From contig NW_026782170.1 of NCBI RefSeq assembly GCF_031769215.1, positions 868,001 through 932,000 of the forward strand: a DNA stretch of 64,000 bases, read 5' to 3'. The position numbers and the translations under genes are program-made. The first letter of the stretch is position 1; each line of letters begins with the position of its first letter. This document shows positions 1-64,000 of this stretch, one piece after another. The stretch comes from Ylistrum balloti. Its lineage: Eukaryota. The notes beneath the pieces were generated by a model. That model saw only the letters and a program-made list of their open reading frames with translations. It was not told where the DNA came from and made no database searches.

Positions 1-928
1 TCAGCATATTTTGAGAAAATTTTGTTCATACTGAACTTTGACAATCCATCTGACTTTGTTACATTGATTTGATTTTATGTTGCCTATCTAGAATGAATAC
101 TGAGTACATCTTGTATAAAATCCAATACACAATTTAAAACTTCATTTTCTTTCACATTAAGAGATTTACATAGCTGTCCAAAAACACATTTTGATCTTCA
201 TTGCTCTGTCATCTTAAGAGATTCTTAATTAAAGAAATTAAAGACAGAAATACTTGAAACCCTTCAGAAGGAATAAAAGATTATAAAATATTTTGCAGTT
301 GTCCTTGTTTTGGCAAGGTAGCAGTTATTACATTTTTCACATATCAATGAGCTGATATCCATGTATACAGACATGAAAGATATTTTCTGAGATCTTCATT
401 CAATCTAGCAATGTTTGTCAGGTATCTTATTTCCCACTATTTTCTTTCTTTTTTTACTTCGAATAGAGCAAAATTAAATCCCTCACAAATATTCCTATAT
501 ATACAGTATGGCTGGGGCCATTTTTTTCACAAACACTTTACAGCCTATAATTCATAGAAAATATATGTTAAAGAATCACAACATCATAATGAACAAAAAT
601 CATAGGCTCACAAGTGAGCTTTAAAACTATAATTCAAATTAAGTTAGTGATTTATTTAACACGACTGTTGAAGGTTTATTTGCATTCACATTTTTCAGAA
701 CCATTCAATACTGAAAATGATAAATCTATTTCATTAATGGAGTAAAGGCACATACTCTTCTCTATATTCACACCGATCCAATTTTTTTATATTTCTGATA
801 ATAAGAATAACATAAATATAAGACATATCCTATATTCCAACACTTCAGGCCCTACCATCATTTGTTTATATACTAATTTTTTATTTCTATTGAAAGATGC
901 TATATACATGCCTTTTGAACAATCTCAC

Positions 929-3900
929 CTCTTCAACATCCATTTTAGACACCAGTGTATTTGTCTCCCCTTTTTTTGTTTTCTTTGGTCGCGACGGTTC
1001 TCTCATCTCCTTAGAGCGTACTGTCTCCTTGTGTTTCCTTTGTATCACAGTTTTCTGTTCCCTATTTCATAAGAATAGATACAAGAGATCCCAGAGGGAT
1101 CTTGGCGCCCACCATTTGAGGATCTATTTTCAGTTCTTGAAGATTTGTTTATTTTTTTTTGTTTGTTACAGGTGTTGTAAATGTTCATGAACTGGTCTTC
1201 ATTGAATGTACTCAATGATGGCACAAGATATTTTTATTAAGCACTTATTAGCAAATATCATTTGAAAAAGATCCCAAAGTATTATTAGATAGCAGTCAGT
1301 TACAGGTGGATAACGGACAATATATTTGTGCTGTATTACTGTCGACATCCAAGATGGCGGCCCACTTGATTTCAAATCAGTCCAAAAAAGGTACAATGCA
1401 CAACTAGGGACCAAGGGAAACCAATATCTATGAAATATCAGAAGGATCCATCCAGTACTTCCTCAGATATAGCAGTAACAAGATTTTACTCTCAAAATCC
1501 AAGATGGCTGCCTGTCAGCCATCTTGATTTCGGATCAGTCCAAAAAGGTACAATGCACAACTTGGAACCAAAGGGAGCCTGCATATGAAATTTGAGAAAG
1601 ATCCATCCAGTAATTTCCAAGATATAGCAGTAACAAACTTTTACATCCAAAATCCAAGATGGCCACCTGTCTGCCATCTTGAATTCGAATCAGTCCAAAA
1701 TAGGTACAATGCACAACAAGGGACCAAGGGAAAACTGCATATGAAATTTGAAAAAGATCCATCCAGTACTTTCCAAGAACAGTAACAAACTTTTACTTCC
1801 AAAATCCAAGATGGCCACCTGTCGGCCATCTCTGCACAACAAAAAAGGTACAACTAGGGACCAAGGGGAAACTGCATATGAAATTTGAAAAAGATCCATC
1901 CAGTACTTTCCAAGAAATAGCGGTAACAAACTTTTACTTCCAAAATCCAAGATGGCCACCTGTCGGCCATCTTGAATTTGAATCAGTCCAAAAAAGGTAC
2001 AATGCACAACTAGGGACCAAGGGGAAACTGCATATGAAATTTGAGAAAAATCCATCCAGTACTTTTCCAGAAATAGCGGTAACAAGAATTGTTTACGGAC
2101 GGATGGATGACCGGACCACGGACCAGGGACGCAGGGCGATTTGAATACCCCACCATCTGATGATGGTGGGCTAACACGGATGCAGGGCGATTTGAATACC
2201 CCACCATCTGATGATGGTGGGCTAATAAAATATCACATGACTGACTTAAAGACCATTTGTTGCCTTCAGCCAACTAGGTATCATATCTGAACATATACAA
2301 ATAAATCCCAATGAAAAACAATAGACCCATAGGGCCTGTATCGCTCATCTGGTTTAGTTCAAATCTGGACAAAAATTAAATAATTCCAACAGAAACACAA
2401 ACTGATTCCCCTTCACCTAAGAATGCTTCGCACCAAATTTGGGTAAAATCCAATCATTCCTACAGGTGAAGTAGGATTTTAAAGCATTTGCTCTATTTCT
2501 CCTATTTGGCCCCTGCCCTGGTTAAACTTTCCTCTCTTTTCCTCAATAGGAAACGAACCATGTTGTAACATGTTTAAAAACAAATACATTGTATTACCAA
2601 ACTTTAAACTGTCCATTCAAAGGGAGGTCATTATACAAAAGAAATACATTGTATTACCAAATTTTTAATTGTTCTTTCAAAGGGAGGGCATCATACAAAA
2701 GAAATGTGCAAACTACTCATAGGAACCAAATGGAATCTGAAAGTGCAATTCGATGAAGATTACACAAAATCATTAATAAATGTTAAGACTGGAAATCCAT
2801 CATTGCAGCCTTTCACACATTTTGACGTTCATCTTCAATAAGCAAAATCAGTGACACTGAAATACCATAAAGACCTAATTGATGATCAACATATGACAAA
2901 TTGTAAACTGAGTTCATTTAATTGGATGTTATTTGAATCAAAGGGTATATAAAAAATATCATGATTTCTATATCTTTAGCAGAAACATACATGTCAGAAA
3001 AAATTGCATCGGTAATTAAGGTCTAATGCAATGCTTTGGATACTAATCCTATTGATAAATTATAAATACCTGAAATATTTCTCCATTCCTAAAACAGCAG
3101 CAGTTACATGCTTGTGTTGGTAATATTGTTGTAAGGTCTGTATATATTTCTTTAGAGTTGCCTGTCCTTGATCTTGTCCCATCTGTGCCTACCAAAATTA
3201 ACTCTTACTATACATTGGCAAACTAGTATATGGTATAGATTTCAACAACCGTAATCTATCCATTAGAATATTTTTGTGTTTCCAATTTTTTTACATATAG
3301 AGAACATTTATTTTAGAAATACTTTCAGCAAGACTGATGTGAAAAGTTACGTTAACATTGGTCATTCAAGTCTTCAGTTCAGGTAATAAACGGACCTTTT
3401 TTCAGAACTGTGTGCAGTATCTCCTTGTCAGCATTTACAGAGCTTTGTACATGTATACACAAATCAGAGTAACGAGGTTTGAAAATTTAAGAAATTAAGA
3501 TACCTGTTTAAAATTTTCCACAAATTGAACAAAGTCTGAAGTAGGTATAAGTGTAAGAACATTATCTTCTACTGTCTGTCTCGTCCAGGTGTCTACCTGT
3601 TTGAAATAAATATGTCACTCTTGAGCATTTGTGGCCAAATGATTTGGTGTTTACGAAGAGGGCATAAATAAACAAGAGGCCTAGTGGACCTGCAGTCACC
3701 AGATAAGCAATAGTGAACATAAATGTTAATGGGTACATAGCTTTCACATGTCAAAAAAAAGAAATTGTGACACTGATGACAATAAGCAATGTCAAACATG
3801 CATACCATCAAAACTCATCCTATACTGATAATTCTAATAAAGTTATTTCCAATGGGAAATAAAGAGCATGATGCTTTAGGCAGAAAAACAACAAAAAACA

Positions 3901-6222
3901 ATCTTGAAATATATTAACAATTTCCAAATATTTAACAAGCTTGTAGGAGGATCTTGGTCAAAGAAATCAATTCATCTGTGCCATTGCAATCATCATATAG
4001 TAAATGTGTCACTATTCAGCATTTTAAGTACAAAAATGGGACAAAACCACAAATGGCCAGGTTGCGGGATGAGTGCAATGTTATATGGGTATTTATAAGA
4101 CAGTTAAGGGTGTTTCATTTGTTAAGTATGTAGAATATTTGTTATAAGAGAGAAAGTTTCAAGGAATTGAATGAGTTCAATAATTTGATAAATCATGTGC
4201 TTTTAAGCACATAGGCCCTAGTGAAAGATTCTGTTTATCACATAACTCATATTTACGAGAAAATAAATGAAAACTCTGAAATAAACTTCCGTAGATTATA
4301 AGACAGATTTACTAAGATGGAGACAGTATGTTTTTGACTACTGAGACAATCATGTGACATATCAAGGCATGACTTATTATTGATGTCACAACAATGTTAT
4401 CATACATGTGTTTTATATTTATAACATGGACGTATGACATGACACAACAGGCCAGTTATTTGATAGAACAAATTTATCATTGTACAGCTTAACATTAAAT
4501 CATACCTTTTCTTCAGTAACCTTAAACTCTGTAACAGTCCTTTGCCAGGTAATGGTGAAGGGGATGGTCTGTGGCTCTGCTACACATTGTACTCCAAGGG
4601 ACTCACAGCTCTTGAAGATACTGGCACCAAGACCAAGGTCATTGACCAGGTGAGTGTCCAGTATAACCTTCATATACTTAAAAGTACACAGAGGCAACTT
4701 AGAATACTAAAAATCAAATATCGCAATTATTTTCTCACTCTAGACAAACAATACTAAATGTCAATAACTACATGTACCTAGTTAAGATCAACATCATAAT
4801 CAAAGCTTAGTATTAAAGACCAAATGGTGATATTCACTTAAACCATGAACAATTAAAACAACGTATCATTCACCATTAAACTTCTGGCAAACAATGTGCT
4901 ACTCTGTAACTAAATTAAAAACTGAAACTAGAAAACTAAATAGTGACCACTGACAGCCTGATGTGCCAATCTAATTATCTGATAAATCTAACTCTTTAAA
5001 AAGATCACTTTTCATGAAACTCTCAAGAACTCAAATAGTTAACACAGAAAGTGATTAGAATAGACCCTCACATTGAGACAGTCCTTAAGCAGACCATATT
5101 GTTTCTTTCTGTCTCTCTCTGCATTTTTTATCAGTGTTGCTCTCTCCTTCTCTGCCTGTTTCTCCTCTTTTGATTTTTGTCTTTCAATTTTCTTTTTTTC
5201 CATAGCTTCTCGCTTCATCTGAAATTTGTTACATTGTCAGTCAAAATCATGTTACATAAAAGTTTTTATTTTGATTTTCCTCTCATTATTACTCATCACT
5301 ATTTTAACTTAATACTCCAACATTTCTGAAAATCAAGTGGTTGGTAGTGATTAAGGTTTGGAACAAGTACACATCAAACTTTGGGAAAGCTACATTAACA
5401 ACCCTCTTCTTTCTCAGCTGTTCAAATAAATACAGTTTAACAAAAGCTTAACTTGTCAAGGAAAACAGGAAAAAGAGTCTTTTATCCATATTTTTTTTTC
5501 AAAAAATTGGGGAAAAAACAGAACCACTCAGAAATTACAACTTTAACAATATATTTCTTGTTTAGCCACTTGAACCAATGAAGTGTCATTGTGTGACAGG
5601 CAAAACAACAATAACATGTCAATACCTGTGCTTGTTGTTTCCTTTGCATGATTTCCTCTGCAGTTCTTTTCTTTGAGTTTTGTTTACTGGGTATGGTAGA
5701 CAGTGTGGTCTGAGCTCCTGAAGGATTTGAATATCTCGAAATCTGAGTTCTAGATTCAGCACCATAAAACTGATGACTAACAGAATTATCAGGTATCTTA
5801 GGTGTATGTGAAGGAGTACAGGGTGACATGGATGTCCGTCTGGTGAGACTGGATAAAGGTTGACGCTCCAAATCATTGTCACTGCTGGGGCATCTCACAA
5901 CACAACTGTCATTTGATTCATCACTTATAGCAACTGCACCATAGGAAAGAGTGTGGCTTGTTTTATAATCTACAATCTCAATGTCTGATGTATCAGAGAA
6001 ATCTGGAGTAGTGTTGATGTTTTGATTTTGACAATTTAGTAACCTTTCTTTCAGAGGAATGTACATGGGTCTATTTTTACCTTCATCAGCATCAGAGTCA
6101 GAGCTGTCTGATAAACAATGAACAAAGCGAGCTGGTTGAGCCACAGTTTGAGGTCCATCAAGATCTGGTAAATCACTGTCCATATCACTATTGACGTCAG
6201 TGTCACTCATGTCACAATCCAT
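929..6222 (-). CDS. EME1: Crossover junction endonuclease EME1 (MUS81 partner); 3' end lies beyond the left window edge or was not located
   Basis: Phase-consistent GT-AG exons (minus): 6222-5626 (acidic/Ser-rich N-terminus MDCDMSDTD...QQAQ), 5218-5072 (coiled coil ...KDCLN), 4676-4506 (YMKVILDTHLVNDLGLGASIFKSCESLGVQCVAEPQTIPFTITWQR), 3596-3504 (VEDNVLTLIPTSDFVQFVENFKQ), 3188-3070 (ATLKKYIQTLQ...VLGMEKYF), 1061-929 (...LVSKMDVEE). These parallel recalled vertebrate EME1 segments in the same order (ECLKHIIVVLDP...VIEAQAVPCSVTWRR, VEEPTVLVLL, VSRVDAEE). Confidence 0.9.
1340..2225 (+). mobile_element. Non-autonomous Helentron/HINE-like element with ~140-155 bp internal tandem units, GGAC microsatellite and 3' hairpin (EME1 intron)
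   Basis: About 5 units of aaatccaagatggc...gggaccaaggg...catatgaaatttga, then ggacggatggatgaccggacc, then the palindrome CCCACCATC-TGAT-GATGGTGGG twice. Confidence 0.65.
2310..2530 (+). mobile_element. 5' fragment of a second HINE-like element
   Basis: acaatagacccatagggcctgtatcgctcatctgg resembles the aacaagaggccc...gggcc...tcgctcacctg start typical of bivalve HINEs (recalled pattern). Confidence 0.4.
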
Positions 6223-7705
6223 CTTTTCAATTTATATTTGATTGACATAAATTATGTTTGAAAAAATATTACCTATTGCAAACTACAAATGCCATTTAAT
6301 TTTAACAAAGAAATGAGAAATTACAATAGATAACCTGATTATATCAAATGCCCAATATCATGTCATCCTCCATTACAGAGTACCTGTAAAAAGAACAAAA
6401 GATAATGGTTTGAATAAGAATTACTTAGAATATGCAGTTTACAATTATGTATTCTACAAGTGGATACTTTCATAAAATCAAGGTTACAGGGCAGTATATA
6501 TATTAATTTTTAAATTCATGAGTGACATGCATAATACTTGTTATTGGTCTCCCCTTATATTATCTGTTACACTGGAATACTCAGTCTCTGAAGCACAAAT
6601 TTATCATCTAATTTCTGTGATTATAAATACAAAATCAAAGTCAGCTTATGAATCTATAAATTTGATCATCTTATTAGCTTAAAACATTTTCAATTTTAAA
6701 ATCAAATATGTCAACAAGTTCAATGCCATTTTGTTATTTAAAATATTTGAGAAAGACTCTCCCAATGCTTGTCACTTTTCAAAATCAAAGATGGCCACCT
6801 TTTTCCAATTTCGTTTTTATGACAAGTTTCAAAACGGAAAAAAACACCACTAACAACAGAGCCAGCATATCAAATTTGAACATTCATTCAAAAATGTTCA
6901 ATAAACTGCAATAACAATTTGGACTGCAAAACTTGAAGACTGCAATTTTGTTTGCCATGGTAACATCATTCTTGTATGATTGGTGAGACCATTGAACAGC
7001 TTCCGGACTCTAAAATGATATGATTTCATGCTTATTTTTACATACTGATATTAAATATTTATGTTTAACTGATTCATCTACATCTAAACACTAATGTATC
7101 TCTTTCATCATACTGAAGATCATGAAAGCTCATCAGGAAGTAAAATAAAATGATGAAAAATTACATAGATGGAAGTCTTTAGAAATAATTGTCAATGGAT
7201 GATGATAATGACAATGACGACGGCAACAACAATAACGATGATTATGATGGCTCTTATCAGGACGGAGAAAACCACAAATTTTCATATAACAAGAAACTAG
7301 TCTATAATACACCAAGTGGGTTTTTATTTGTTACCAAATCACTTTAAACATGTATTGAATCATGAAACATCATACAACTACAAAAATAGAATTCACTTGC
7401 ATGTGTGAATGTTATTTTCCGTAAACAACCCATACCAAAATTGGTATTTAATAGGCTAGTGGCTTCTTAAATCAGAGACGTATATATGTGTTATATATGT
7501 CTCTGCTTAAATCATATACGAACAACCCCTGGTAAGGTTTGGTTTAGTGGAAATACCTTCAGCAGTGTTTGATAAGGAAAACTAATGAGAAAGTCTAACC
7601 TGGAGTGTTTGTGGTTTTGAAGTAGAAGGTTAAAAACAAAATAAAAATAACATAATAAACACGTTGTGATCAGCATATAGTTCTGGACTTCATCTGAAAA
7701 TCAAA

Positions 7706-7717
7706 TTTCCCGCCAAA
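7706..7717. promoter_or_regulatory. E2F consensus site TTTCCCGCCAAA in the EME1/MRPL27 divergent promoter region
   Basis: Exact TTTSSCGC-type motif read from the sequence; an Ets-like CCGGAAAT lies at about 7913. Confidence 0.5.
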
Positions 7718-8121
7718 CTTTATGTAGAAAACGTTACAGATCACAACAGGATTACACAAATTATTGGTACCGTATTTAAACTGTCGTCGAATGTCACACG
7801 TCCGATAATTTTAGCACTTTCTTACTTATACCATCATAAGGCATCGCATCTTACTTTCATTGTATAACTTCGGCTTATATTTCAATTTTTTTCGGAGTGC
7901 CCAACAACACCTCCGGAAATACAGACGCACAGATAAAACCTGTGCACGAATTCATTATTTTTACACGTTTAACATAGCATTGCATGATGAATTCATATTT
8001 ATACACTCTCTGGTTTTTGATATTGGAAACTATAGTCGTGAAAATGTTTTTAGTGCATCCCTAACAGGAAAATACCTCATTCGCGTATTAATTTGACATT
8101 TTCCGCTGCACTATTTTCAAG

Positions 8122-9495
8122 ATGTCAGCCTCCTTGACGAGATGCTGTCAACGAGCAGTTCCAAATTTATTATCACCTTTAAATGGTTTGTGAATTGTTT
8201 CAAACAGATATTGTTTCACTATTAATTCTGGTCAAGATTTTATCATTACCGCCTACATAAATGATCAAATTCTTTCTAAAACACACCACTTGCACGCATG
8301 TCCATGGACGGACAGGACACTGTCTATATCTTCGGTGCATTAGTTTCGGACCCCTTAAGCAGTGTACCCAATGGGTGTCCATGGACATATTTGGCTCACA
8401 GAATATCAAGATTTTAAAAATGATTTTGTGTTAAAAACATGATACCTAAGTCTAACAACAAACAAAACTAATTCGACCGAAATGCATTGAAACGCTTACT
8501 CTTCTGAAACACCTGGTCTTATTCTGCTTGTACTTTTCCACGAGTCTCCGCGTTAAGCTTCCTTCTGTTTGAATTATGATTATGTTGCCATGTTGGTATT
8601 TTCTTTATTTGAAAAAAAATCTTTAGTTTTGAATATGGTTTTCAGTTTCAGGCTTGCCTCTTGTCCAGATTAGGACGGCTAAAAGAGTGAAAGTTGGAAC
8701 AGGGAGAGGTACCATGGATACTGGAAGAGCAAGAAGGAGGAACAGGGGTATCAAAGTTCAGGATGGTACATTTGTTCATCAAGGTCAAGTTCTTGTGAAG
8801 CAGACAGGCCTCCGATTCTATCCAGGGGAAAATGTAGGTTTGCTAATGCATTTGTCTCTGTAACAGCCATTTTAGTTTAAGATGACTGATAAGTAATTTC
8901 CTCGGAGGCAATAAAGCATCAATGTTGTCTGTAAATTGGCACATTTCTTGTCAACATGTAAATGATAAGCAGATTTGGCATAGGTATTTCCATTAAAAAA
9001 AATGGTAGGCTGAATCCATAGGATTTCATAATTAAATGGTGAATTTGGAAAGTCAAGTTTAAGTTGGAGTCACAACAAAAAAGGATGTCCACATGTTTTA
9101 TACAACAAGCCAATGTCATATAACGAACCTGATCCAAAATCAAATGCATGTTTAAAGATAATATTCAACTGAATATCAAAATTTACCTTTAAACAGACTT
9201 TTGTAAAATGTTGCAGACATTTCATCAAAATTTTTCTTCGTATTACCTAGGTAAATATATTTTTTGAGGAATTTTGTGTCAATCAACTTTTCATTTACAG
9301 GTGGATATTTCAAGAAACTACACCATGTCAGCCATGTGTGATGGAAAGGTGATCGTATCTTGTGAACGCCTCAATCCAAAGCCAGACAGTCCACTCTATG
9401 CTCCTGTACAAAAGGGTGTGATTATTTACAAAAAATTCTTTAATGTCTACCCTATCCGACTTCATGGGAAATTCAGACTAGTTGATCAAGTATGA
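8122..9495 (+). CDS. MRPL27: Mitochondrial ribosomal protein bL27m, 146 aa
   Basis: Exons 8122-8185, 8652-8833, 9301-9495 (441 nt, phases consistent). L27 signature RRRNRGIKVQDGTFVHQGQVLVKQTGLRFYPGENV; C-terminus KGVIIYKKFFNVYP...GKFRLVDQV; AATAAA near 9644. Confidence 0.95.
8298..8388. repeat. Short element bounded by 12-bp inverted repeats (MRPL27 intron 1)
   Basis: atgtccatggac at 8298-8309 is the reverse complement of gtccatggacat at 8377-8388. Confidence 0.45.
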
Positions 9496-10259
9496 TAAGA
9501 TATAAGCATGATATCTGGCATGAAAGAAATTATGTGATGTTGATGCATTTTTTGAATGTTAGAAAATGTTTTGAAATAACAATGTTATCAGCCATTTGCA
9601 ATGACTGTTGAGAGAATTTCAGTATGTGTGTTTTCAATTGTAAATAAATTATTTGTAGATGTATCAATTTTTGTTCTTTTTTTTTGGCCTACCACCATCA
9701 TATATTGGACAGTTCCTTTCTTATCCAAATGTCTTTGTCTATCCTTAGAAAATTACTTTTCTCTCTGAACAAAAATTTAAAGTTTACTTAAGTAGTCATT
9801 TTATGTGTAGATTTAAGAGGAAAGTAATAATGGCCACAATTAACTTAAGAACTGGAAAGAACTTTCTCAATTTCATATGACAGTTTTCTTAGTTGTGGAT
9901 GATAAATTTCAAAATTGATTGGAAGAAACGGTCATCCTGAATTTACACTTAGAGATTCCTTTTTCCTTTTTTTATCTAAGTTACTGTATACTAGGATATT
10001 TCCACTCCAGGTTAATTTTGCCCTTGTACCATTATACACAAATTTGCCTATGTTCAATTCGCTCTCTGAGGAATATACAAAAGCTTTTTCAAACCCATAC
10101 AAGTGCCTCATTTGAGGCAAACTATTAATTACACAAAATACTTGAACACTAAACTTTGTCATGATTAAAACATGAGGCAGAGGGATAGGTTAGAAATGGG
10201 AACTTAATCCATGACTCCATATTGAAAAGGAATTGCTACATGTGGGGTAGACCGAACAG

Positions 10260-10480
10260 TAACCATCTCTATGGTGACCTAGTAAACTAAAGTGTAAGGG
10301 TAACAAATTCTGTTGTGGCCTGGTAAGCTATATAAAGTAGCCAATTCTTTGTGGCCTTGTAAACTATATAGGAACCAATTTTAAGGTGGTCTGGTAAACT
10401 AAATAGCAAGTGTAACTAGTTATATAGTGGCCTGATATGAAGGGTAACCAATTCTACAATGGCAAGTGTAACTTATTATA
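10260..10480. repeat. Degenerate ~30-40 bp tandem repeat
   Basis: Recurring accaattct...gtggcct.gtaaacta motif. Confidence 0.5.
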
Positions 10481-12261
10481 TGGTAAGTTGATGTTTACAC
10501 ATTGCATTTACAAGATTACAATTCATTTTTCCCCTTGTTTATTCTCAGTTTTTTCATCTGTAGATTACTTTTACAATATTTTCTCACATGTCTGTGCACA
10601 TTCATTCCCACTCGCATCTTGACATAAATTTGTTCCATGGTGTATTTGACAGACTTCTTAATATTTTATAAATCAGTCTGAACCTATTTTGTTGGGGCTA
10701 AAATTACTGTATACACTCACACCACATATTTTCATGTTTCAATTCATAGAAGATTCTTGTCTTGCCCTCATATTTGTTTCCATACCACCAAACAACAGTT
10801 TCTCTTATTTAAAAAAATCTATAACACATACACACAGTGTTTTGAAATCTATTAAATAAAGCTGTCTTGTCACTTGAAGTGGAAGCTTCCTGGACAGCCC
10901 TGAAGTCTTATTTCTGCCTGGACATTATCTTCAGTCATGTGACCAACGACCAACAGTGACTTACGAATTTCCCAAAGAAGGCATAGTGACTGAGGAAATG
11001 TAAATGCTTACAATCAGAACCCAAAATATTCAGTATTCTTTGCTCTACCCATGTAACATTTTTTCTGTTGTATAGAGCTTGTTACATATACTACACACAT
11101 CCCTTCCAACTAATTGTGGTATAATTCACAAGCTCCCTCCACCATAAAATTTGTTACAAGCCCCTGTGGTTCTATCCATATATATTTCAATAATTCAAAT
11201 GTCCAATGGATTTCATTGTATTTATTATTCATATTTCACACAGAAACTTCACATGGTGTTTATATAAAATAAGTGTGGTATTCATGACAAAGACATCCTC
11301 CAGAAACAGGAATTTCACCACTTTGTGTCAATTTAAAATAGAGGTTGTAAGAGTTAACAGTAGTGCTACATTTTACAGGAGTTTTCACTTCATGAGATGT
11401 TTAAAATGAGTCTAAAACAATTTAATAATGGTAAGTTTCATACAAGTTTTGAAAGTAAAAAGGAAACCATAGTAAGATCCTTTGATCACATAATCTATTA
11501 TATTTGTAAATGCTACAGATGAGCTATTTATGTATCACTCTGGTAGTTATTCTTGGTATAGGGTTCCATTGTGATACCAATATGGAATTTGTGAATGTTT
11601 GGTATCATAACATCATCTCTGGTGTCACAACATACCAAATAGGTTTTATAACATCAATTCATGTAAGAAAATACTGTTTGAGTATATACAATTAATGACC
11701 TGACAATTGTGTGATAAATTAATAGACTACATACGGTCTGGTGTCTACATGCAAGAAATAGAACCAAGGTATACTCCAGGATCAGATTAAGAAGCAGACC
11801 TGCTGACGAGGCAAGTACGATGATGTGCTCTCAACGTGTGAAAGATGTACCAGGTAGTCCGACTTAAAGTGACTCATAACTGAGATATAAAACATTGAGC
11901 AGTTGACTATTGGAGGAATGTAATCGCAACTCTTTAAGAGAATCTTTTATTTTGGCACTTTTCATGCTGATTCTCATAAACAATTACGAGACAATACGTA
12001 AGTGTACTGCACTCTGCTTTGATTTCAAATCACAGCTTAGGTGTATAGTTTATTCAAGACATATTTTAGGTTTGTGAAATATACAACTAACATGGTTACG
12101 CAATAGGTACATTGTGTGACACATGACTTGTTTCAAATTTACAGCCCTTTTAACATTGTTTGAAGTATAAGAAGATCATGTAATTCTATAGGAGTTGCAA
12201 ATATATCTTTTGTTTTCTAATTCTACTGACACCAGTTTACATGCTGATTTTTCTCATTTTG

Positions 12262-15200
12262 TCATTCCACATGATCTAATCTCTCAAGTTCCACAAATAT
12301 TAGATGTGGTAAGGTTGCTTCCCCTCTACTGTCCCTCATTATACGGTACATTTGTGCTACACACATATCCTTTCTTATTATTTGTTCATAGTCAGGTATG
12401 TCAAGACTGTAGCACTCCTTGGAAAAGGAGAGGCGATATGCCTGAATACTGGACAGTCCTATCAATGCTTCAAGTACACACTCATGAGCAGGCATGCTTA
12501 GTGAATTGTCAGACAAATTCACATACATAAGGGTTTCCATAGAGCCAAAGTTGCCTGCCACCAGCTCCATTGTGTCGTCGCGCAACTTACAATCCTCCAT
12601 CTCCAGTGTGTGAAGTGTTGACTTACAGCCCCTTAATAGTTTACTAATGTTGGCTGCAGCTGGCTGTAGGTTGTTTTCACTGAGATCCAGTTCCTCCAGT
12701 CCAGAGATATGATGGGAGACTGACAAATATGCAATATCCGTGAAGGCAAGGCCACATGCCACCAGTCTCAAGTACTGCAATGTACTGGGCATATTGGACA
12801 AAATCTGGCGAAGACGTGTCTTCACACGATTGTTGCTGAGGTCAAGTCGAATAAGATGTGGTAAAGCAGAGAGGAGCTGGGCTAGACTGTCACATGAGTC
12901 CTTATGCCTGATGCTGTTACAGGACAAATCAAGGGCTGTTAAACCATTAAACCGCTCTAGTACTGGTGACAGCCTACAGAAGTCCTCACAATTCAGAGCA
13001 TTATACTTCAGACGCAGACTTTGCAAGAACTACAAAGATGAATATATATATAACACCATTACAAGAGCACATGTATGTTTTATTTTAAGCAAGAATTACA
13101 CAAATTAGTAATCTTGCCTGCAGCTGGATTGTTGATACTACATTAACATATACACTTGCATTATGAATTCATCAATACCTTAGAAAGTAAATAAACAGAT
13201 TCAGTCCATATATTTTATTTTCTGATCTTAATCTGCAAATGTATTTCCTAATATTTATTGCAAATTGAAATATGACATTACCACACAAAAGATGCTATAC
13301 TCTGCTTAAACACTGATTTATATTTTATTTAGTAATATGTACCGGATATTGACATTTTTTGGTCCATTAGTAAATAAGCCATGTTAATAACCAAATATAA
13401 ATTCACTGTGATGCATTTTCTCATAAATATGCCTAGTTTCTGTTGTCTAAGACAACAAACATCCAAGAATTTTTTCTATTCAATAATGAATCCAAAATTT
13501 GATGATAACTGTACAGTTCAAACTGTCTTATGTATGGAGAGAAGCAATAACATATTAATTGCAAAAGTCAAGTCTTGAACAAAAAAAAGGAAGCCAAATT
13601 TATCTTGCTTTATAGATCTCATGAAATATTCACCAGCTGTTGAAAGTGTCCCTTTTGCTAACAAACACCAACAAAATCACCTCCCAGAGACTTAAATTAG
13701 TATTCCTTCTACTGAAGGCACTTTGTTTTTTTGCTAAGTACTGTAGCAGTAATCTAAAACAGAGACACTATTGAACTACACTTGGCATAGAGACATAGCA
13801 GTCAGTATATATACCATACCTTTGGATTGATTTGTTGTAGCAGTATATGGAGCTTCTGTTCCCCAAGGCAAGTTGCATCTAATTTTTCCAGGACAATTTT
13901 CAGCTTACTGTCCTGGAAACCAGACACTTTAAGAGCTTTACATAGTTCAGCATGAGTCTGGTCTGAGGTAACAAAGGCGTCCATCTTTACTGTGACTACA
14001 ACACAAAGTATAAAATATCAAGAATATAAACAAGCCATATAATCAATCTTGCTTAAGTCTAAATTAGAAAATGACATAAAATAATCAAAATTTGCAGAAT
14101 CTTTATACCAAAACAAAACAATTATTGTAGGTAGGGTATTTATATCCTTGTGTGTTCTTTATCTATGAAACAAAGTCTGCTGAGAAAGTCAATGTAATTT
14201 TAACTAGAAGTGAATGCTACCAACATAGTAACATTAATAAACTAAATAACCTATGGCATAGAATATTTATATGAAGTTTGAAAATTAACATCTTTAAAAG
14301 AATAAAAGGTGTAATTTTGAAAGATATTTATAATCTAAGGGCAGTACAAAAATCTTGTATAATCCAGCAATATTTGGAAAAGCTGACAGGTATGACATTC
14401 TTAAGACAAAAACACATTAGTACAATGACTACATATACACTTGTGTACCCTGGTTGAAACAGTTCTGGAAGAATGGAATTGTTGCATGATAAACAAATGC
14501 ACTGATATCAGATGTTTTAAATGTTACGTGTAAGGCTAAACATACAGTCTTGGAATTTCCTGTCAAACATTAAAAGCAATATCTACCAATAACAAAAATA
14601 TGTTACATTTTAACCTGTACTGAGGATTATAACAATTTTAGAAATAGCATCCACCAACATTGTTTTATGCAAAAATTCTGAATGTTAATGATATTCTGTC
14701 AGTTAGTTTCAGAAGGTACAGCTGGGTCCCCTCAAACTGATGAATATTCCACTGTCCAACCTCGGTCCTGACCAGTGCCAAGCATTTCTCATGCCGGTTT
14801 AGCCAGTCCAATGTTTTCAACCACTAACACAAAAGCAATTACAGAAATTGGAAAAGGACATAACTCTTATAGAATCATTGTATGTTGACAATTGTCTTGG
14901 TATTAGCAGGGGTTCACATATAGTCACATACCCCCATACATGGATCAGGAAGTGAATAGCCAGTGTTATCAGGTGATTGTTTTTAATTACTCTAAATCTG
15001 TTGGGGGCGTTCATGACATCTTCTACACTAGCTTTCTATTCCCAAAGCAGTCAAGGGAAACCTTTGACCAATAGGTAAATCTGTTGTGGTGTTCATAAGA
15101 TATCCAATACAAAAGGTCATTGTGTATGCTTGCACAAACACAAGCACAGAAGGACAAAGTGATTAACATACACGTCCCATTACCTTAGAGTAGGATATAC

Positions 15201-16953
15201 AATTACCTCAAATTTTATTATTTAAGATAGGAAATCATGCCATTAAGCACAACTGTACAGTCTAACAATTCATGTAATAAGCTTAAGCAAGAGATAAGAG
15301 AGGGATCTTAATGTCCAACACTGTTAAATCTATTTGGTCTTTAAAATATGGATCTTTTCCCTTCTTTTCTCTACTTATGTTTTGTTAATCTCTTCATTAC
15401 ATCAAATTTTAAATTCCTCTTTAGAAGTAGCAAAATCCAACATGGCTGCCTGTCAGGAATTCATTTCTTCTGATCAGTCCAAAATTCAAAACGGCACAAC
15501 AGAGGGGAACCCTATATATGAAATCTGAGACAGACCCATCCAGTGCTTCTCCTGAAGTAACAATAACAAATTACGACTGCCAAAATCCAATACTGGCCTC
15601 CTTGTTTTTCAAATCAGTCTTCAAACAGTTTGCTCAAGTAGGGGTAATGATGAACCTACATATGACAAACTCTTTCTGCCAAAATCCAAGATGGCCTCCT
15701 GTCAACCCTTTTTTTCTTCAAAACAGTTCCAAAATGAGAATGCAAAACTAATGACCAAGGGGAACATACATATGAAATTAGAAAACGATCCATAGAATCC
15801 TTCTCGAGAAACAGCAACATTATCATGCATACAAGACTATATCCCAACAGATGGCCAGTTCAGTAGACAGGAGATATCACTATATCTTTTATCCAATGTA
15901 TATATAGTTTTAGAACAAAATGGGATTTTATTTCTACTGTGCTACATATGTTCATTGTTATGGACAAGTCACCTACAGCTGGAATCTGGAATGGTGGTAT
16001 CGGCAGTCATCAGCTGATGTGAAGTATCTGCTGATTCTGTTTGGTCAGGGAGCAGGGTGACCACTCTGTTGTACATGTCCACCATGACAGTCTGTCTGGC
16101 CTCATTGTGTGCCAACATACAGTGAGTCGCCAAGTAAAACAGGATGACTTCCGCTGTAATACATCAGCACCACAGGTGAAACAGGAATATGTAAGCATTG
16201 GATACAGTTGGCTTTACAGGACTAGAATGAACAGGACTACATTAGAAATAGAAATGATACGGTCAGGATATAAAGAAATAAACAGAATGATCATCTAACC
16301 ATTTTCCATTGTTTAAACACATGTAAAAGTGAGCACTAAATTAATGAAATCATCATCTATAATACAGTGTGCAGAAATAGCATATAATAATTATTCAAAT
16401 TCAAATACAATTCAAAATCTTAAAATTATCAAACAAATAGTTCAATTCATTTTGTAAAGAAGTATATGAAAGTCTTGTAATAAAAGCTGTTACCTGTTGG
16501 GAACCCTGTCATATCAAGATACTTGAGCTTTGTTGGTGTGCGTTTTTTCAGACACTCCAGGAATGTGTGTGATAGACAAGTTGTGTACCGCAGACTTTGG
16601 CGAACAATGTCCATCAGATATGTTGAGTTGTATAGAGGCACTGCAGATGTGAACAGACTAGGGGCAAGCTTTTTTAGAGTGAGACTGTTGAGTGGCCAGT
16701 GAGAAATGAGCGTTTCCATGGAGCGGTCACGATTATCAAGAAGGGCTGCCTGCATTAGTGCCACACTGAGGTGGTAGGGGATATGTTGCACTGCTTCTTT
16801 TGTGAATGAGGCATCACGCACAATGTACTCTGCACACAGATTCAACAGTGATTTTATGTTAGTCTTTCTATACTGGCCATAGTTTGGATCTGCATGTAGG
16901 TCCAGTGGATACACTGCCCCCTGATAATGGTCATATTGTAGGGATGTCTGCAT
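12262..16953 (-). CDS. LRRC14: LRRC14 / PRAME-family leucine-rich repeat protein, ~526 aa
   Basis: Exons 16953-16494, 16153-15977 (GTAGGT donor), 13995-13820, 13029-12262 (1581 nt, in frame). N-terminal BC-box-like IKSLLNLCAEYIV, ISHWPLNSLTL, KLKYLDMTGF, then PRAME-type LRRs (LRLKYNAL, LDLSCNSI, LDLSNNRV, LRLVACGL, LDLSENNL, LEMEDCKL). LRRC14 versus LRRC14B orthology cannot be resolved by eye. Confidence 0.85.
15420..15800 (+). mobile_element. Degenerate copy of the ccaagatggc/catatgaaattt HINE-like family (LRRC14 intron)
   Basis: aaaatccaagatggcc, gaccaaggggaacatacatatgaaatt and gatcc motifs are shared with 1340-2100. Confidence 0.6.
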
Positions 16954-17519
16954 CCTGTCACCTGTTTACAGCTGTCCAACACAAGAAAACTAGCATTCTC
17001 ACCTACAAAAGATATAAAGATATATCTATTATATAGTTGTTTCATAATACCAAGAGACTTGTACCTATTTTATCACAAGAGGCAAAAGAGCCTGTTTCTT
17101 TTACAAGGATATTAAAGCATTACATGCCATGACAAAATAATGTGTTTTGTAATCTGTATTCAAGGTGCAAATGTGCGTAAGAAATTATATATGGTGATGG
17201 TGTTCAATCACTCCTGATAATCTGATACTTTTCTTTCGGAAAATGTGATTGGTTATAACAAGTCTGACCCCAGTGAACTTAAGGCTATTTATTTGAGGAC
17301 ATTCTGTAGCATTCCATCTCAAGTACCTACTTGCAAATGCAAGTTAACGGAACCTTGGGCCTTCTGAAACTTAAAAAATTATCTTAAAAGTTTTCAAAGT
17401 ATTTGATGCCTGTAAAAATGTTCAATGTTAATCATGTAAAGCTTTGCCTTTGGAGTACTCCATAGCATCCAAAGTATTTATCTGACAAATATCAGTATTA
17501 ATTGTAATAGGAAAGAGTA

Positions 17520-18510
17520 ATGAAAAAACACCTTGCCACTGCTTGGATTCAAAATAGCAACCCTTCAGTCTCCAGCTGGACACTCTATCACTTGACTAAT
17601 GAGAAATTCCCACTAGATCAGGTTAAAAATGCAACCTGTACTCTCAACATCTACATTACACCCTTCTTCACAGTGTCTTCAATGACAAAATCAACAAAGG
17701 TTCAATATCTTCCAAGGAAGCATCTCAATCGCCTACTGCTTCTATCCTTCAAGTGTTGTAGTATGCCACCAAATCTGTAACAGGAAGGAGTAATGAAAAA
17801 AAAAATCCTGTCACCACCGCGATTTGAACTACCGACTTTTTGGTTACTAGCTCAACACTATACTGCTTGACTAAAGGGAAATTCTCACAATCCTGGGCTA
17901 ACAGGCGACCTTAACTCTCAACATCTACACTAAATCTGTAATAGAAAGGATTGATGAAAAACAACCTGCAACCCCTCTGTCTCTAGCAAAACATTCTATT
18001 GCCCAACCAAAGGGAAATTCCAACTAGCCAGGGCTAGTAAAGCAACCTTAATGCCCACCTTCTACACCGAGCACTCATGGCTAATTCGTTAAAACAATTT
18101 TCTAACATATCTTACCCCTGTGGTCTTTCAAATAGGTTAAGATAATTCATGTTTGGTTCTTTTATGCAGTAGATGTGCAATAGGCAGGACAAAAGTTAAA
18201 TCAGCTTTTCTTGTCCCCTTTGGCTGATATTCTAAAAGAACTCCTGTCAGCTGATTTAAGTGGGATGATCTGTACTGTAAACTTACCCATACTACTTCCC
18301 CAGTCACAATCTCAGTTTTGTAACTTCAATAAATCACCTCTATCTTCTACAAATCACACATGAAACACAATTGTTCTACAGAACTGAATCTTGATCTAAA
18401 GTTAAGAAATATGCATATGCAATAGAAGGTCTGCCACCGCTAGGGTTCAAACAAGCGACCTTTCAGTCTCTAACTGGACATTCTACCGCTTGAATAAGTG
18501 AAATTCACAG
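17520..18510 (-). repeat. Cluster of four degenerate tRNA-like units (pseudogenes or SINE heads)
   Basis: Best copy 17809-17880 (minus): A-box-like TAGTCAAGCAGT, loop CTAGTAA, B-box-like GTTCAAATC, then a T-run. Related copies near 17535, 17965 and 18435 share flanks (gggaaattcc, ctctcaacatctaca). Stems are imperfect, so these are not called functional tRNAs. Confidence 0.5.
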
Positions 18511-19204
18511 TAGTTAATATAAGGATAGTAAGGAATACAGTGCCCTTGTTTGGGCTTAAACACACTAATTGAAGATTCCATCTTGCCAGAACTAACAAGG
18601 CAACAACTTCTCCTCGTGCTCATATACATTACCAAACTCAGCACTTTACATCAGTTTTTTTTGTATGCGTATACAGAATATATGATTTACCAGGGGCAAA
18701 ATATTATGTTTAGGTGGCCTCTTATTATTAATGAGAGGAATGTCGTAGCATTAATGAGTGGTGACACCTTCGTATTATTGTCAAATTTTCACTTCCACTT
18801 CACAGTAACTTTAACCATCGTGAAGGCCAATATAACATTTTGGAATTAATTAAATTTCAATGTATGCAAGGGTGCTTTGGAAATTAGAATCGTGAACATG
18901 CCATTTTTATATTGAGAAAAGAGCGTACTAAAATAAATACCGTTAAAGAAGAACTGTTATGTCAGACAATAACTTCATGCGTCTGAAACAACGATACGTC
19001 CAGAGAATACTGGAATAAGAAGCATAGGAAGCATAAACACTAGAGCCTCTGTCTTACATATTACATGTCTTTCTCTCTACTGTTGCAAACATACCAAAGA
19101 CGTTGATTCACAAGAACGTGAAAAGGTTACCGACACCTAACGCTCACTTTGAGATAATGTACAGGTTAAACAGGTTATATAAGCATTGAAAGTCAATTTT
19201 CAAG

Positions 19205-22200
19205 ATGACTCTGTGCAAAGGGAAAATTTTGTTTCAGTGCCTGGCGTCATCAAATTCTCGTTTATCAACGTAAGTAAGGACTAATTTGTTATTATCGCTC
19301 AGTAATGCGTTTTCTTGTGATCAGATTGTCTACTCATACGAAACTAACAAAAAATGCATTTTATACAAACCCTCTCCCCACTTCCAAATTCTTGTTTTAA
19401 GTTCACGAGATGTAGTTTTTTAGGCTTATGTCCATCTAGAAGAAATGGTATGCCTCAAAATGACACAAAAATTAACAATAAAACATCTAATTAGTAGAAA
19501 TTCGCTATATGTCTAGCTAAGTCTATTTAAAAACATCATTTGTAAATTTATCTATGGTCCTGATTGTGTTAAAACACAGTTGTACATGCACAATGCTCTG
19601 CAAACATATATCTCAACTTTGAGTCCTAATTATAGAGTCACAAACAATTTTCCATGCATTTCAGTATTTATATGTATGCATGTATGTGTTCTAGATTTTC
19701 AAGTTTACTTTTAGTTTTGCTTCTAGTTCTTTTTGCATCAGATGCTATGTTTTTAGTTTCCTTTCCAAAACAGCACATCATTCTGTGATTTTAAATATTC
19801 TATATTAAGACCGTCAAATTTTTTATCATTCAGAATTATTTCCATAGATTTTACTTGTCTGAATTGCTTACAGGAAAGATATTTTGTTGCTGACAACAAT
19901 TTGAAATGTCTTAAGAAAGCGTTCTTCAAAGGAACGGAACATCCACAAATTTACAACTTGTACAAAATATCAAAATATCACTTTGATAATTTGAGAGAGC
20001 ACATCTACTTGAAGAACTGGTTGTTTGTTTTTAAGTACTTATAAGATATTGTGATGTTTTTTCTTAATTTAATATCTAATATTTACAGTTTTATACAAGT
20101 GCGATCAAAATGGTATTCTGCTCAATACCTGGAACCCACCATAAACGAAAAAGAACTAAAGAAGCCAGTCACAGCTACTGATCCTAGGTTGTTTCGACCA
20201 ATAATGGCACCAAGGACAGAACAATCATTGTCATTCACCTATGTACCAGAAGTTCAGTGAGTAAGATTTTTGGACCTTATCAGACCAGGAAACATAACTC
20301 CAAACAAAGAGCAAAGTACACAAATTTAAGCAGTTGATGGAAAACTTGAACAAGTGCATTGCATGACCATTATATCTGAGACAGAAATAATATTCAGGAT
20401 GCATTTGTATGTTGTTTATAAAACGAAATACTGTTGTTTTTATAAACCATTATGTTGAAGTATATGTATTGTTTTGTAATTATTATGTAATTTGTAAAGT
20501 CATACTTTAAGAAATATGGATAAGAAGAATTCACATTTATTGTTTCATTTTTGCATTGTTAGGAAATTTATCAACATATTGATGAGAAAGGGGAAGAAGG
20601 AGTTATCCAGGAATCTGTTGGAAGAGGTAATTACATATTTTCATTCAGTAATGTGCTGTATGCAAATGAATTTACATGTACAATTATTTAGCATTTGCTC
20701 CTTGTTGAAGCTGTTTTGATGTCCCTGCTATGAAGTAACTGGAGGTATAAGATATTACTGTTTGTTCATGCTTCTCTTTTAAGTCTGTCACAGAGTCTGC
20801 ACTAATTAATGGTGATAGAATTATTAGGATGCTGATATTTTGTGTGGAAATTAATTTGGAGTGAAACACCAATGCTATGCAAAATGGAAAATAATTTGAT
20901 TTATGAATACATGATAGTAATTAGGACTTGCTTGTTAATTATATTTATCATCTTATTGATGTATAATGTAACACTTTCCTGTACTTTTTTTGTAGACCTT
21001 TAAGAAGGTGAAAGTGATACAGTTAAAGAAATATAAGAAGGCAAATAAAGATGAGCAGTCTGAAATAGAGCTTAATCCTGTAAATGTGTTCCTTGAAGCG
21101 GTGGAAAATTGTCGCCCTAATGTTCATACCACAAGAGTCATGCGAGGTGGGGTGTGGTATGAGGTAAGGAGAAAAAACAATAACATGTGTTGTAAAATTG
21201 CCTATCATAGTTAAAGACATCAGAGTAATTGAAAATGACCTATATTTTTTAGGTTTGGTTGTGTTGAATTTGTTTAGTATCAGTTCAAAATGGCCAAGTC
21301 ACCATCAATTTTATGAAACTGATTATCAGAGCTTTTATGTTTTTGTTTCAGCCATTCACTGTAGAATAAAAACTGATTTCATCAATAAATCTTTAAATAT
21401 CTCACTACTGCTATTTCTGCAGGAGATATTGAATGGGTCTTCAGATTTGAAATTCGGATTCTCCTTTGTCACTGATTGTGTATATTTAATAGTTGATCGG
21501 AAGTATTGGATGGCATTCATTTTAAATACTTGTTGAAAACAAAATGCACACCATTTTTAATCAAGATAAAACAAAATTGTGATTAGGAGACATGGAACCT
21601 TGACTTTATGGTGATACATTGTATATGCTACAACTTTAGATTAAGCAGATATCTATATTCTTTTGTGATACTTTTTGTAATGATGATAATTAATTTCAGG
21701 TTCCTATTGCATGTAATCCTGAAACACAGACATATAAAGCCATGACATTCTTGATTAAGAGTGCTGCAGAGAAAGACAGAAAAGCAAAGTTCCCAGACAT
21801 GCTTGCAAAAGAACTCATAGAAGCCAGTAACAATGAAGTAAGAACAACTATAACATGTTTTTGTATTTATTTAGTGTGCAGGTAGTTAATAGAATATTAC
21901 ATGTGTCTAATCCAGGGACAGGGATATGTCAACCTTTGTGTAGGAGTTAAGCAGGTTCGCAGGTTTGTTTAGTGCTGACCAGCCAACCAAACTCTCACAC
22001 AAAGGTGGAGATATCATTCTCCATGAAACAGATTAATGTTTTCTCTTTTTTCTCACATACCAGTACTTTAAAAAAAAACAGCAAAAAATGTAAGTTGTTG
22101 TGAATGTCCCATTAAATGTGTGTCAAAATTGATAACGTTATCAATTTGCAAGATGTACACACTAAATGAAATGACGCCGCTTTTCTATTTTGAGTAGCAT

Positions 22201-22613
22201 TATAGCATGTGCCAGCTGTCTTTCCCTCCCACATAAAAGTATACTATCCCTAGCAACCACACTGTAAAGTTTGTGACAAATTTCATTGCTATGAGTTCAG
22301 TTTTAGATAAAATATGTACCGGTACATGTTGCTTTATTGAAAACATGATCATAGAAATCCAGGCTCTCTCCATCCCTACCCATAAAACATAAACATTTTT
22401 TTAACATAAAATAGCTAGACATGAAAGGCAAGTGTGCTTTATGGGCTTAATGGTTATATTGTATTAATAATTGTTGATTGTTTTTGTTATTGGTTTTGTT
22501 TTAAATATTGAAGGTTGGTTATTGTGTTGCAGGGTAAGAGTGTAAAAAGAAAACAAGACCTACTGAAGCGGTGTGATGACAACAAAGCATTTGCCTCCTT
22601 CAGAAATAGATGA
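19205..22613 (+). CDS. MRPS7: Mitochondrial ribosomal protein uS7m, 227 aa
   Basis: Exons 19205-19269, 20089-20256, 20563-20626, 20996-21163, 21700-21837, 22533-22613 (684 nt). S7 motifs KFINILMRKGKKELSRNLL, NPVNVFLEAVENCRP, RGGVWYEVP, LAKELIEASNNEGKSVKRKQDL...NKAFASFR; AATAAA at 22641. Confidence 0.95.
21912..22022. mobile_element. MITE-like element with ~26-bp imperfect TIRs (MRPS7 intron 5)
   Basis: gatatgtcaacctttgtgtaggagtt (21923-21948) pairs with aactctcacacaaaggtggagatatc (21990-22015). Confidence 0.55.
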
Positions 22614-23119
22614 TTTTGTTTGTGCATGAATTGTGTGATCAATAAAGATTATGTTTGAGTCTAAAAAGGCTTCACTGGTGATTTTTCCTATAAGAATTCA
22701 TCTAGGAGATTCATTTACTGTATAAGAATAGGTTAGGGATTGATTAATTCTAAGTAAAGGAAAAGTAAACCTAACCTTAGTGCCATGAAAATTACTTAAA
22801 CTCTTTCTAACTCCATCCCAGTTCCTGATATTTGAAAGCAATTCTGTTAAAAACAGTTCTGAAGGAAACTACAATCGTTTTTCTGTCAAAAGCTTGATTA
22901 TGTTTATCCCCAGTTATCTGTATTTGTAATCTTAAGAAGAAAGTGGGACTTATGGTATGATGAGTGCCACCTAGCACTTGACAATAGGCTTAACATCATT
23001 TTTGTAAGCACCATTTCATGCTGACAGATTATAATCAATAATGAAAAATCTATTTTGATTTATATCAAGATAACATTGACATCATCCTTCATATGGAATG
23101 TAAATGTACAAATACATAG

Positions 23120-23280
23120 GTGCTAAGTTGGTGCAGAGATAAAACACTTGCCTTTCACCTAAGCAACAGTTACTCGATTTCCTGACCTGACATATCTACC
23201 TGACGCTGTTGGTTTTCACCATGTTGTCAGATTTCCTCAAATGGTAGGCCCCAAGTGTTGTCATTCAGGTCAACAAGAGT
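23120..23280 (+). mobile_element. Degenerate tRNA-derived SINE
   Basis: gctaagttggtgcagagataaaacacttgcctttcacc...actcgatttcc head; shares cac(t/c)gcctttcacc with the copy at 24.2-24.3 kb. Confidence 0.45.
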
Positions 23281-24179
23281 GATTAATATAAACGGTTAGC
23301 TCATACACAAATATTGTAGAATAAATCAAAGTTTACAGTTCAATTTAGATATAAGCATTGAATTGTCTTGTGATATAGCATTTACATACATTTTCAATGA
23401 TAGAGCTTGGCATCGTGTGCTAATTAGTATAACAACAAAAGATGTATTGCTTTTTAAACCAATCTTTAACTATATGTCATGTCACCTCAGTGCAATGGTT
23501 AAATAATGATACTAACTGAACTAATTGACTTCAGTGGGGATTTTCAAGTACATTTGTAATGCGAGAATTCATCTCTTGTAACACTTTTTTTTAGTGTGCT
23601 ACAAATAGGGCAAGTAACAAGTGTTTTTCATCAAAGAAAACACTAATTCTACGTGGTGATGTGAATCTTAACAAAGATATTTACAGAGTAGGTATTAAAG
23701 AACTACACAGTTTTTATAAAAATTATGGCATACCCAGTTGATGTCTTTCAGTCTTTAAATGACTTCTTCTCAATTACCAAAAAGTTGCATGGTCATAGTA
23801 ATTGATCAGAGGAAGCTTGGTTCAACAGCTTTCATGTTTTCTCCAGTGAATGACCTTGACTCACATTCAAGTTCAAAGGGTCATATTTTTTAATGTTGCA
23901 AAAGGTTTCTTGGATTAATGATGATAAGCTTTTGTCCAGGTCACCATTTTCGTTTGTAATTAAACCTTTAAACACGTAATATCTGAAAGGTCAGGAATTT
24001 CGGCTAGTAGCATGCTTGGATTAGGTTTGTTCAAATAAGTCATCTTGACCCACTTTTAATGTCACATGAATCAAATGTTTGATCTTCCAGTGATTGCTGA
24101 ATAACCTTTTTTGTATAAACTTTATATATTTTACAAATGATTGCAAAACAAGCTATTACATTAATCACTCTTGTTAGTC

Positions 24180-24305
24180 CAGATAGAAGCACATGAGGAG
24201 TTTTCCTTTGGGAGGTGACCCCCCCATACCGTTTCATGTTCACTAGGGGAATCTGAATTCCGGACACCAAGGTGAAAGGCGAGTGCATTACCACTGTGCC
24301 AACAA
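24180..24305 (-). mobile_element. tRNA-derived SINE 5' region
   Basis: Minus strand reads ttggcacagtggtaatgcactcgcctttcaccttggtgtccggaattcagattcccc: A-box and degenerate B-box. Confidence 0.55.
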
Positions 24306-24859
24306 CACTGTAAAACCCAGCGTCATGATAAGGCCAGTAAAGAGCAAGAGCAAAGGACTATTAAATTTGTCCAAATGAAAGACCTTGGGTATTTTTCGAA
24401 TAGTTATGACAATTATAATCAGTTTTAATGACAGAGCTTTGTAGGCAAACATCTGAGCACTAGAGCAAAGCTGTATGTTCATCTGCAATGTTCGGTCTTT
24501 TCAGCGGTCATAATATTATAATTCAACGATTATACATTTGTGTATCGTTCACAGATTACAACTGAAGTTAACATTGATATAATTAATTCAAAATTAAACC
24601 TCAAACATTTGTTTTGATGGAATACCATCACTGTCTCTTAACAATGATAACGACATAGATAAAGGGTGATGAGCTGAATGTCATTTACAAAACTTAACCT
24701 CCTATTAGTGTACTATGTATTTTGACGGTTGAATTTATGAATTATGAAATATACGTTATATAAATATATGTTTATAAATAAACCAGATAATAGGTCAATT
24801 AGGATTGATATTTATAGCCACAGGAAAGAAGAAAAGTGGGGAAGGGATGCAAATCAAGT

Positions 24860-25200
24860 TTCACAACTTCATTACTGTATGCCATTCGAAGTGATGCATG
24901 ACACACATTTGTGACACATTGAACTGATCAAATAACAAAGAAATGCATGGGTAAAGTTTTGCCATATTCCTGACGTCCAACGTCGCAAGAACGTATTTTT
25001 TCCTGACGCAGATGTCGCTCCATTTCATTCCAAACATGGTCAATCGAAGAGAAACCTGGGAACATGACAAGCCAAGTTAGCAAAAAGACATTCTGTTGCT
25101 GTAGATGTCCCAACAATACGTACAGTGTAAGGTCTTACATTGTCCTGCTGAAAGTTGTCCTTCACTATGAACAAATGGGTCCTTTCATTGAAACACAACA
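24860..25200 (-). pseudogene. Tc1/mariner transposase C-terminal remnant (frameshifted)
   Basis: LQQQNVFLLTWLVMFPGFSSIDHVWNEMERHLR matches the Tc1 WPxxSPDLxPIEHxW motif. The following frameshifted pieces resemble the EW..IP..SM.RR...GGHT.Y tail. Confidence 0.75.
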
Positions 25201-26601
25201 AAGGCAAATTTTAATGTTTTAATGTAATCGAACAAGCTTTTAATACTTCCATACATGACTTTTGAAATTATGGACAAGACAAATATTTGTTTTAAAAGTA
25301 TACATAGTTCTTTTTTCAGTTACTCTATTTTGATATTACTGTCTCCAGCAGCTGGAGTTGGAGTGCCATACAAACACACATCATTCATATTTGCGATATT
25401 TCAGCATAATATTTCTTTTTTGAACGTGATGTTAACAGTTGGAAAACCTCCTATCGGAGAAGACTACCGACAGTAGTGTTTATAATATACTTTGAGCAGA
25501 AAAGGGTCTGGTCAATTTGTTCTTCATTTCTGTCTCTAACATAATAATTTAATGACAATATTCACAATTATCATTCTGTTATCAATATTAACCTTTTTAC
25601 TGAGTATACTCATTTTACTGATTCGTCTTGTAGCTGTAAGTCAATTAAGATTATTTAATTTTCATAAAATCCAACTCACAATAGTATTGAGAATTAATTT
25701 CCCTGTGACAAGCAAGATATGAACACTGTTCTTTACTATCCATTTGCTTTTCGGACATATATGGAACCAAAATACAAACAAAAGAAAAAATATATGTGGT
25801 GTCTATTGAGAAAATACAGCAATGTTACCAATTATTATAGAATTATTCTAATGAGTTATGAAGTTGTACCGATTCTATAGATAAAAAATAAATCACGGAT
25901 GAAGTGACAACAAAAGTGCCTGTCATATTGTTCAGTATATTGAACAGCACCAGAACATTCGTTTTTTTGCAAATGTAAAAATTACATGTATTTTGACCAT
26001 ACAGCTTTCAACAAAGTCTTCTTGAACCTGTCTCTTGAAACCTTATTTAACTTTTATATTTTTCTGACTCTGTTAGATATAATGGTTGTTGGTAGCCTCA
26101 AAAGATCTAACACAGAAAAGATAAGTTTATATCAAACTTCCTACGGCCTAATTGATAAGCTAACATCTATCATTGGTCAACTGTAATGTCAAATTTGAAC
26201 TTTTTTCATCTAGGTTCAGAAACATGTTTAAACTGAAATAACTACGATATATATATAGCATTACATCTTATAAAACAATGCTTGCATGGATAGGCATTTG
26301 TGTTTGTAGTAAAGTGAAAATAAATTGCATCCCGACAGGAACTACTAACAAAAAAAGAAGAACCCTCATTAGGTCTTCCATGTTGATTTCATTACGATAA
26401 ACTTCCATCACATTGTCCTCCATATTGCACTGACCAGTCTGTCATGGCGAAAGATCTCCGCAGCAACATCACAGTGATGTAACACTGTCTGGGATGCCAT
26501 AAGATGACTTAATCGCTGGGAATTTACGCTGTCGTAATGTTTAACATATTTCCTACATTACGACAGACATGGTTGCTTTAGAATGTAAAAATGTTATGTC
26601 G

Positions 26602-29600
26602 CTATGGTGCCAATAATTGAGAAGCTTCAATCATGCCAGCATCTCGAAGCGCCCTTTCCAGCTCTCGGCTATTAGTCTGGCCTCCACTCTTTTCTCTATA
26701 CTTTACCAGGATCAGTGTTGCCTGCAATTGAAAAAGGAACAAAAATAATTGTCTTACGTTGGATTGACTGAAATGAAGAAAACACTAAAAATCAAAAGCG
26801 AACCTTATTTTCCAAGGATGATAAAGATCAGCTTCGGGATAAATCTCTTAACCCGAACAGAGAGATTTCCATTGACAAAGATCCTCTACTAAAAATGGTG
26901 CCAAAACCCGCTATACAAAATTGAGCCTCCTTCACCTAATAATGTTCTCGGCCAAAATTGCAAACGTTCTTTATTGTCGTTACTTTATAGCAAAAAATAG
27001 TCTTGGACGACGGACGGGAAGATGTTGGAAGCTCAAACGTATTTGTTGATCTCGATGCTATTCGTTTATATTTGATACTAACCAGGTGCTTGTTAACTCG
27101 GTGTGATTGATTTTTGTTTGATACTTACCAGGTGCTTGTTATCTCGATGTGACTGGTTTTGTTTGATACTTACCAGGTGCTTGTTATCTCGATGTGACTG
27201 GGTTTTGTTTGATACTTACCAGTTGCTTGTTATCTCGATGTGATTGGTTTTTGTTTGATACTTACCAGGTGCTTGTTATCTCGAGACTTATTTTTCAACT
27301 CGTCGTGGTCCTCCTTGGTAAGACCAAGTTTGTTGCTAAGGCGTTCTAGATCCTTGGTGTATATTTTGTCTGTTAGGTGTCGGATAGTTCGGTCGGATGG
27401 CGTAGCTCGTGCCGTCGACGGTCGACCGATAAACGTACTCGGGGAGGGAGATGGTGCAGCACTAGTTTCTCCGCTTGGCAACGTTACGTCCATCTGGAAC
27501 TGTATATCGCATAAAACTTGTCAAAAGACAGATTTTACTCAGCATGGCAATGGATGTAGAAATGGCGGAGAGGAGTTAAAGCTTAAGACAAATAAATGCT
27601 TTAATTTAGCGAAGTGGGATACGATTGAAAGTTGTCGGAGAGGAGGTGGTAATGGTAAACACTGTCTAAAATACCTCAGGCAAATCTTCATACAGGCGTT
27701 CCCTCATATAATTAGGCAACACTTCGAACTCAAGAACTTGCTGAAGTAGTTCTTCCGGAATGGCTCTTTTGATTCCATCAATAAACTCCTTCTCGCTGAA
27801 GTTACCTGCGTAAATATATACTTATAATTGTACTAATCGACCTCTATAACGATGATCAGAACAGAACTGCAATCATTTAAAGAATACTTGATATACAAAG
27901 GAATATGTTGCTAGAAAGGAAAATAACGAGTACGATAGGACCGTTGGCGGTTGGAATTACCATTTTTGTCGGAGTCCATTTGTTGAAACACGACGTCTGC
28001 AATTCCAGGTATTGCCTAACAAAGAAAGCAATAAATTGATGTAAAAATCAGCCATTTTAACACAAGTGACATCATACAAAGTAACACTATCATTCAAAGG
28101 CGTTGTTTATACACAGTTAAGTTAAATGTTGGAGTGATATATTTCTTTAACGTCTATGCTGGTTTAATGATGTATAGAAGAAACACTCGTCCAAGAGTAT
28201 AATTTGGAGAGGCAATAAAGCTAAAAGCAACTCTAAAAATAAAGGGAAAATGCACGTACTTTTACTAAGTATTGCTATATTTAGATGTACCTTTTTATCT
28301 TCTGGGTTGTTGTACACCAATTCCAAAACCTTTATAAAATTTGCCCGCGTCACATTCTTTGCACTTCCTAGCAGGTTGAATATAGCTGAAAAATAAGTCA
28401 AAGATAGTTATTTTGAAACTCCGCTCAATAATGTTCACTCGATGTATTGCAGTTATCTATATTCGAGACAATTAGTTATACATCTCTTTAAATAATATCT
28501 CAATCATTGCAAAATATTTTGTTTAAGTACTTCCACGAGGAAATTTCTATGACGAAAATGATAGGAAATGAATATATGTCCGAAAGTAATACATACTAAT
28601 CCTGAAGATAGAGGACCATAGATACACTAAAACATCTTATAATGTGTGGCATTCTACAGGATCGGACGTGGCTTCCAGGGGTATTGGAGAACGTAGCGAC
28701 ACCCCATACTATATCAACACTGCCTTCTGCTGCAGGAAATAATTTAGTGTCCTTCTCCCGCTAGAATTCGAGATTGTCTTTGACTTCTATTAATGCAATA
28801 TTCAAGAAATAGAAAATGATCAGTGGTCCCTATAGTAATACTCCTATTTGCGTTCGTTCATTTCTGTGCTATTTGCCTGTTAGTGTCCAAACAAACCTCG
28901 CAGCTTTGTGTCCGTGTCTCCGGCCTCGCACCACTTCATCCCTCTAAGGAAATTTTCAAATGTCAACTTCTTTTTACTGGACAGGAACATCTTTAAAATC
29001 TGAAAATCGCTTACTTGTTTATATGGTGTGAAGGGTGATATCTTAAAAATTGGTCTTTGAAAAAAATACCGATGGATCAGTATTGATGGAATATACTTAT
29101 CCCATGTACTTAAACTTAACGAATGAGTCTTTTCTGAAGCTGTTTACTTCCGGTATCGTGAAGGTCTTATTACATAATAAAGGTGTCAGTTTCATGTAAA
29201 TTAATCCCCTGGCCAATCATTTAGTTTGGTGTATTGTACTTGCTCAAATACTGCTGGCCCCAACTAGATGTGATGTATTCATCCCATAAATGAAAGCCCC
29301 AGCTTGATGTGATATTCTCACTCCGTTACTTAAGGTGCCAGTTTGATGTGATGTACTCACCCCATTACTGAAGGCAAGTTTGATCTGATGTACTCACACT
29401 ATTACTGAGGGCGCCGGTTTGATGTGATGTACTCATCCCATTACTGAGGGCGCCAGTTTGAAGTTACTGAAGGCAAGTTTGATCTGATGTACTCACACTA
29501 TTACTGAGGGCGCCGGTTTGATGTGATGTACTCATCCCATTACTGAGGGTGCCAGTTTGATGTGATGTACTCATCCCGTTACTCCCGTACTCACACTATT

Positions 29601-32600
29601 ACTGAGGGCGCCGGTTTGATGTGATGTACTCATCCCATTACTGAGGGTGCCAGTTTGATGTGATGTACTCATCCCGTTACTGAGGGCGCCAGTTTGATGT
29701 TATGTACTCATCCTATTAGTGAAGACACCAACTTGATGTTATGTACTCACCCCATTACTGAGGGTGCCAGTTTGATGTGATGCAATCACACTATTACTGA
29801 GGGCGCCAGTTTGATGTGATGTACTCACCCCATTACTGAGGGTGCCAGTTTGATGTGATGTACTCACCCAGTAAATGAAGGCCCCAGTTTGATATAATGT
29901 ACTTACCCATTACAGAAGGCGCCAACTGGATGTTATGTACTCACACTATTACTGAGGGTGCCAGTTTGATGTGATGGACTCACCCCATTACTGAAGGCAA
30001 GCGTTTGAAGTGATGTACTCACCCCATTACTGAGGATGCCAGTTTGATGTGATGCAATCACACTATTACTGAGGGCGCCAGTTTGATGTGATGTACTCAC
30101 CCCATTACTGAGGGTGCCAGTTTGATGTGATGTACTCACCCAGTAAATGAAGGCCCCAGTTTGATATAATGTACTTACCCATTACAGAAGGCGCTTACTG
30201 GATGTTATGTACTCACACTATTACTGAGGGTGCCAGTTTGATGTGATGGACTCACCCCATTACTGAAGGCAAGCGTTTGATGTGATGTACTCACCCCATT
30301 ACTGAGGATGCCAGTTTGATCTGATGTACTCACACTATTACTGAGGGCGCCGGTTTGATGTGATGTACTCATCCCATTACTGAGGGCGCCAATTTGATGT
30401 GATGTACTCATCCCGTTACTGAAGGCGCCAGTTTGATGTGATGTACTCACACTATTACTGAGGGCGCCGGTTTGATGTGATGTACTCATCCCATTACTGA
30501 GGGTGCCAGTTTGATGTGATGTACTCATCCCATTACTGAGGGTGCCAGTTTGATGTGATGTACTCATCCCGTTACTGAAGGCGCCAGTTTGATGTGATGT
30601 ACTCACCCCATTACTGAGGGTGCCAGTTTGATGTGATGCAATCACACTATTACTGAAGGCGCCAGTTTGATGTGATGTACTCACCCCATTACTGAGGGTG
30701 CCAGTTTGATGTGATGGACTCACCCCCATGTACTTACCCATTGAGGGCGCCAGTTTGATGTGATGTACTCATCCAGTTACTTAAGGCGCCAGTTTGATGT
30801 GATGTACTCACCCCATTACTGAAGGCAACCGTTTGATGTGATGTACTCACCCCATTACTGAGGATGCCAGTTTGATGTGATGTACTCACACTATTACTGA
30901 GGCCGCCGGTTTGATGTGGTGTACTCATCCCATTACTGAGGATGCCAGTTTGATGTGATGTACTCATCCCGTTACTGAGGGCGCCAGTTTGATGTTATGT
31001 ACTCATCCTATTAGTGAAGACACCAACTTGATGTTATGTACTCACCCCATTACTGAAGGCACCAGTTTGATGTGATGTACTCATCCCATTACTGAGGGCG
31101 CCAATTTGATGTGATGTACTCATCCCGTTACTGAAGGCGCCAGTTTGATGTGATGTACTCACACTATTACTGAGGGTGCCAGTTTGATGTGATGTACTCA
31201 CCCCATTACTGAAGGCAACAGTTTGATGTGATGTACTCACCCCATTACTGAGGATGCCAGTTTGATGTGATGCAATCACACTATTACTGAGGGCGCCAGT
31301 TTGATGTGATGTACTCACCCCATTACTGAGGGTGCCAGTTTGATGTGATGTACTCACCCAGTAAATGAAGGCCCCAGTTTGATATAATGTACTTACCCAT
31401 TACAGAAGGCGCCAACTGGATGTTATGTACTCACACTATTACTGAGGGTGCCAGTTTGATGTGATGGACTCACCCCATTACTGAAGGCAACCGTTTGATG
31501 TGATGTACTCACCCCATTACTGAGGATGCCAGTTTGATGTGATGTACTCACACTATTACTGAGGGCGCCGGTTTGATGTGATGTACTCATCCCATTACTG
31601 AGGGCGCCAATTTGATGTTATGTACTCATCCTATTAGTGAAGACACCAACTTGATGTGATGTACTCACACTATTACTGAGGGTGCCAGTTTGATGTGATG
31701 TACTCATCCCATTACTGAGGGTGCCAGTTTGATGTGATGTACTCATCCCGTTACTGAAGGCGCCAGTTTGATGTGATGTACTCACCTATTACTGAAGGCG
31801 CCAGTTTGATGTGATGTACTACATTACTGAAGGCGCCAGTTTGATGTGATGTACTCACCCCATTACTGAGGATGCCAGTTTGATGTGATGAAATCACACT
31901 ATTACTGAGGGCGCCAGTTTGATGTGATGTACTCACCCCATTACTGTACTCATCCCGTTACTGAAGGCGCCAGTTTGAGGCGGTTTGATGTGATGCCAGT
32001 TTGATTTGATGTGATGTACTCACCCCATTACTGAGGATGCCAGTTTGATGTGATGCAATCACACTATTACTGAGGGCGCCAATTTGATGTGATGTACTCA
32101 TCCCGTTACTGAAGGCGCCAGTTTGATGTGATGTACTCACACTATTACTGAGGGCGCCGGTTTGATGTGATGTACTCATCCCATTACTGAGGGTGTCAGT
32201 TTGATGTGATGGACTCACCCCATTACTGAAGGCAACCGTTTGATGTGATGTACTCACCCAGTAAATGAAGGCCCCAGTTTGATATAATGTACTTACATTG
32301 AAGGCGCCGTTTGATGTGATGTACTCACACTATTACTGAGGGTGCCAGTTTGATGTGATACTCACCCTATTACTGAGGGCGCCAGTTTGATGTGATGTAC
32401 TCACCCCATTACTGAGGGTGCCAGTTTGATTGATGTGATGTACTCACCCCATTACTGTTATGTACTCACACTATTACTGAGGGTGCCAGTTTGATGATTA
32501 CTGAAGGGCCCCAGTTTGATGTGATGTACTCATCCCATTACAGTTTGATGTGATGTACTCACCCATCCCAGTTTGATGTGATGTACTCACACTATTAAGG

Positions 32601-34096
32601 CGCCAGTTTGATGTTATGTACTCACACTATTACTGAGGGTGCCAGTTTGATGTGATGTACTCACCCCATTACTGAAGGCGCCGTTTGATGTGATGTACTC
32701 CAACTTGCCAGTTTGATGTGATGTACTCACACTATTACTGAGGGCGCCAGTTTGATGTGATGTGCCAGTTTGATGTGATGTACTCACTCCCATTACTGAG
32801 GGGCCAGTTTGATGTGATGTACTCACCAGTTTGAAGGCGCCAGTTTGATGTGATGGACTCACCCCATTACTGAGGGTGCCAGTTTGATGTGATGTACTCA
32901 CCCCATTACTGAGGGTGCCAGTTTGATGTGATGCAATCACACTATTACTGAAGGCGCCAGTTTGATGTGATGTACTCATCCCATTACTGAGGGCGCCAGT
33001 TTGATGTGATGTACTCACCCCATTACTGAGGGTGCCAGTTTGATGTGATGTACTCACCCCATTACTGAAGGCGCCAGTTTGATGTGATGTACTCACCCCA
33101 TTACTGAGGATGCCAGTTTGATGTGATGCCAGTTTGATGTGATGTACTCACACTATTACTGAGGGCGCCGGTTTGATGTGATGTACTCATCCCATTACTG
33201 AGGGTGTCAGTTTGATGTGATGGACTCACCCCATTACTGAAGGCAACCGTTTGATGTGATGTACTCACCCCATTACTGAAGGCAACCGTTTGATGTGATG
33301 TACTCACCCCATTACTGAGGATGCCAGTTTGATGTGATGCAATCACACTATTACTGAGGGCGCCAGTTTGATGTGATGTACTCACCCCATTACTGAGGGT
33401 GCCAGTTTGATGTGATGTACTCACCCAGTAAATGAAGGCCCCAGTTTGATATAATGTACTTACCCATTACAGAAGGCGCCAACTGGATGTTATGTACTCA
33501 CACTATTACTGAGGGTGCTCGTTTGATGTGATGTACTCACCCCCTTGACGAAGGCATCATGCTTGATACCTTGTACAATTGAGTCTGTGATCACTCCATC
33601 CTTATTACAGCCAAGCTGACGGAACCGGAACCATAATCTCTCCGTTTCTGCAATACTCACTGTAATATTATCATTCTATCTGTAACTACCAAGGTTTATA
33701 GAAACTCTCAACGTCCACAGTGATATATTAACTATATATAAACACTGTAAAATTACTCCAACACTATATCAAGGCTTTCATTGTGAGCTGTTATATCGTT
33801 ATTTATTGAAATCACGTAAAATAAACTTCGTCTTCACATTACTGATCAATGCGTTCGACACCTTAATGTCATGTATTTCATTATATTATGTAGTTTTAGA
33901 TATAAGCCTAAAAAGAGCTAGGAATTGGACAATTTTTGACATAAAACATTGATTAAATGATCATGGGCCAAGTTAACTTACGTTCTGTTGCTATCGCATG
34001 GGTTGTGATCCAGTTAGCGTCCGTAGGTTTAATCTTGTCTTTGACGACCAGGCAATCCGAGTCGGGCAGAAATATTAAACTGGCCACGGAACCCAT
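26602..34096 (-). CDS. Unnamed 323-aa protein: N-myristoylation motif + calcineurin B/CHP-like EF-hand region + Ser/Pro/Thr linker + C-terminal death-domain-like module
   Basis: Eight GT-AG exons, all phases compatible: 34096-33982, 33659-33541, 28999-28897, 28385-28291, 28015-27961, 27805-27675, 27499-27266, 26721-26602 (972 nt). Starts MGSVAS; ELSIAETERLWFRFRQL (CHP-like first helix); LTFENFLRGM...DTDTKLRAIFNLL; canonical EF loop DSDKNGNFSEKE; C-terminal LERLSNKLGLTKEDHDEL...LATLILVKYREKSGGQTNSRELERALRDAGMIEASQLL. Confidence 0.85.
27066..27290. repeat. Five-copy 45-46 bp tandem repeat spanning the exon 7 donor of the EF-hand/death-domain gene
   Basis: gatact(t/a)accag at 27074, 27120, 27165, 27211 and 27257. 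Confidence 0.9.
29255..33540. repeat. ~4.3 kb 39-bp satellite filling intron 2 of the EF-hand/death-domain gene
   Basis: Unit gtttgatgtgatgtactcaccccattactgagggtgcca. It explains all the STSHQTGALSNGV ORFs in the track and abuts the exon 2 donor at 33540. Confidence 0.97.
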
Positions 34097-34339
34097 TACT
34101 GAAATACAGAGAGTAACGGCTAAAGATACAACATTCAGATAATTCTATTTGGGGAGGGATGGATGTCACTCCAAAGGCGGAGGATTGGATAGAAATAGGA
34201 GAGGGGTGAAATATTACAACACACGGAGGGATTGGAGGGTAAGGTGTCACTACATAGAAAGGGTTTGGAGAAGGGTGAATGCCACAGCACACGGGGACCT
34301 CTATATATTAAATACTGGCATGCATTTTGTAAATATAAT

Positions 34340-34575
34340 ACTTACCCACAGTAAATAAACACTGAAATATATTTTGTATATGTCTAACTTACCATAGTAA
34401 AAACTGGAATATATTTTGTATATGTCTAACTTACCATGGTAAAAACTGGAATATATTTTGTATATGTCTAACTTACCATAGTTTAACCTGGATTACATTC
34501 TGTATATGTATTACTTACCATAGTTTAACCTGGATTACATTCTGTATGTCTACCCACCATGGTAAATACTGGAAT
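34340..34575. repeat. ~42-bp tandem repeat, about 6 copies
   Basis: cttacc at 34341, 34388, 34430, 34472 and 34514 within aatatattttgtatatgtctaacttaccatagtaaaaactgg. Confidence 0.85.
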
Positions 34576-34724
34576 GCATCTAAACATTAATACTTTTCCA
34601 TTGTAGACATTCGATGAATACATATGTAATAAAACCACAGGGAATACCAAGGACATATCTTGATGTATCTACCGACACTAATAGCTCATTGCATAGATAT
34701 ACGCTATACCCAAAGTAAATACTG

Positions 34725-35720
34725 GAATACCACTACTTAACCAGGGTAAATATTGGAATATTTCTGGTACTTAACCAGGGTAAATATTGGAATATTTCTA
34801 GTACTTAACCAAAGTAAATATTGGGATATTTCTAGTACTTAACCAAAGTAAATATTGGGATATTTCTGGTACATAACCAAAGTAAATATCCGGATATTTC
34901 TAGTACTTAACTAAAGTAAATGTTGGGATATTTCTGGTAGTTAACTAAAGTAAATATTGAGATATTTCTGGTACTTAACCAAAGTAAATATTGGGATATT
35001 TCTGGTACTTAACCAAAGTAAATATTGAGATATTTCTGGTACTTAACCAAAGTAAATATTGGGATATTTCTGGTACTTAACCAAAGTAAATATTGGGATA
35101 TTTCTGGTACATAACCAAAGTAAATATCCGGATATTTCTAGTACTTAACTAAAGTAAATGTTGGGATATTTCTGGTAGTTAACTAAAGTAAATATTGAGA
35201 TATTTCTGGTACTTAACCAAAGTAAATATTGGGATATTTCTGGTACTTAACCAAAGTAAATATTGAGATATTTCTGGTACTTAACCAAAGTAAATATTGA
35301 GATATTTCTGGTACTTAACCAAAGTAAATATTGGGATATTTCTGGTACTTAACCGAAGTAAATATTGGGATTTTTCTAATACTTACCCGAAGTAAATATT
35401 GGGATATTTCTGGTACTTAACCAAAGTAAATATTGGGATATTTCTGGTACTTAACCAAAGTAAATATTGGGATATTTCTGGTACTTAACCAAAGTAAATA
35501 TCCGGATATTTTAAGCACTTAACCAATGTAAATACTGGAATAATTATAATACTTAACCAATGTAAATACTGGAATAATTATAATATTTACCCAAAGTAAA
35601 CATTGGAATTTTTATAGCACTTAAACAATGTTAATACAGGAACAGTTTTTGTACTAAACCAAAGGAATATACTAGAATACTTCTAGTACATAACGATAGT
35701 AAATATTGGAATACTTCATA
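34725..35720. repeat. 34-bp minisatellite
   Basis: Unit tacttaaccaaagtaaatattgggatatttctgg, decaying at both ends. Confidence 0.95.
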
Positions 35721-36529
35721 GTAAGTACATGTAATACCTACCCATGATAACTACACATACTCACAAATAATGTATGTCTCTTTGTTTCGATAGATAATCC
35801 ATGAACATTCTTACCTGTTTCAAAATGATCGCACTATTGAAAAGCTTCCTAATAGAACCTCTGTTTAGCGTTAACAACTCTTGAAATTTCTCTGTGTCTA
35901 GGCCACTCTCCAAAGATAACACTGCTCTCTGCAAGTCCCTGCCATCACGTTTCATGAAGGGACATACATTTTAAATATATTTGTTTTATTTATTGGAATG
36001 CTTGTCAGTTGCATACAATTTGATATTGAATATTTTCATTTGTTTTAAATATTTACGCGAAATGTTTTTATATATAAAACCCAGTCCGAATTGAGGCCGT
36101 TTGCTACACCGGTACTTATGTTTCCAATGGGACTTAAACGTTATAATGGTTGAAAATTCTATAAATGTATTAAGTTGACTGTTGTGCTGTCGAGGTGATA
36201 GAGTGCACGTCGGTTAATTTATCACGGACTGAGTCCTTGTAGAGTTGTATAGAGATCACAGTTCCATGTGTACGATCCCTTTGTCATAGCCGTTCCTCCC
36301 CAAAATAGTGCGTCCGATAATATCTAATTGTTGTACATACCAGATTTTGATCGCTTACCAAAAACAGTCGAGACCCCTATACGAGCTTGGTGGTATTTTT
36401 CCCCACACGATATCAAGTAATTATCATCACTGTATTTCCGTGTCGCTTTTTAGGATATTCTAAGTAGACACAGGGTGTAATGAAACAATTTGCCATTGTT
36501 CATACATTTAGTTACATGATATATATAAC

Positions 36530-38845
36530 TTTTCACCACACCATCCGTAGTCACCACACCACCCGTAGTCACCACACGATCCGTAGTCATCGTAGTCACC
36601 ACACCACCCGTAGTCACCACACCACCCGTAGTCACCGTCGTCGCCACACCACCCGTAGTCACCGTAGAAACCGTAGTCACCATACCACCCGTAGTCACCA
36701 CACCACCCGTAGTCACCGTAGTCACCACACCACCCATAGTCACCGTAATCACCACACCATCCGTAGTCACCGTAGTCACCACACCACTCGTAGTCACCAC
36801 ACCACCCGTAGTCACCACACCACCCGTAGTCACTGTCGTCGCCACACCACCCGTAGTCACCGTAGAAACCGTAGTCACCATACCACCCGTAGTCACCGTA
36901 GTCACCACACCACCCGTAGTCACCGTAATCACCACACCATCCGTAGTCACCGTAGTCACCACACCACTCGTAGTCACCGTAGTCACCACACCACACGTAG
37001 TCACCGTAGTTACCGTAGTCACCAAACCACCTGTAGTCACCACACCACACGTAGTCACCGAAGTCACAACACCAACCGTAGTCACCACACTACCTGTAGT
37101 CACCGTAGTCACCACACCACCCGTAGTCACCGTAGTCACCACACCACCCGTAGTCACCGTAGTCACCACACCACCCGTAGTCACGGTAGTCACCACACTT
37201 CCCGTAGTCACCGTAGTCACCACACCACCGTAGTCACCACACCACCCGTAGTCACCGTCGTAGCCATACCACCCGTAGTCATTGTAGTAACCGTTGTCAC
37301 CATACCACCCGTAGTCACCACACCATCCGTAGTCACCGTAGCCACCATACCACCCGTGGTCACCACACCACCCGTAGTCACCACACCACCCGTAGTCACC
37401 ACACCACCCGTAGTCACCACACCACCCGTAGCCATGGTAGTCACCACATTTCCCGTAGTCACCGTAGTCGCTACACCACCGTAGTCACCACACCACCCGT
37501 AGTCACCGTAGTAACCGTAGTCACCATACCACCCGTAGTCACCACACCACCCGTAGTCACCGTAGTCACCACACCACCCGTAGTCACCACACCACCGTAG
37601 TCACCACACCACCCGTAGTCACCGTAGTCACAACACCACCGTAGTCACCACACCACCCGTAGTCACCGTAGTCATCACACCACCCGTAGTCACCACACCA
37701 CCCGTATTCACCGTAGTCACATCACCACCTGTAGTAACCACACTTCCTGCAGTCACCACACCACCCGTAGTCACCGTAGTCACAACACCACCCGTAGTCA
37801 CCACACTACCTGTAGTCACCGTAGTCACCACACCACCCGTATTCACCGTAGTCACAACACCACCTGTAGTAACCACACTTTCTGTAGTCAACACACCACC
37901 CGTAGTCATGGTAGTCACGACACTTCCCATAGTCACCACACCACCGTAGTCACCACACCACCCGTAGTCACCGTCGTCGCCACACCACCCGTAGTTACCG
38001 TAGTCACCATACCACCCGTAGTCACCGTAGTCACCATACCACACGTAGTCACCGTAGTCACTACACCATCCGTAGTCACCGTAGTCACCACATCACCCGT
38101 AGTAACCGTAGTCACCATACCACCTGTAGTCACCACACCAGCTGTAGACACCGTAGTCACCACACCACCCGTAGTCACCGTAGTCACCACACCACCCGTA
38201 GTCACGGTAGTCACCACACTTTCCGTAGTCACCACACCACCCGTAGTCACCAGTCACCACACCACCCGTAGTCACCACACTACCCGTAGTCACCACACCA
38301 CCCGTACTCACAACACCATCCGAAGTCATCACACCACCCGTAGTCACCACACCACCCATAGTCACTACACCACCGGAAGTCACCTTAGTCACCACACCAC
38401 CCGTTGTCATCGTAGTCACAACACCACCCGTAGTCACCGTAGTCATCACACCACCCGTACTCACCTCACCAACCATAGTCATTACATCACCCGTAGTCAC
38501 CACACCACCCGTAGTCACCATACCACCCGTAGTCACCACACCACTCGAGGTCACCGTAGTGATCACAACACCCGTAGTCACCACACCACCCAGTCACCAC
38601 ACCACCCACAGTCACCACACCACCTGTAGTCACCACACCACCACCCATAGTCACAACACCACCCCACCCGTAGTCACCAGTCACCACACCACTTGTAGTC
38701 ACCACACCACCTGTAGTCACCACACCACCCATAGTCAGAACACCACCCGTAGTCACCACACCACCTGTAGTCAGCGTAGTCACCACACCACTTGAAGTCA
38801 CCGTAGTCACCACCCCACCCGAAGTCACCACTCCACCCCACCTGT
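36530..38845. repeat. Complex low-complexity array built from CACCGTAGT / CACCACACCACCCGTAGT subunits
   Basis: Direct reading; it generates the RSHHTT, VVTTGG and DYGWCG ORFs. Confidence 0.97.
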
Positions 38846-38989
38846 AGTGAATGTGGGTTATTTTGTTTGTGCTACCAGTTCTTTGTTATTTTTCGATGGT
38901 GTTATCTGTACTAATCCTCCAGCAATGCCAGTCATATTCAAACTGTATGTACTTGGGTTTCTCAATGTTACTCAATGCTGCCAAATGAA

Positions 38990-39255
38990 CCATTGGACCA
39001 TCTCTACAATTGATGTTACAATAATTCTTGTTATTTCTACATTCGGTACCTGGTAACAGTGACCTCCTTACTTTGACCATCACTACACTTGATGTTACAA
39101 TAATTCTTGTTATTTCTACATGCGGTACCAGGTACCAGTGACCTCATTAGTTTGACCATCTCTACACTTGATGTTACAATAATTCTTGTTATTCATACAT
39201 TCGGCACCGGGTACCAGTGACCTCATTACTTTGACCATCTCCACACTTGATGTCT
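38990..39255. repeat. 79-bp tandem repeat, about 3.5 copies
   Basis: tgatgttaca-type anchor at 39011, 39090, 39169 and 39248. Confidence 0.85.
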
Positions 39256-42200
39256 GCTTCAGTGCTTCAATCACTTCCCTATCCTCACATTCACCGTCTT
39301 CTTCTGATTATGTTCATCTTCATCCACATTTTGCTATCCTCACACTCGTCTGATACCAACAATAATCAGACCATTTGGATCATCTCTGCACCTGATGCCT
39401 GCTTCATTTGTTTTTTTGTGTGTGTGTATCTTTGTTCACTTTTTGCTGTCTTCACACTCAGTATTTGTTACCATCACATTGGCTATTCACTGTCTTTCCT
39501 ATGTCAATCTACTTTCAATCTTTTTGTCTATACACATATTTGGTGTCTGCTGCTCATCATGTGTTTATTACCAAGAGAAGCCTTTAAACAGGTAACTTAC
39601 AAATCTAGTCATCAAGAGTTCTCAAAAATAAGCTGCTCACGTATATGGAAACGTATATGTATGGGAGGGCTATAAAACTGAAACAGCTGATTATTCAGTA
39701 TTCAATGTCTTGCAATTAAACAGTATTGTTAAAGGAAAAACAATAGTTGTAAGAGTAACAAAATGGCATATGTTTACAATGAAGTATAGCCTCACCAATC
39801 ATGGTAGTTTGTCCACGCATGTGTTAAAATAAAACCATTTCAAAAATCTTAACTTACACTTCAGAAAATCAGCAAACATCTAAACATCTGAAATATTAAG
39901 AGATTTATGTTCCCTTACAGATATAATTCAATGTAGGTATGCGTATTCATTACCAGTTTATTTATTAGAACTCTAATAGTTGCTTTCTTTCTGTCAGTCC
40001 AAAACTGTGTGGAATGACTTATCTGAACACTGAAATATTGCGTAATTAAAAACAAGTTTAATAAATAGCAGGTGAATATTGACATGTACACAGATATATT
40101 TGTGTGTACAACTATGTTTGTGTTACATCATATTATTTTTGAGAATATCAATCCAGTATTAGAAAATTTCCATTAAATGTGTAGCCCGCCTCTCACCAGA
40201 TTTGCGCAGATTAAAACCTGTCACTGCAAATTTTATCCAGATCTTTTATCCAATTATCCAAGAAAAGAACATGGTATACACTTTCTGAGTTTATGAGAAT
40301 AATTAGATGAGATTTGTTGATATAATCATTACTGTTTTGTTCCACAGGCTTCTCTGTGCTATAAATGATACATAGCTCGCGACTTACTGAAGTCTAGCAT
40401 TTTTCGACCAGTGATACCCTAACTAGAATGCTGAGTCCCTGAAACTCATTCTCCATCACCAAATCATGATGATTAATCATCACACATTGTATTTTTTTTG
40501 TTAGTAATTTAGAATTGTTTCGGTGTTCCGTTTATACGATCTGGTTACCTACAATGCTCAGAAAGCAACACCAAGACCAAAAATATCATAAACATAAATT
40601 TACTCAAATATTACATAAGCATCAACATCATCGACAACAATATCTCAAGATGGAGACATAATAAATATATATGGGACCATTGTCCAAGTCAGGAGAGGAT
40701 ACATGGAACATGTCTTGTGGCTTTGAGATAAGAAATGTAGGAAAGGGCATCAAAAACTATATTAGAGGAATCATTACCAACATTTTTTCAGGATATAGTT
40801 AGATCAAACTTGGGTTAGATTGTGAACATGTTAAACACAAATTTCGTTACATGATGTGATATAACCATCGAGAAAACATGCATATCATTTTTTTTTCTTT
40901 TCCAAACATTTCAAATATGGTATCTTACCAGATGTAGAGCTTTGTTTTGGAATAAGCCTGCTATTTATCTGGTAAAAAAATTGAAAAAAAAAAAGAAATA
41001 ATATTTTGTTTTATCTAATCATATGTAAAAAATAACTTTTCATTAAAAACAATACTTTTTTGTCATTTGAATACGTTCTTTGTGTACATTGAAAAGGAAA
41101 GTTTTGTCATCATTACAGTGTTCTGTGAATGGCTGGTAGATGAATATACCGGTAACATATGTGTGATGTGATAGATACAACTTGAGGTTAGAACCATAAT
41201 CTTGCTGTTTGCTCATCTATCATCATAAAGTTTAATGATAAATGATTGTTAAAGTAACAGACTATATTGTATTAAGTTCAAATTTAGTGAAGTTAATAAA
41301 ACATGTTATTGACAATCAAGATTAAAAATAAATATTTTCCTTCACTCAAGGTTAATGAATTACATGCCATGAAACATTCAATATAGTAATCATATATCAC
41401 ATCGATGATCCTCAGAAATTAATATTTGCAATATATATTTGTATGTGTCGTAAAATTTTGTGTTTTTTTCTTAAATGAAACTGTCATCTGTTCTTTGTAT
41501 AATGCTGTTAGAGTTTTCATTATATCTGACTCCTAGGACATTGAAAGTAACTCTAGGTCATTTCTTTTGGAAAACTTGATAACATTCCATTACACAAGAC
41601 CTTCATCAAATATCAGGATAATGGGGTGATGAAACCAAGACAGCCTCACACCATACTGCTATAACTTTTAGCCCAAGTCAGCACCCAGTTTACCATTATC
41701 CTAAGACAACCCATCAAATGTACCAGGTAGTAGAATATCTAAAGCAATACTGGCTGTGACTTTTCCTTAAAGTGTAAAACCTAGACATTTATGTGAGGAA
41801 ATGTAAAGACACTCCATCTCAGTTTACCTATGGGTATAACTTAAGTTCTTAAAACGTAATATGTTTTTCACAACTGCAACTATGGTCAAGGCCATTTATA
41901 TGAAGAATGCATCATGCCATTTGAGATACCAAATCTGGGGATCCTGATTCAATGAAGCTTTCACAGAAAATTGCTGAAAGTGAGAAAAGGGACGCTTCAT
42001 AGGAAGTTTAAGGGAACATTCTGTTATGTAAGCTGCAAACATATCATGCCACTGTTTAATCCTTAGATAACAGAAATCTGTTTGTTTGTTAAATAACTTG
42101 TGATGTCATTATGGTATTTGATAACATCAGATGTTACCTATCTATCCAAAATATGAGTCAGATGCATTATTGCTAACTCACTGAGTCATCTTCATAATAA

Positions 42201-42334
42201 ATAATCATTATTTCCATCGAAATGATTTCAAATTAACATTCTAAACATTGTGTATTGTTGACATGATTTTGTTATTGTTTCTACAGAGGCAGGCACTGGG
42301 ACTGGAGTTACTAACATTAGTGTCACACATGTAG

Positions 42335-43480
42335 ATATGCCTCCATGTCTCCATCATGACGCATACCTACATACCGAGTATATCCATCATGACACATGCC
42401 TACATACCAAGTATATCCATCATGTCACATGCCTACATACCAAGTATATCCATCATGACACATACCTACATACCAAATATATCCATCATGGCACATGCCT
42501 ACATACTGAGTATACATGACACACCTACATAATATATCCATCATGCCTACACATGCCTACATACCGAGTGTATCCGTCATGACACATACCTACATACCGA
42601 GTATATCCATCATGACCTACATACCGAGTATATCCATCATGACACATGCCTACATACCAAGTATATCCATCATGACACATGCCTACATACTGAGTATATC
42701 CATCATGACACATGCCTACATACCAAGTATATCCATCATGACACATGCCTACATACTGAGTATATCCATCATGACACATACCTACATACCAAGTATATCC
42801 ATCATGACACATATCTACATACAGAGTGTATCCATCATGACACATACCTACATACAGAGTATGTCCATCATGACACATACCTACATACCAAGTATATCCA
42901 TCATGACACATACATACTGAGTATATCCATCATGACACATACCTACATACCAAGTATATCCATCATGACACATGCCTACATACTGAGTATATCCATCATG
43001 ACACATGCCTACATACTGAGTATATCCATCATGACACATACCTACATACCTAGTGTATCCATCATGACACATACATACAGAGTATATCCATCATGACACA
43101 TACCTACATACTGAGTATATCCATCATGACACATACCTACATACCTAGTGTATCCATCATGACACATACATACAGAGTATATCCATCATGACACATACCT
43201 ACATACTGAGTATATCCATCATGACACATACCTACATACTGAGTATATCCATCATGACACATGCCTACATACTGAGTATATCCATCATGACACATACATA
43301 CTGAGTATATCATCATCACATGACACATACCTACATACCTAGTGTATCCATCATGACACATACATACTGAGTATATCCATCATGACACATACCTACATAC
43401 CTAGTGTGTCCATCATGACACATACCTACATACCGAGTATATCCATCATGACACATGCCTACATATCCAGTACCTCCGTC
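42335..43480. repeat. 33-bp minisatellite
   Basis: Unit gagtatatccatcatgacacatacctacatact; source of the MTHAYIPSISI and MCHDGYT ORFs. Confidence 0.95.
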
Positions 43481-45039
43481 ACAACACATGCCTAAATTTC
43501 CTGTACATCCATCATGTCATACACCTTAATTCTGTACTCATAATTGCAGCAGTCAATCATCAATATACTGTGGTCACCTTATCTTGAATAAATACCCCAC
43601 TCATATCACACAACATTCCCACATACATTTAACTCACATGGCATACTTATAAACCCCACTCACATTTAATTAATTTACACACATGTATACTTACCTTACA
43701 TAACATACTTATCAACTTGACTCACATTAACCAGTTTACATACATGTATATGACCTACTTATACGACACACTTTTGTACCTAACTCATACCTAGCTCATT
43801 TATATATCTGTATTATTTACTCACATTTTTCACTTGTGTATTATATTAGCATAACACACATGAATAATCTACTCATATATATACCACATTATGCATTATG
43901 GTATTGCACAAGTAAGTAGTTTCACCACTTACTACATTATATCATAACACATTCAACAGGGCTTTAGCCATTTATGTTGGAAGAAGACTTACCTGATTAA
44001 AAAAAAAAAAAAAATTAAATGCAAGTTTTATTTTTAAAACAAGTCTGTTCACATTCTGGCTTCACCTTTACATAAACAGAGATAAAACAACAGCATTTTC
44101 CTGCATTAAAAAATACATGCTGGTAACACTATGATCATTAATACTGTAGCCTCAGACATACTATCTAATCTAACTCGGACATGATACAAATTTGTCATCA
44201 CATATATTGTTACCATGGTGAAAGGAGATCCTACAATAATCACACTAGGATTGAGGAATAAACAGATTAGACGGTGCCTGTTATTTTTCTCTCCAGTTGT
44301 TAGTGTTACAGTCTTCAGTCATGCTATCAGGGGAGATAACTCCTTTACTTTTGACAACAAAAGTATACAGCACCAACATAACAATAACAAAGGAATACAT
44401 ATATATCGGTGGTATAAATTACAAAATGACAAACTTACTCAAAATAAACAAAGCAGTGTCAACTCACATTTTGTGGATTGTAGGGAAAAACATAAATTTC
44501 CCTAAAATATATTAATGTATGTTAATAAAGAAGGGGAAAAAAGACATTTATTTTGACAATATTAAGGACAATGAAATATAACACCATCATACAATATCCT
44601 CAAGTATATTTCTTTTGACTTCAGCTACTACATGAAAAATCATAAAAATATTTTGATATAAGGGGATAATCAACTGTAAATATATTTTCTGCAATAGGCA
44701 CTATTGATGTGCACCTTACAAGAACATAGGAAGGTTGCCAATTTGAACCATCCCACCCCTTATCACTTATGCTTATCACTAAACAGATGCAGGATGGTCT
44801 AAATTGGTACCCTTCCTTTCAGTTAAATAAAATGCAAAGTTTGGAATCAAGTCTGTATTTGATTGAAATGTCATATTTATATTATATCTGTATAAAGGTG
44901 TGTGTATACATGAATACTGGGTTCACTGTAATGCTTATGTTAATCTCGTGAATTATTGCAAAATTCAATATTTCTTGGTTTCAACACAATCTCATCACTT
45001 AAAATTTCCTGTTGTCAATGACAAAACACTCATTATATA

Positions 45040-45620
45040 GAGCCATAACTGGCTACAGCTGTGATTGGCTTAAGTTCCTGATGTAATGCTTAGCAGAGCT
45101 GTGATTACCTACAGGTTCCTAATGTAATACCTAGCAGAGCTATGATTGGCTACAGGTTCCTATTGTTTGATCTAGCAGAGCTGTGATTGACTATAGGTTC
45201 CTATTGTTTAATCTAGCAGAGCTGTGATTACCTACAGGTTCCTAATGTAATACCTAGCAGAGCTATGATTGGCTACAGGTTCCTATTGTTTAATCTAGCA
45301 GAGCTGTGATTGCCTACAGGTTCCTAATGTAATACCTAGCAGAGCTATGATTGGCTACAGGTTCCTAATGTAATACCTCGCAGAGCTATGATTGGCTACA
45401 GGTTCCTATTGTTTGATCTAGCAGAGCTGTGATTGGCTACAGGTTCCTATTGTTACACCTAGCAGATGATGATGATGATGGTTTATCATCTCTGTGACTC
45501 TGCCTGTTGCCGGGCATTGTCCATGAGTTGGTTCTCTGACAACATGAGAGCTGTGATTGGCTATAGGTACCTAATGTAACAGCTAACACGGCTGTGATTG
45601 ATTATAGGTTGCGATTGTTT
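45040..45620. repeat. 41-bp minisatellite
   Basis: Unit ctagcagagctgtgattggctacaggttcctattgtttgat, interrupted by (GAT)n near 45465. Confidence 0.9.
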
Positions 45621-45869
45621 TGGTTTCAGGTGTGACATCACAACTACAATACTTTAAAGATTTCTTACTTTGATTAAGGTATGGTGACTTAAAAAGAACA
45701 TGTCACATGTGTTCAATGTAGCTGATTAGACACTTATAAAAAATCAGTACTCATGAAGGGCTAAATCAATCACAAGAAAAAGACTCACAAAGAAATTGAT
45801 ATGACATGATTACACATAATGTTAATGAATGCTAGATGAAAGTTTGGTTTGTGACAAATTGAAAATGTA

Positions 45870-46050
45870 TGTTGAGCGAGATTTTTTGTCTGCAGTAGGC
45901 ATTCGAGTGAGAGTTTTTTGTCTGCAGTAAGCGATTGAGAGAGATTTCTGGCTGTAGTATGTGGACCAGTCATATTTTTTGTCTGCAGTAGGCGATTGAG
46001 TGAGATTTTTGGCTGTAGTATGCGGACCAGTGAGATTTTTTATCTGTAGT
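45870..46050. repeat. Degenerate ~30-bp tandem repeat
   Basis: Recurring ttttgtctgcagtaggc / ggctgtagtatg.ggaccagt. Confidence 0.7.
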
Positions 46051-47241
46051 AGTTGGTTTAATGAAATTTTATTGGTTAATAATGAATAAAAGAATTTTTG
46101 ACAAAATGAGTTGATTATTAGGATACCATATGTTGACTGCAGTCTCAAACTAAGATTGTAGTAAAAATATTCACAATCATCTTGCAGTCAGTAGTACTGA
46201 TGATAATGACATTAAAACAACGTAAATATTACAAATATACACAAGAATGATGTAGAAACAATTAACTAACATAGGTATAAACAACACAAGGCAGTGACCC
46301 ATCAGCTGTGTCATTAATCTCTTTGACATACAAAAATATAAAATAAAAATATTTAAATAATATTTTATCATTAGGATTTTATATTAAAACAATAAAGCCT
46401 ATGTATACTGTATACCAGAGATATTACCATTAAATGGTGAATAAAAAATATAAAAACTTTTACCACACTTTCCTGATGAGAAGCTCAGTGGATAGTCCTC
46501 AGAAAACAATATCAGAGAAGGGTTTGATATAAGCATAGGCAGTCTGCTAGATTCTCCATTGTAAAACCATATGACGCAGGATTTTGCTAAGTATTGACAG
46601 ACTTATCACCAGCAAACAAAGTTTGAGACTAAAGACCAAAAAAATATATATATAGTATATTAAAGATTATAGCATATGTACTTTTAATAATAACACATGG
46701 GAATGCAAAGGATTAGACAACTGTAAGATGACAGCTATTTTACAAGTAAAGGTGTAAGCCCTGGTTTCCAAGGCCTTCCACAGTAAAACTCGGTAAAATG
46801 AAACTGTTAACAACAGGTCAGTAGAGCACCTACCAGTTTGATTTTTATCAAAATGACTCATGACATATCAGACATGTCACTGTTGGCACATCATGATTTT
46901 CAGGATGTCAGGGAGAATAAATTATGAATTTCGGCAAGTCAACATAGCAACAACATAAAAGTGGGGATGTCATAATTGTAGATGGGTATACAAAATTAAG
47001 CAGCCAATTTGTGATCACCAAATCTGCCCCTCTAATTCCTCTTATCTAGCAACAGACCGCTGAAAGCCAATAAATGCCCAGCGATGGACTGCTGACAACT
47101 AATAGATCTTACTGATGTTTACAGATTTCTTCACAACCATTGGTCTGGTATATCTGGAGCACGATAATGTTTTCCATACACAGCTATGGTCAGTTTCTGT
47201 GCTGCCCCATTTATAAATATAATAAATGATGACCATCCTTA

Positions 47242-50200
47242 TCAAAATGGTGAATTCATTCCAAGCTTTGTGCCAAAGTGGAGCCGTGTACGTTTCTGGT
47301 ATCGAGAGTACAGTCTGGAAAAGGCAATACATAATTTATCTTTTATATACATATATTTTTTTTTGATTTTCAAAAAGAGAATTTGCTCCAATTTTTTAAA
47401 AACTGTTCATTCATATCCTGTGGATAAGGAAAACAAATTCTCACAAACCTAAGACTACTGATGTGGAGAAGGATTAAAATCAAGAAATAATACATTTATT
47501 AAAAATTTCAAAATTATTGTCTTTAACATTGCAACATTTCAGTTGTATATTAAATCACAATAGTTGTATAGATATTTTGAAATCATTCTTTCAGTTACTT
47601 ACTTAACCTCATGACGTTTAACCAGTTCGTTGATGAAAAGAATGACAAGAGGGAAGCTGAAACCGATTCCCCACACAGCTGGGTGAACACTTCCAAGAGA
47701 CATTAGTCGATGCTGACCAGCCCCTCTTATAGACATATCACAGACGAAGAGCACCACCTGGCCACATATCCTGTAAAAGTGCAAGTATTTCTAAATGGAT
47801 GTGTGTATAAATACATGATTAACATGAAGACGTGTGGGTTATGGAATATTTCGCACAAAGAATTGAGAGAGGAAATATATATACATTTTATATAAATAGG
47901 AGAGAGTGAAGGTGAAAATATTCAGTCCTTTTACAGGAGTGAGAAATTGCAAAAATATGTAAGTCTAAATTTCAAATTGCAGGAATGAAACAAAAATTTA
48001 TATTTCATTTAAAATATGTATTAAGAAATAAACCAAACAGTGTATAGCATTTGTCTACTTAAGAATGAATTAACTGTGTAAACATAACATTGTGTAAACC
48101 TGTTTAACCACTATAAGTATAACCTGTGTAAACCACATAATGTATAACATAAGTAAACACAACCATATATAAACCTGTGTAAACCACATAATGTATAACA
48201 TAAGTAAACACAACCATATATAAACCTGTGTAAACCACATAATGTATAACATAAGTAAACACAACCATATATAAACCTGTGTAAACCACATAATGTATAA
48301 CATAAGTAAACACAACCATATATAAACCTGTGTAAACCACATAATGTATAACATAAGTAAACACAACCATGTATAAACCTGTGTAAACCACATAATGTAT
48401 AACATAAGTAAACACAACCATGTATAAACCTGTGTAAACCCTATAATGAACCACAAAATGTATAACATGAGTAAATTCAAGAATGTACAACATGTGTGAA
48501 CCACATAATGTATAAAATGAGTAAACCCCAACAATTTATAACCTGTGTAAACCCCAACAATTTATAACCTGTGTAAACCACATAACGTATAACCTGTGTA
48601 AACCCCAACAATTTATAACCTGTGTAAACCACATAACGTATAACCTGTGTAAACCCCAACAATTTATAACCTGTGTAAACCACATAACGTATAACCTGTG
48701 TAAACCCAAACAATTTATAACCTGTGTAAACCACATAATGTATAACCTGTGTAAACCCCAACAATTTATAACCTGTGTAAACCACATAATGTATAACCTG
48801 TGTTAACCACATAATGTACAAACCTGTGTAAACTTAACAAAGTATAACCTGTGGTAACCACATAATGTACAAACCTGTGTAAACTTAACAAAGTATAACC
48901 TGTGGTAACCACATAATGTACAAACCTGTGTTAACTTAACAAAGTATAACCTGTGGTAACCACAAAATATATAACATGAGAAAACCCAACAATGTCTTAC
49001 CCGTATAGACTGTATTGGTGACACTATAACTTCTTTACATCCAACAATGTTTACACTGGTGACAAGTATAAACCATCACAATATACATGTATGATGACAG
49101 GTAATATTTTCTTTTCTAAAAATATCAATATACATGACAATGCTGACTGACAATAGAAAAAAATTACTTACAGCAACAAGACGGTACACACCCACAGACG
49201 ATTGGTCAGGGGGTTCTGTTGCCAGATGTGGTCAGACCAATGTACAAAACTCACAGAGATCACAACTGAAACAAGAGCGAATCATCACTCAGGATGAAAA
49301 CTTGACTTAGATAGGAGTGTGAGAAATTTATGTACAGGCTGATCGTAACAAGGAACTTGGCATTGGCTTTAAATTTCTTTATAACATGAACCCTAAGTAT
49401 AACTGTAATTGACCTTTTAAGTTAAGTTGCTTGAGAATGTGTTGACTGATTCTGATCAAGAAAGGGCATAAAATTGCATAGGCTTAAAAATATCAGGTCC
49501 AGTATATAGACAAGAGAATTGAGACAACACAACACTTACCGAAGTAAAAGACGAGATAAAAAGTAAAGACATTTTGGGCCAGCACCAGGCCCCCGGAATA
49601 CTTGTCATACCATAGTTGACTACTGCTGTTGGCACTGTACAAAGGAATATCCAAAAATTAAGAATCAATGCTAACGTTAAGAACCAAAGCTCATCTTACT
49701 CTAACTGGTATTAAGAGAGGTATCTACCTAGTATATGAAAACCTGAAGTCAAAGTGAGCTATAGATCTAAATTAATTTCTCTGTTTCTAGAGAGATGTTC
49801 AAGATATGTCTAACTGGTGCAATACATTTTAAAATCCTAAACAGTATATCTCATATACAAAATTCATTCCTCATTTATTTATGTTGATAATATCATAAAT
49901 AATTATTAGGACTAAAAAGTAACAGGCTTACTGATTATTTCAGGGAAGAAATTAGTTGAAAGTTTGTTGAGGAAAAAATTGTCTCAAATAAGGCACAAAA
50001 CATGTAAATACCAATTAAGGCAAGAATGATAGAAGGGACATAACTACTATATAAACAGTTGTAATAAGTAATAGGTAGATTGTATATGTACATCTTCCTG
50101 TGTATTAAACACTTGTGTCAACTTTCACAATCTTAAAAATAAGAACAAATACAGGAAATTTTAAAAGTTGATAAATGCATATGAATATTTCTTCATAATA

Positions 50201-53200
50201 TGAATATTTTTTTATCTTTTTTTTTGGACATATTTACTAGGAAATCAACAAAAGATTATAAGAACTATTGAGATACAGCAATACCTAAGACACACATCAG
50301 GTGTGCTACGTTTCACATATATATAATGAAGACAAGTGGTACTGGAACTTTAAATAAACTTGATATAACACCTGTCATAAATGGAAGAAAGCCCCAAAGA
50401 AAATTTCACTTTTGTTTCCTCTTTCTAAAGTAGAGAAGTTTCAGAACAATCTGACATAAGTTTAACCAACCAGGTTGAAATGTCTTGAAAGTGTGTATAA
50501 AGTGTGTATAAAGTTTCATGATAATAGTATAATTAGAAAATCAATGATCTTGCCAATTCCCAAATCCATTAATTTTTCATGTTTTTTTTTTTTTTAAATA
50601 ACAATTTCATTATCCTACACATATAGCTTAACAAAATTGCACTAAATCAGTCTTTATATATAACATCAATGTTGAAATTGAAACCAATATAAATTCTATA
50701 CAAAAGCTTACCCAAAAGCAAAAATTGCACAGGAGGGTTGGGGTGTGTGATCCCCAGCACAGAAGGAGTGTAGAGTGAGACCGTAACACAGGAGACACAC
50801 CAGTCCTGCTGGCACAAATCTTGTCACAAAATATAACAGGAACTGTTGCACCACCTAAAGCAACACAAAAGTTAGTATCACATAGATTTTCTGTTAATGT
50901 TAACAGAATTATTACTTTAATATGTTTACTTAAGTCTGGTAGCTACAGATTTAAGCTAAAGATATACATATTGTATATCTGTGTATTTAATTTCAACCTC
51001 TGAAGACAAACCTCACATTCTGTAATACTTCCTACAGGCTTTTTACATCATTGTTTAAGTTCTATGTTTTTTCTATCATAAATATTCTAAAATGCTCTAG
51101 TATGACTAGAAGTATACATAGTAAAAAATGTTACTTACATCCTTGGTGATATACTCAGAGTTGTGTGTGGTAGCATTGTTCATGACTCGTGGATCAACAG
51201 GCAATCCCATCATGCTTAAGGACAGGAAGGGGATGACGATAAAGAGGATCCAGAGAAGATGTTGTGAAGCAAGGACAGGAGGCAGCAAGACCATACTGCC
51301 CAGCAGCTGGACCAAGCTCAAGGACAGGTGGTAACACAGCATTAGGTAGAAACAGTTCCTGCTGCTCATCAGGAATGACCGTGCCTAAAATCATAGAATG
51401 TTATTCAATGGTTATATGCCTTCTGTGTACATGTAGATTAAGATATTAAAACGTCTGCTAATAACAATCTCATCTACAAAGTTTTCTGACATTTACATAA
51501 GTAAATATAAATTTGAATATATTTCTCTATATAAATGCAGTGTATTGGCTCAACCAAAAGTGTTTTAAGCATTCAGTCTTGCTTTTGTCCATTTTATGGG
51601 GTGATGAATTGAGTTGCTCTAAGACAACTTTAATGAACTGTGAAGCAGTTCACGTCAAATTTGTCTCAAGAGCAACTTAATTCATCATTCTATGAAATCA
51701 AAAGCAAGATTCAATGTTTATAGTTCAGTTAAGATGGCTTGTTTTTGATATTTTGAATAAATGAAGTCTGCAGTTACAACTTGTGCAAGTCTAATGGGTT
51801 GCATTGAAAAAATATAGTCTGACATATCAAATTAGAGGATTATCAAACAGTATTACTCAAGCAAAATACGACTTCAACATTATTAAACTTAAATTAAATT
51901 TAATCTTGTCAGTATATTTAGAAATAATGAAAATTCTACATCAGCTATGCAGAAAACTAATGTCTATACTGTTTCCCTGTTTGCTTCAAAATCGATGGCA
52001 GCCATTTTAAAATTGCAATGGAGTGTGTTTTCCTGATTGATATGTTTAACCATGTAAATTAAATTTATTATTTATTAATTTATTGAGTTATTTTTCACTT
52101 CATCACCTCTGCAATAAGCTTGATAAGACTGATGTTGTCCTCCTTCCTAAAAGTCAGAGGGCACGGAATGCTAATGAGGGTACTGGCTAGCTGCATTGGG
52201 GTCAGTTGGTCTTCCTTCCATGGCTTTGTCATCAGAGAGTCTACTGCACAAACCTGGGGGTACAGAGGCTCTAGAGCCAGGCTGGGGGTCAACAATTCAA
52301 CAGAATAAGGCAAGCAACAGTCATCAATTTCATATGGAAATAATCAAAATTGCAAATAGCTTTGAACATTATGTTTAACACTCAACCTAGAGTAGCACCC
52401 TGGATGGTACATTGTACTTGAATCATTGAATCATTATGTTTATAAAGCAAAATAACTGAAATTTCTTTGTACATGAACCCCATATAAATCTGCAGTGTTA
52501 TTTATATCAGTGATGCAACACTTACCTACAGTCTGCTTGAAGGAAGATGGCTGTGTTGTTGATGTTGTTTGAACTGCCGACACACATAACCACCTCTCCA
52601 AACTCCTGCATGATCTTCATCATCTCCTGTGTTGCTAGAGAAAAAACCATGACAATGTATTTAAATATTGTACATTCTAGCTTTTTCAGTGAAGTTATAA
52701 TAATTTCTCTCGACTAGAAGCTGATAGTTCTACTTACTGTGAGTTGTACAGTCTGTGAATAGGTTGACTAGAAGAGGGACATTATCAACTGTCTGTAAAT
52801 GAGGTCGAATGTTTTCTATTCCCCTAGGAAGTTTTGCCTATGAAAAGATAAAGACAACATTTGTTAGTGAACATTTGTGATGACAGTCCTCTTAACTGAG
52901 AAGTCCTTAAAAGAGATTTTCATGGTGTTATAAAGCGTATATACTGTATGAAATCTACAAAGAAATGTACATTTGAGCCTTACCCTGTTGTCCAGGGCCC
53001 CTGTGAGACTGTCTGTATTCTCTGTAAAGTAACTGGAGGCATGACGACTCTCTATGTCTGTGATATTATCTAGGTCCTGATTGGTATTGCACTGACTACT
53101 GTAGCTCTTTGAAAGTTCTGTGTTGGTGAAAAGAACTTCCTCCTCATCTTCCCCATCTGTTGTCAATGGAGTTCTCTCCCCTATATATACTCGGGGAGAC

Positions 53201-56200
53201 CGTGGTTCACTACTCGATGTATCTGTTGTCATCTCAAACCTAACCTGAGAGGAGTTTAAATTAACAATGCTTGGAGCACTCTGACAGCGTGAGTGCATGG
53301 AATCCTGGGAATGTTTGTAGGTTGACGACACCATGTTTGTATCCTTTGCGACAGTGTCAGATGAGTTTCTGCTAGAGTAACGAGACATGCGGTGAGGCAG
53401 ATCAGCTGCAGACGAGGCTGCAGTTTCCCCCTTAAGGGCTGGATCAGATAACATAGATATGTGACAATTCCATCCAGCTTCTAGACCCATCTTCTCTGCA
53501 AACACCTAATTAAACAGCAGTAAAATTGAAATGAGTGATACTAATCAAACAACAGCAAAATAAATAGGAGTGGCACTAATCAAACAACAGCAAAATAAAT
53601 ATGAGTGGAACTAATCAACCAACAGCAAAATAAATATGAGTGGTACTAATAAAAAAACAGCAAAATGAATATGAGTGGCACTAATCAACCAACAGCAAAA
53701 TAAATATGAGTGGCACTAATCAACCAACAGCAAAATAAATGAGTGGCACTAATAAAAAAACAGCAAAATGAATATGAGTGGCACTAATAAAAAAACAGCA
53801 AAATGAATATGAGTGGCACTAATAAAAAACAGCAAAATGAATATGAGTGGCAAAGGTTCTTTTCCTTAAAAATATACTCTACTATTTGTTTATAAAGTTG
53901 TATGTTGTGTAATTAACACCAAGCAACTTGTTTTTCATCAGAGAAACATTAGAAATCAGTTCCCAAAACAATGCATGTTCTGTAGCTCTTAAAACAATCA
54001 GGACACAAAAGCTATTACTTGTATAATAGTTATTACAGAATTGTACTATTATTGAGCTGAACCCTTACTAAAGAACACAGCAGTTCATGATATGCATGAT
54101 TTCTCATTTATAATATATGTCAGGAAAAATCTTAAAAAGTGATTAAACAGTTATGATCACATCAAATTTAGTATTAATCTTGTCAAGCTTTGGTTGAAAC
54201 TCATTCTTTCATACACTGTTTCAGGAAAATAAATCTATGGTGACAATGTGATTATAAGTAAAACAAGATGAAATTACAGAGCAAAGTCTGGTATCTCATC
54301 TCCAACACCTGTGATCTGTACAAAGTCCATTATCTTGTACCCTCACACCTGAGACCTGAACAAAGTCTGTAATCTTGCCCCCTCACACCTGAGACCTGAA
54401 CAAAGTCTGTTATCTTGTCCCACACCTGAGACCTGAACAAAGTCTGGTATCTTGTCCCCTACACCTGTGATCTGTACAAAGTCTGTTATCTTGTCCCTCA
54501 CACCTGAGACCTGAACAAAGTCTGTTATCTTGTCCCCACACCTGAGACCTGAACAAAGTCTGTTATCTTGTCCCCTCACACCTGAGACCTGAACAAAGTC
54601 TGTTATCTTGTCCCTCACACCTGAGACCTGAACAAAGTCTGTTATCTTGTCCCCTCTCACCTGAGACCTGAACAAAGTCTGTTATCTCATCTCCAAAACC
54701 TAAGACCTGAACAAAGTCTGTTATCTTGTCTCCAACACCTGAGACCTGAACAAAGTCTGTTATCTTGTCCCCTCACACCTGAGACCTGAACAAAGTCTGT
54801 TATCTTGTCCCCCCACACCTGTGACCTGAACAAAGTCTGTTATCTTGTCCCCTACACCTGTGATCTGTACAAAGTCTGGCATCAAAATATCAGCATAGGG
54901 ACATAACAGTATGACTTATGACAGTATGTGGTATTGGATAGGACCGTTCCATATGCATCTTGCAATAAGCAAATGAGGCCAACACACAACCCTGATTCAA
55001 ATAAATGAGATAGGTTTATCAAAGGCCAAATGTCAGGTCAACACATAACAATGGTTCATAGTTAGGAAGTGAAATTATCAAAGGCCAATGGTAAAGTATT
55101 TGTTAAGATTTCTACAGAAACTGCATGATGTAAGAAGGCTAAAACAAGACATAGAACAAAATACTTACTCTACTTCTCACTTCATTTTCTTGAGAAAAGT
55201 GAACAAATCTGATGCAGGCTACTTCTAGCTTTTCTATCAATTGCACAACTTCCTGAAAAAAAGTAACTATCAAGTTAAGTATCCTTTGTAGACTAAATAG
55301 GATCAAGAATTACTGTTGATTGAGAACCATTGGTATATTTTATTAACAAGTGTATAATGTACATAAAAATGAAATAAAAGCAATCCCAAAGCCTTAAAAA
55401 GGTTCAGTGTTACTTACTATGTACATATTTTAGCCTGCTATTTGACAATCATCAGAATCATGATGCTGACTGCAGGCACATACATTGTAAGTAACACAAA
55501 ACCTCCAGCTAGTAGGATTCATTTTATCATGTTTAATTAGTAAGGAATTCTTTGGAGATCACTTAGAGATCAACCCCGGTATACTGCTGCAAAGTTCAAC
55601 ATAAGGAGTGTTGGTCTCCCTCCCATTATTTATTAAGTATACTGTGCACTTTGTACAAGATCTGAGCTTTTCTCAATCCTATTTAAGTGTGTATTTAACT
55701 GCAGATAAAAGGTGCAGACCATTTCTATCACACTTCCTCACATGAATGATGACAAAAGAGTCACACCAATAGTATAATATTAACTAGAGTAGTTTTCAAT
55801 GTGACAATAAGGTGACTGTAGATGAAAGGATGATACATGGTCATCATTCATACAAATATCTGGTGACCCCTACCTGTCAGACCTGGTACGGCATTGACAC
55901 CATTCATACAAATATCTGGTGAACCTCACCTGTCGAGCTTGGTATTGCATGGACACCATTCATACAAATATCTGGTGACCCTTACCTGTCTGGCTTGGTA
56001 TTGCATGGACACCATTCCTATAAATATCTGATTGTTCTGAGCCTGACAGCAACCAGGAATATCCTCAATGGAGGAGATGCTTGTTGTGTCAAAGAGGGAG
56101 TCCACACTAAATGCACGAGAACTGTCACTGAGCAAACGTGTCTCGTGCACCAAGTCCGTATTGGAATCTGTATTCGAATCCCTGTTAAAGAGAATGTATA

Positions 56201-59200
56201 TCAATGATTAAGCAAAGACACTCTCCTTTCTATGATGCAACTTCTACGAATTTATGATTTTGATTTTTTTTTCTCTCTTGATTAAATATAAGTATACATG
56301 TTACTTTTTATAACATATACATTAGGTGAGTCAGTTTAAAATATACCTTTGTGTCTCACTGCAGGAATTGAAGATAACATTTCCACCATGGGATAGTTGG
56401 ATATATAAGTTATCTAGGTGAGGGGAAATGTGTTGGGTAAGTGGACGGTAAGAGAATGCTGTACAGTAAGAGGCCATGCTTGTCCGGTGGTAAAAGTCCA
56501 AAATCTTCTTCCTGAAAATACACAACACCTTATAAACATGAAACCTTATCCCTTCTCATATTCTCAGTTAAATGTATCTTCTCAATGCTGGTGGTCAGTA
56601 TTCAAAAACAAACATCACAACACTACTAATACAGTGCCTGCATGCTACTACAATAATATTCAAATATTTGTTGATTATTAAATGTATCTTAATTCACAAT
56701 TTGGCATATTCTGATTGATTTTATGGATAAAGATACATCTCTTAAGGACATTTTTGCTAACTGATACTTGATAATGTAAACATAAATGGTTTCAAACTCA
56801 ATTTCTGGTTCTAATAATGTTTGCACACAAGAAGTCATCATTTATGTGAGAAACAAACCTTGTATTCAGGGATTAAACCTTGTACACTGATGGAGATAGT
56901 AATTAAAGAAGTAGGGGTAAGCTAGCTACCTACGGAAAGAAAGTTCTTATAACACAACCAACAGAAGATATCTAAGTGTGACCTTTCTACAACTACATCT
57001 TACCAGTGTGAAGTGTACTACTCCTGAACTGTAATACTATCTACACTAATATATAAAAAATTGTGACAAGGGTAACAATGTACTGTAATTGATTTGCCTA
57101 TACTTTGTTTAACACTTGATGTGTAAGAGTCTATGGCCCCATAAATTCCTGTTTAATTGTGGCCTGCTGTGGTGTGTCCAGATGGCCTTGATCAGGTGCC
57201 TGAAAAGGTTGTTTTCCTTGTCAACTATTTTGGAATTTTTTCAGTCTATGATATGATGATGGTGAAAGGGTTGTCCTTGAAATGTCGCACTTTAATCTTC
57301 TGCTGGTTGTTATATGAACTTCTACTATATTGACATTACCAATCTAAAGAAAATGTTTGTCACAGTTTAGCTACCTGTCACTCTCGGTGAGAACACTAAC
57401 ATCCTCCCCATCCCAGTAGTCACTACAGCATGCCAGCAGCAGGTCAGCTGTGCCCTGAGATAATACCTGCCCTAAACCTATAACATAAGATACATTGCTA
57501 TGTTAGATTATACCTGTGACAGGTAATATAACAATTTACACACAAAGCATTTTAAATCAAGATAATACTTGTATCACAACAATATTATAATTACTGAAAG
57601 ATATTCTGACCTGAGGCTTTCTCCCTGACCACAACAGACACCAAATTGGGCATTGGGATCTTGTGTTGTATGAAAGACTTGGCCCGATGGAGTCTTTCCT
57701 TGGCTGACTCATCAGGATGCTGTAATAACAGGACAGTACAGTGATCAGCATTAAAAAACAGTTGGATTTCAGTATTTGCAACCTTGATTATTAATGAAAT
57801 CTAGATAAATTACTTCTGGAAGTGTAGGTCTGGTGTAAGGTCAGAAATGGTCAAATCAAAAACTTTCTCAGTTACAAGTCTAGAATGGTATGGAATGATT
57901 TTGGTGCTACAATATCAACATATACACCAAAACCAGCTACACTCATTATTGACATAATTTTCTCACTTTTTTTGGTAAAATTGCAACAACAGGCCAATCA
58001 GTAAAACCATTTTCATTCACCTTTATAATGTTATGTTTTCCCTGCAAGATGAGAAATTTTTGAGCTCCAAACTGATTTCAACAAAAGACCTACATTCAAG
58101 CAGAAAAAAAAAACTTTGCCTAAGGATGATTCTGACCAAATATGGTCAAAAATCTGCTCAGTCATTCATGATAACTAGCGATTTGTCAAAAAAAAAGATG
58201 TACAAGTGGAGGACAGAAACTGCAGTATGCCATAAGATCACATGGATCTTCAGGCCAATTGACTTAAAAAATTTAATTTTTCTTTAAATTTTCTAATTCC
58301 AAGGGGCATAACTCATTAAACCCAACTGAACTAAAAAAACATGACCTGCATTTTCCCATAAGACATATACATACCAAATTTTAATTCAAGATGTCTGACT
58401 GAGATAATGAGCAGAAGCTATATACTGCATGAAATTTACAAATTGCAAGGGGCATAACTCTGTCAAAATAAATTCAACCTGTAGTGAATAATCTTGAAAT
58501 TATAGCAAATTAAAACTTGACAGAGATTTTTATTGGTGACATTACAAAATACATTCAATTGTAGAAAATCCTTTAAAAGTTAATGCACTGAAACCTGATT
58601 TCAAGGATTGCAATGAGGAATTTAAACATTTTAATTTTTTATCAGAGTACACAACCTATATGGAATACAAATGTTTAAAGGATTTGATCATGAGGGTTTG
58701 CTACTGTTTGGCTCCAAGAAACTATCTATCCATTTCCACATCATAATATTTCTCCATAACAATTTTCATCTTCTTTTTCCATGTTCATTGGACATGATGT
58801 CCCATGACATGGAATATTTTGGACATTTTTATACCAGAAAAGTGTAGGGAAACACAAGTCCAGTGTAATTTGGAGAATACAAAATATATGCATTAAACTT
58901 TGCAGCAATTGTCACTGTTGGTATAAAAGATACACTTTGGAATGGTCTATAAAATAAGTAGAGAAGTTTCTGGTACTGGATAGTCTATTTTACACAATAT
59001 TTGGTCTCATGTTGATCAACTGATGTGAGTTGGTGATTTTACTTGTGCATAATCTGATAAACTTCATTAAAAATTCATGGTATAAATGTCTATGTTCATA
59101 TCTAACACAATGTCTGGTCTGTGAGTAGATACAAAGTTTGACATGTCCTTTCAACATACATGCAAAATATTTTTTAATTTCATTGAGGCATTCTAAAGTT

Positions 59201-60201
59201 ATAGTGCGAAAATCAAATGTGGACGTACGAAAGGGATGGACATGGGTAACACTAAATTTCCCCCCTTTTCGATGACCTGGGCATAAAAACCTTTTGATTT
59301 TATATTTTATTGTAGTCCTTACCACATGTTTATACATTCCAAGGATGCGCTCTAAAGTGAAAATATCCATAGCTTTATCAGAGAAACCAATCTGTCTGGC
59401 CAATTCACAGAGACACCTGCAGAAAACACACCAACACAGACAGGTATTAATTAGTACTCATTGAAAATAACATACTTTGCTAAGGATTGGTGTTATAAGT
59501 CATATTAATCCTAATATCAACAAATACAAATCATATAGAACTCAAGGGCAGTAAGCACACTTATCAGGAGAATAAGTCTTTCCTAATTCTTTCTCATAAG
59601 TAACACTAATAATTTTTTAGCACAAATTCAAAAATTACTGGAGGCAATATTGTTTTACATGTCCACAACAGAAGAAAGACATTCTGTACAAGTAGGCAAC
59701 AAGGAGAACCTTGTAACAACATTTGAGACTAAATGACTAGTGTTGTATAAGAGGGACTGAGAATGAAAAAGTTTATGGGCAAACAAAAATGATTAGAGGC
59801 AGACATATGGGAAAAGTCTGCCATCATCAAATGATTCTTAAACCCTGTATTGATATTTGGCTGATTGAATTAAAACAAATTTCTTTTTTAGTAGTTGAAC
59901 TTTGATCCTTTATAGTTTGTAACTGACAAACACGTTCAAACGTTTATATTAAAGTGATTTTTTTTTCATTGAAGTAGAATGATAATAGTAATGCATAAAC
60001 GGACAGCACAAATGTAAGAACAGATGGATGTACAGATAAGTGCTATCACCATTATTTAAGATGACAAAGTTCTGAATACCTTCTGTTAACCACAGCCACA
60101 GTCTCCTCATTCTCCAGAGCCTCAGATGCCACATGGTCAGTGAACTGAGTGTACCACTCCACAGTCTTGATGTTACAGGTATTCAAAAGTATGTTAAGAC
60201 C
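47242..60201 (-). CDS. TMEM94: Transmembrane protein 94 (KIAA0195; P-type-ATPase-like ER membrane protein), 3' 866 codons; 5' exons not located (probably beyond the window)
   Basis: 17 phase-consistent exons: 60201-60080, 59416-59323, 57719-57611, 57477-57375, 56511-56347, 56181-55986, 55252-55169, 53505-52984, 52837-52738, 52634-52526, 52281-52107, 51384-51139, 50854-50712, 49634-49540, 49265-49172, 47770-47603, 47314-47242. Diagnostic peptides: GLNILLN, CLCELARQIGF, SQGTADLLL...DYWDG, ACIRFVHFS, FAEKMGLEAGWNCHIS, AKLPRGIENIRPHLQTVDNVPLLV, and C-terminus RYQKRTRLHFGTKLGMNSPF*. Confidence 0.95.
48075..48985. repeat. Three adjacent 51-bp minisatellite subarrays (TMEM94 intron)
   Basis: 17-codon periodicity in the ORF track in three variants: YIMWFTQVYIWLCLLML, YVMWFTQVINCWGLHRL, YFVKFTQVCTLCGYHRL. 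Confidence 0.92.
53535..53852. repeat. ~35-bp minisatellite (TMEM94 intron)
   Basis: Unit gagtggcactaatcaaacaacagcaaaataaatat. Confidence 0.9.
54285..54880. repeat. ~38-41 bp minisatellite (TMEM94 intron)
   Basis: Unit cacctgagacctgaacaaagtctgttatcttgtcccctca. Confidence 0.92.
55845..56030. repeat. 56-bp tandem triplication spanning a TMEM94 exon end and donor
   Basis: cattc(a/c)ta.aaatatctg at 55845, 55901, 55957 and 56013. Confidence 0.9.
58030..58480. mobile_element. Degenerate interspersed repeat (aaggggcataactc family, HINE-like)
   Basis: Two aaggggcataactc motifs, cataccaaatttt, and gatcacatggatcttcaggcca; assignment rests on resemblance to recalled bivalve repeats. Confidence 0.4.
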
Positions 60202-60444
60202 CTGTTGACACAAAATATCACATATCAAAGTCTATGTAGTGCCAGTGTGACAAAACAAAGTTTATCCAAAGATAAAAGTCAAAAAGTCATGGTAGGTTAT
60301 GTTTTCAATATTCTAGCCAAATGAAGAAAGATTTTGTTAATGGTTTATCTATTTACTCAAAAATCATTTTAAGTTTACATGTATCATCCAAGGAAATGTT
60401 TAAAACTGTTTCACCCAGAAAACAGCTTTTATCTTTTTTCATCT

Positions 60445-61200
60445 AGTGAAGGATTCTGATTTTGTGTTATACATGGAAGGTTTGTGATCTTGTGTTACCA
60501 TGGGGGGTTGTGATCTTGTGTAAACCAAAGAAGGTTTGCAATCTGTGTTACCAAGGGATGGTTTGTGATCTTGTGTTACCCATGGAAGGGTTGTGATGTA
60601 GTGTAAACCAGGTACGGTTTGTGATCTTGTGTTATTCAGGGAAGTTTTGTGATCTTGTGTTACCATGGGAAGGTTTGTGATCTTGTGTTACCCATGGAAG
60701 GGTTGTGATGTTGTGTAAACCAGGTACGGTTTGTGATCTTGTGTTACCCATGGAAGGGTTGTGATGTAGTGTAAACCAGGTACAGTTTGTGATCTTGTGT
60801 TACCCATGGAAGGTTGTTATGTTGTGTAACCCAGGTACGGTTTGTGATCTTGTGTTACCCATGGAAGGGTTGTGATGTAGTGTAAACCAGGTACAGTTTG
60901 TGATCTTGTGTTACCCATGGAAGGTTGTTATGTTGTGTAACCCAGGTACGGTTTGTGATCTTGTGTTACCAAGGGATGGTTTGTGATCTTGTGTTACCCA
61001 AGGAAGGGTTGTGATGTTGTGTGTTACCCAAGGGTTGTGATGGTTTGTGATCTTGTGTTACCCATGGAAGGTTGTTATGTTGTGTAACCCAGGTACGGTT
61101 TGTGATCTTGTGTTACCAAGGGATGGTTTGTGATCTTGTGTTACCCAAGGAAGGGTTGTGATGTTGTGTAACCCAAGTACGGTTTGTGATCTTGTTTTCA
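60445..61200. repeat. 28-bp subunit / 56-bp dimer minisatellite (TMEM94 intron)
   Basis: Alternating tttgtgatcttgtgttacccatggaagg and gttgtgatgtagtgtaaaccaggtacgg. Confidence 0.92.
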
Positions 61201-62129
61201 CAAGGAGATGTATACAAACCACCTATAACTGATTACTGATCTCATTTCTTACACATTACTTAAAACAATCCATAAAAAGACCATTAGCACTCTTTATCAG
61301 GTATATTTCTAATTTCTTTTTCTAATTTAACAGAAAGGTCTTTGCTGTGGGGTTTGTACCTGAAAGGACATCTGGATAAGACATCATTTTAACAATGATC
61401 TAAATTGGAGCTAAATATTTTACTTTGTACCAGACAGACCAGACCCCAGACAAGACAGACTGAATAGAAAACTGAAATTATCTGATCTCACGTAAGGAGA
61501 ATAGAATTTACCTGGTCTGTCTACAGACTGTAACACTAACTACACAGACAGATCACTCCTACCAGCATCATCAATAAGTCTTCATGTTAAAAGTACCTTT
61601 AAAACATGTTCTACACCTTACACTGGATATCATTACACTATCACAATGCCCATAGGTTTCCTAATAAAGATTTCCCAGGATTCCAATCTGGCAATTAACG
61701 TCATGTAACACAATCATACATATTCAATATCATCGCTATTGCTCAACAATGTAGCTGCAGTAGGTGAATATTTCTATATGAAAAGTACATGCGTAACTAG
61801 AGGCCCTGTCATGTATTGATTTGCACTTGTTTGACACATCTGCTTGTACCATATAAAGTACAAAGCTACTTATCCCAAAATAACCCTACGGAACATTCCA
61901 ACTACCATTACTTTAAGGGGATCCTATCACTTGTGTAAGGGGAACTCATTGAATCAATCCTCAAACAAGAGATTCTTCTGCAGCGATCTTATATCTTGTT
62001 GTCAATTATTGCTTGATTTTTATTTCTTCTTTTTAAGTTCGGCCTTTCCCCTTCTTTTCTCTTCTCTCTTCTGTTTTGCTCTAGATCATACAAAATTTGA
62101 ACACTCTTCTTAAGAAACAGTGATAATGA

Positions 62130-62700
62130 TCTTTAACTGCTGAATCCAAGATGGTCACCTGTCACCCATATTTTCCCCCTGATTTGTCCCAAAATTAGAA
62201 ATAACTTTCATCATCAAAATCAAAGATGGCAACCTGTCAGCCATTTGTTTTTCTGATCAGTTCCAAAATCAAACAGGCATAACTAGGGACCAGGGGAACC
62301 TGCATATGAAATTTGAGAAAATTCCATTTCGTGTTTCCAAAGACGTAGAGATAACAAACTTTCATCATAAAAATCCAAGATGGCGGCCTGTTAGTTGTTT
62401 TGTTTTTCTGGTTTTTCTCAAAATTAAATGGGCACAACCAGGGACTAAAGGATATGTCATGCAAAATTTGAGAAAGATCTATCTGGCACTTCTCAATAAA
62501 TAGTGATAACAAACTTTCATTGTCAAAACCCATGATGCCCATCTATCATTCATTTTGTTTTTCTGATCACTCCCAACATCAAACAGCTGCACCAGGGATC
62601 AAGTGGAACTAACATACAAAATTTGAGAAAGATCCATCTGGTATTTCTTAAAGAATAGCAATAATAAAACTCTTTTCTCAAAATCCAGGATGATTATCTT
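62130..62700 (+). mobile_element. Further copy of the ccaagatggc/catatgaaattt HINE-like family
   Basis: aaatccaagatggcgg, actagggaccaggggaacctgcatatgaaatttgagaaa and gatccatc are shared with 1340-2100. Confidence 0.65.
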
Positions 62701-63199
62701 TCTTCAAAGTGTTATTAATGCTAAAACTGAGAACTAAAGGTTAAGAAGTACAGTTCTATTACCTCTTAAGTATGACAAAACAGTGAAATTTTAAGCACAT
62801 TAATAAAATACAATACAGCATCTTACAGTCAGATATGTAAAATTGCAGTGAAGTTACTATCAGTAAAGCAAATCATAACCGGTGATAGTGCAACATCACT
62901 TTGAACATTCGATTTCTAAAAACACTTCGGAGCCCTGTTGTTATTGTTCTGTTTCTTATCATTATTATTCTTAATCTTCTTCCATGCTTTAGTTTAGTTG
63001 ATAAGGGATATGTTTATTGCCTTTTAAATGTCTTTAGATTAGATAGGTAAGAGCACCATGATTGAATATGCATGGAATTCATGGTTGATCAAACTTGAGT
63101 GAGGTAATAATGTAATAAGTTTATCAAGCAAGTCTCATCAAAATTCATTTGTTCCTTTAAGAGGTAACATGTGGAAAGTATTCAGTAAGGGTGCTGACA

Positions 63200-64000
63200 G
63201 ATAACAGCCGATCAGGTCACAGCAGCCTCATTAACTATGTGCAGAATTTGCCGATAATCAAACTTGAACAAGGGGTTAAGGTAACAAGTCTACAAAACAA
63301 GTTTCCTTACAATCTAACTATTCTTTCACAAGATAATGTGCAGAAAGATTTCAAATACAGTGTTTAAAGAAATCAGTAATCAGGTTACAGTAGCCTCATT
63401 AACAAAATGCCAAGAATTCTGACAAAAAGCAATTAAACCTAGAAAGTGGGTTGAGGATTCAAGGAACAAATATAGCCTCTCCTCCAAGCATCTTACAGGC
63501 CCAATATCAGCACTCATGGACTTTTGCTTGTTGAGAAGAAGTCGTTTGTATATTTTAACATATTTGACCCCTGTGACCTTGAAAGTGGGTTGAGGTCATT
63601 CATTTGAATAAACTTGGTAGCCTTTCCTCCCAGCATGCTACAGACCCAATATCGGCACTCATAGACTTTTGCTTATTGAGATGAAGTCCTTTGTATATTT
63701 TAACATATTTGACCCCTGTGACCTTGAAAGTGGGCCAAGGTCATTCATTTGAACAAACTTTGTTGGGCTCCATGCCAGCATGCTATGGGCCAAGTATTAG
63801 CCCCCTAGGCCTTCTAGTATTTGAGAAGAAGTTATTTAAAGATTTTGACATATTTGACCCCTGCGACCTTGAAAGTTGTTCAAGGTCATTCATTTAAATA
63901 AACTTGGAAGCCTTTCCTCCCAGCATGCTACAGACCCAATATCGGCACTCATAGACTTTTGCTTATTGAGATGAAGTCCTTTGTATATTTTAACATATTT
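63200..64000. repeat. ~145-bp tandem repeat (probably the HINE-internal gaccttgaaag...aaggtca family), truncated by the window edge
   Basis: cccagcatgctacagacccaatatcggcactcatagac...catattt occurs at ~63629 and ~63919 (290 apart), with related monomers near 63482 and 63772. Confidence 0.8.

Follow-up and report, generated by a model that had tools for sequence, protein, structure and literature searches.

LOC132551246 of the scallop Ylistrum balloti joins a putative lipid-anchored EF-hand domain to a death domain: a candidate membrane-anchored death-fold adaptor

Gene Model and Exon Layout

The window analyzed here, a stretch of 64,000 nucleotides of the Ylistrum balloti genome (contig NW_026782170.1, positions 868,001 to 932,000), contains the gene LOC132551246 on the minus strand, running from 34096 to 26602 in window numbering. 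The gene consists of eight GT-AG exons that splice to a protein of 323 amino acids with a single terminal stop. A sequence-only reading of the same DNA had proposed this structure; its phases and GT..AG borders were reproduced, and the spliced product is identical, residue for residue, to the public model XP_060071342.1, "uncharacterized protein LOC132551246" (database protein P0001). The features of the gene are given below, in the order of transcription.

33982..34096, minus strand: coding exon 1, 115 nt; codons 1-38 and the first nt of the next codon
33541..33659, minus strand: coding exon 2, 119 nt; the ELSIAE.ERLW.RF.QLG helix and the degenerate EF1 loop (residues 55-66)
29255..33540, minus strand: satellite in intron 2, 39-bp unit, about 100 copies
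28897..28999, minus strand: coding exon 3, 103 nt; degenerate EF2 (residues 83-95)
28291..28385, minus strand: coding exon 4, 95 nt; degenerate EF3 (residues 117-129)
27961..28015, minus strand: coding exon 5, 55 nt; entering helix and first half of the loop of EF4
27675..27805, minus strand: coding exon 6, 131 nt; remaining half of the EF4 loop with its exiting helix, followed by the C-terminal helices of the domain and the LPEF motif
27976-27961 and 27805-27786, minus strand: EF4 loop (residues 158-169), interrupted by intron 5
27266..27499, minus strand: coding exon 7, 234 nt; linker residues 207-240, then helices 1-3 of the death domain (pLDDT 86-93) and the first part of helix 4
from 27397 downward, minus strand: death-domain-coding part of exon 7
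27071..27284, minus strand: 46-bp tandem repeat, 4.7 copies, which takes in the last 19 nt of exon 7
26602..26721, minus strand: coding exon 8, 117 nt followed by the TAG stop; helices 4 to 6 of the death domain

The ATG lies at 34096-34094, and codons 1-6, which read MGSVAS, occupy 34079-34096. Two nucleotides upstream of this ATG, an acceptor-like tttcag suggests that a non-coding 5' exon precedes it. The exon 2 helix is invariant across the protein family described below, and the LPEF motif of exon 6 is likewise invariant. The death domain ends near 26614, within exon 8. At the protein level, the EF-hand domain spans residues ~28-202 and the death domain residues 241-320, and the S/P/T-rich linker between them (203-240) is predicted to be disordered, with a pLDDT below 50 in the AF2 model. 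An Rfam scan of the window gave no matches.

Two repeats lie within the gene. The satellite of intron 2 begins at the exon 2 donor, and every one of its units carries a GTGAGT donor-like site. An orthologous 39-bp array is present in intron 2 of Mizuhopecten. This satellite is part of the anatomy of the gene, yet it is a separate finding. The 46-bp repeat duplicates the donor site of exon 7, and read-through past the first donor leads to a TAA after 12 codons.

Conservation and Coding Status

In four scallop genera, the exon lengths are identical and the synteny with MRPS7 is kept. The dN/dS ratio is 0.04-0.07 in the N-terminal domain, the linker and the death domain alike, at a dS near 1 or higher. 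All five exon differences from resequenced individuals were synonymous, with 36 differences in the surrounding non-coding DNA. Agreement of this kind goes well beyond chance. LOC132551246 is a functional protein-coding gene and is under strong selection in every part.

The model could in principle be an artefact, either a chimera of two neighboring genes or a pseudogene. The runs that match the locus are of genomic DNA at low coverage; three of them gave collinear contigs with the introns present and without joints, including that between exons 6 and 7, and the protein collection searched holds no transcript-derived copy from the clade of the window gene and its scallop orthologues (hereafter the window clade). 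However, the junction of exons 6 and 7 recurs with equal exon lengths in four scallop orthologues and in the canonical scallop paralogue, which has the identical eight-exon plan. Contigs of this paralogue, 1.6-1.8 kb in length, carry both domains in one uninterrupted ORF, which indicates that they come from spliced RNA. In addition, the same architecture is found in about 60 members from independent genomes and transcriptomes, and a dN/dS of ~0.05 at the divergence given above argues against an artefact. The artefact reading is close to refuted.

The N-Terminal Domain

The structure was modeled with AF2. With 10 sequences the pLDDT was 57, and with 45 sequences it reached 75; the latter model was used. 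The profile of the N-terminal domain matched KChIP4 (4e-13) and calcineurin B (1e-10) across all four EF-hands, and also matched NCS-1. The matches to KChIP, calcineurin B, NCS and CHP proteins ranged from 4e-13 to 5e-5 (CHP1, 1e-6), and calcineurin B was aligned over positions 38-176. When the whole model was compared with the PDB and Swiss-Prot using Foldseek, EF-hand proteins alone were ranked, at a probability of 1.0 and a target TM of 0.55-0.70; for NCS-1, CHP2 and KChIP1 the target TM was 0.6-0.7. Profile and model thus both point to a four-EF-hand fold like that of calcineurin B, NCS, CHP and KChIP proteins.

The protein begins with MGSVAS and so has the Met-Gly, the small residue at position 3 and the Ser or Thr at position 6 of the N-myristoylation consensus. 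Of 45 family members, 41 start with MG, and 40 of these also have S/T at position 6; the signal is kept across bivalves and gastropods. The MGxxxS signal pointed out by the sequence-only reading is thus present and conserved family-wide at the level of the consensus.

The protein has the N-myristoylation consensus, a four-EF-hand globule and partly degenerate loops in common with calcineurin B and CHP1/2/3, and the target TM to CHP2 and CHP1 is 0.58-0.64. However, the identity to these proteins is 18-23% (~20% for CHP in structural alignments) and there is no orthology to CHP1-3; sequence searches returned mollusc and brachiopod family members only. The family-specific invariant NWIT.HA...ELSIAE.ERLW is absent from CHP and calcineurin B, and these proteins, unlike the window protein, have neither the linker nor the death domain. 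CHP and calcineurin B are constitutive subunits that clamp a helix of their membrane or enzyme partners. The best matches to the N-terminal domain are the NCS proteins and KChIPs, where KChIP4 leads by profile and the target TM reaches 0.70 for NCS-1/KChIP1. NCS-1, hippocalcin, recoverin and KChIP1-4 have in common with the window protein the myristoyl signal at the N-terminus and a dead EF1. We know of no NCS protein or KChIP with a death domain.

Calcium Sites

The loops of EF2 (FLSSKKKLTFENF) and EF3 (LLGSAKNVTRANF) are without acidic ligands, and EF1 reads GCNKDG instead of the CPxG signature of NCS proteins. Ligand residues are lacking in EF1-3 of all 45 family members, so the degeneracy noticed in the window protein extends throughout the family. 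The EF4 loop, DSDKNGNFSEKE (residues 158-169), carries the ligands D1, D3, N5, G6 and E12, which are invariant in four scallop orthologues. The earlier description of this loop as canonical needs refining to near-canonical: the loop fails PROSITE PS00018 because of F at position 8, and its Pfam EF-hand score of 21-23 bits falls below the cut-off of 25.4. Of the EF-hand and Death hits that had been expected, only Death exceeds its Pfam cut-off. Outside the window clade, the acidic position 12 of EF4 is absent in nearly all members.

Because EF1-3 are dead and EF4 mostly lacks the acidic position 12, calcium regulation would be confined to at most one site, EF4, and would be clade-specific, whereas CHP and calcineurin B have two to four working Ca2+ sites. 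The NCS-type Ca2+-myristoyl switch depends on EF2 and EF3. Functional EF2 and EF3 and a CPxG-type EF1, which characterize the NCS switch family, were not found in the window protein, and a recoverin-type switch is unlikely because both of the EF-hands that it needs are degenerate. The label "Ca2+-regulated" of the sequence-only reading is thus unsupported as it stood, with EF1-3 dead and EF4 non-canonical in nearly the whole family, and the calcium sensitivity of the window protein is doubtful.

Nevertheless, the protein might be a true calcium sensor, in which Ca2+, possibly through a Ca2+-myristoyl switch, would gate membrane association or exposure of the death domain and so couple Ca2+ transients directly to death-fold signaling. 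The full and invariant ligand set of EF4, its score of 21-23 bits with Pfam EF-hand_1 and a fold that is that of the NCS, calcineurin B and CHP sensors are consistent with such a role. The ligand set is moreover derived and was then kept at a dN/dS of ~0.04, as would be expected for gained binding. This has to be set against the loss of EF1-3 in all 45 members, including the two EF-hands on which the switch relies, the PS00018 and Pfam results for EF4, and the weak binding that is usual for a lone site whose EF-hand is unpaired. Since nearly all other members lack the acidic position 12, calcium sensing is not the conserved function of the family, and we consider a true sensor improbable for the window protein as well.

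The Death Domain

Against the Pfam Death model (PF00531), with its cut-off of 22.6 bits, the whole protein scored 24.9 bits and residues 235-323 by themselves 28.7 bits; the paralogues score 43-58 bits. Single-exon Pfam scans gave only sub-threshold hints because the introns split the domains, and exon 8 alone matches positions 49-82 of the Death profile. A phmmer search of the PDB with the single window death-domain sequence gave no match. The family profile, in turn, matched the solved structures of RIPK1 (6e-11), FADD (5e-9) and CRADD (3e-8); the solved death domains of RIPK1, FADD, CRADD and ankyrin were matched at 6e-11 to 3e-7. The AF2 model from 45 sequences has six helices, at 242-252, 257-263, 268-277, 281-295, 302-311 and 315-319, with a pLDDT of 74-93, and the third match in AFDB is a death-domain protein aligned to residues 143-323 of the model. 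The sequence-only reading had assigned the last ~80 residues to a death domain, and the Pfam score, the profile-versus-PDB search and the helix count, taken together, identify the C-terminus as a genuine death domain at the level of sequence profiles and predicted structure.

It had also been noticed that the two usual tryptophan positions of the domain read L and Y. These are L257 and Y292, in helix 2 and helix 4, and the replacement of both core tryptophans is common to the window clade; in the rest of the family, the two positions are W in 90% and 100% of members. Both replacements are hydrophobic, and the fold is still predicted with confidence.

With FADD, CRADD/RAIDD, RIPK1 and MyD88-type proteins, the window protein has in common a C-terminal death domain, the layout of a small two-domain adaptor and a flexible linker. 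It differs from these adaptors in that it lacks both conserved tryptophans and in that the partner of its death domain is a putatively lipid-anchored EF-hand module, not a DED, CARD, TIR or kinase domain. The similarity to RIPK1, FADD and CRADD makes an immune or apoptotic role plausible. The family profile also matches the death domains of ankyrin-3 (7e-9) and THOC1 (9e-8), however, and ankyrin and THOC1 death domains have roles outside death signaling. The domain could accordingly be read as a general interaction module of the ankyrin, THOC1 or UNC5 type, which would tether a transporter or channel complex and have no part in immunity or apoptosis. The automatic names "ankyrin-3" and "THO complex subunit 1-like" in the family agree with this, as do the nearest N-terminal folds, CHP and KChIP, which are constitutive transporter or channel subunits, and the family appears single-copy and housekeeping-like in most sampled molluscs and not like an expanded immune family. 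On the other hand, the best death-domain matches are RIPK1 and FADD, and the canonical scallop paralogue adjoins a caspase gene in two scallop species. This caspase neighbor is absent from the oyster and Aplysia loci, and the neighborhood therefore carries little weight as a functional clue. We regard a scaffold outside death signaling as unlikely.

Family, Paralogue and Origin

The family comprises about 60 proteins of ~300 amino acids each in bivalves and gastropods. Automatic annotation names them "uncharacterized", "ankyrin-3" or "THO complex subunit 1-like", and such names are the reason why they have escaped notice as a family. Members such as the Aplysia "ankyrin-3", Pecten LOC117332222 and the Ylistrum "THO complex subunit 1-like" protein have the same architecture and eight-exon plan as the window gene, 35-49% identity to its product and the MGxxxS start. 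The near-canonical EF4 and the 18-residue linker insert belong to the window clade alone in the family and are found only in scallops.

The sequence-only reading had called the protein unnamed and its architecture uncharacterized. The gene is not unannotated, as a public, uncharacterized model of it already exists and the architecture is common to the ~60 mollusc members; none of the literature searched by architecture terms and gene identifiers, and none of the reviewed protein entries, describes the two domains together, and no member was found described experimentally in that literature.

A brachiopod orthologue is present and the annelid entry A0A7I8WC83 is a likely counterpart. In a tblastn search of the Lingula locus with family members, the N-terminal domain exons were found, with no death domain within the 10-kb flank; an annotated death-domain gene begins at the very end of the examined locus. 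The combination of an EF-hand domain and a death domain is an old architecture, and most sampled molluscs seem to have the ancestral gene in a single copy.

The tree places the window clade next to the canonical scallop paralogue as its sister group (support 98/95), and the stem of the window clade, at 1.03 substitutions per site, is the longest internal branch. This clade departs from the family at 17 of 90 positions that are otherwise conserved, including the two tryptophans and several surface positions of the death domain. By these sequence comparisons, the window gene is a fast-diverged, Pectinidae-specific duplicate that probably passed through a burst of divergence after duplication and has been tightly constrained since.

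Such a history would also fit a regulatory decoy, a scallop copy that would compete with the canonical paralogue (P0011-type), or modulate it, through non-productive binding to the same N-domain target or death-domain partners. The gene arose by duplication of the canonical gene, the two lie on one chromosome in Pecten, the same genomes still have the canonical copy, and the long stem and the replacements in the core and on the surface of the death domain also speak for this reading. However, both domains and the linker are constrained as strongly as in a fully functional protein, and the death domain is predicted to fold confidently. A decoy role is, in our assessment, very unlikely.

Proposed Function and Significance

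The reading that we favor, at a probability of roughly 0.6, is that the product of LOC132551246 is a cytosolic, membrane-anchored death-fold adaptor whose EF-hand domain acts mainly as a clamp for a partner helix. An N-terminal myristate would tether it to a membrane, its EF-hand domain would clamp a helix of a partner, as in CHP/NHE1, KChIP/Kv4 and calcineurin B/calcineurin A, and the death domain would recruit or join a homotypic oligomer of the RIPK1/FADD/CRADD type. Calcium would act, at most, through EF4. The lipidation, partners, calcium binding and pathway of the protein are in each case inferred by analogy with these systems.

A further and quite unlikely extension is that EF4, which had been calcium-blind through molluscan evolution, regained its ligands in scallops, so that the protein, anchored to a membrane, would nucleate a death-domain signalosome under the control of Ca2+. 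If true, this would be a direct link from Ca2+ to the death fold, undescribed in any animal, and a calcium-insensitive ancestral paralogue beside a Ca2+-gated copy would provide a natural comparison.

Death-fold adaptors decide the start of NF-kB, inflammatory and apoptotic signaling in animal cells. To our knowledge, the death fold is paired in all characterized adaptors with a second death-fold domain, a TIR domain or a kinase. In the present family, which is mollusc-wide and probably older, a death domain is fused to a putatively lipid-anchored EF-hand module, and the family offers a well-defined candidate, small and tractable, for asking how membrane or calcium events are connected to death-domain assemblies in lophotrochozoans. 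Scallops have both a canonical copy and a diverged one with regained EF4 ligands, and this pair offers a natural experiment on the gain of calcium sensitivity. Research on bivalve immunity and mass mortality works without mapped adaptor pathways, and a conserved adaptor would be a useful entry point.

Gene model and exon plan

The minus strand of positions 26400-34300 was read, and the eight exons proposed in the sequence-only reading were spliced by script, which gave 972 nt in frame, with GT..AG at all introns, encoding 323 aa with a single terminal stop. With exon 7 as the sole query, exhaustive HMMER searching retrieved a 323-aa database protein at 100% identity across residues 207-284, and this protein is the same as the spliced product at every residue, which confirmed the proposed model. 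It is public as XP_060071342.1, "uncharacterized protein LOC132551246 [Ylistrum balloti]"; therefore, the gene model was annotated already, though unnamed and uncharacterized.

Features of the locus in the window
34096-33982, 33659-33541, 28999-28897, 28385-28291, minus strand: exons 1-4
28015-27961, 27805-27675, 27499-27266, 26721-26602, minus strand: exons 5-8
19205-22613, plus strand: Ribosomal_S7-family gene, 227 aa, tail-to-tail with LOC132551246 and syntenic in four scallop genera

An acceptor-like tctgtatttcag is found 2 nt ahead of the ATG (34097-34110), and the sequence suggests that the start codon lies at the beginning of mRNA exon 2, with a non-coding 5' exon upstream. Farther upstream, 36001-40000 and 42001-44000 are raised in G+C (0.44-0.51), with a GC skew that is strongly negative (about -0.4), and the public annotation has no gene in either stretch. 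Past the Ribosomal_S7-family gene, a 526-aa LRR/PRAME_C-domain gene runs on the minus strand from about 16953 downward.

Orthologous loci were examined in Pecten maximus, Mizuhopecten yessoensis and Argopecten irradians, where exons were placed by exact protein-to-genome threading. The exon lengths of 115/119/103/95/55/131/234/120 are common to all four scallops, with intron lengths varying several-fold, and each orthologue likewise stands tail-to-tail with a Ribosomal_S7-family gene. The overall Nei-Gojobori dN/dS among the four is 0.04-0.07; by part, it is 0.035-0.08 for the N-domain, 0.044-0.09 for the linker and 0.043-0.057 for the death domain (DD), with dS of about 0.9-2. The sequencing runs containing the locus are all DNA; genomic contigs from three resequencing runs gave 41 listed differences from the window in 26450-29150, and the five that are exonic are all synonymous. 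The canonical Ylistrum paralogue also has eight exons (109/125/106/95/55/131/180/120), and a close relative of it, P0009, has an uninterrupted ORF with both domains on assembled contigs of 1.6-1.8 kb, which must derive from spliced RNA because the gene is intron-rich. The shared exon plan, synteny, low dN/dS, synonymous exonic differences and P0009 ORF thus make a chimeric gene model or a pseudogene very unlikely.

A 39-bp satellite in intron 2 (29255-33540) begins at the exon-2 donor, and each unit carries a donor-like GTGAGT. In the orthologous Mizuhopecten intron (locus L003, 10849-16764), about 150 copies of a 39-bp unit form an array that starts 15 nt inside exon 2. This unit contains the exon end and donor, and its remainder is unlike the Ylistrum unit; the corresponding introns are short in Pecten (1050 nt) and Argopecten (533 nt). 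A tandem repeat with a 46-bp unit (4.7 copies, 27071-27284) spans the end of exon 7 and intron 7, taking in the last 19 nt of the exon, so that the donor is repeated four more times. Read-through past the first donor meets TAA after 12 codons; therefore, the downstream copies, if used, would truncate the DD.

Death domain

The C-terminus had been described as following the DD helix pattern, and this was borne out. Pfam Death scores 24.9 bits on the full protein (residues 246-320) and 28.7 bits on the isolated C-terminus, against a curated cut-off of 22.6 bits; family paralogues score 43-58 bits. The sequence of this DD alone had no match in the PDB, as it is too diverged. A profile from 22 family C-termini matches the solved DDs of RIPK1 (6e-11) and FADD (5e-9), and also those of ankyrin-3, CRADD, THOC1, NRADD, PIDD, TNFR1 and Fas. 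On these profile matches, the domain is therefore a DD proper, and CARD, DED and PYD are excluded. A non-death scaffold is a rival reading of its role, with the ankyrin and THOC1 DDs as the comparison; the top matches of the profile are RIPK1 and FADD. AlphaFold2 modelling with 45 family sequences (mean pLDDT 75) gives six helices within residues 242-319 (block pLDDT 74-93) and a disordered linker at residues 203-240.

EF-hand domain, calcium and myristoylation

A profile from 15 family N-domains matches KChIP4 (4e-13) and calcineurin B (1e-10, the alignment spanning all four EF-hands), with further matches to NCS-1, calaxin, CHP1/2 and plant CBLs. The structural check proposed earlier agreed: the Foldseek neighbours of the N-domain are NCS-1, CHP2, hippocalcin and KChIP1 (probability 1.0, target TM 0.55-0.70).

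All four EF loops were surveyed in 45 family members. EF1-3 have no ligand residues in any member. In EF4, D1 and G6 are kept and E at position 10 is invariant, and position 12 carries a non-acidic residue (Q, G, S, A, N or K) in almost every member other than those of the window clade (the four scallop orthologues). Therefore, calcium sensing is not a conserved property of the family. Only the window clade has EF4 with D1, D3, N5, G6 and E12, invariant in its four genera, and by parsimony this near-canonical ligand set is a derived state of the scallop copy. A genuine Ca2+-gated adaptor acting via EF4 is a rival reading, and calcium sensing by this protein is possible at one site only; even so, the loop fails PROSITE PS00018, with F at position 8, and scores only 21-23 bits with Pfam EF-hand_1 against a cut-off of 25.4. 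The recoverin-type Ca2+-myristoyl switch of the NCS family requires EF2 and EF3, and such a switch is unlikely here. The sequence-only reading was right about the degenerate EF1-3; EF4, which it called canonical, is near-canonical, and the Ca2+ regulation that it proposed is doubtful.

An MG start is present in 41 of the 45 aligned members, 40 of which have S/T at position 6; the other four look like truncated or mis-started models. MG with S/T6 agrees with the N-myristoyltransferase consensus; the motif noted earlier recurs in the family, and N-myristoylation is predicted.

Family distribution and age

Searches with the protein, the family alignment and the N-domain profile yielded some 60 proteins, roughly 300-325 aa long, the named ones all molluscan. 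Members occur in bivalves (scallops, pearl oyster, oysters, Sinanodonta, Mercenaria, Mya, Mactra, Solemya) and gastropods (Lottia, Patella, Haliotis, Pomacea, Littorina, Batillaria, Aplysia, Elysia, Biomphalaria, Lymnaea, Arion and others), under automatic names such as "uncharacterized", "Death domain-containing protein", "ankyrin-3" and "THO complex subunit 1-like". The architecture recurs across Mollusca, and the gene is an already public model within this family. The gene tree mostly tracks species groups, consistent with a single copy in most lineages. In the 471-aa Babylonia areolata member, EF4, the C-terminal helix and the linker are duplicated internally, with LPEF occurring twice about 137 aa apart, which may reflect tandem duplication of exons or an artefact of assembly or annotation.

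Loci outside the scallops
1-5869, 10001-13232, 23070-23232 (Lingula anatina, L006): together comprise the N-domain homologue, ARA70 neighbour and Death-domain model
1-9464 (Ostrea, L011): ARA70-domain gene head-to-head with family gene

A 212-aa Lingula protein beginning MGAFVS matches the N-domain only (3e-55). Its gene is head-to-head with an ARA70-domain neighbour, as is the Ostrea family gene, and 10 kb downstream, in the same orientation as the homologue, there is a gene model with a Death domain. This suggests either that one EF-hand and DD gene has been annotated as two or that the ancestral arrangement was unfused. The best AlphaFold DB cluster match, DgyrCDS13999 (321 aa, aligned residues 1-321, 27% identity, E = 1.4e-16), is presumably from the annelid Dimorphilus, judging by its locus-tag prefix. 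From these two homologues, the architecture is probably older than molluscs.

Duplication and divergence in scallops

The four orthologues form a clade sister to the canonical scallop paralogue (support 98/95), and both copies lie on one chromosome in Pecten. The stem of the window clade, at 1.03 substitutions per site, is the longest internal branch of the tree, and its terminal branches are 0-0.085; after a duplication, change came in a burst. The linker of the clade carries an 18-aa insertion, and of 90 positions that are otherwise highly conserved in the family, 17 are replaced in each of the four orthologues, including Q284L, A261S/C, the EF3 NNG motif, R135, H201 and, in the DD core, W257L and W292Y, the two Trp positions that had been read as L and Y. 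Another rival reading is a decoy that competes with, or modulates, the canonical paralogue; these replacements speak for it and the low dN/dS of the clade against it.

Caspase and paralogue neighbourhood
L005 1-3711 (Ylistrum), L010 1-3112 (Pecten)

In both species, a Peptidase_C14 (caspase) gene of 308 aa lies about 6-7 kb upstream of the canonical paralogue (306 aa), in the same orientation. No caspase was found beside the family gene in the Ostrea or Aplysia loci, and the adjacency is suggestive as a functional clue.

Proposed role

The present analysis shows an old EF-hand and DD architecture that is under constraint. We propose, as the most likely mechanism, a myristoyl-anchored adaptor. 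As in the pairs CHP-NHE1, KChIP-Kv4 and CNB-CNA, the EF-hand domain would grip a helix in a partner at the membrane, and the DD would join a homotypic assembly of DDs. That no characterized protein of this architecture was known had been stated earlier, and it held: full-text literature searches for the architecture and six gene identifiers returned no description, and the structure search gave no reviewed Swiss-Prot model aligning over both domains. In the Aplysia immunome paper, EF-hand is mentioned solely in a ROCO-TIR protein (PMC9334734). The family to which the gene belongs is unstudied; the death-fold adaptor is a known kind, and the lipid-anchored EF-hand domain as its partner module is new.
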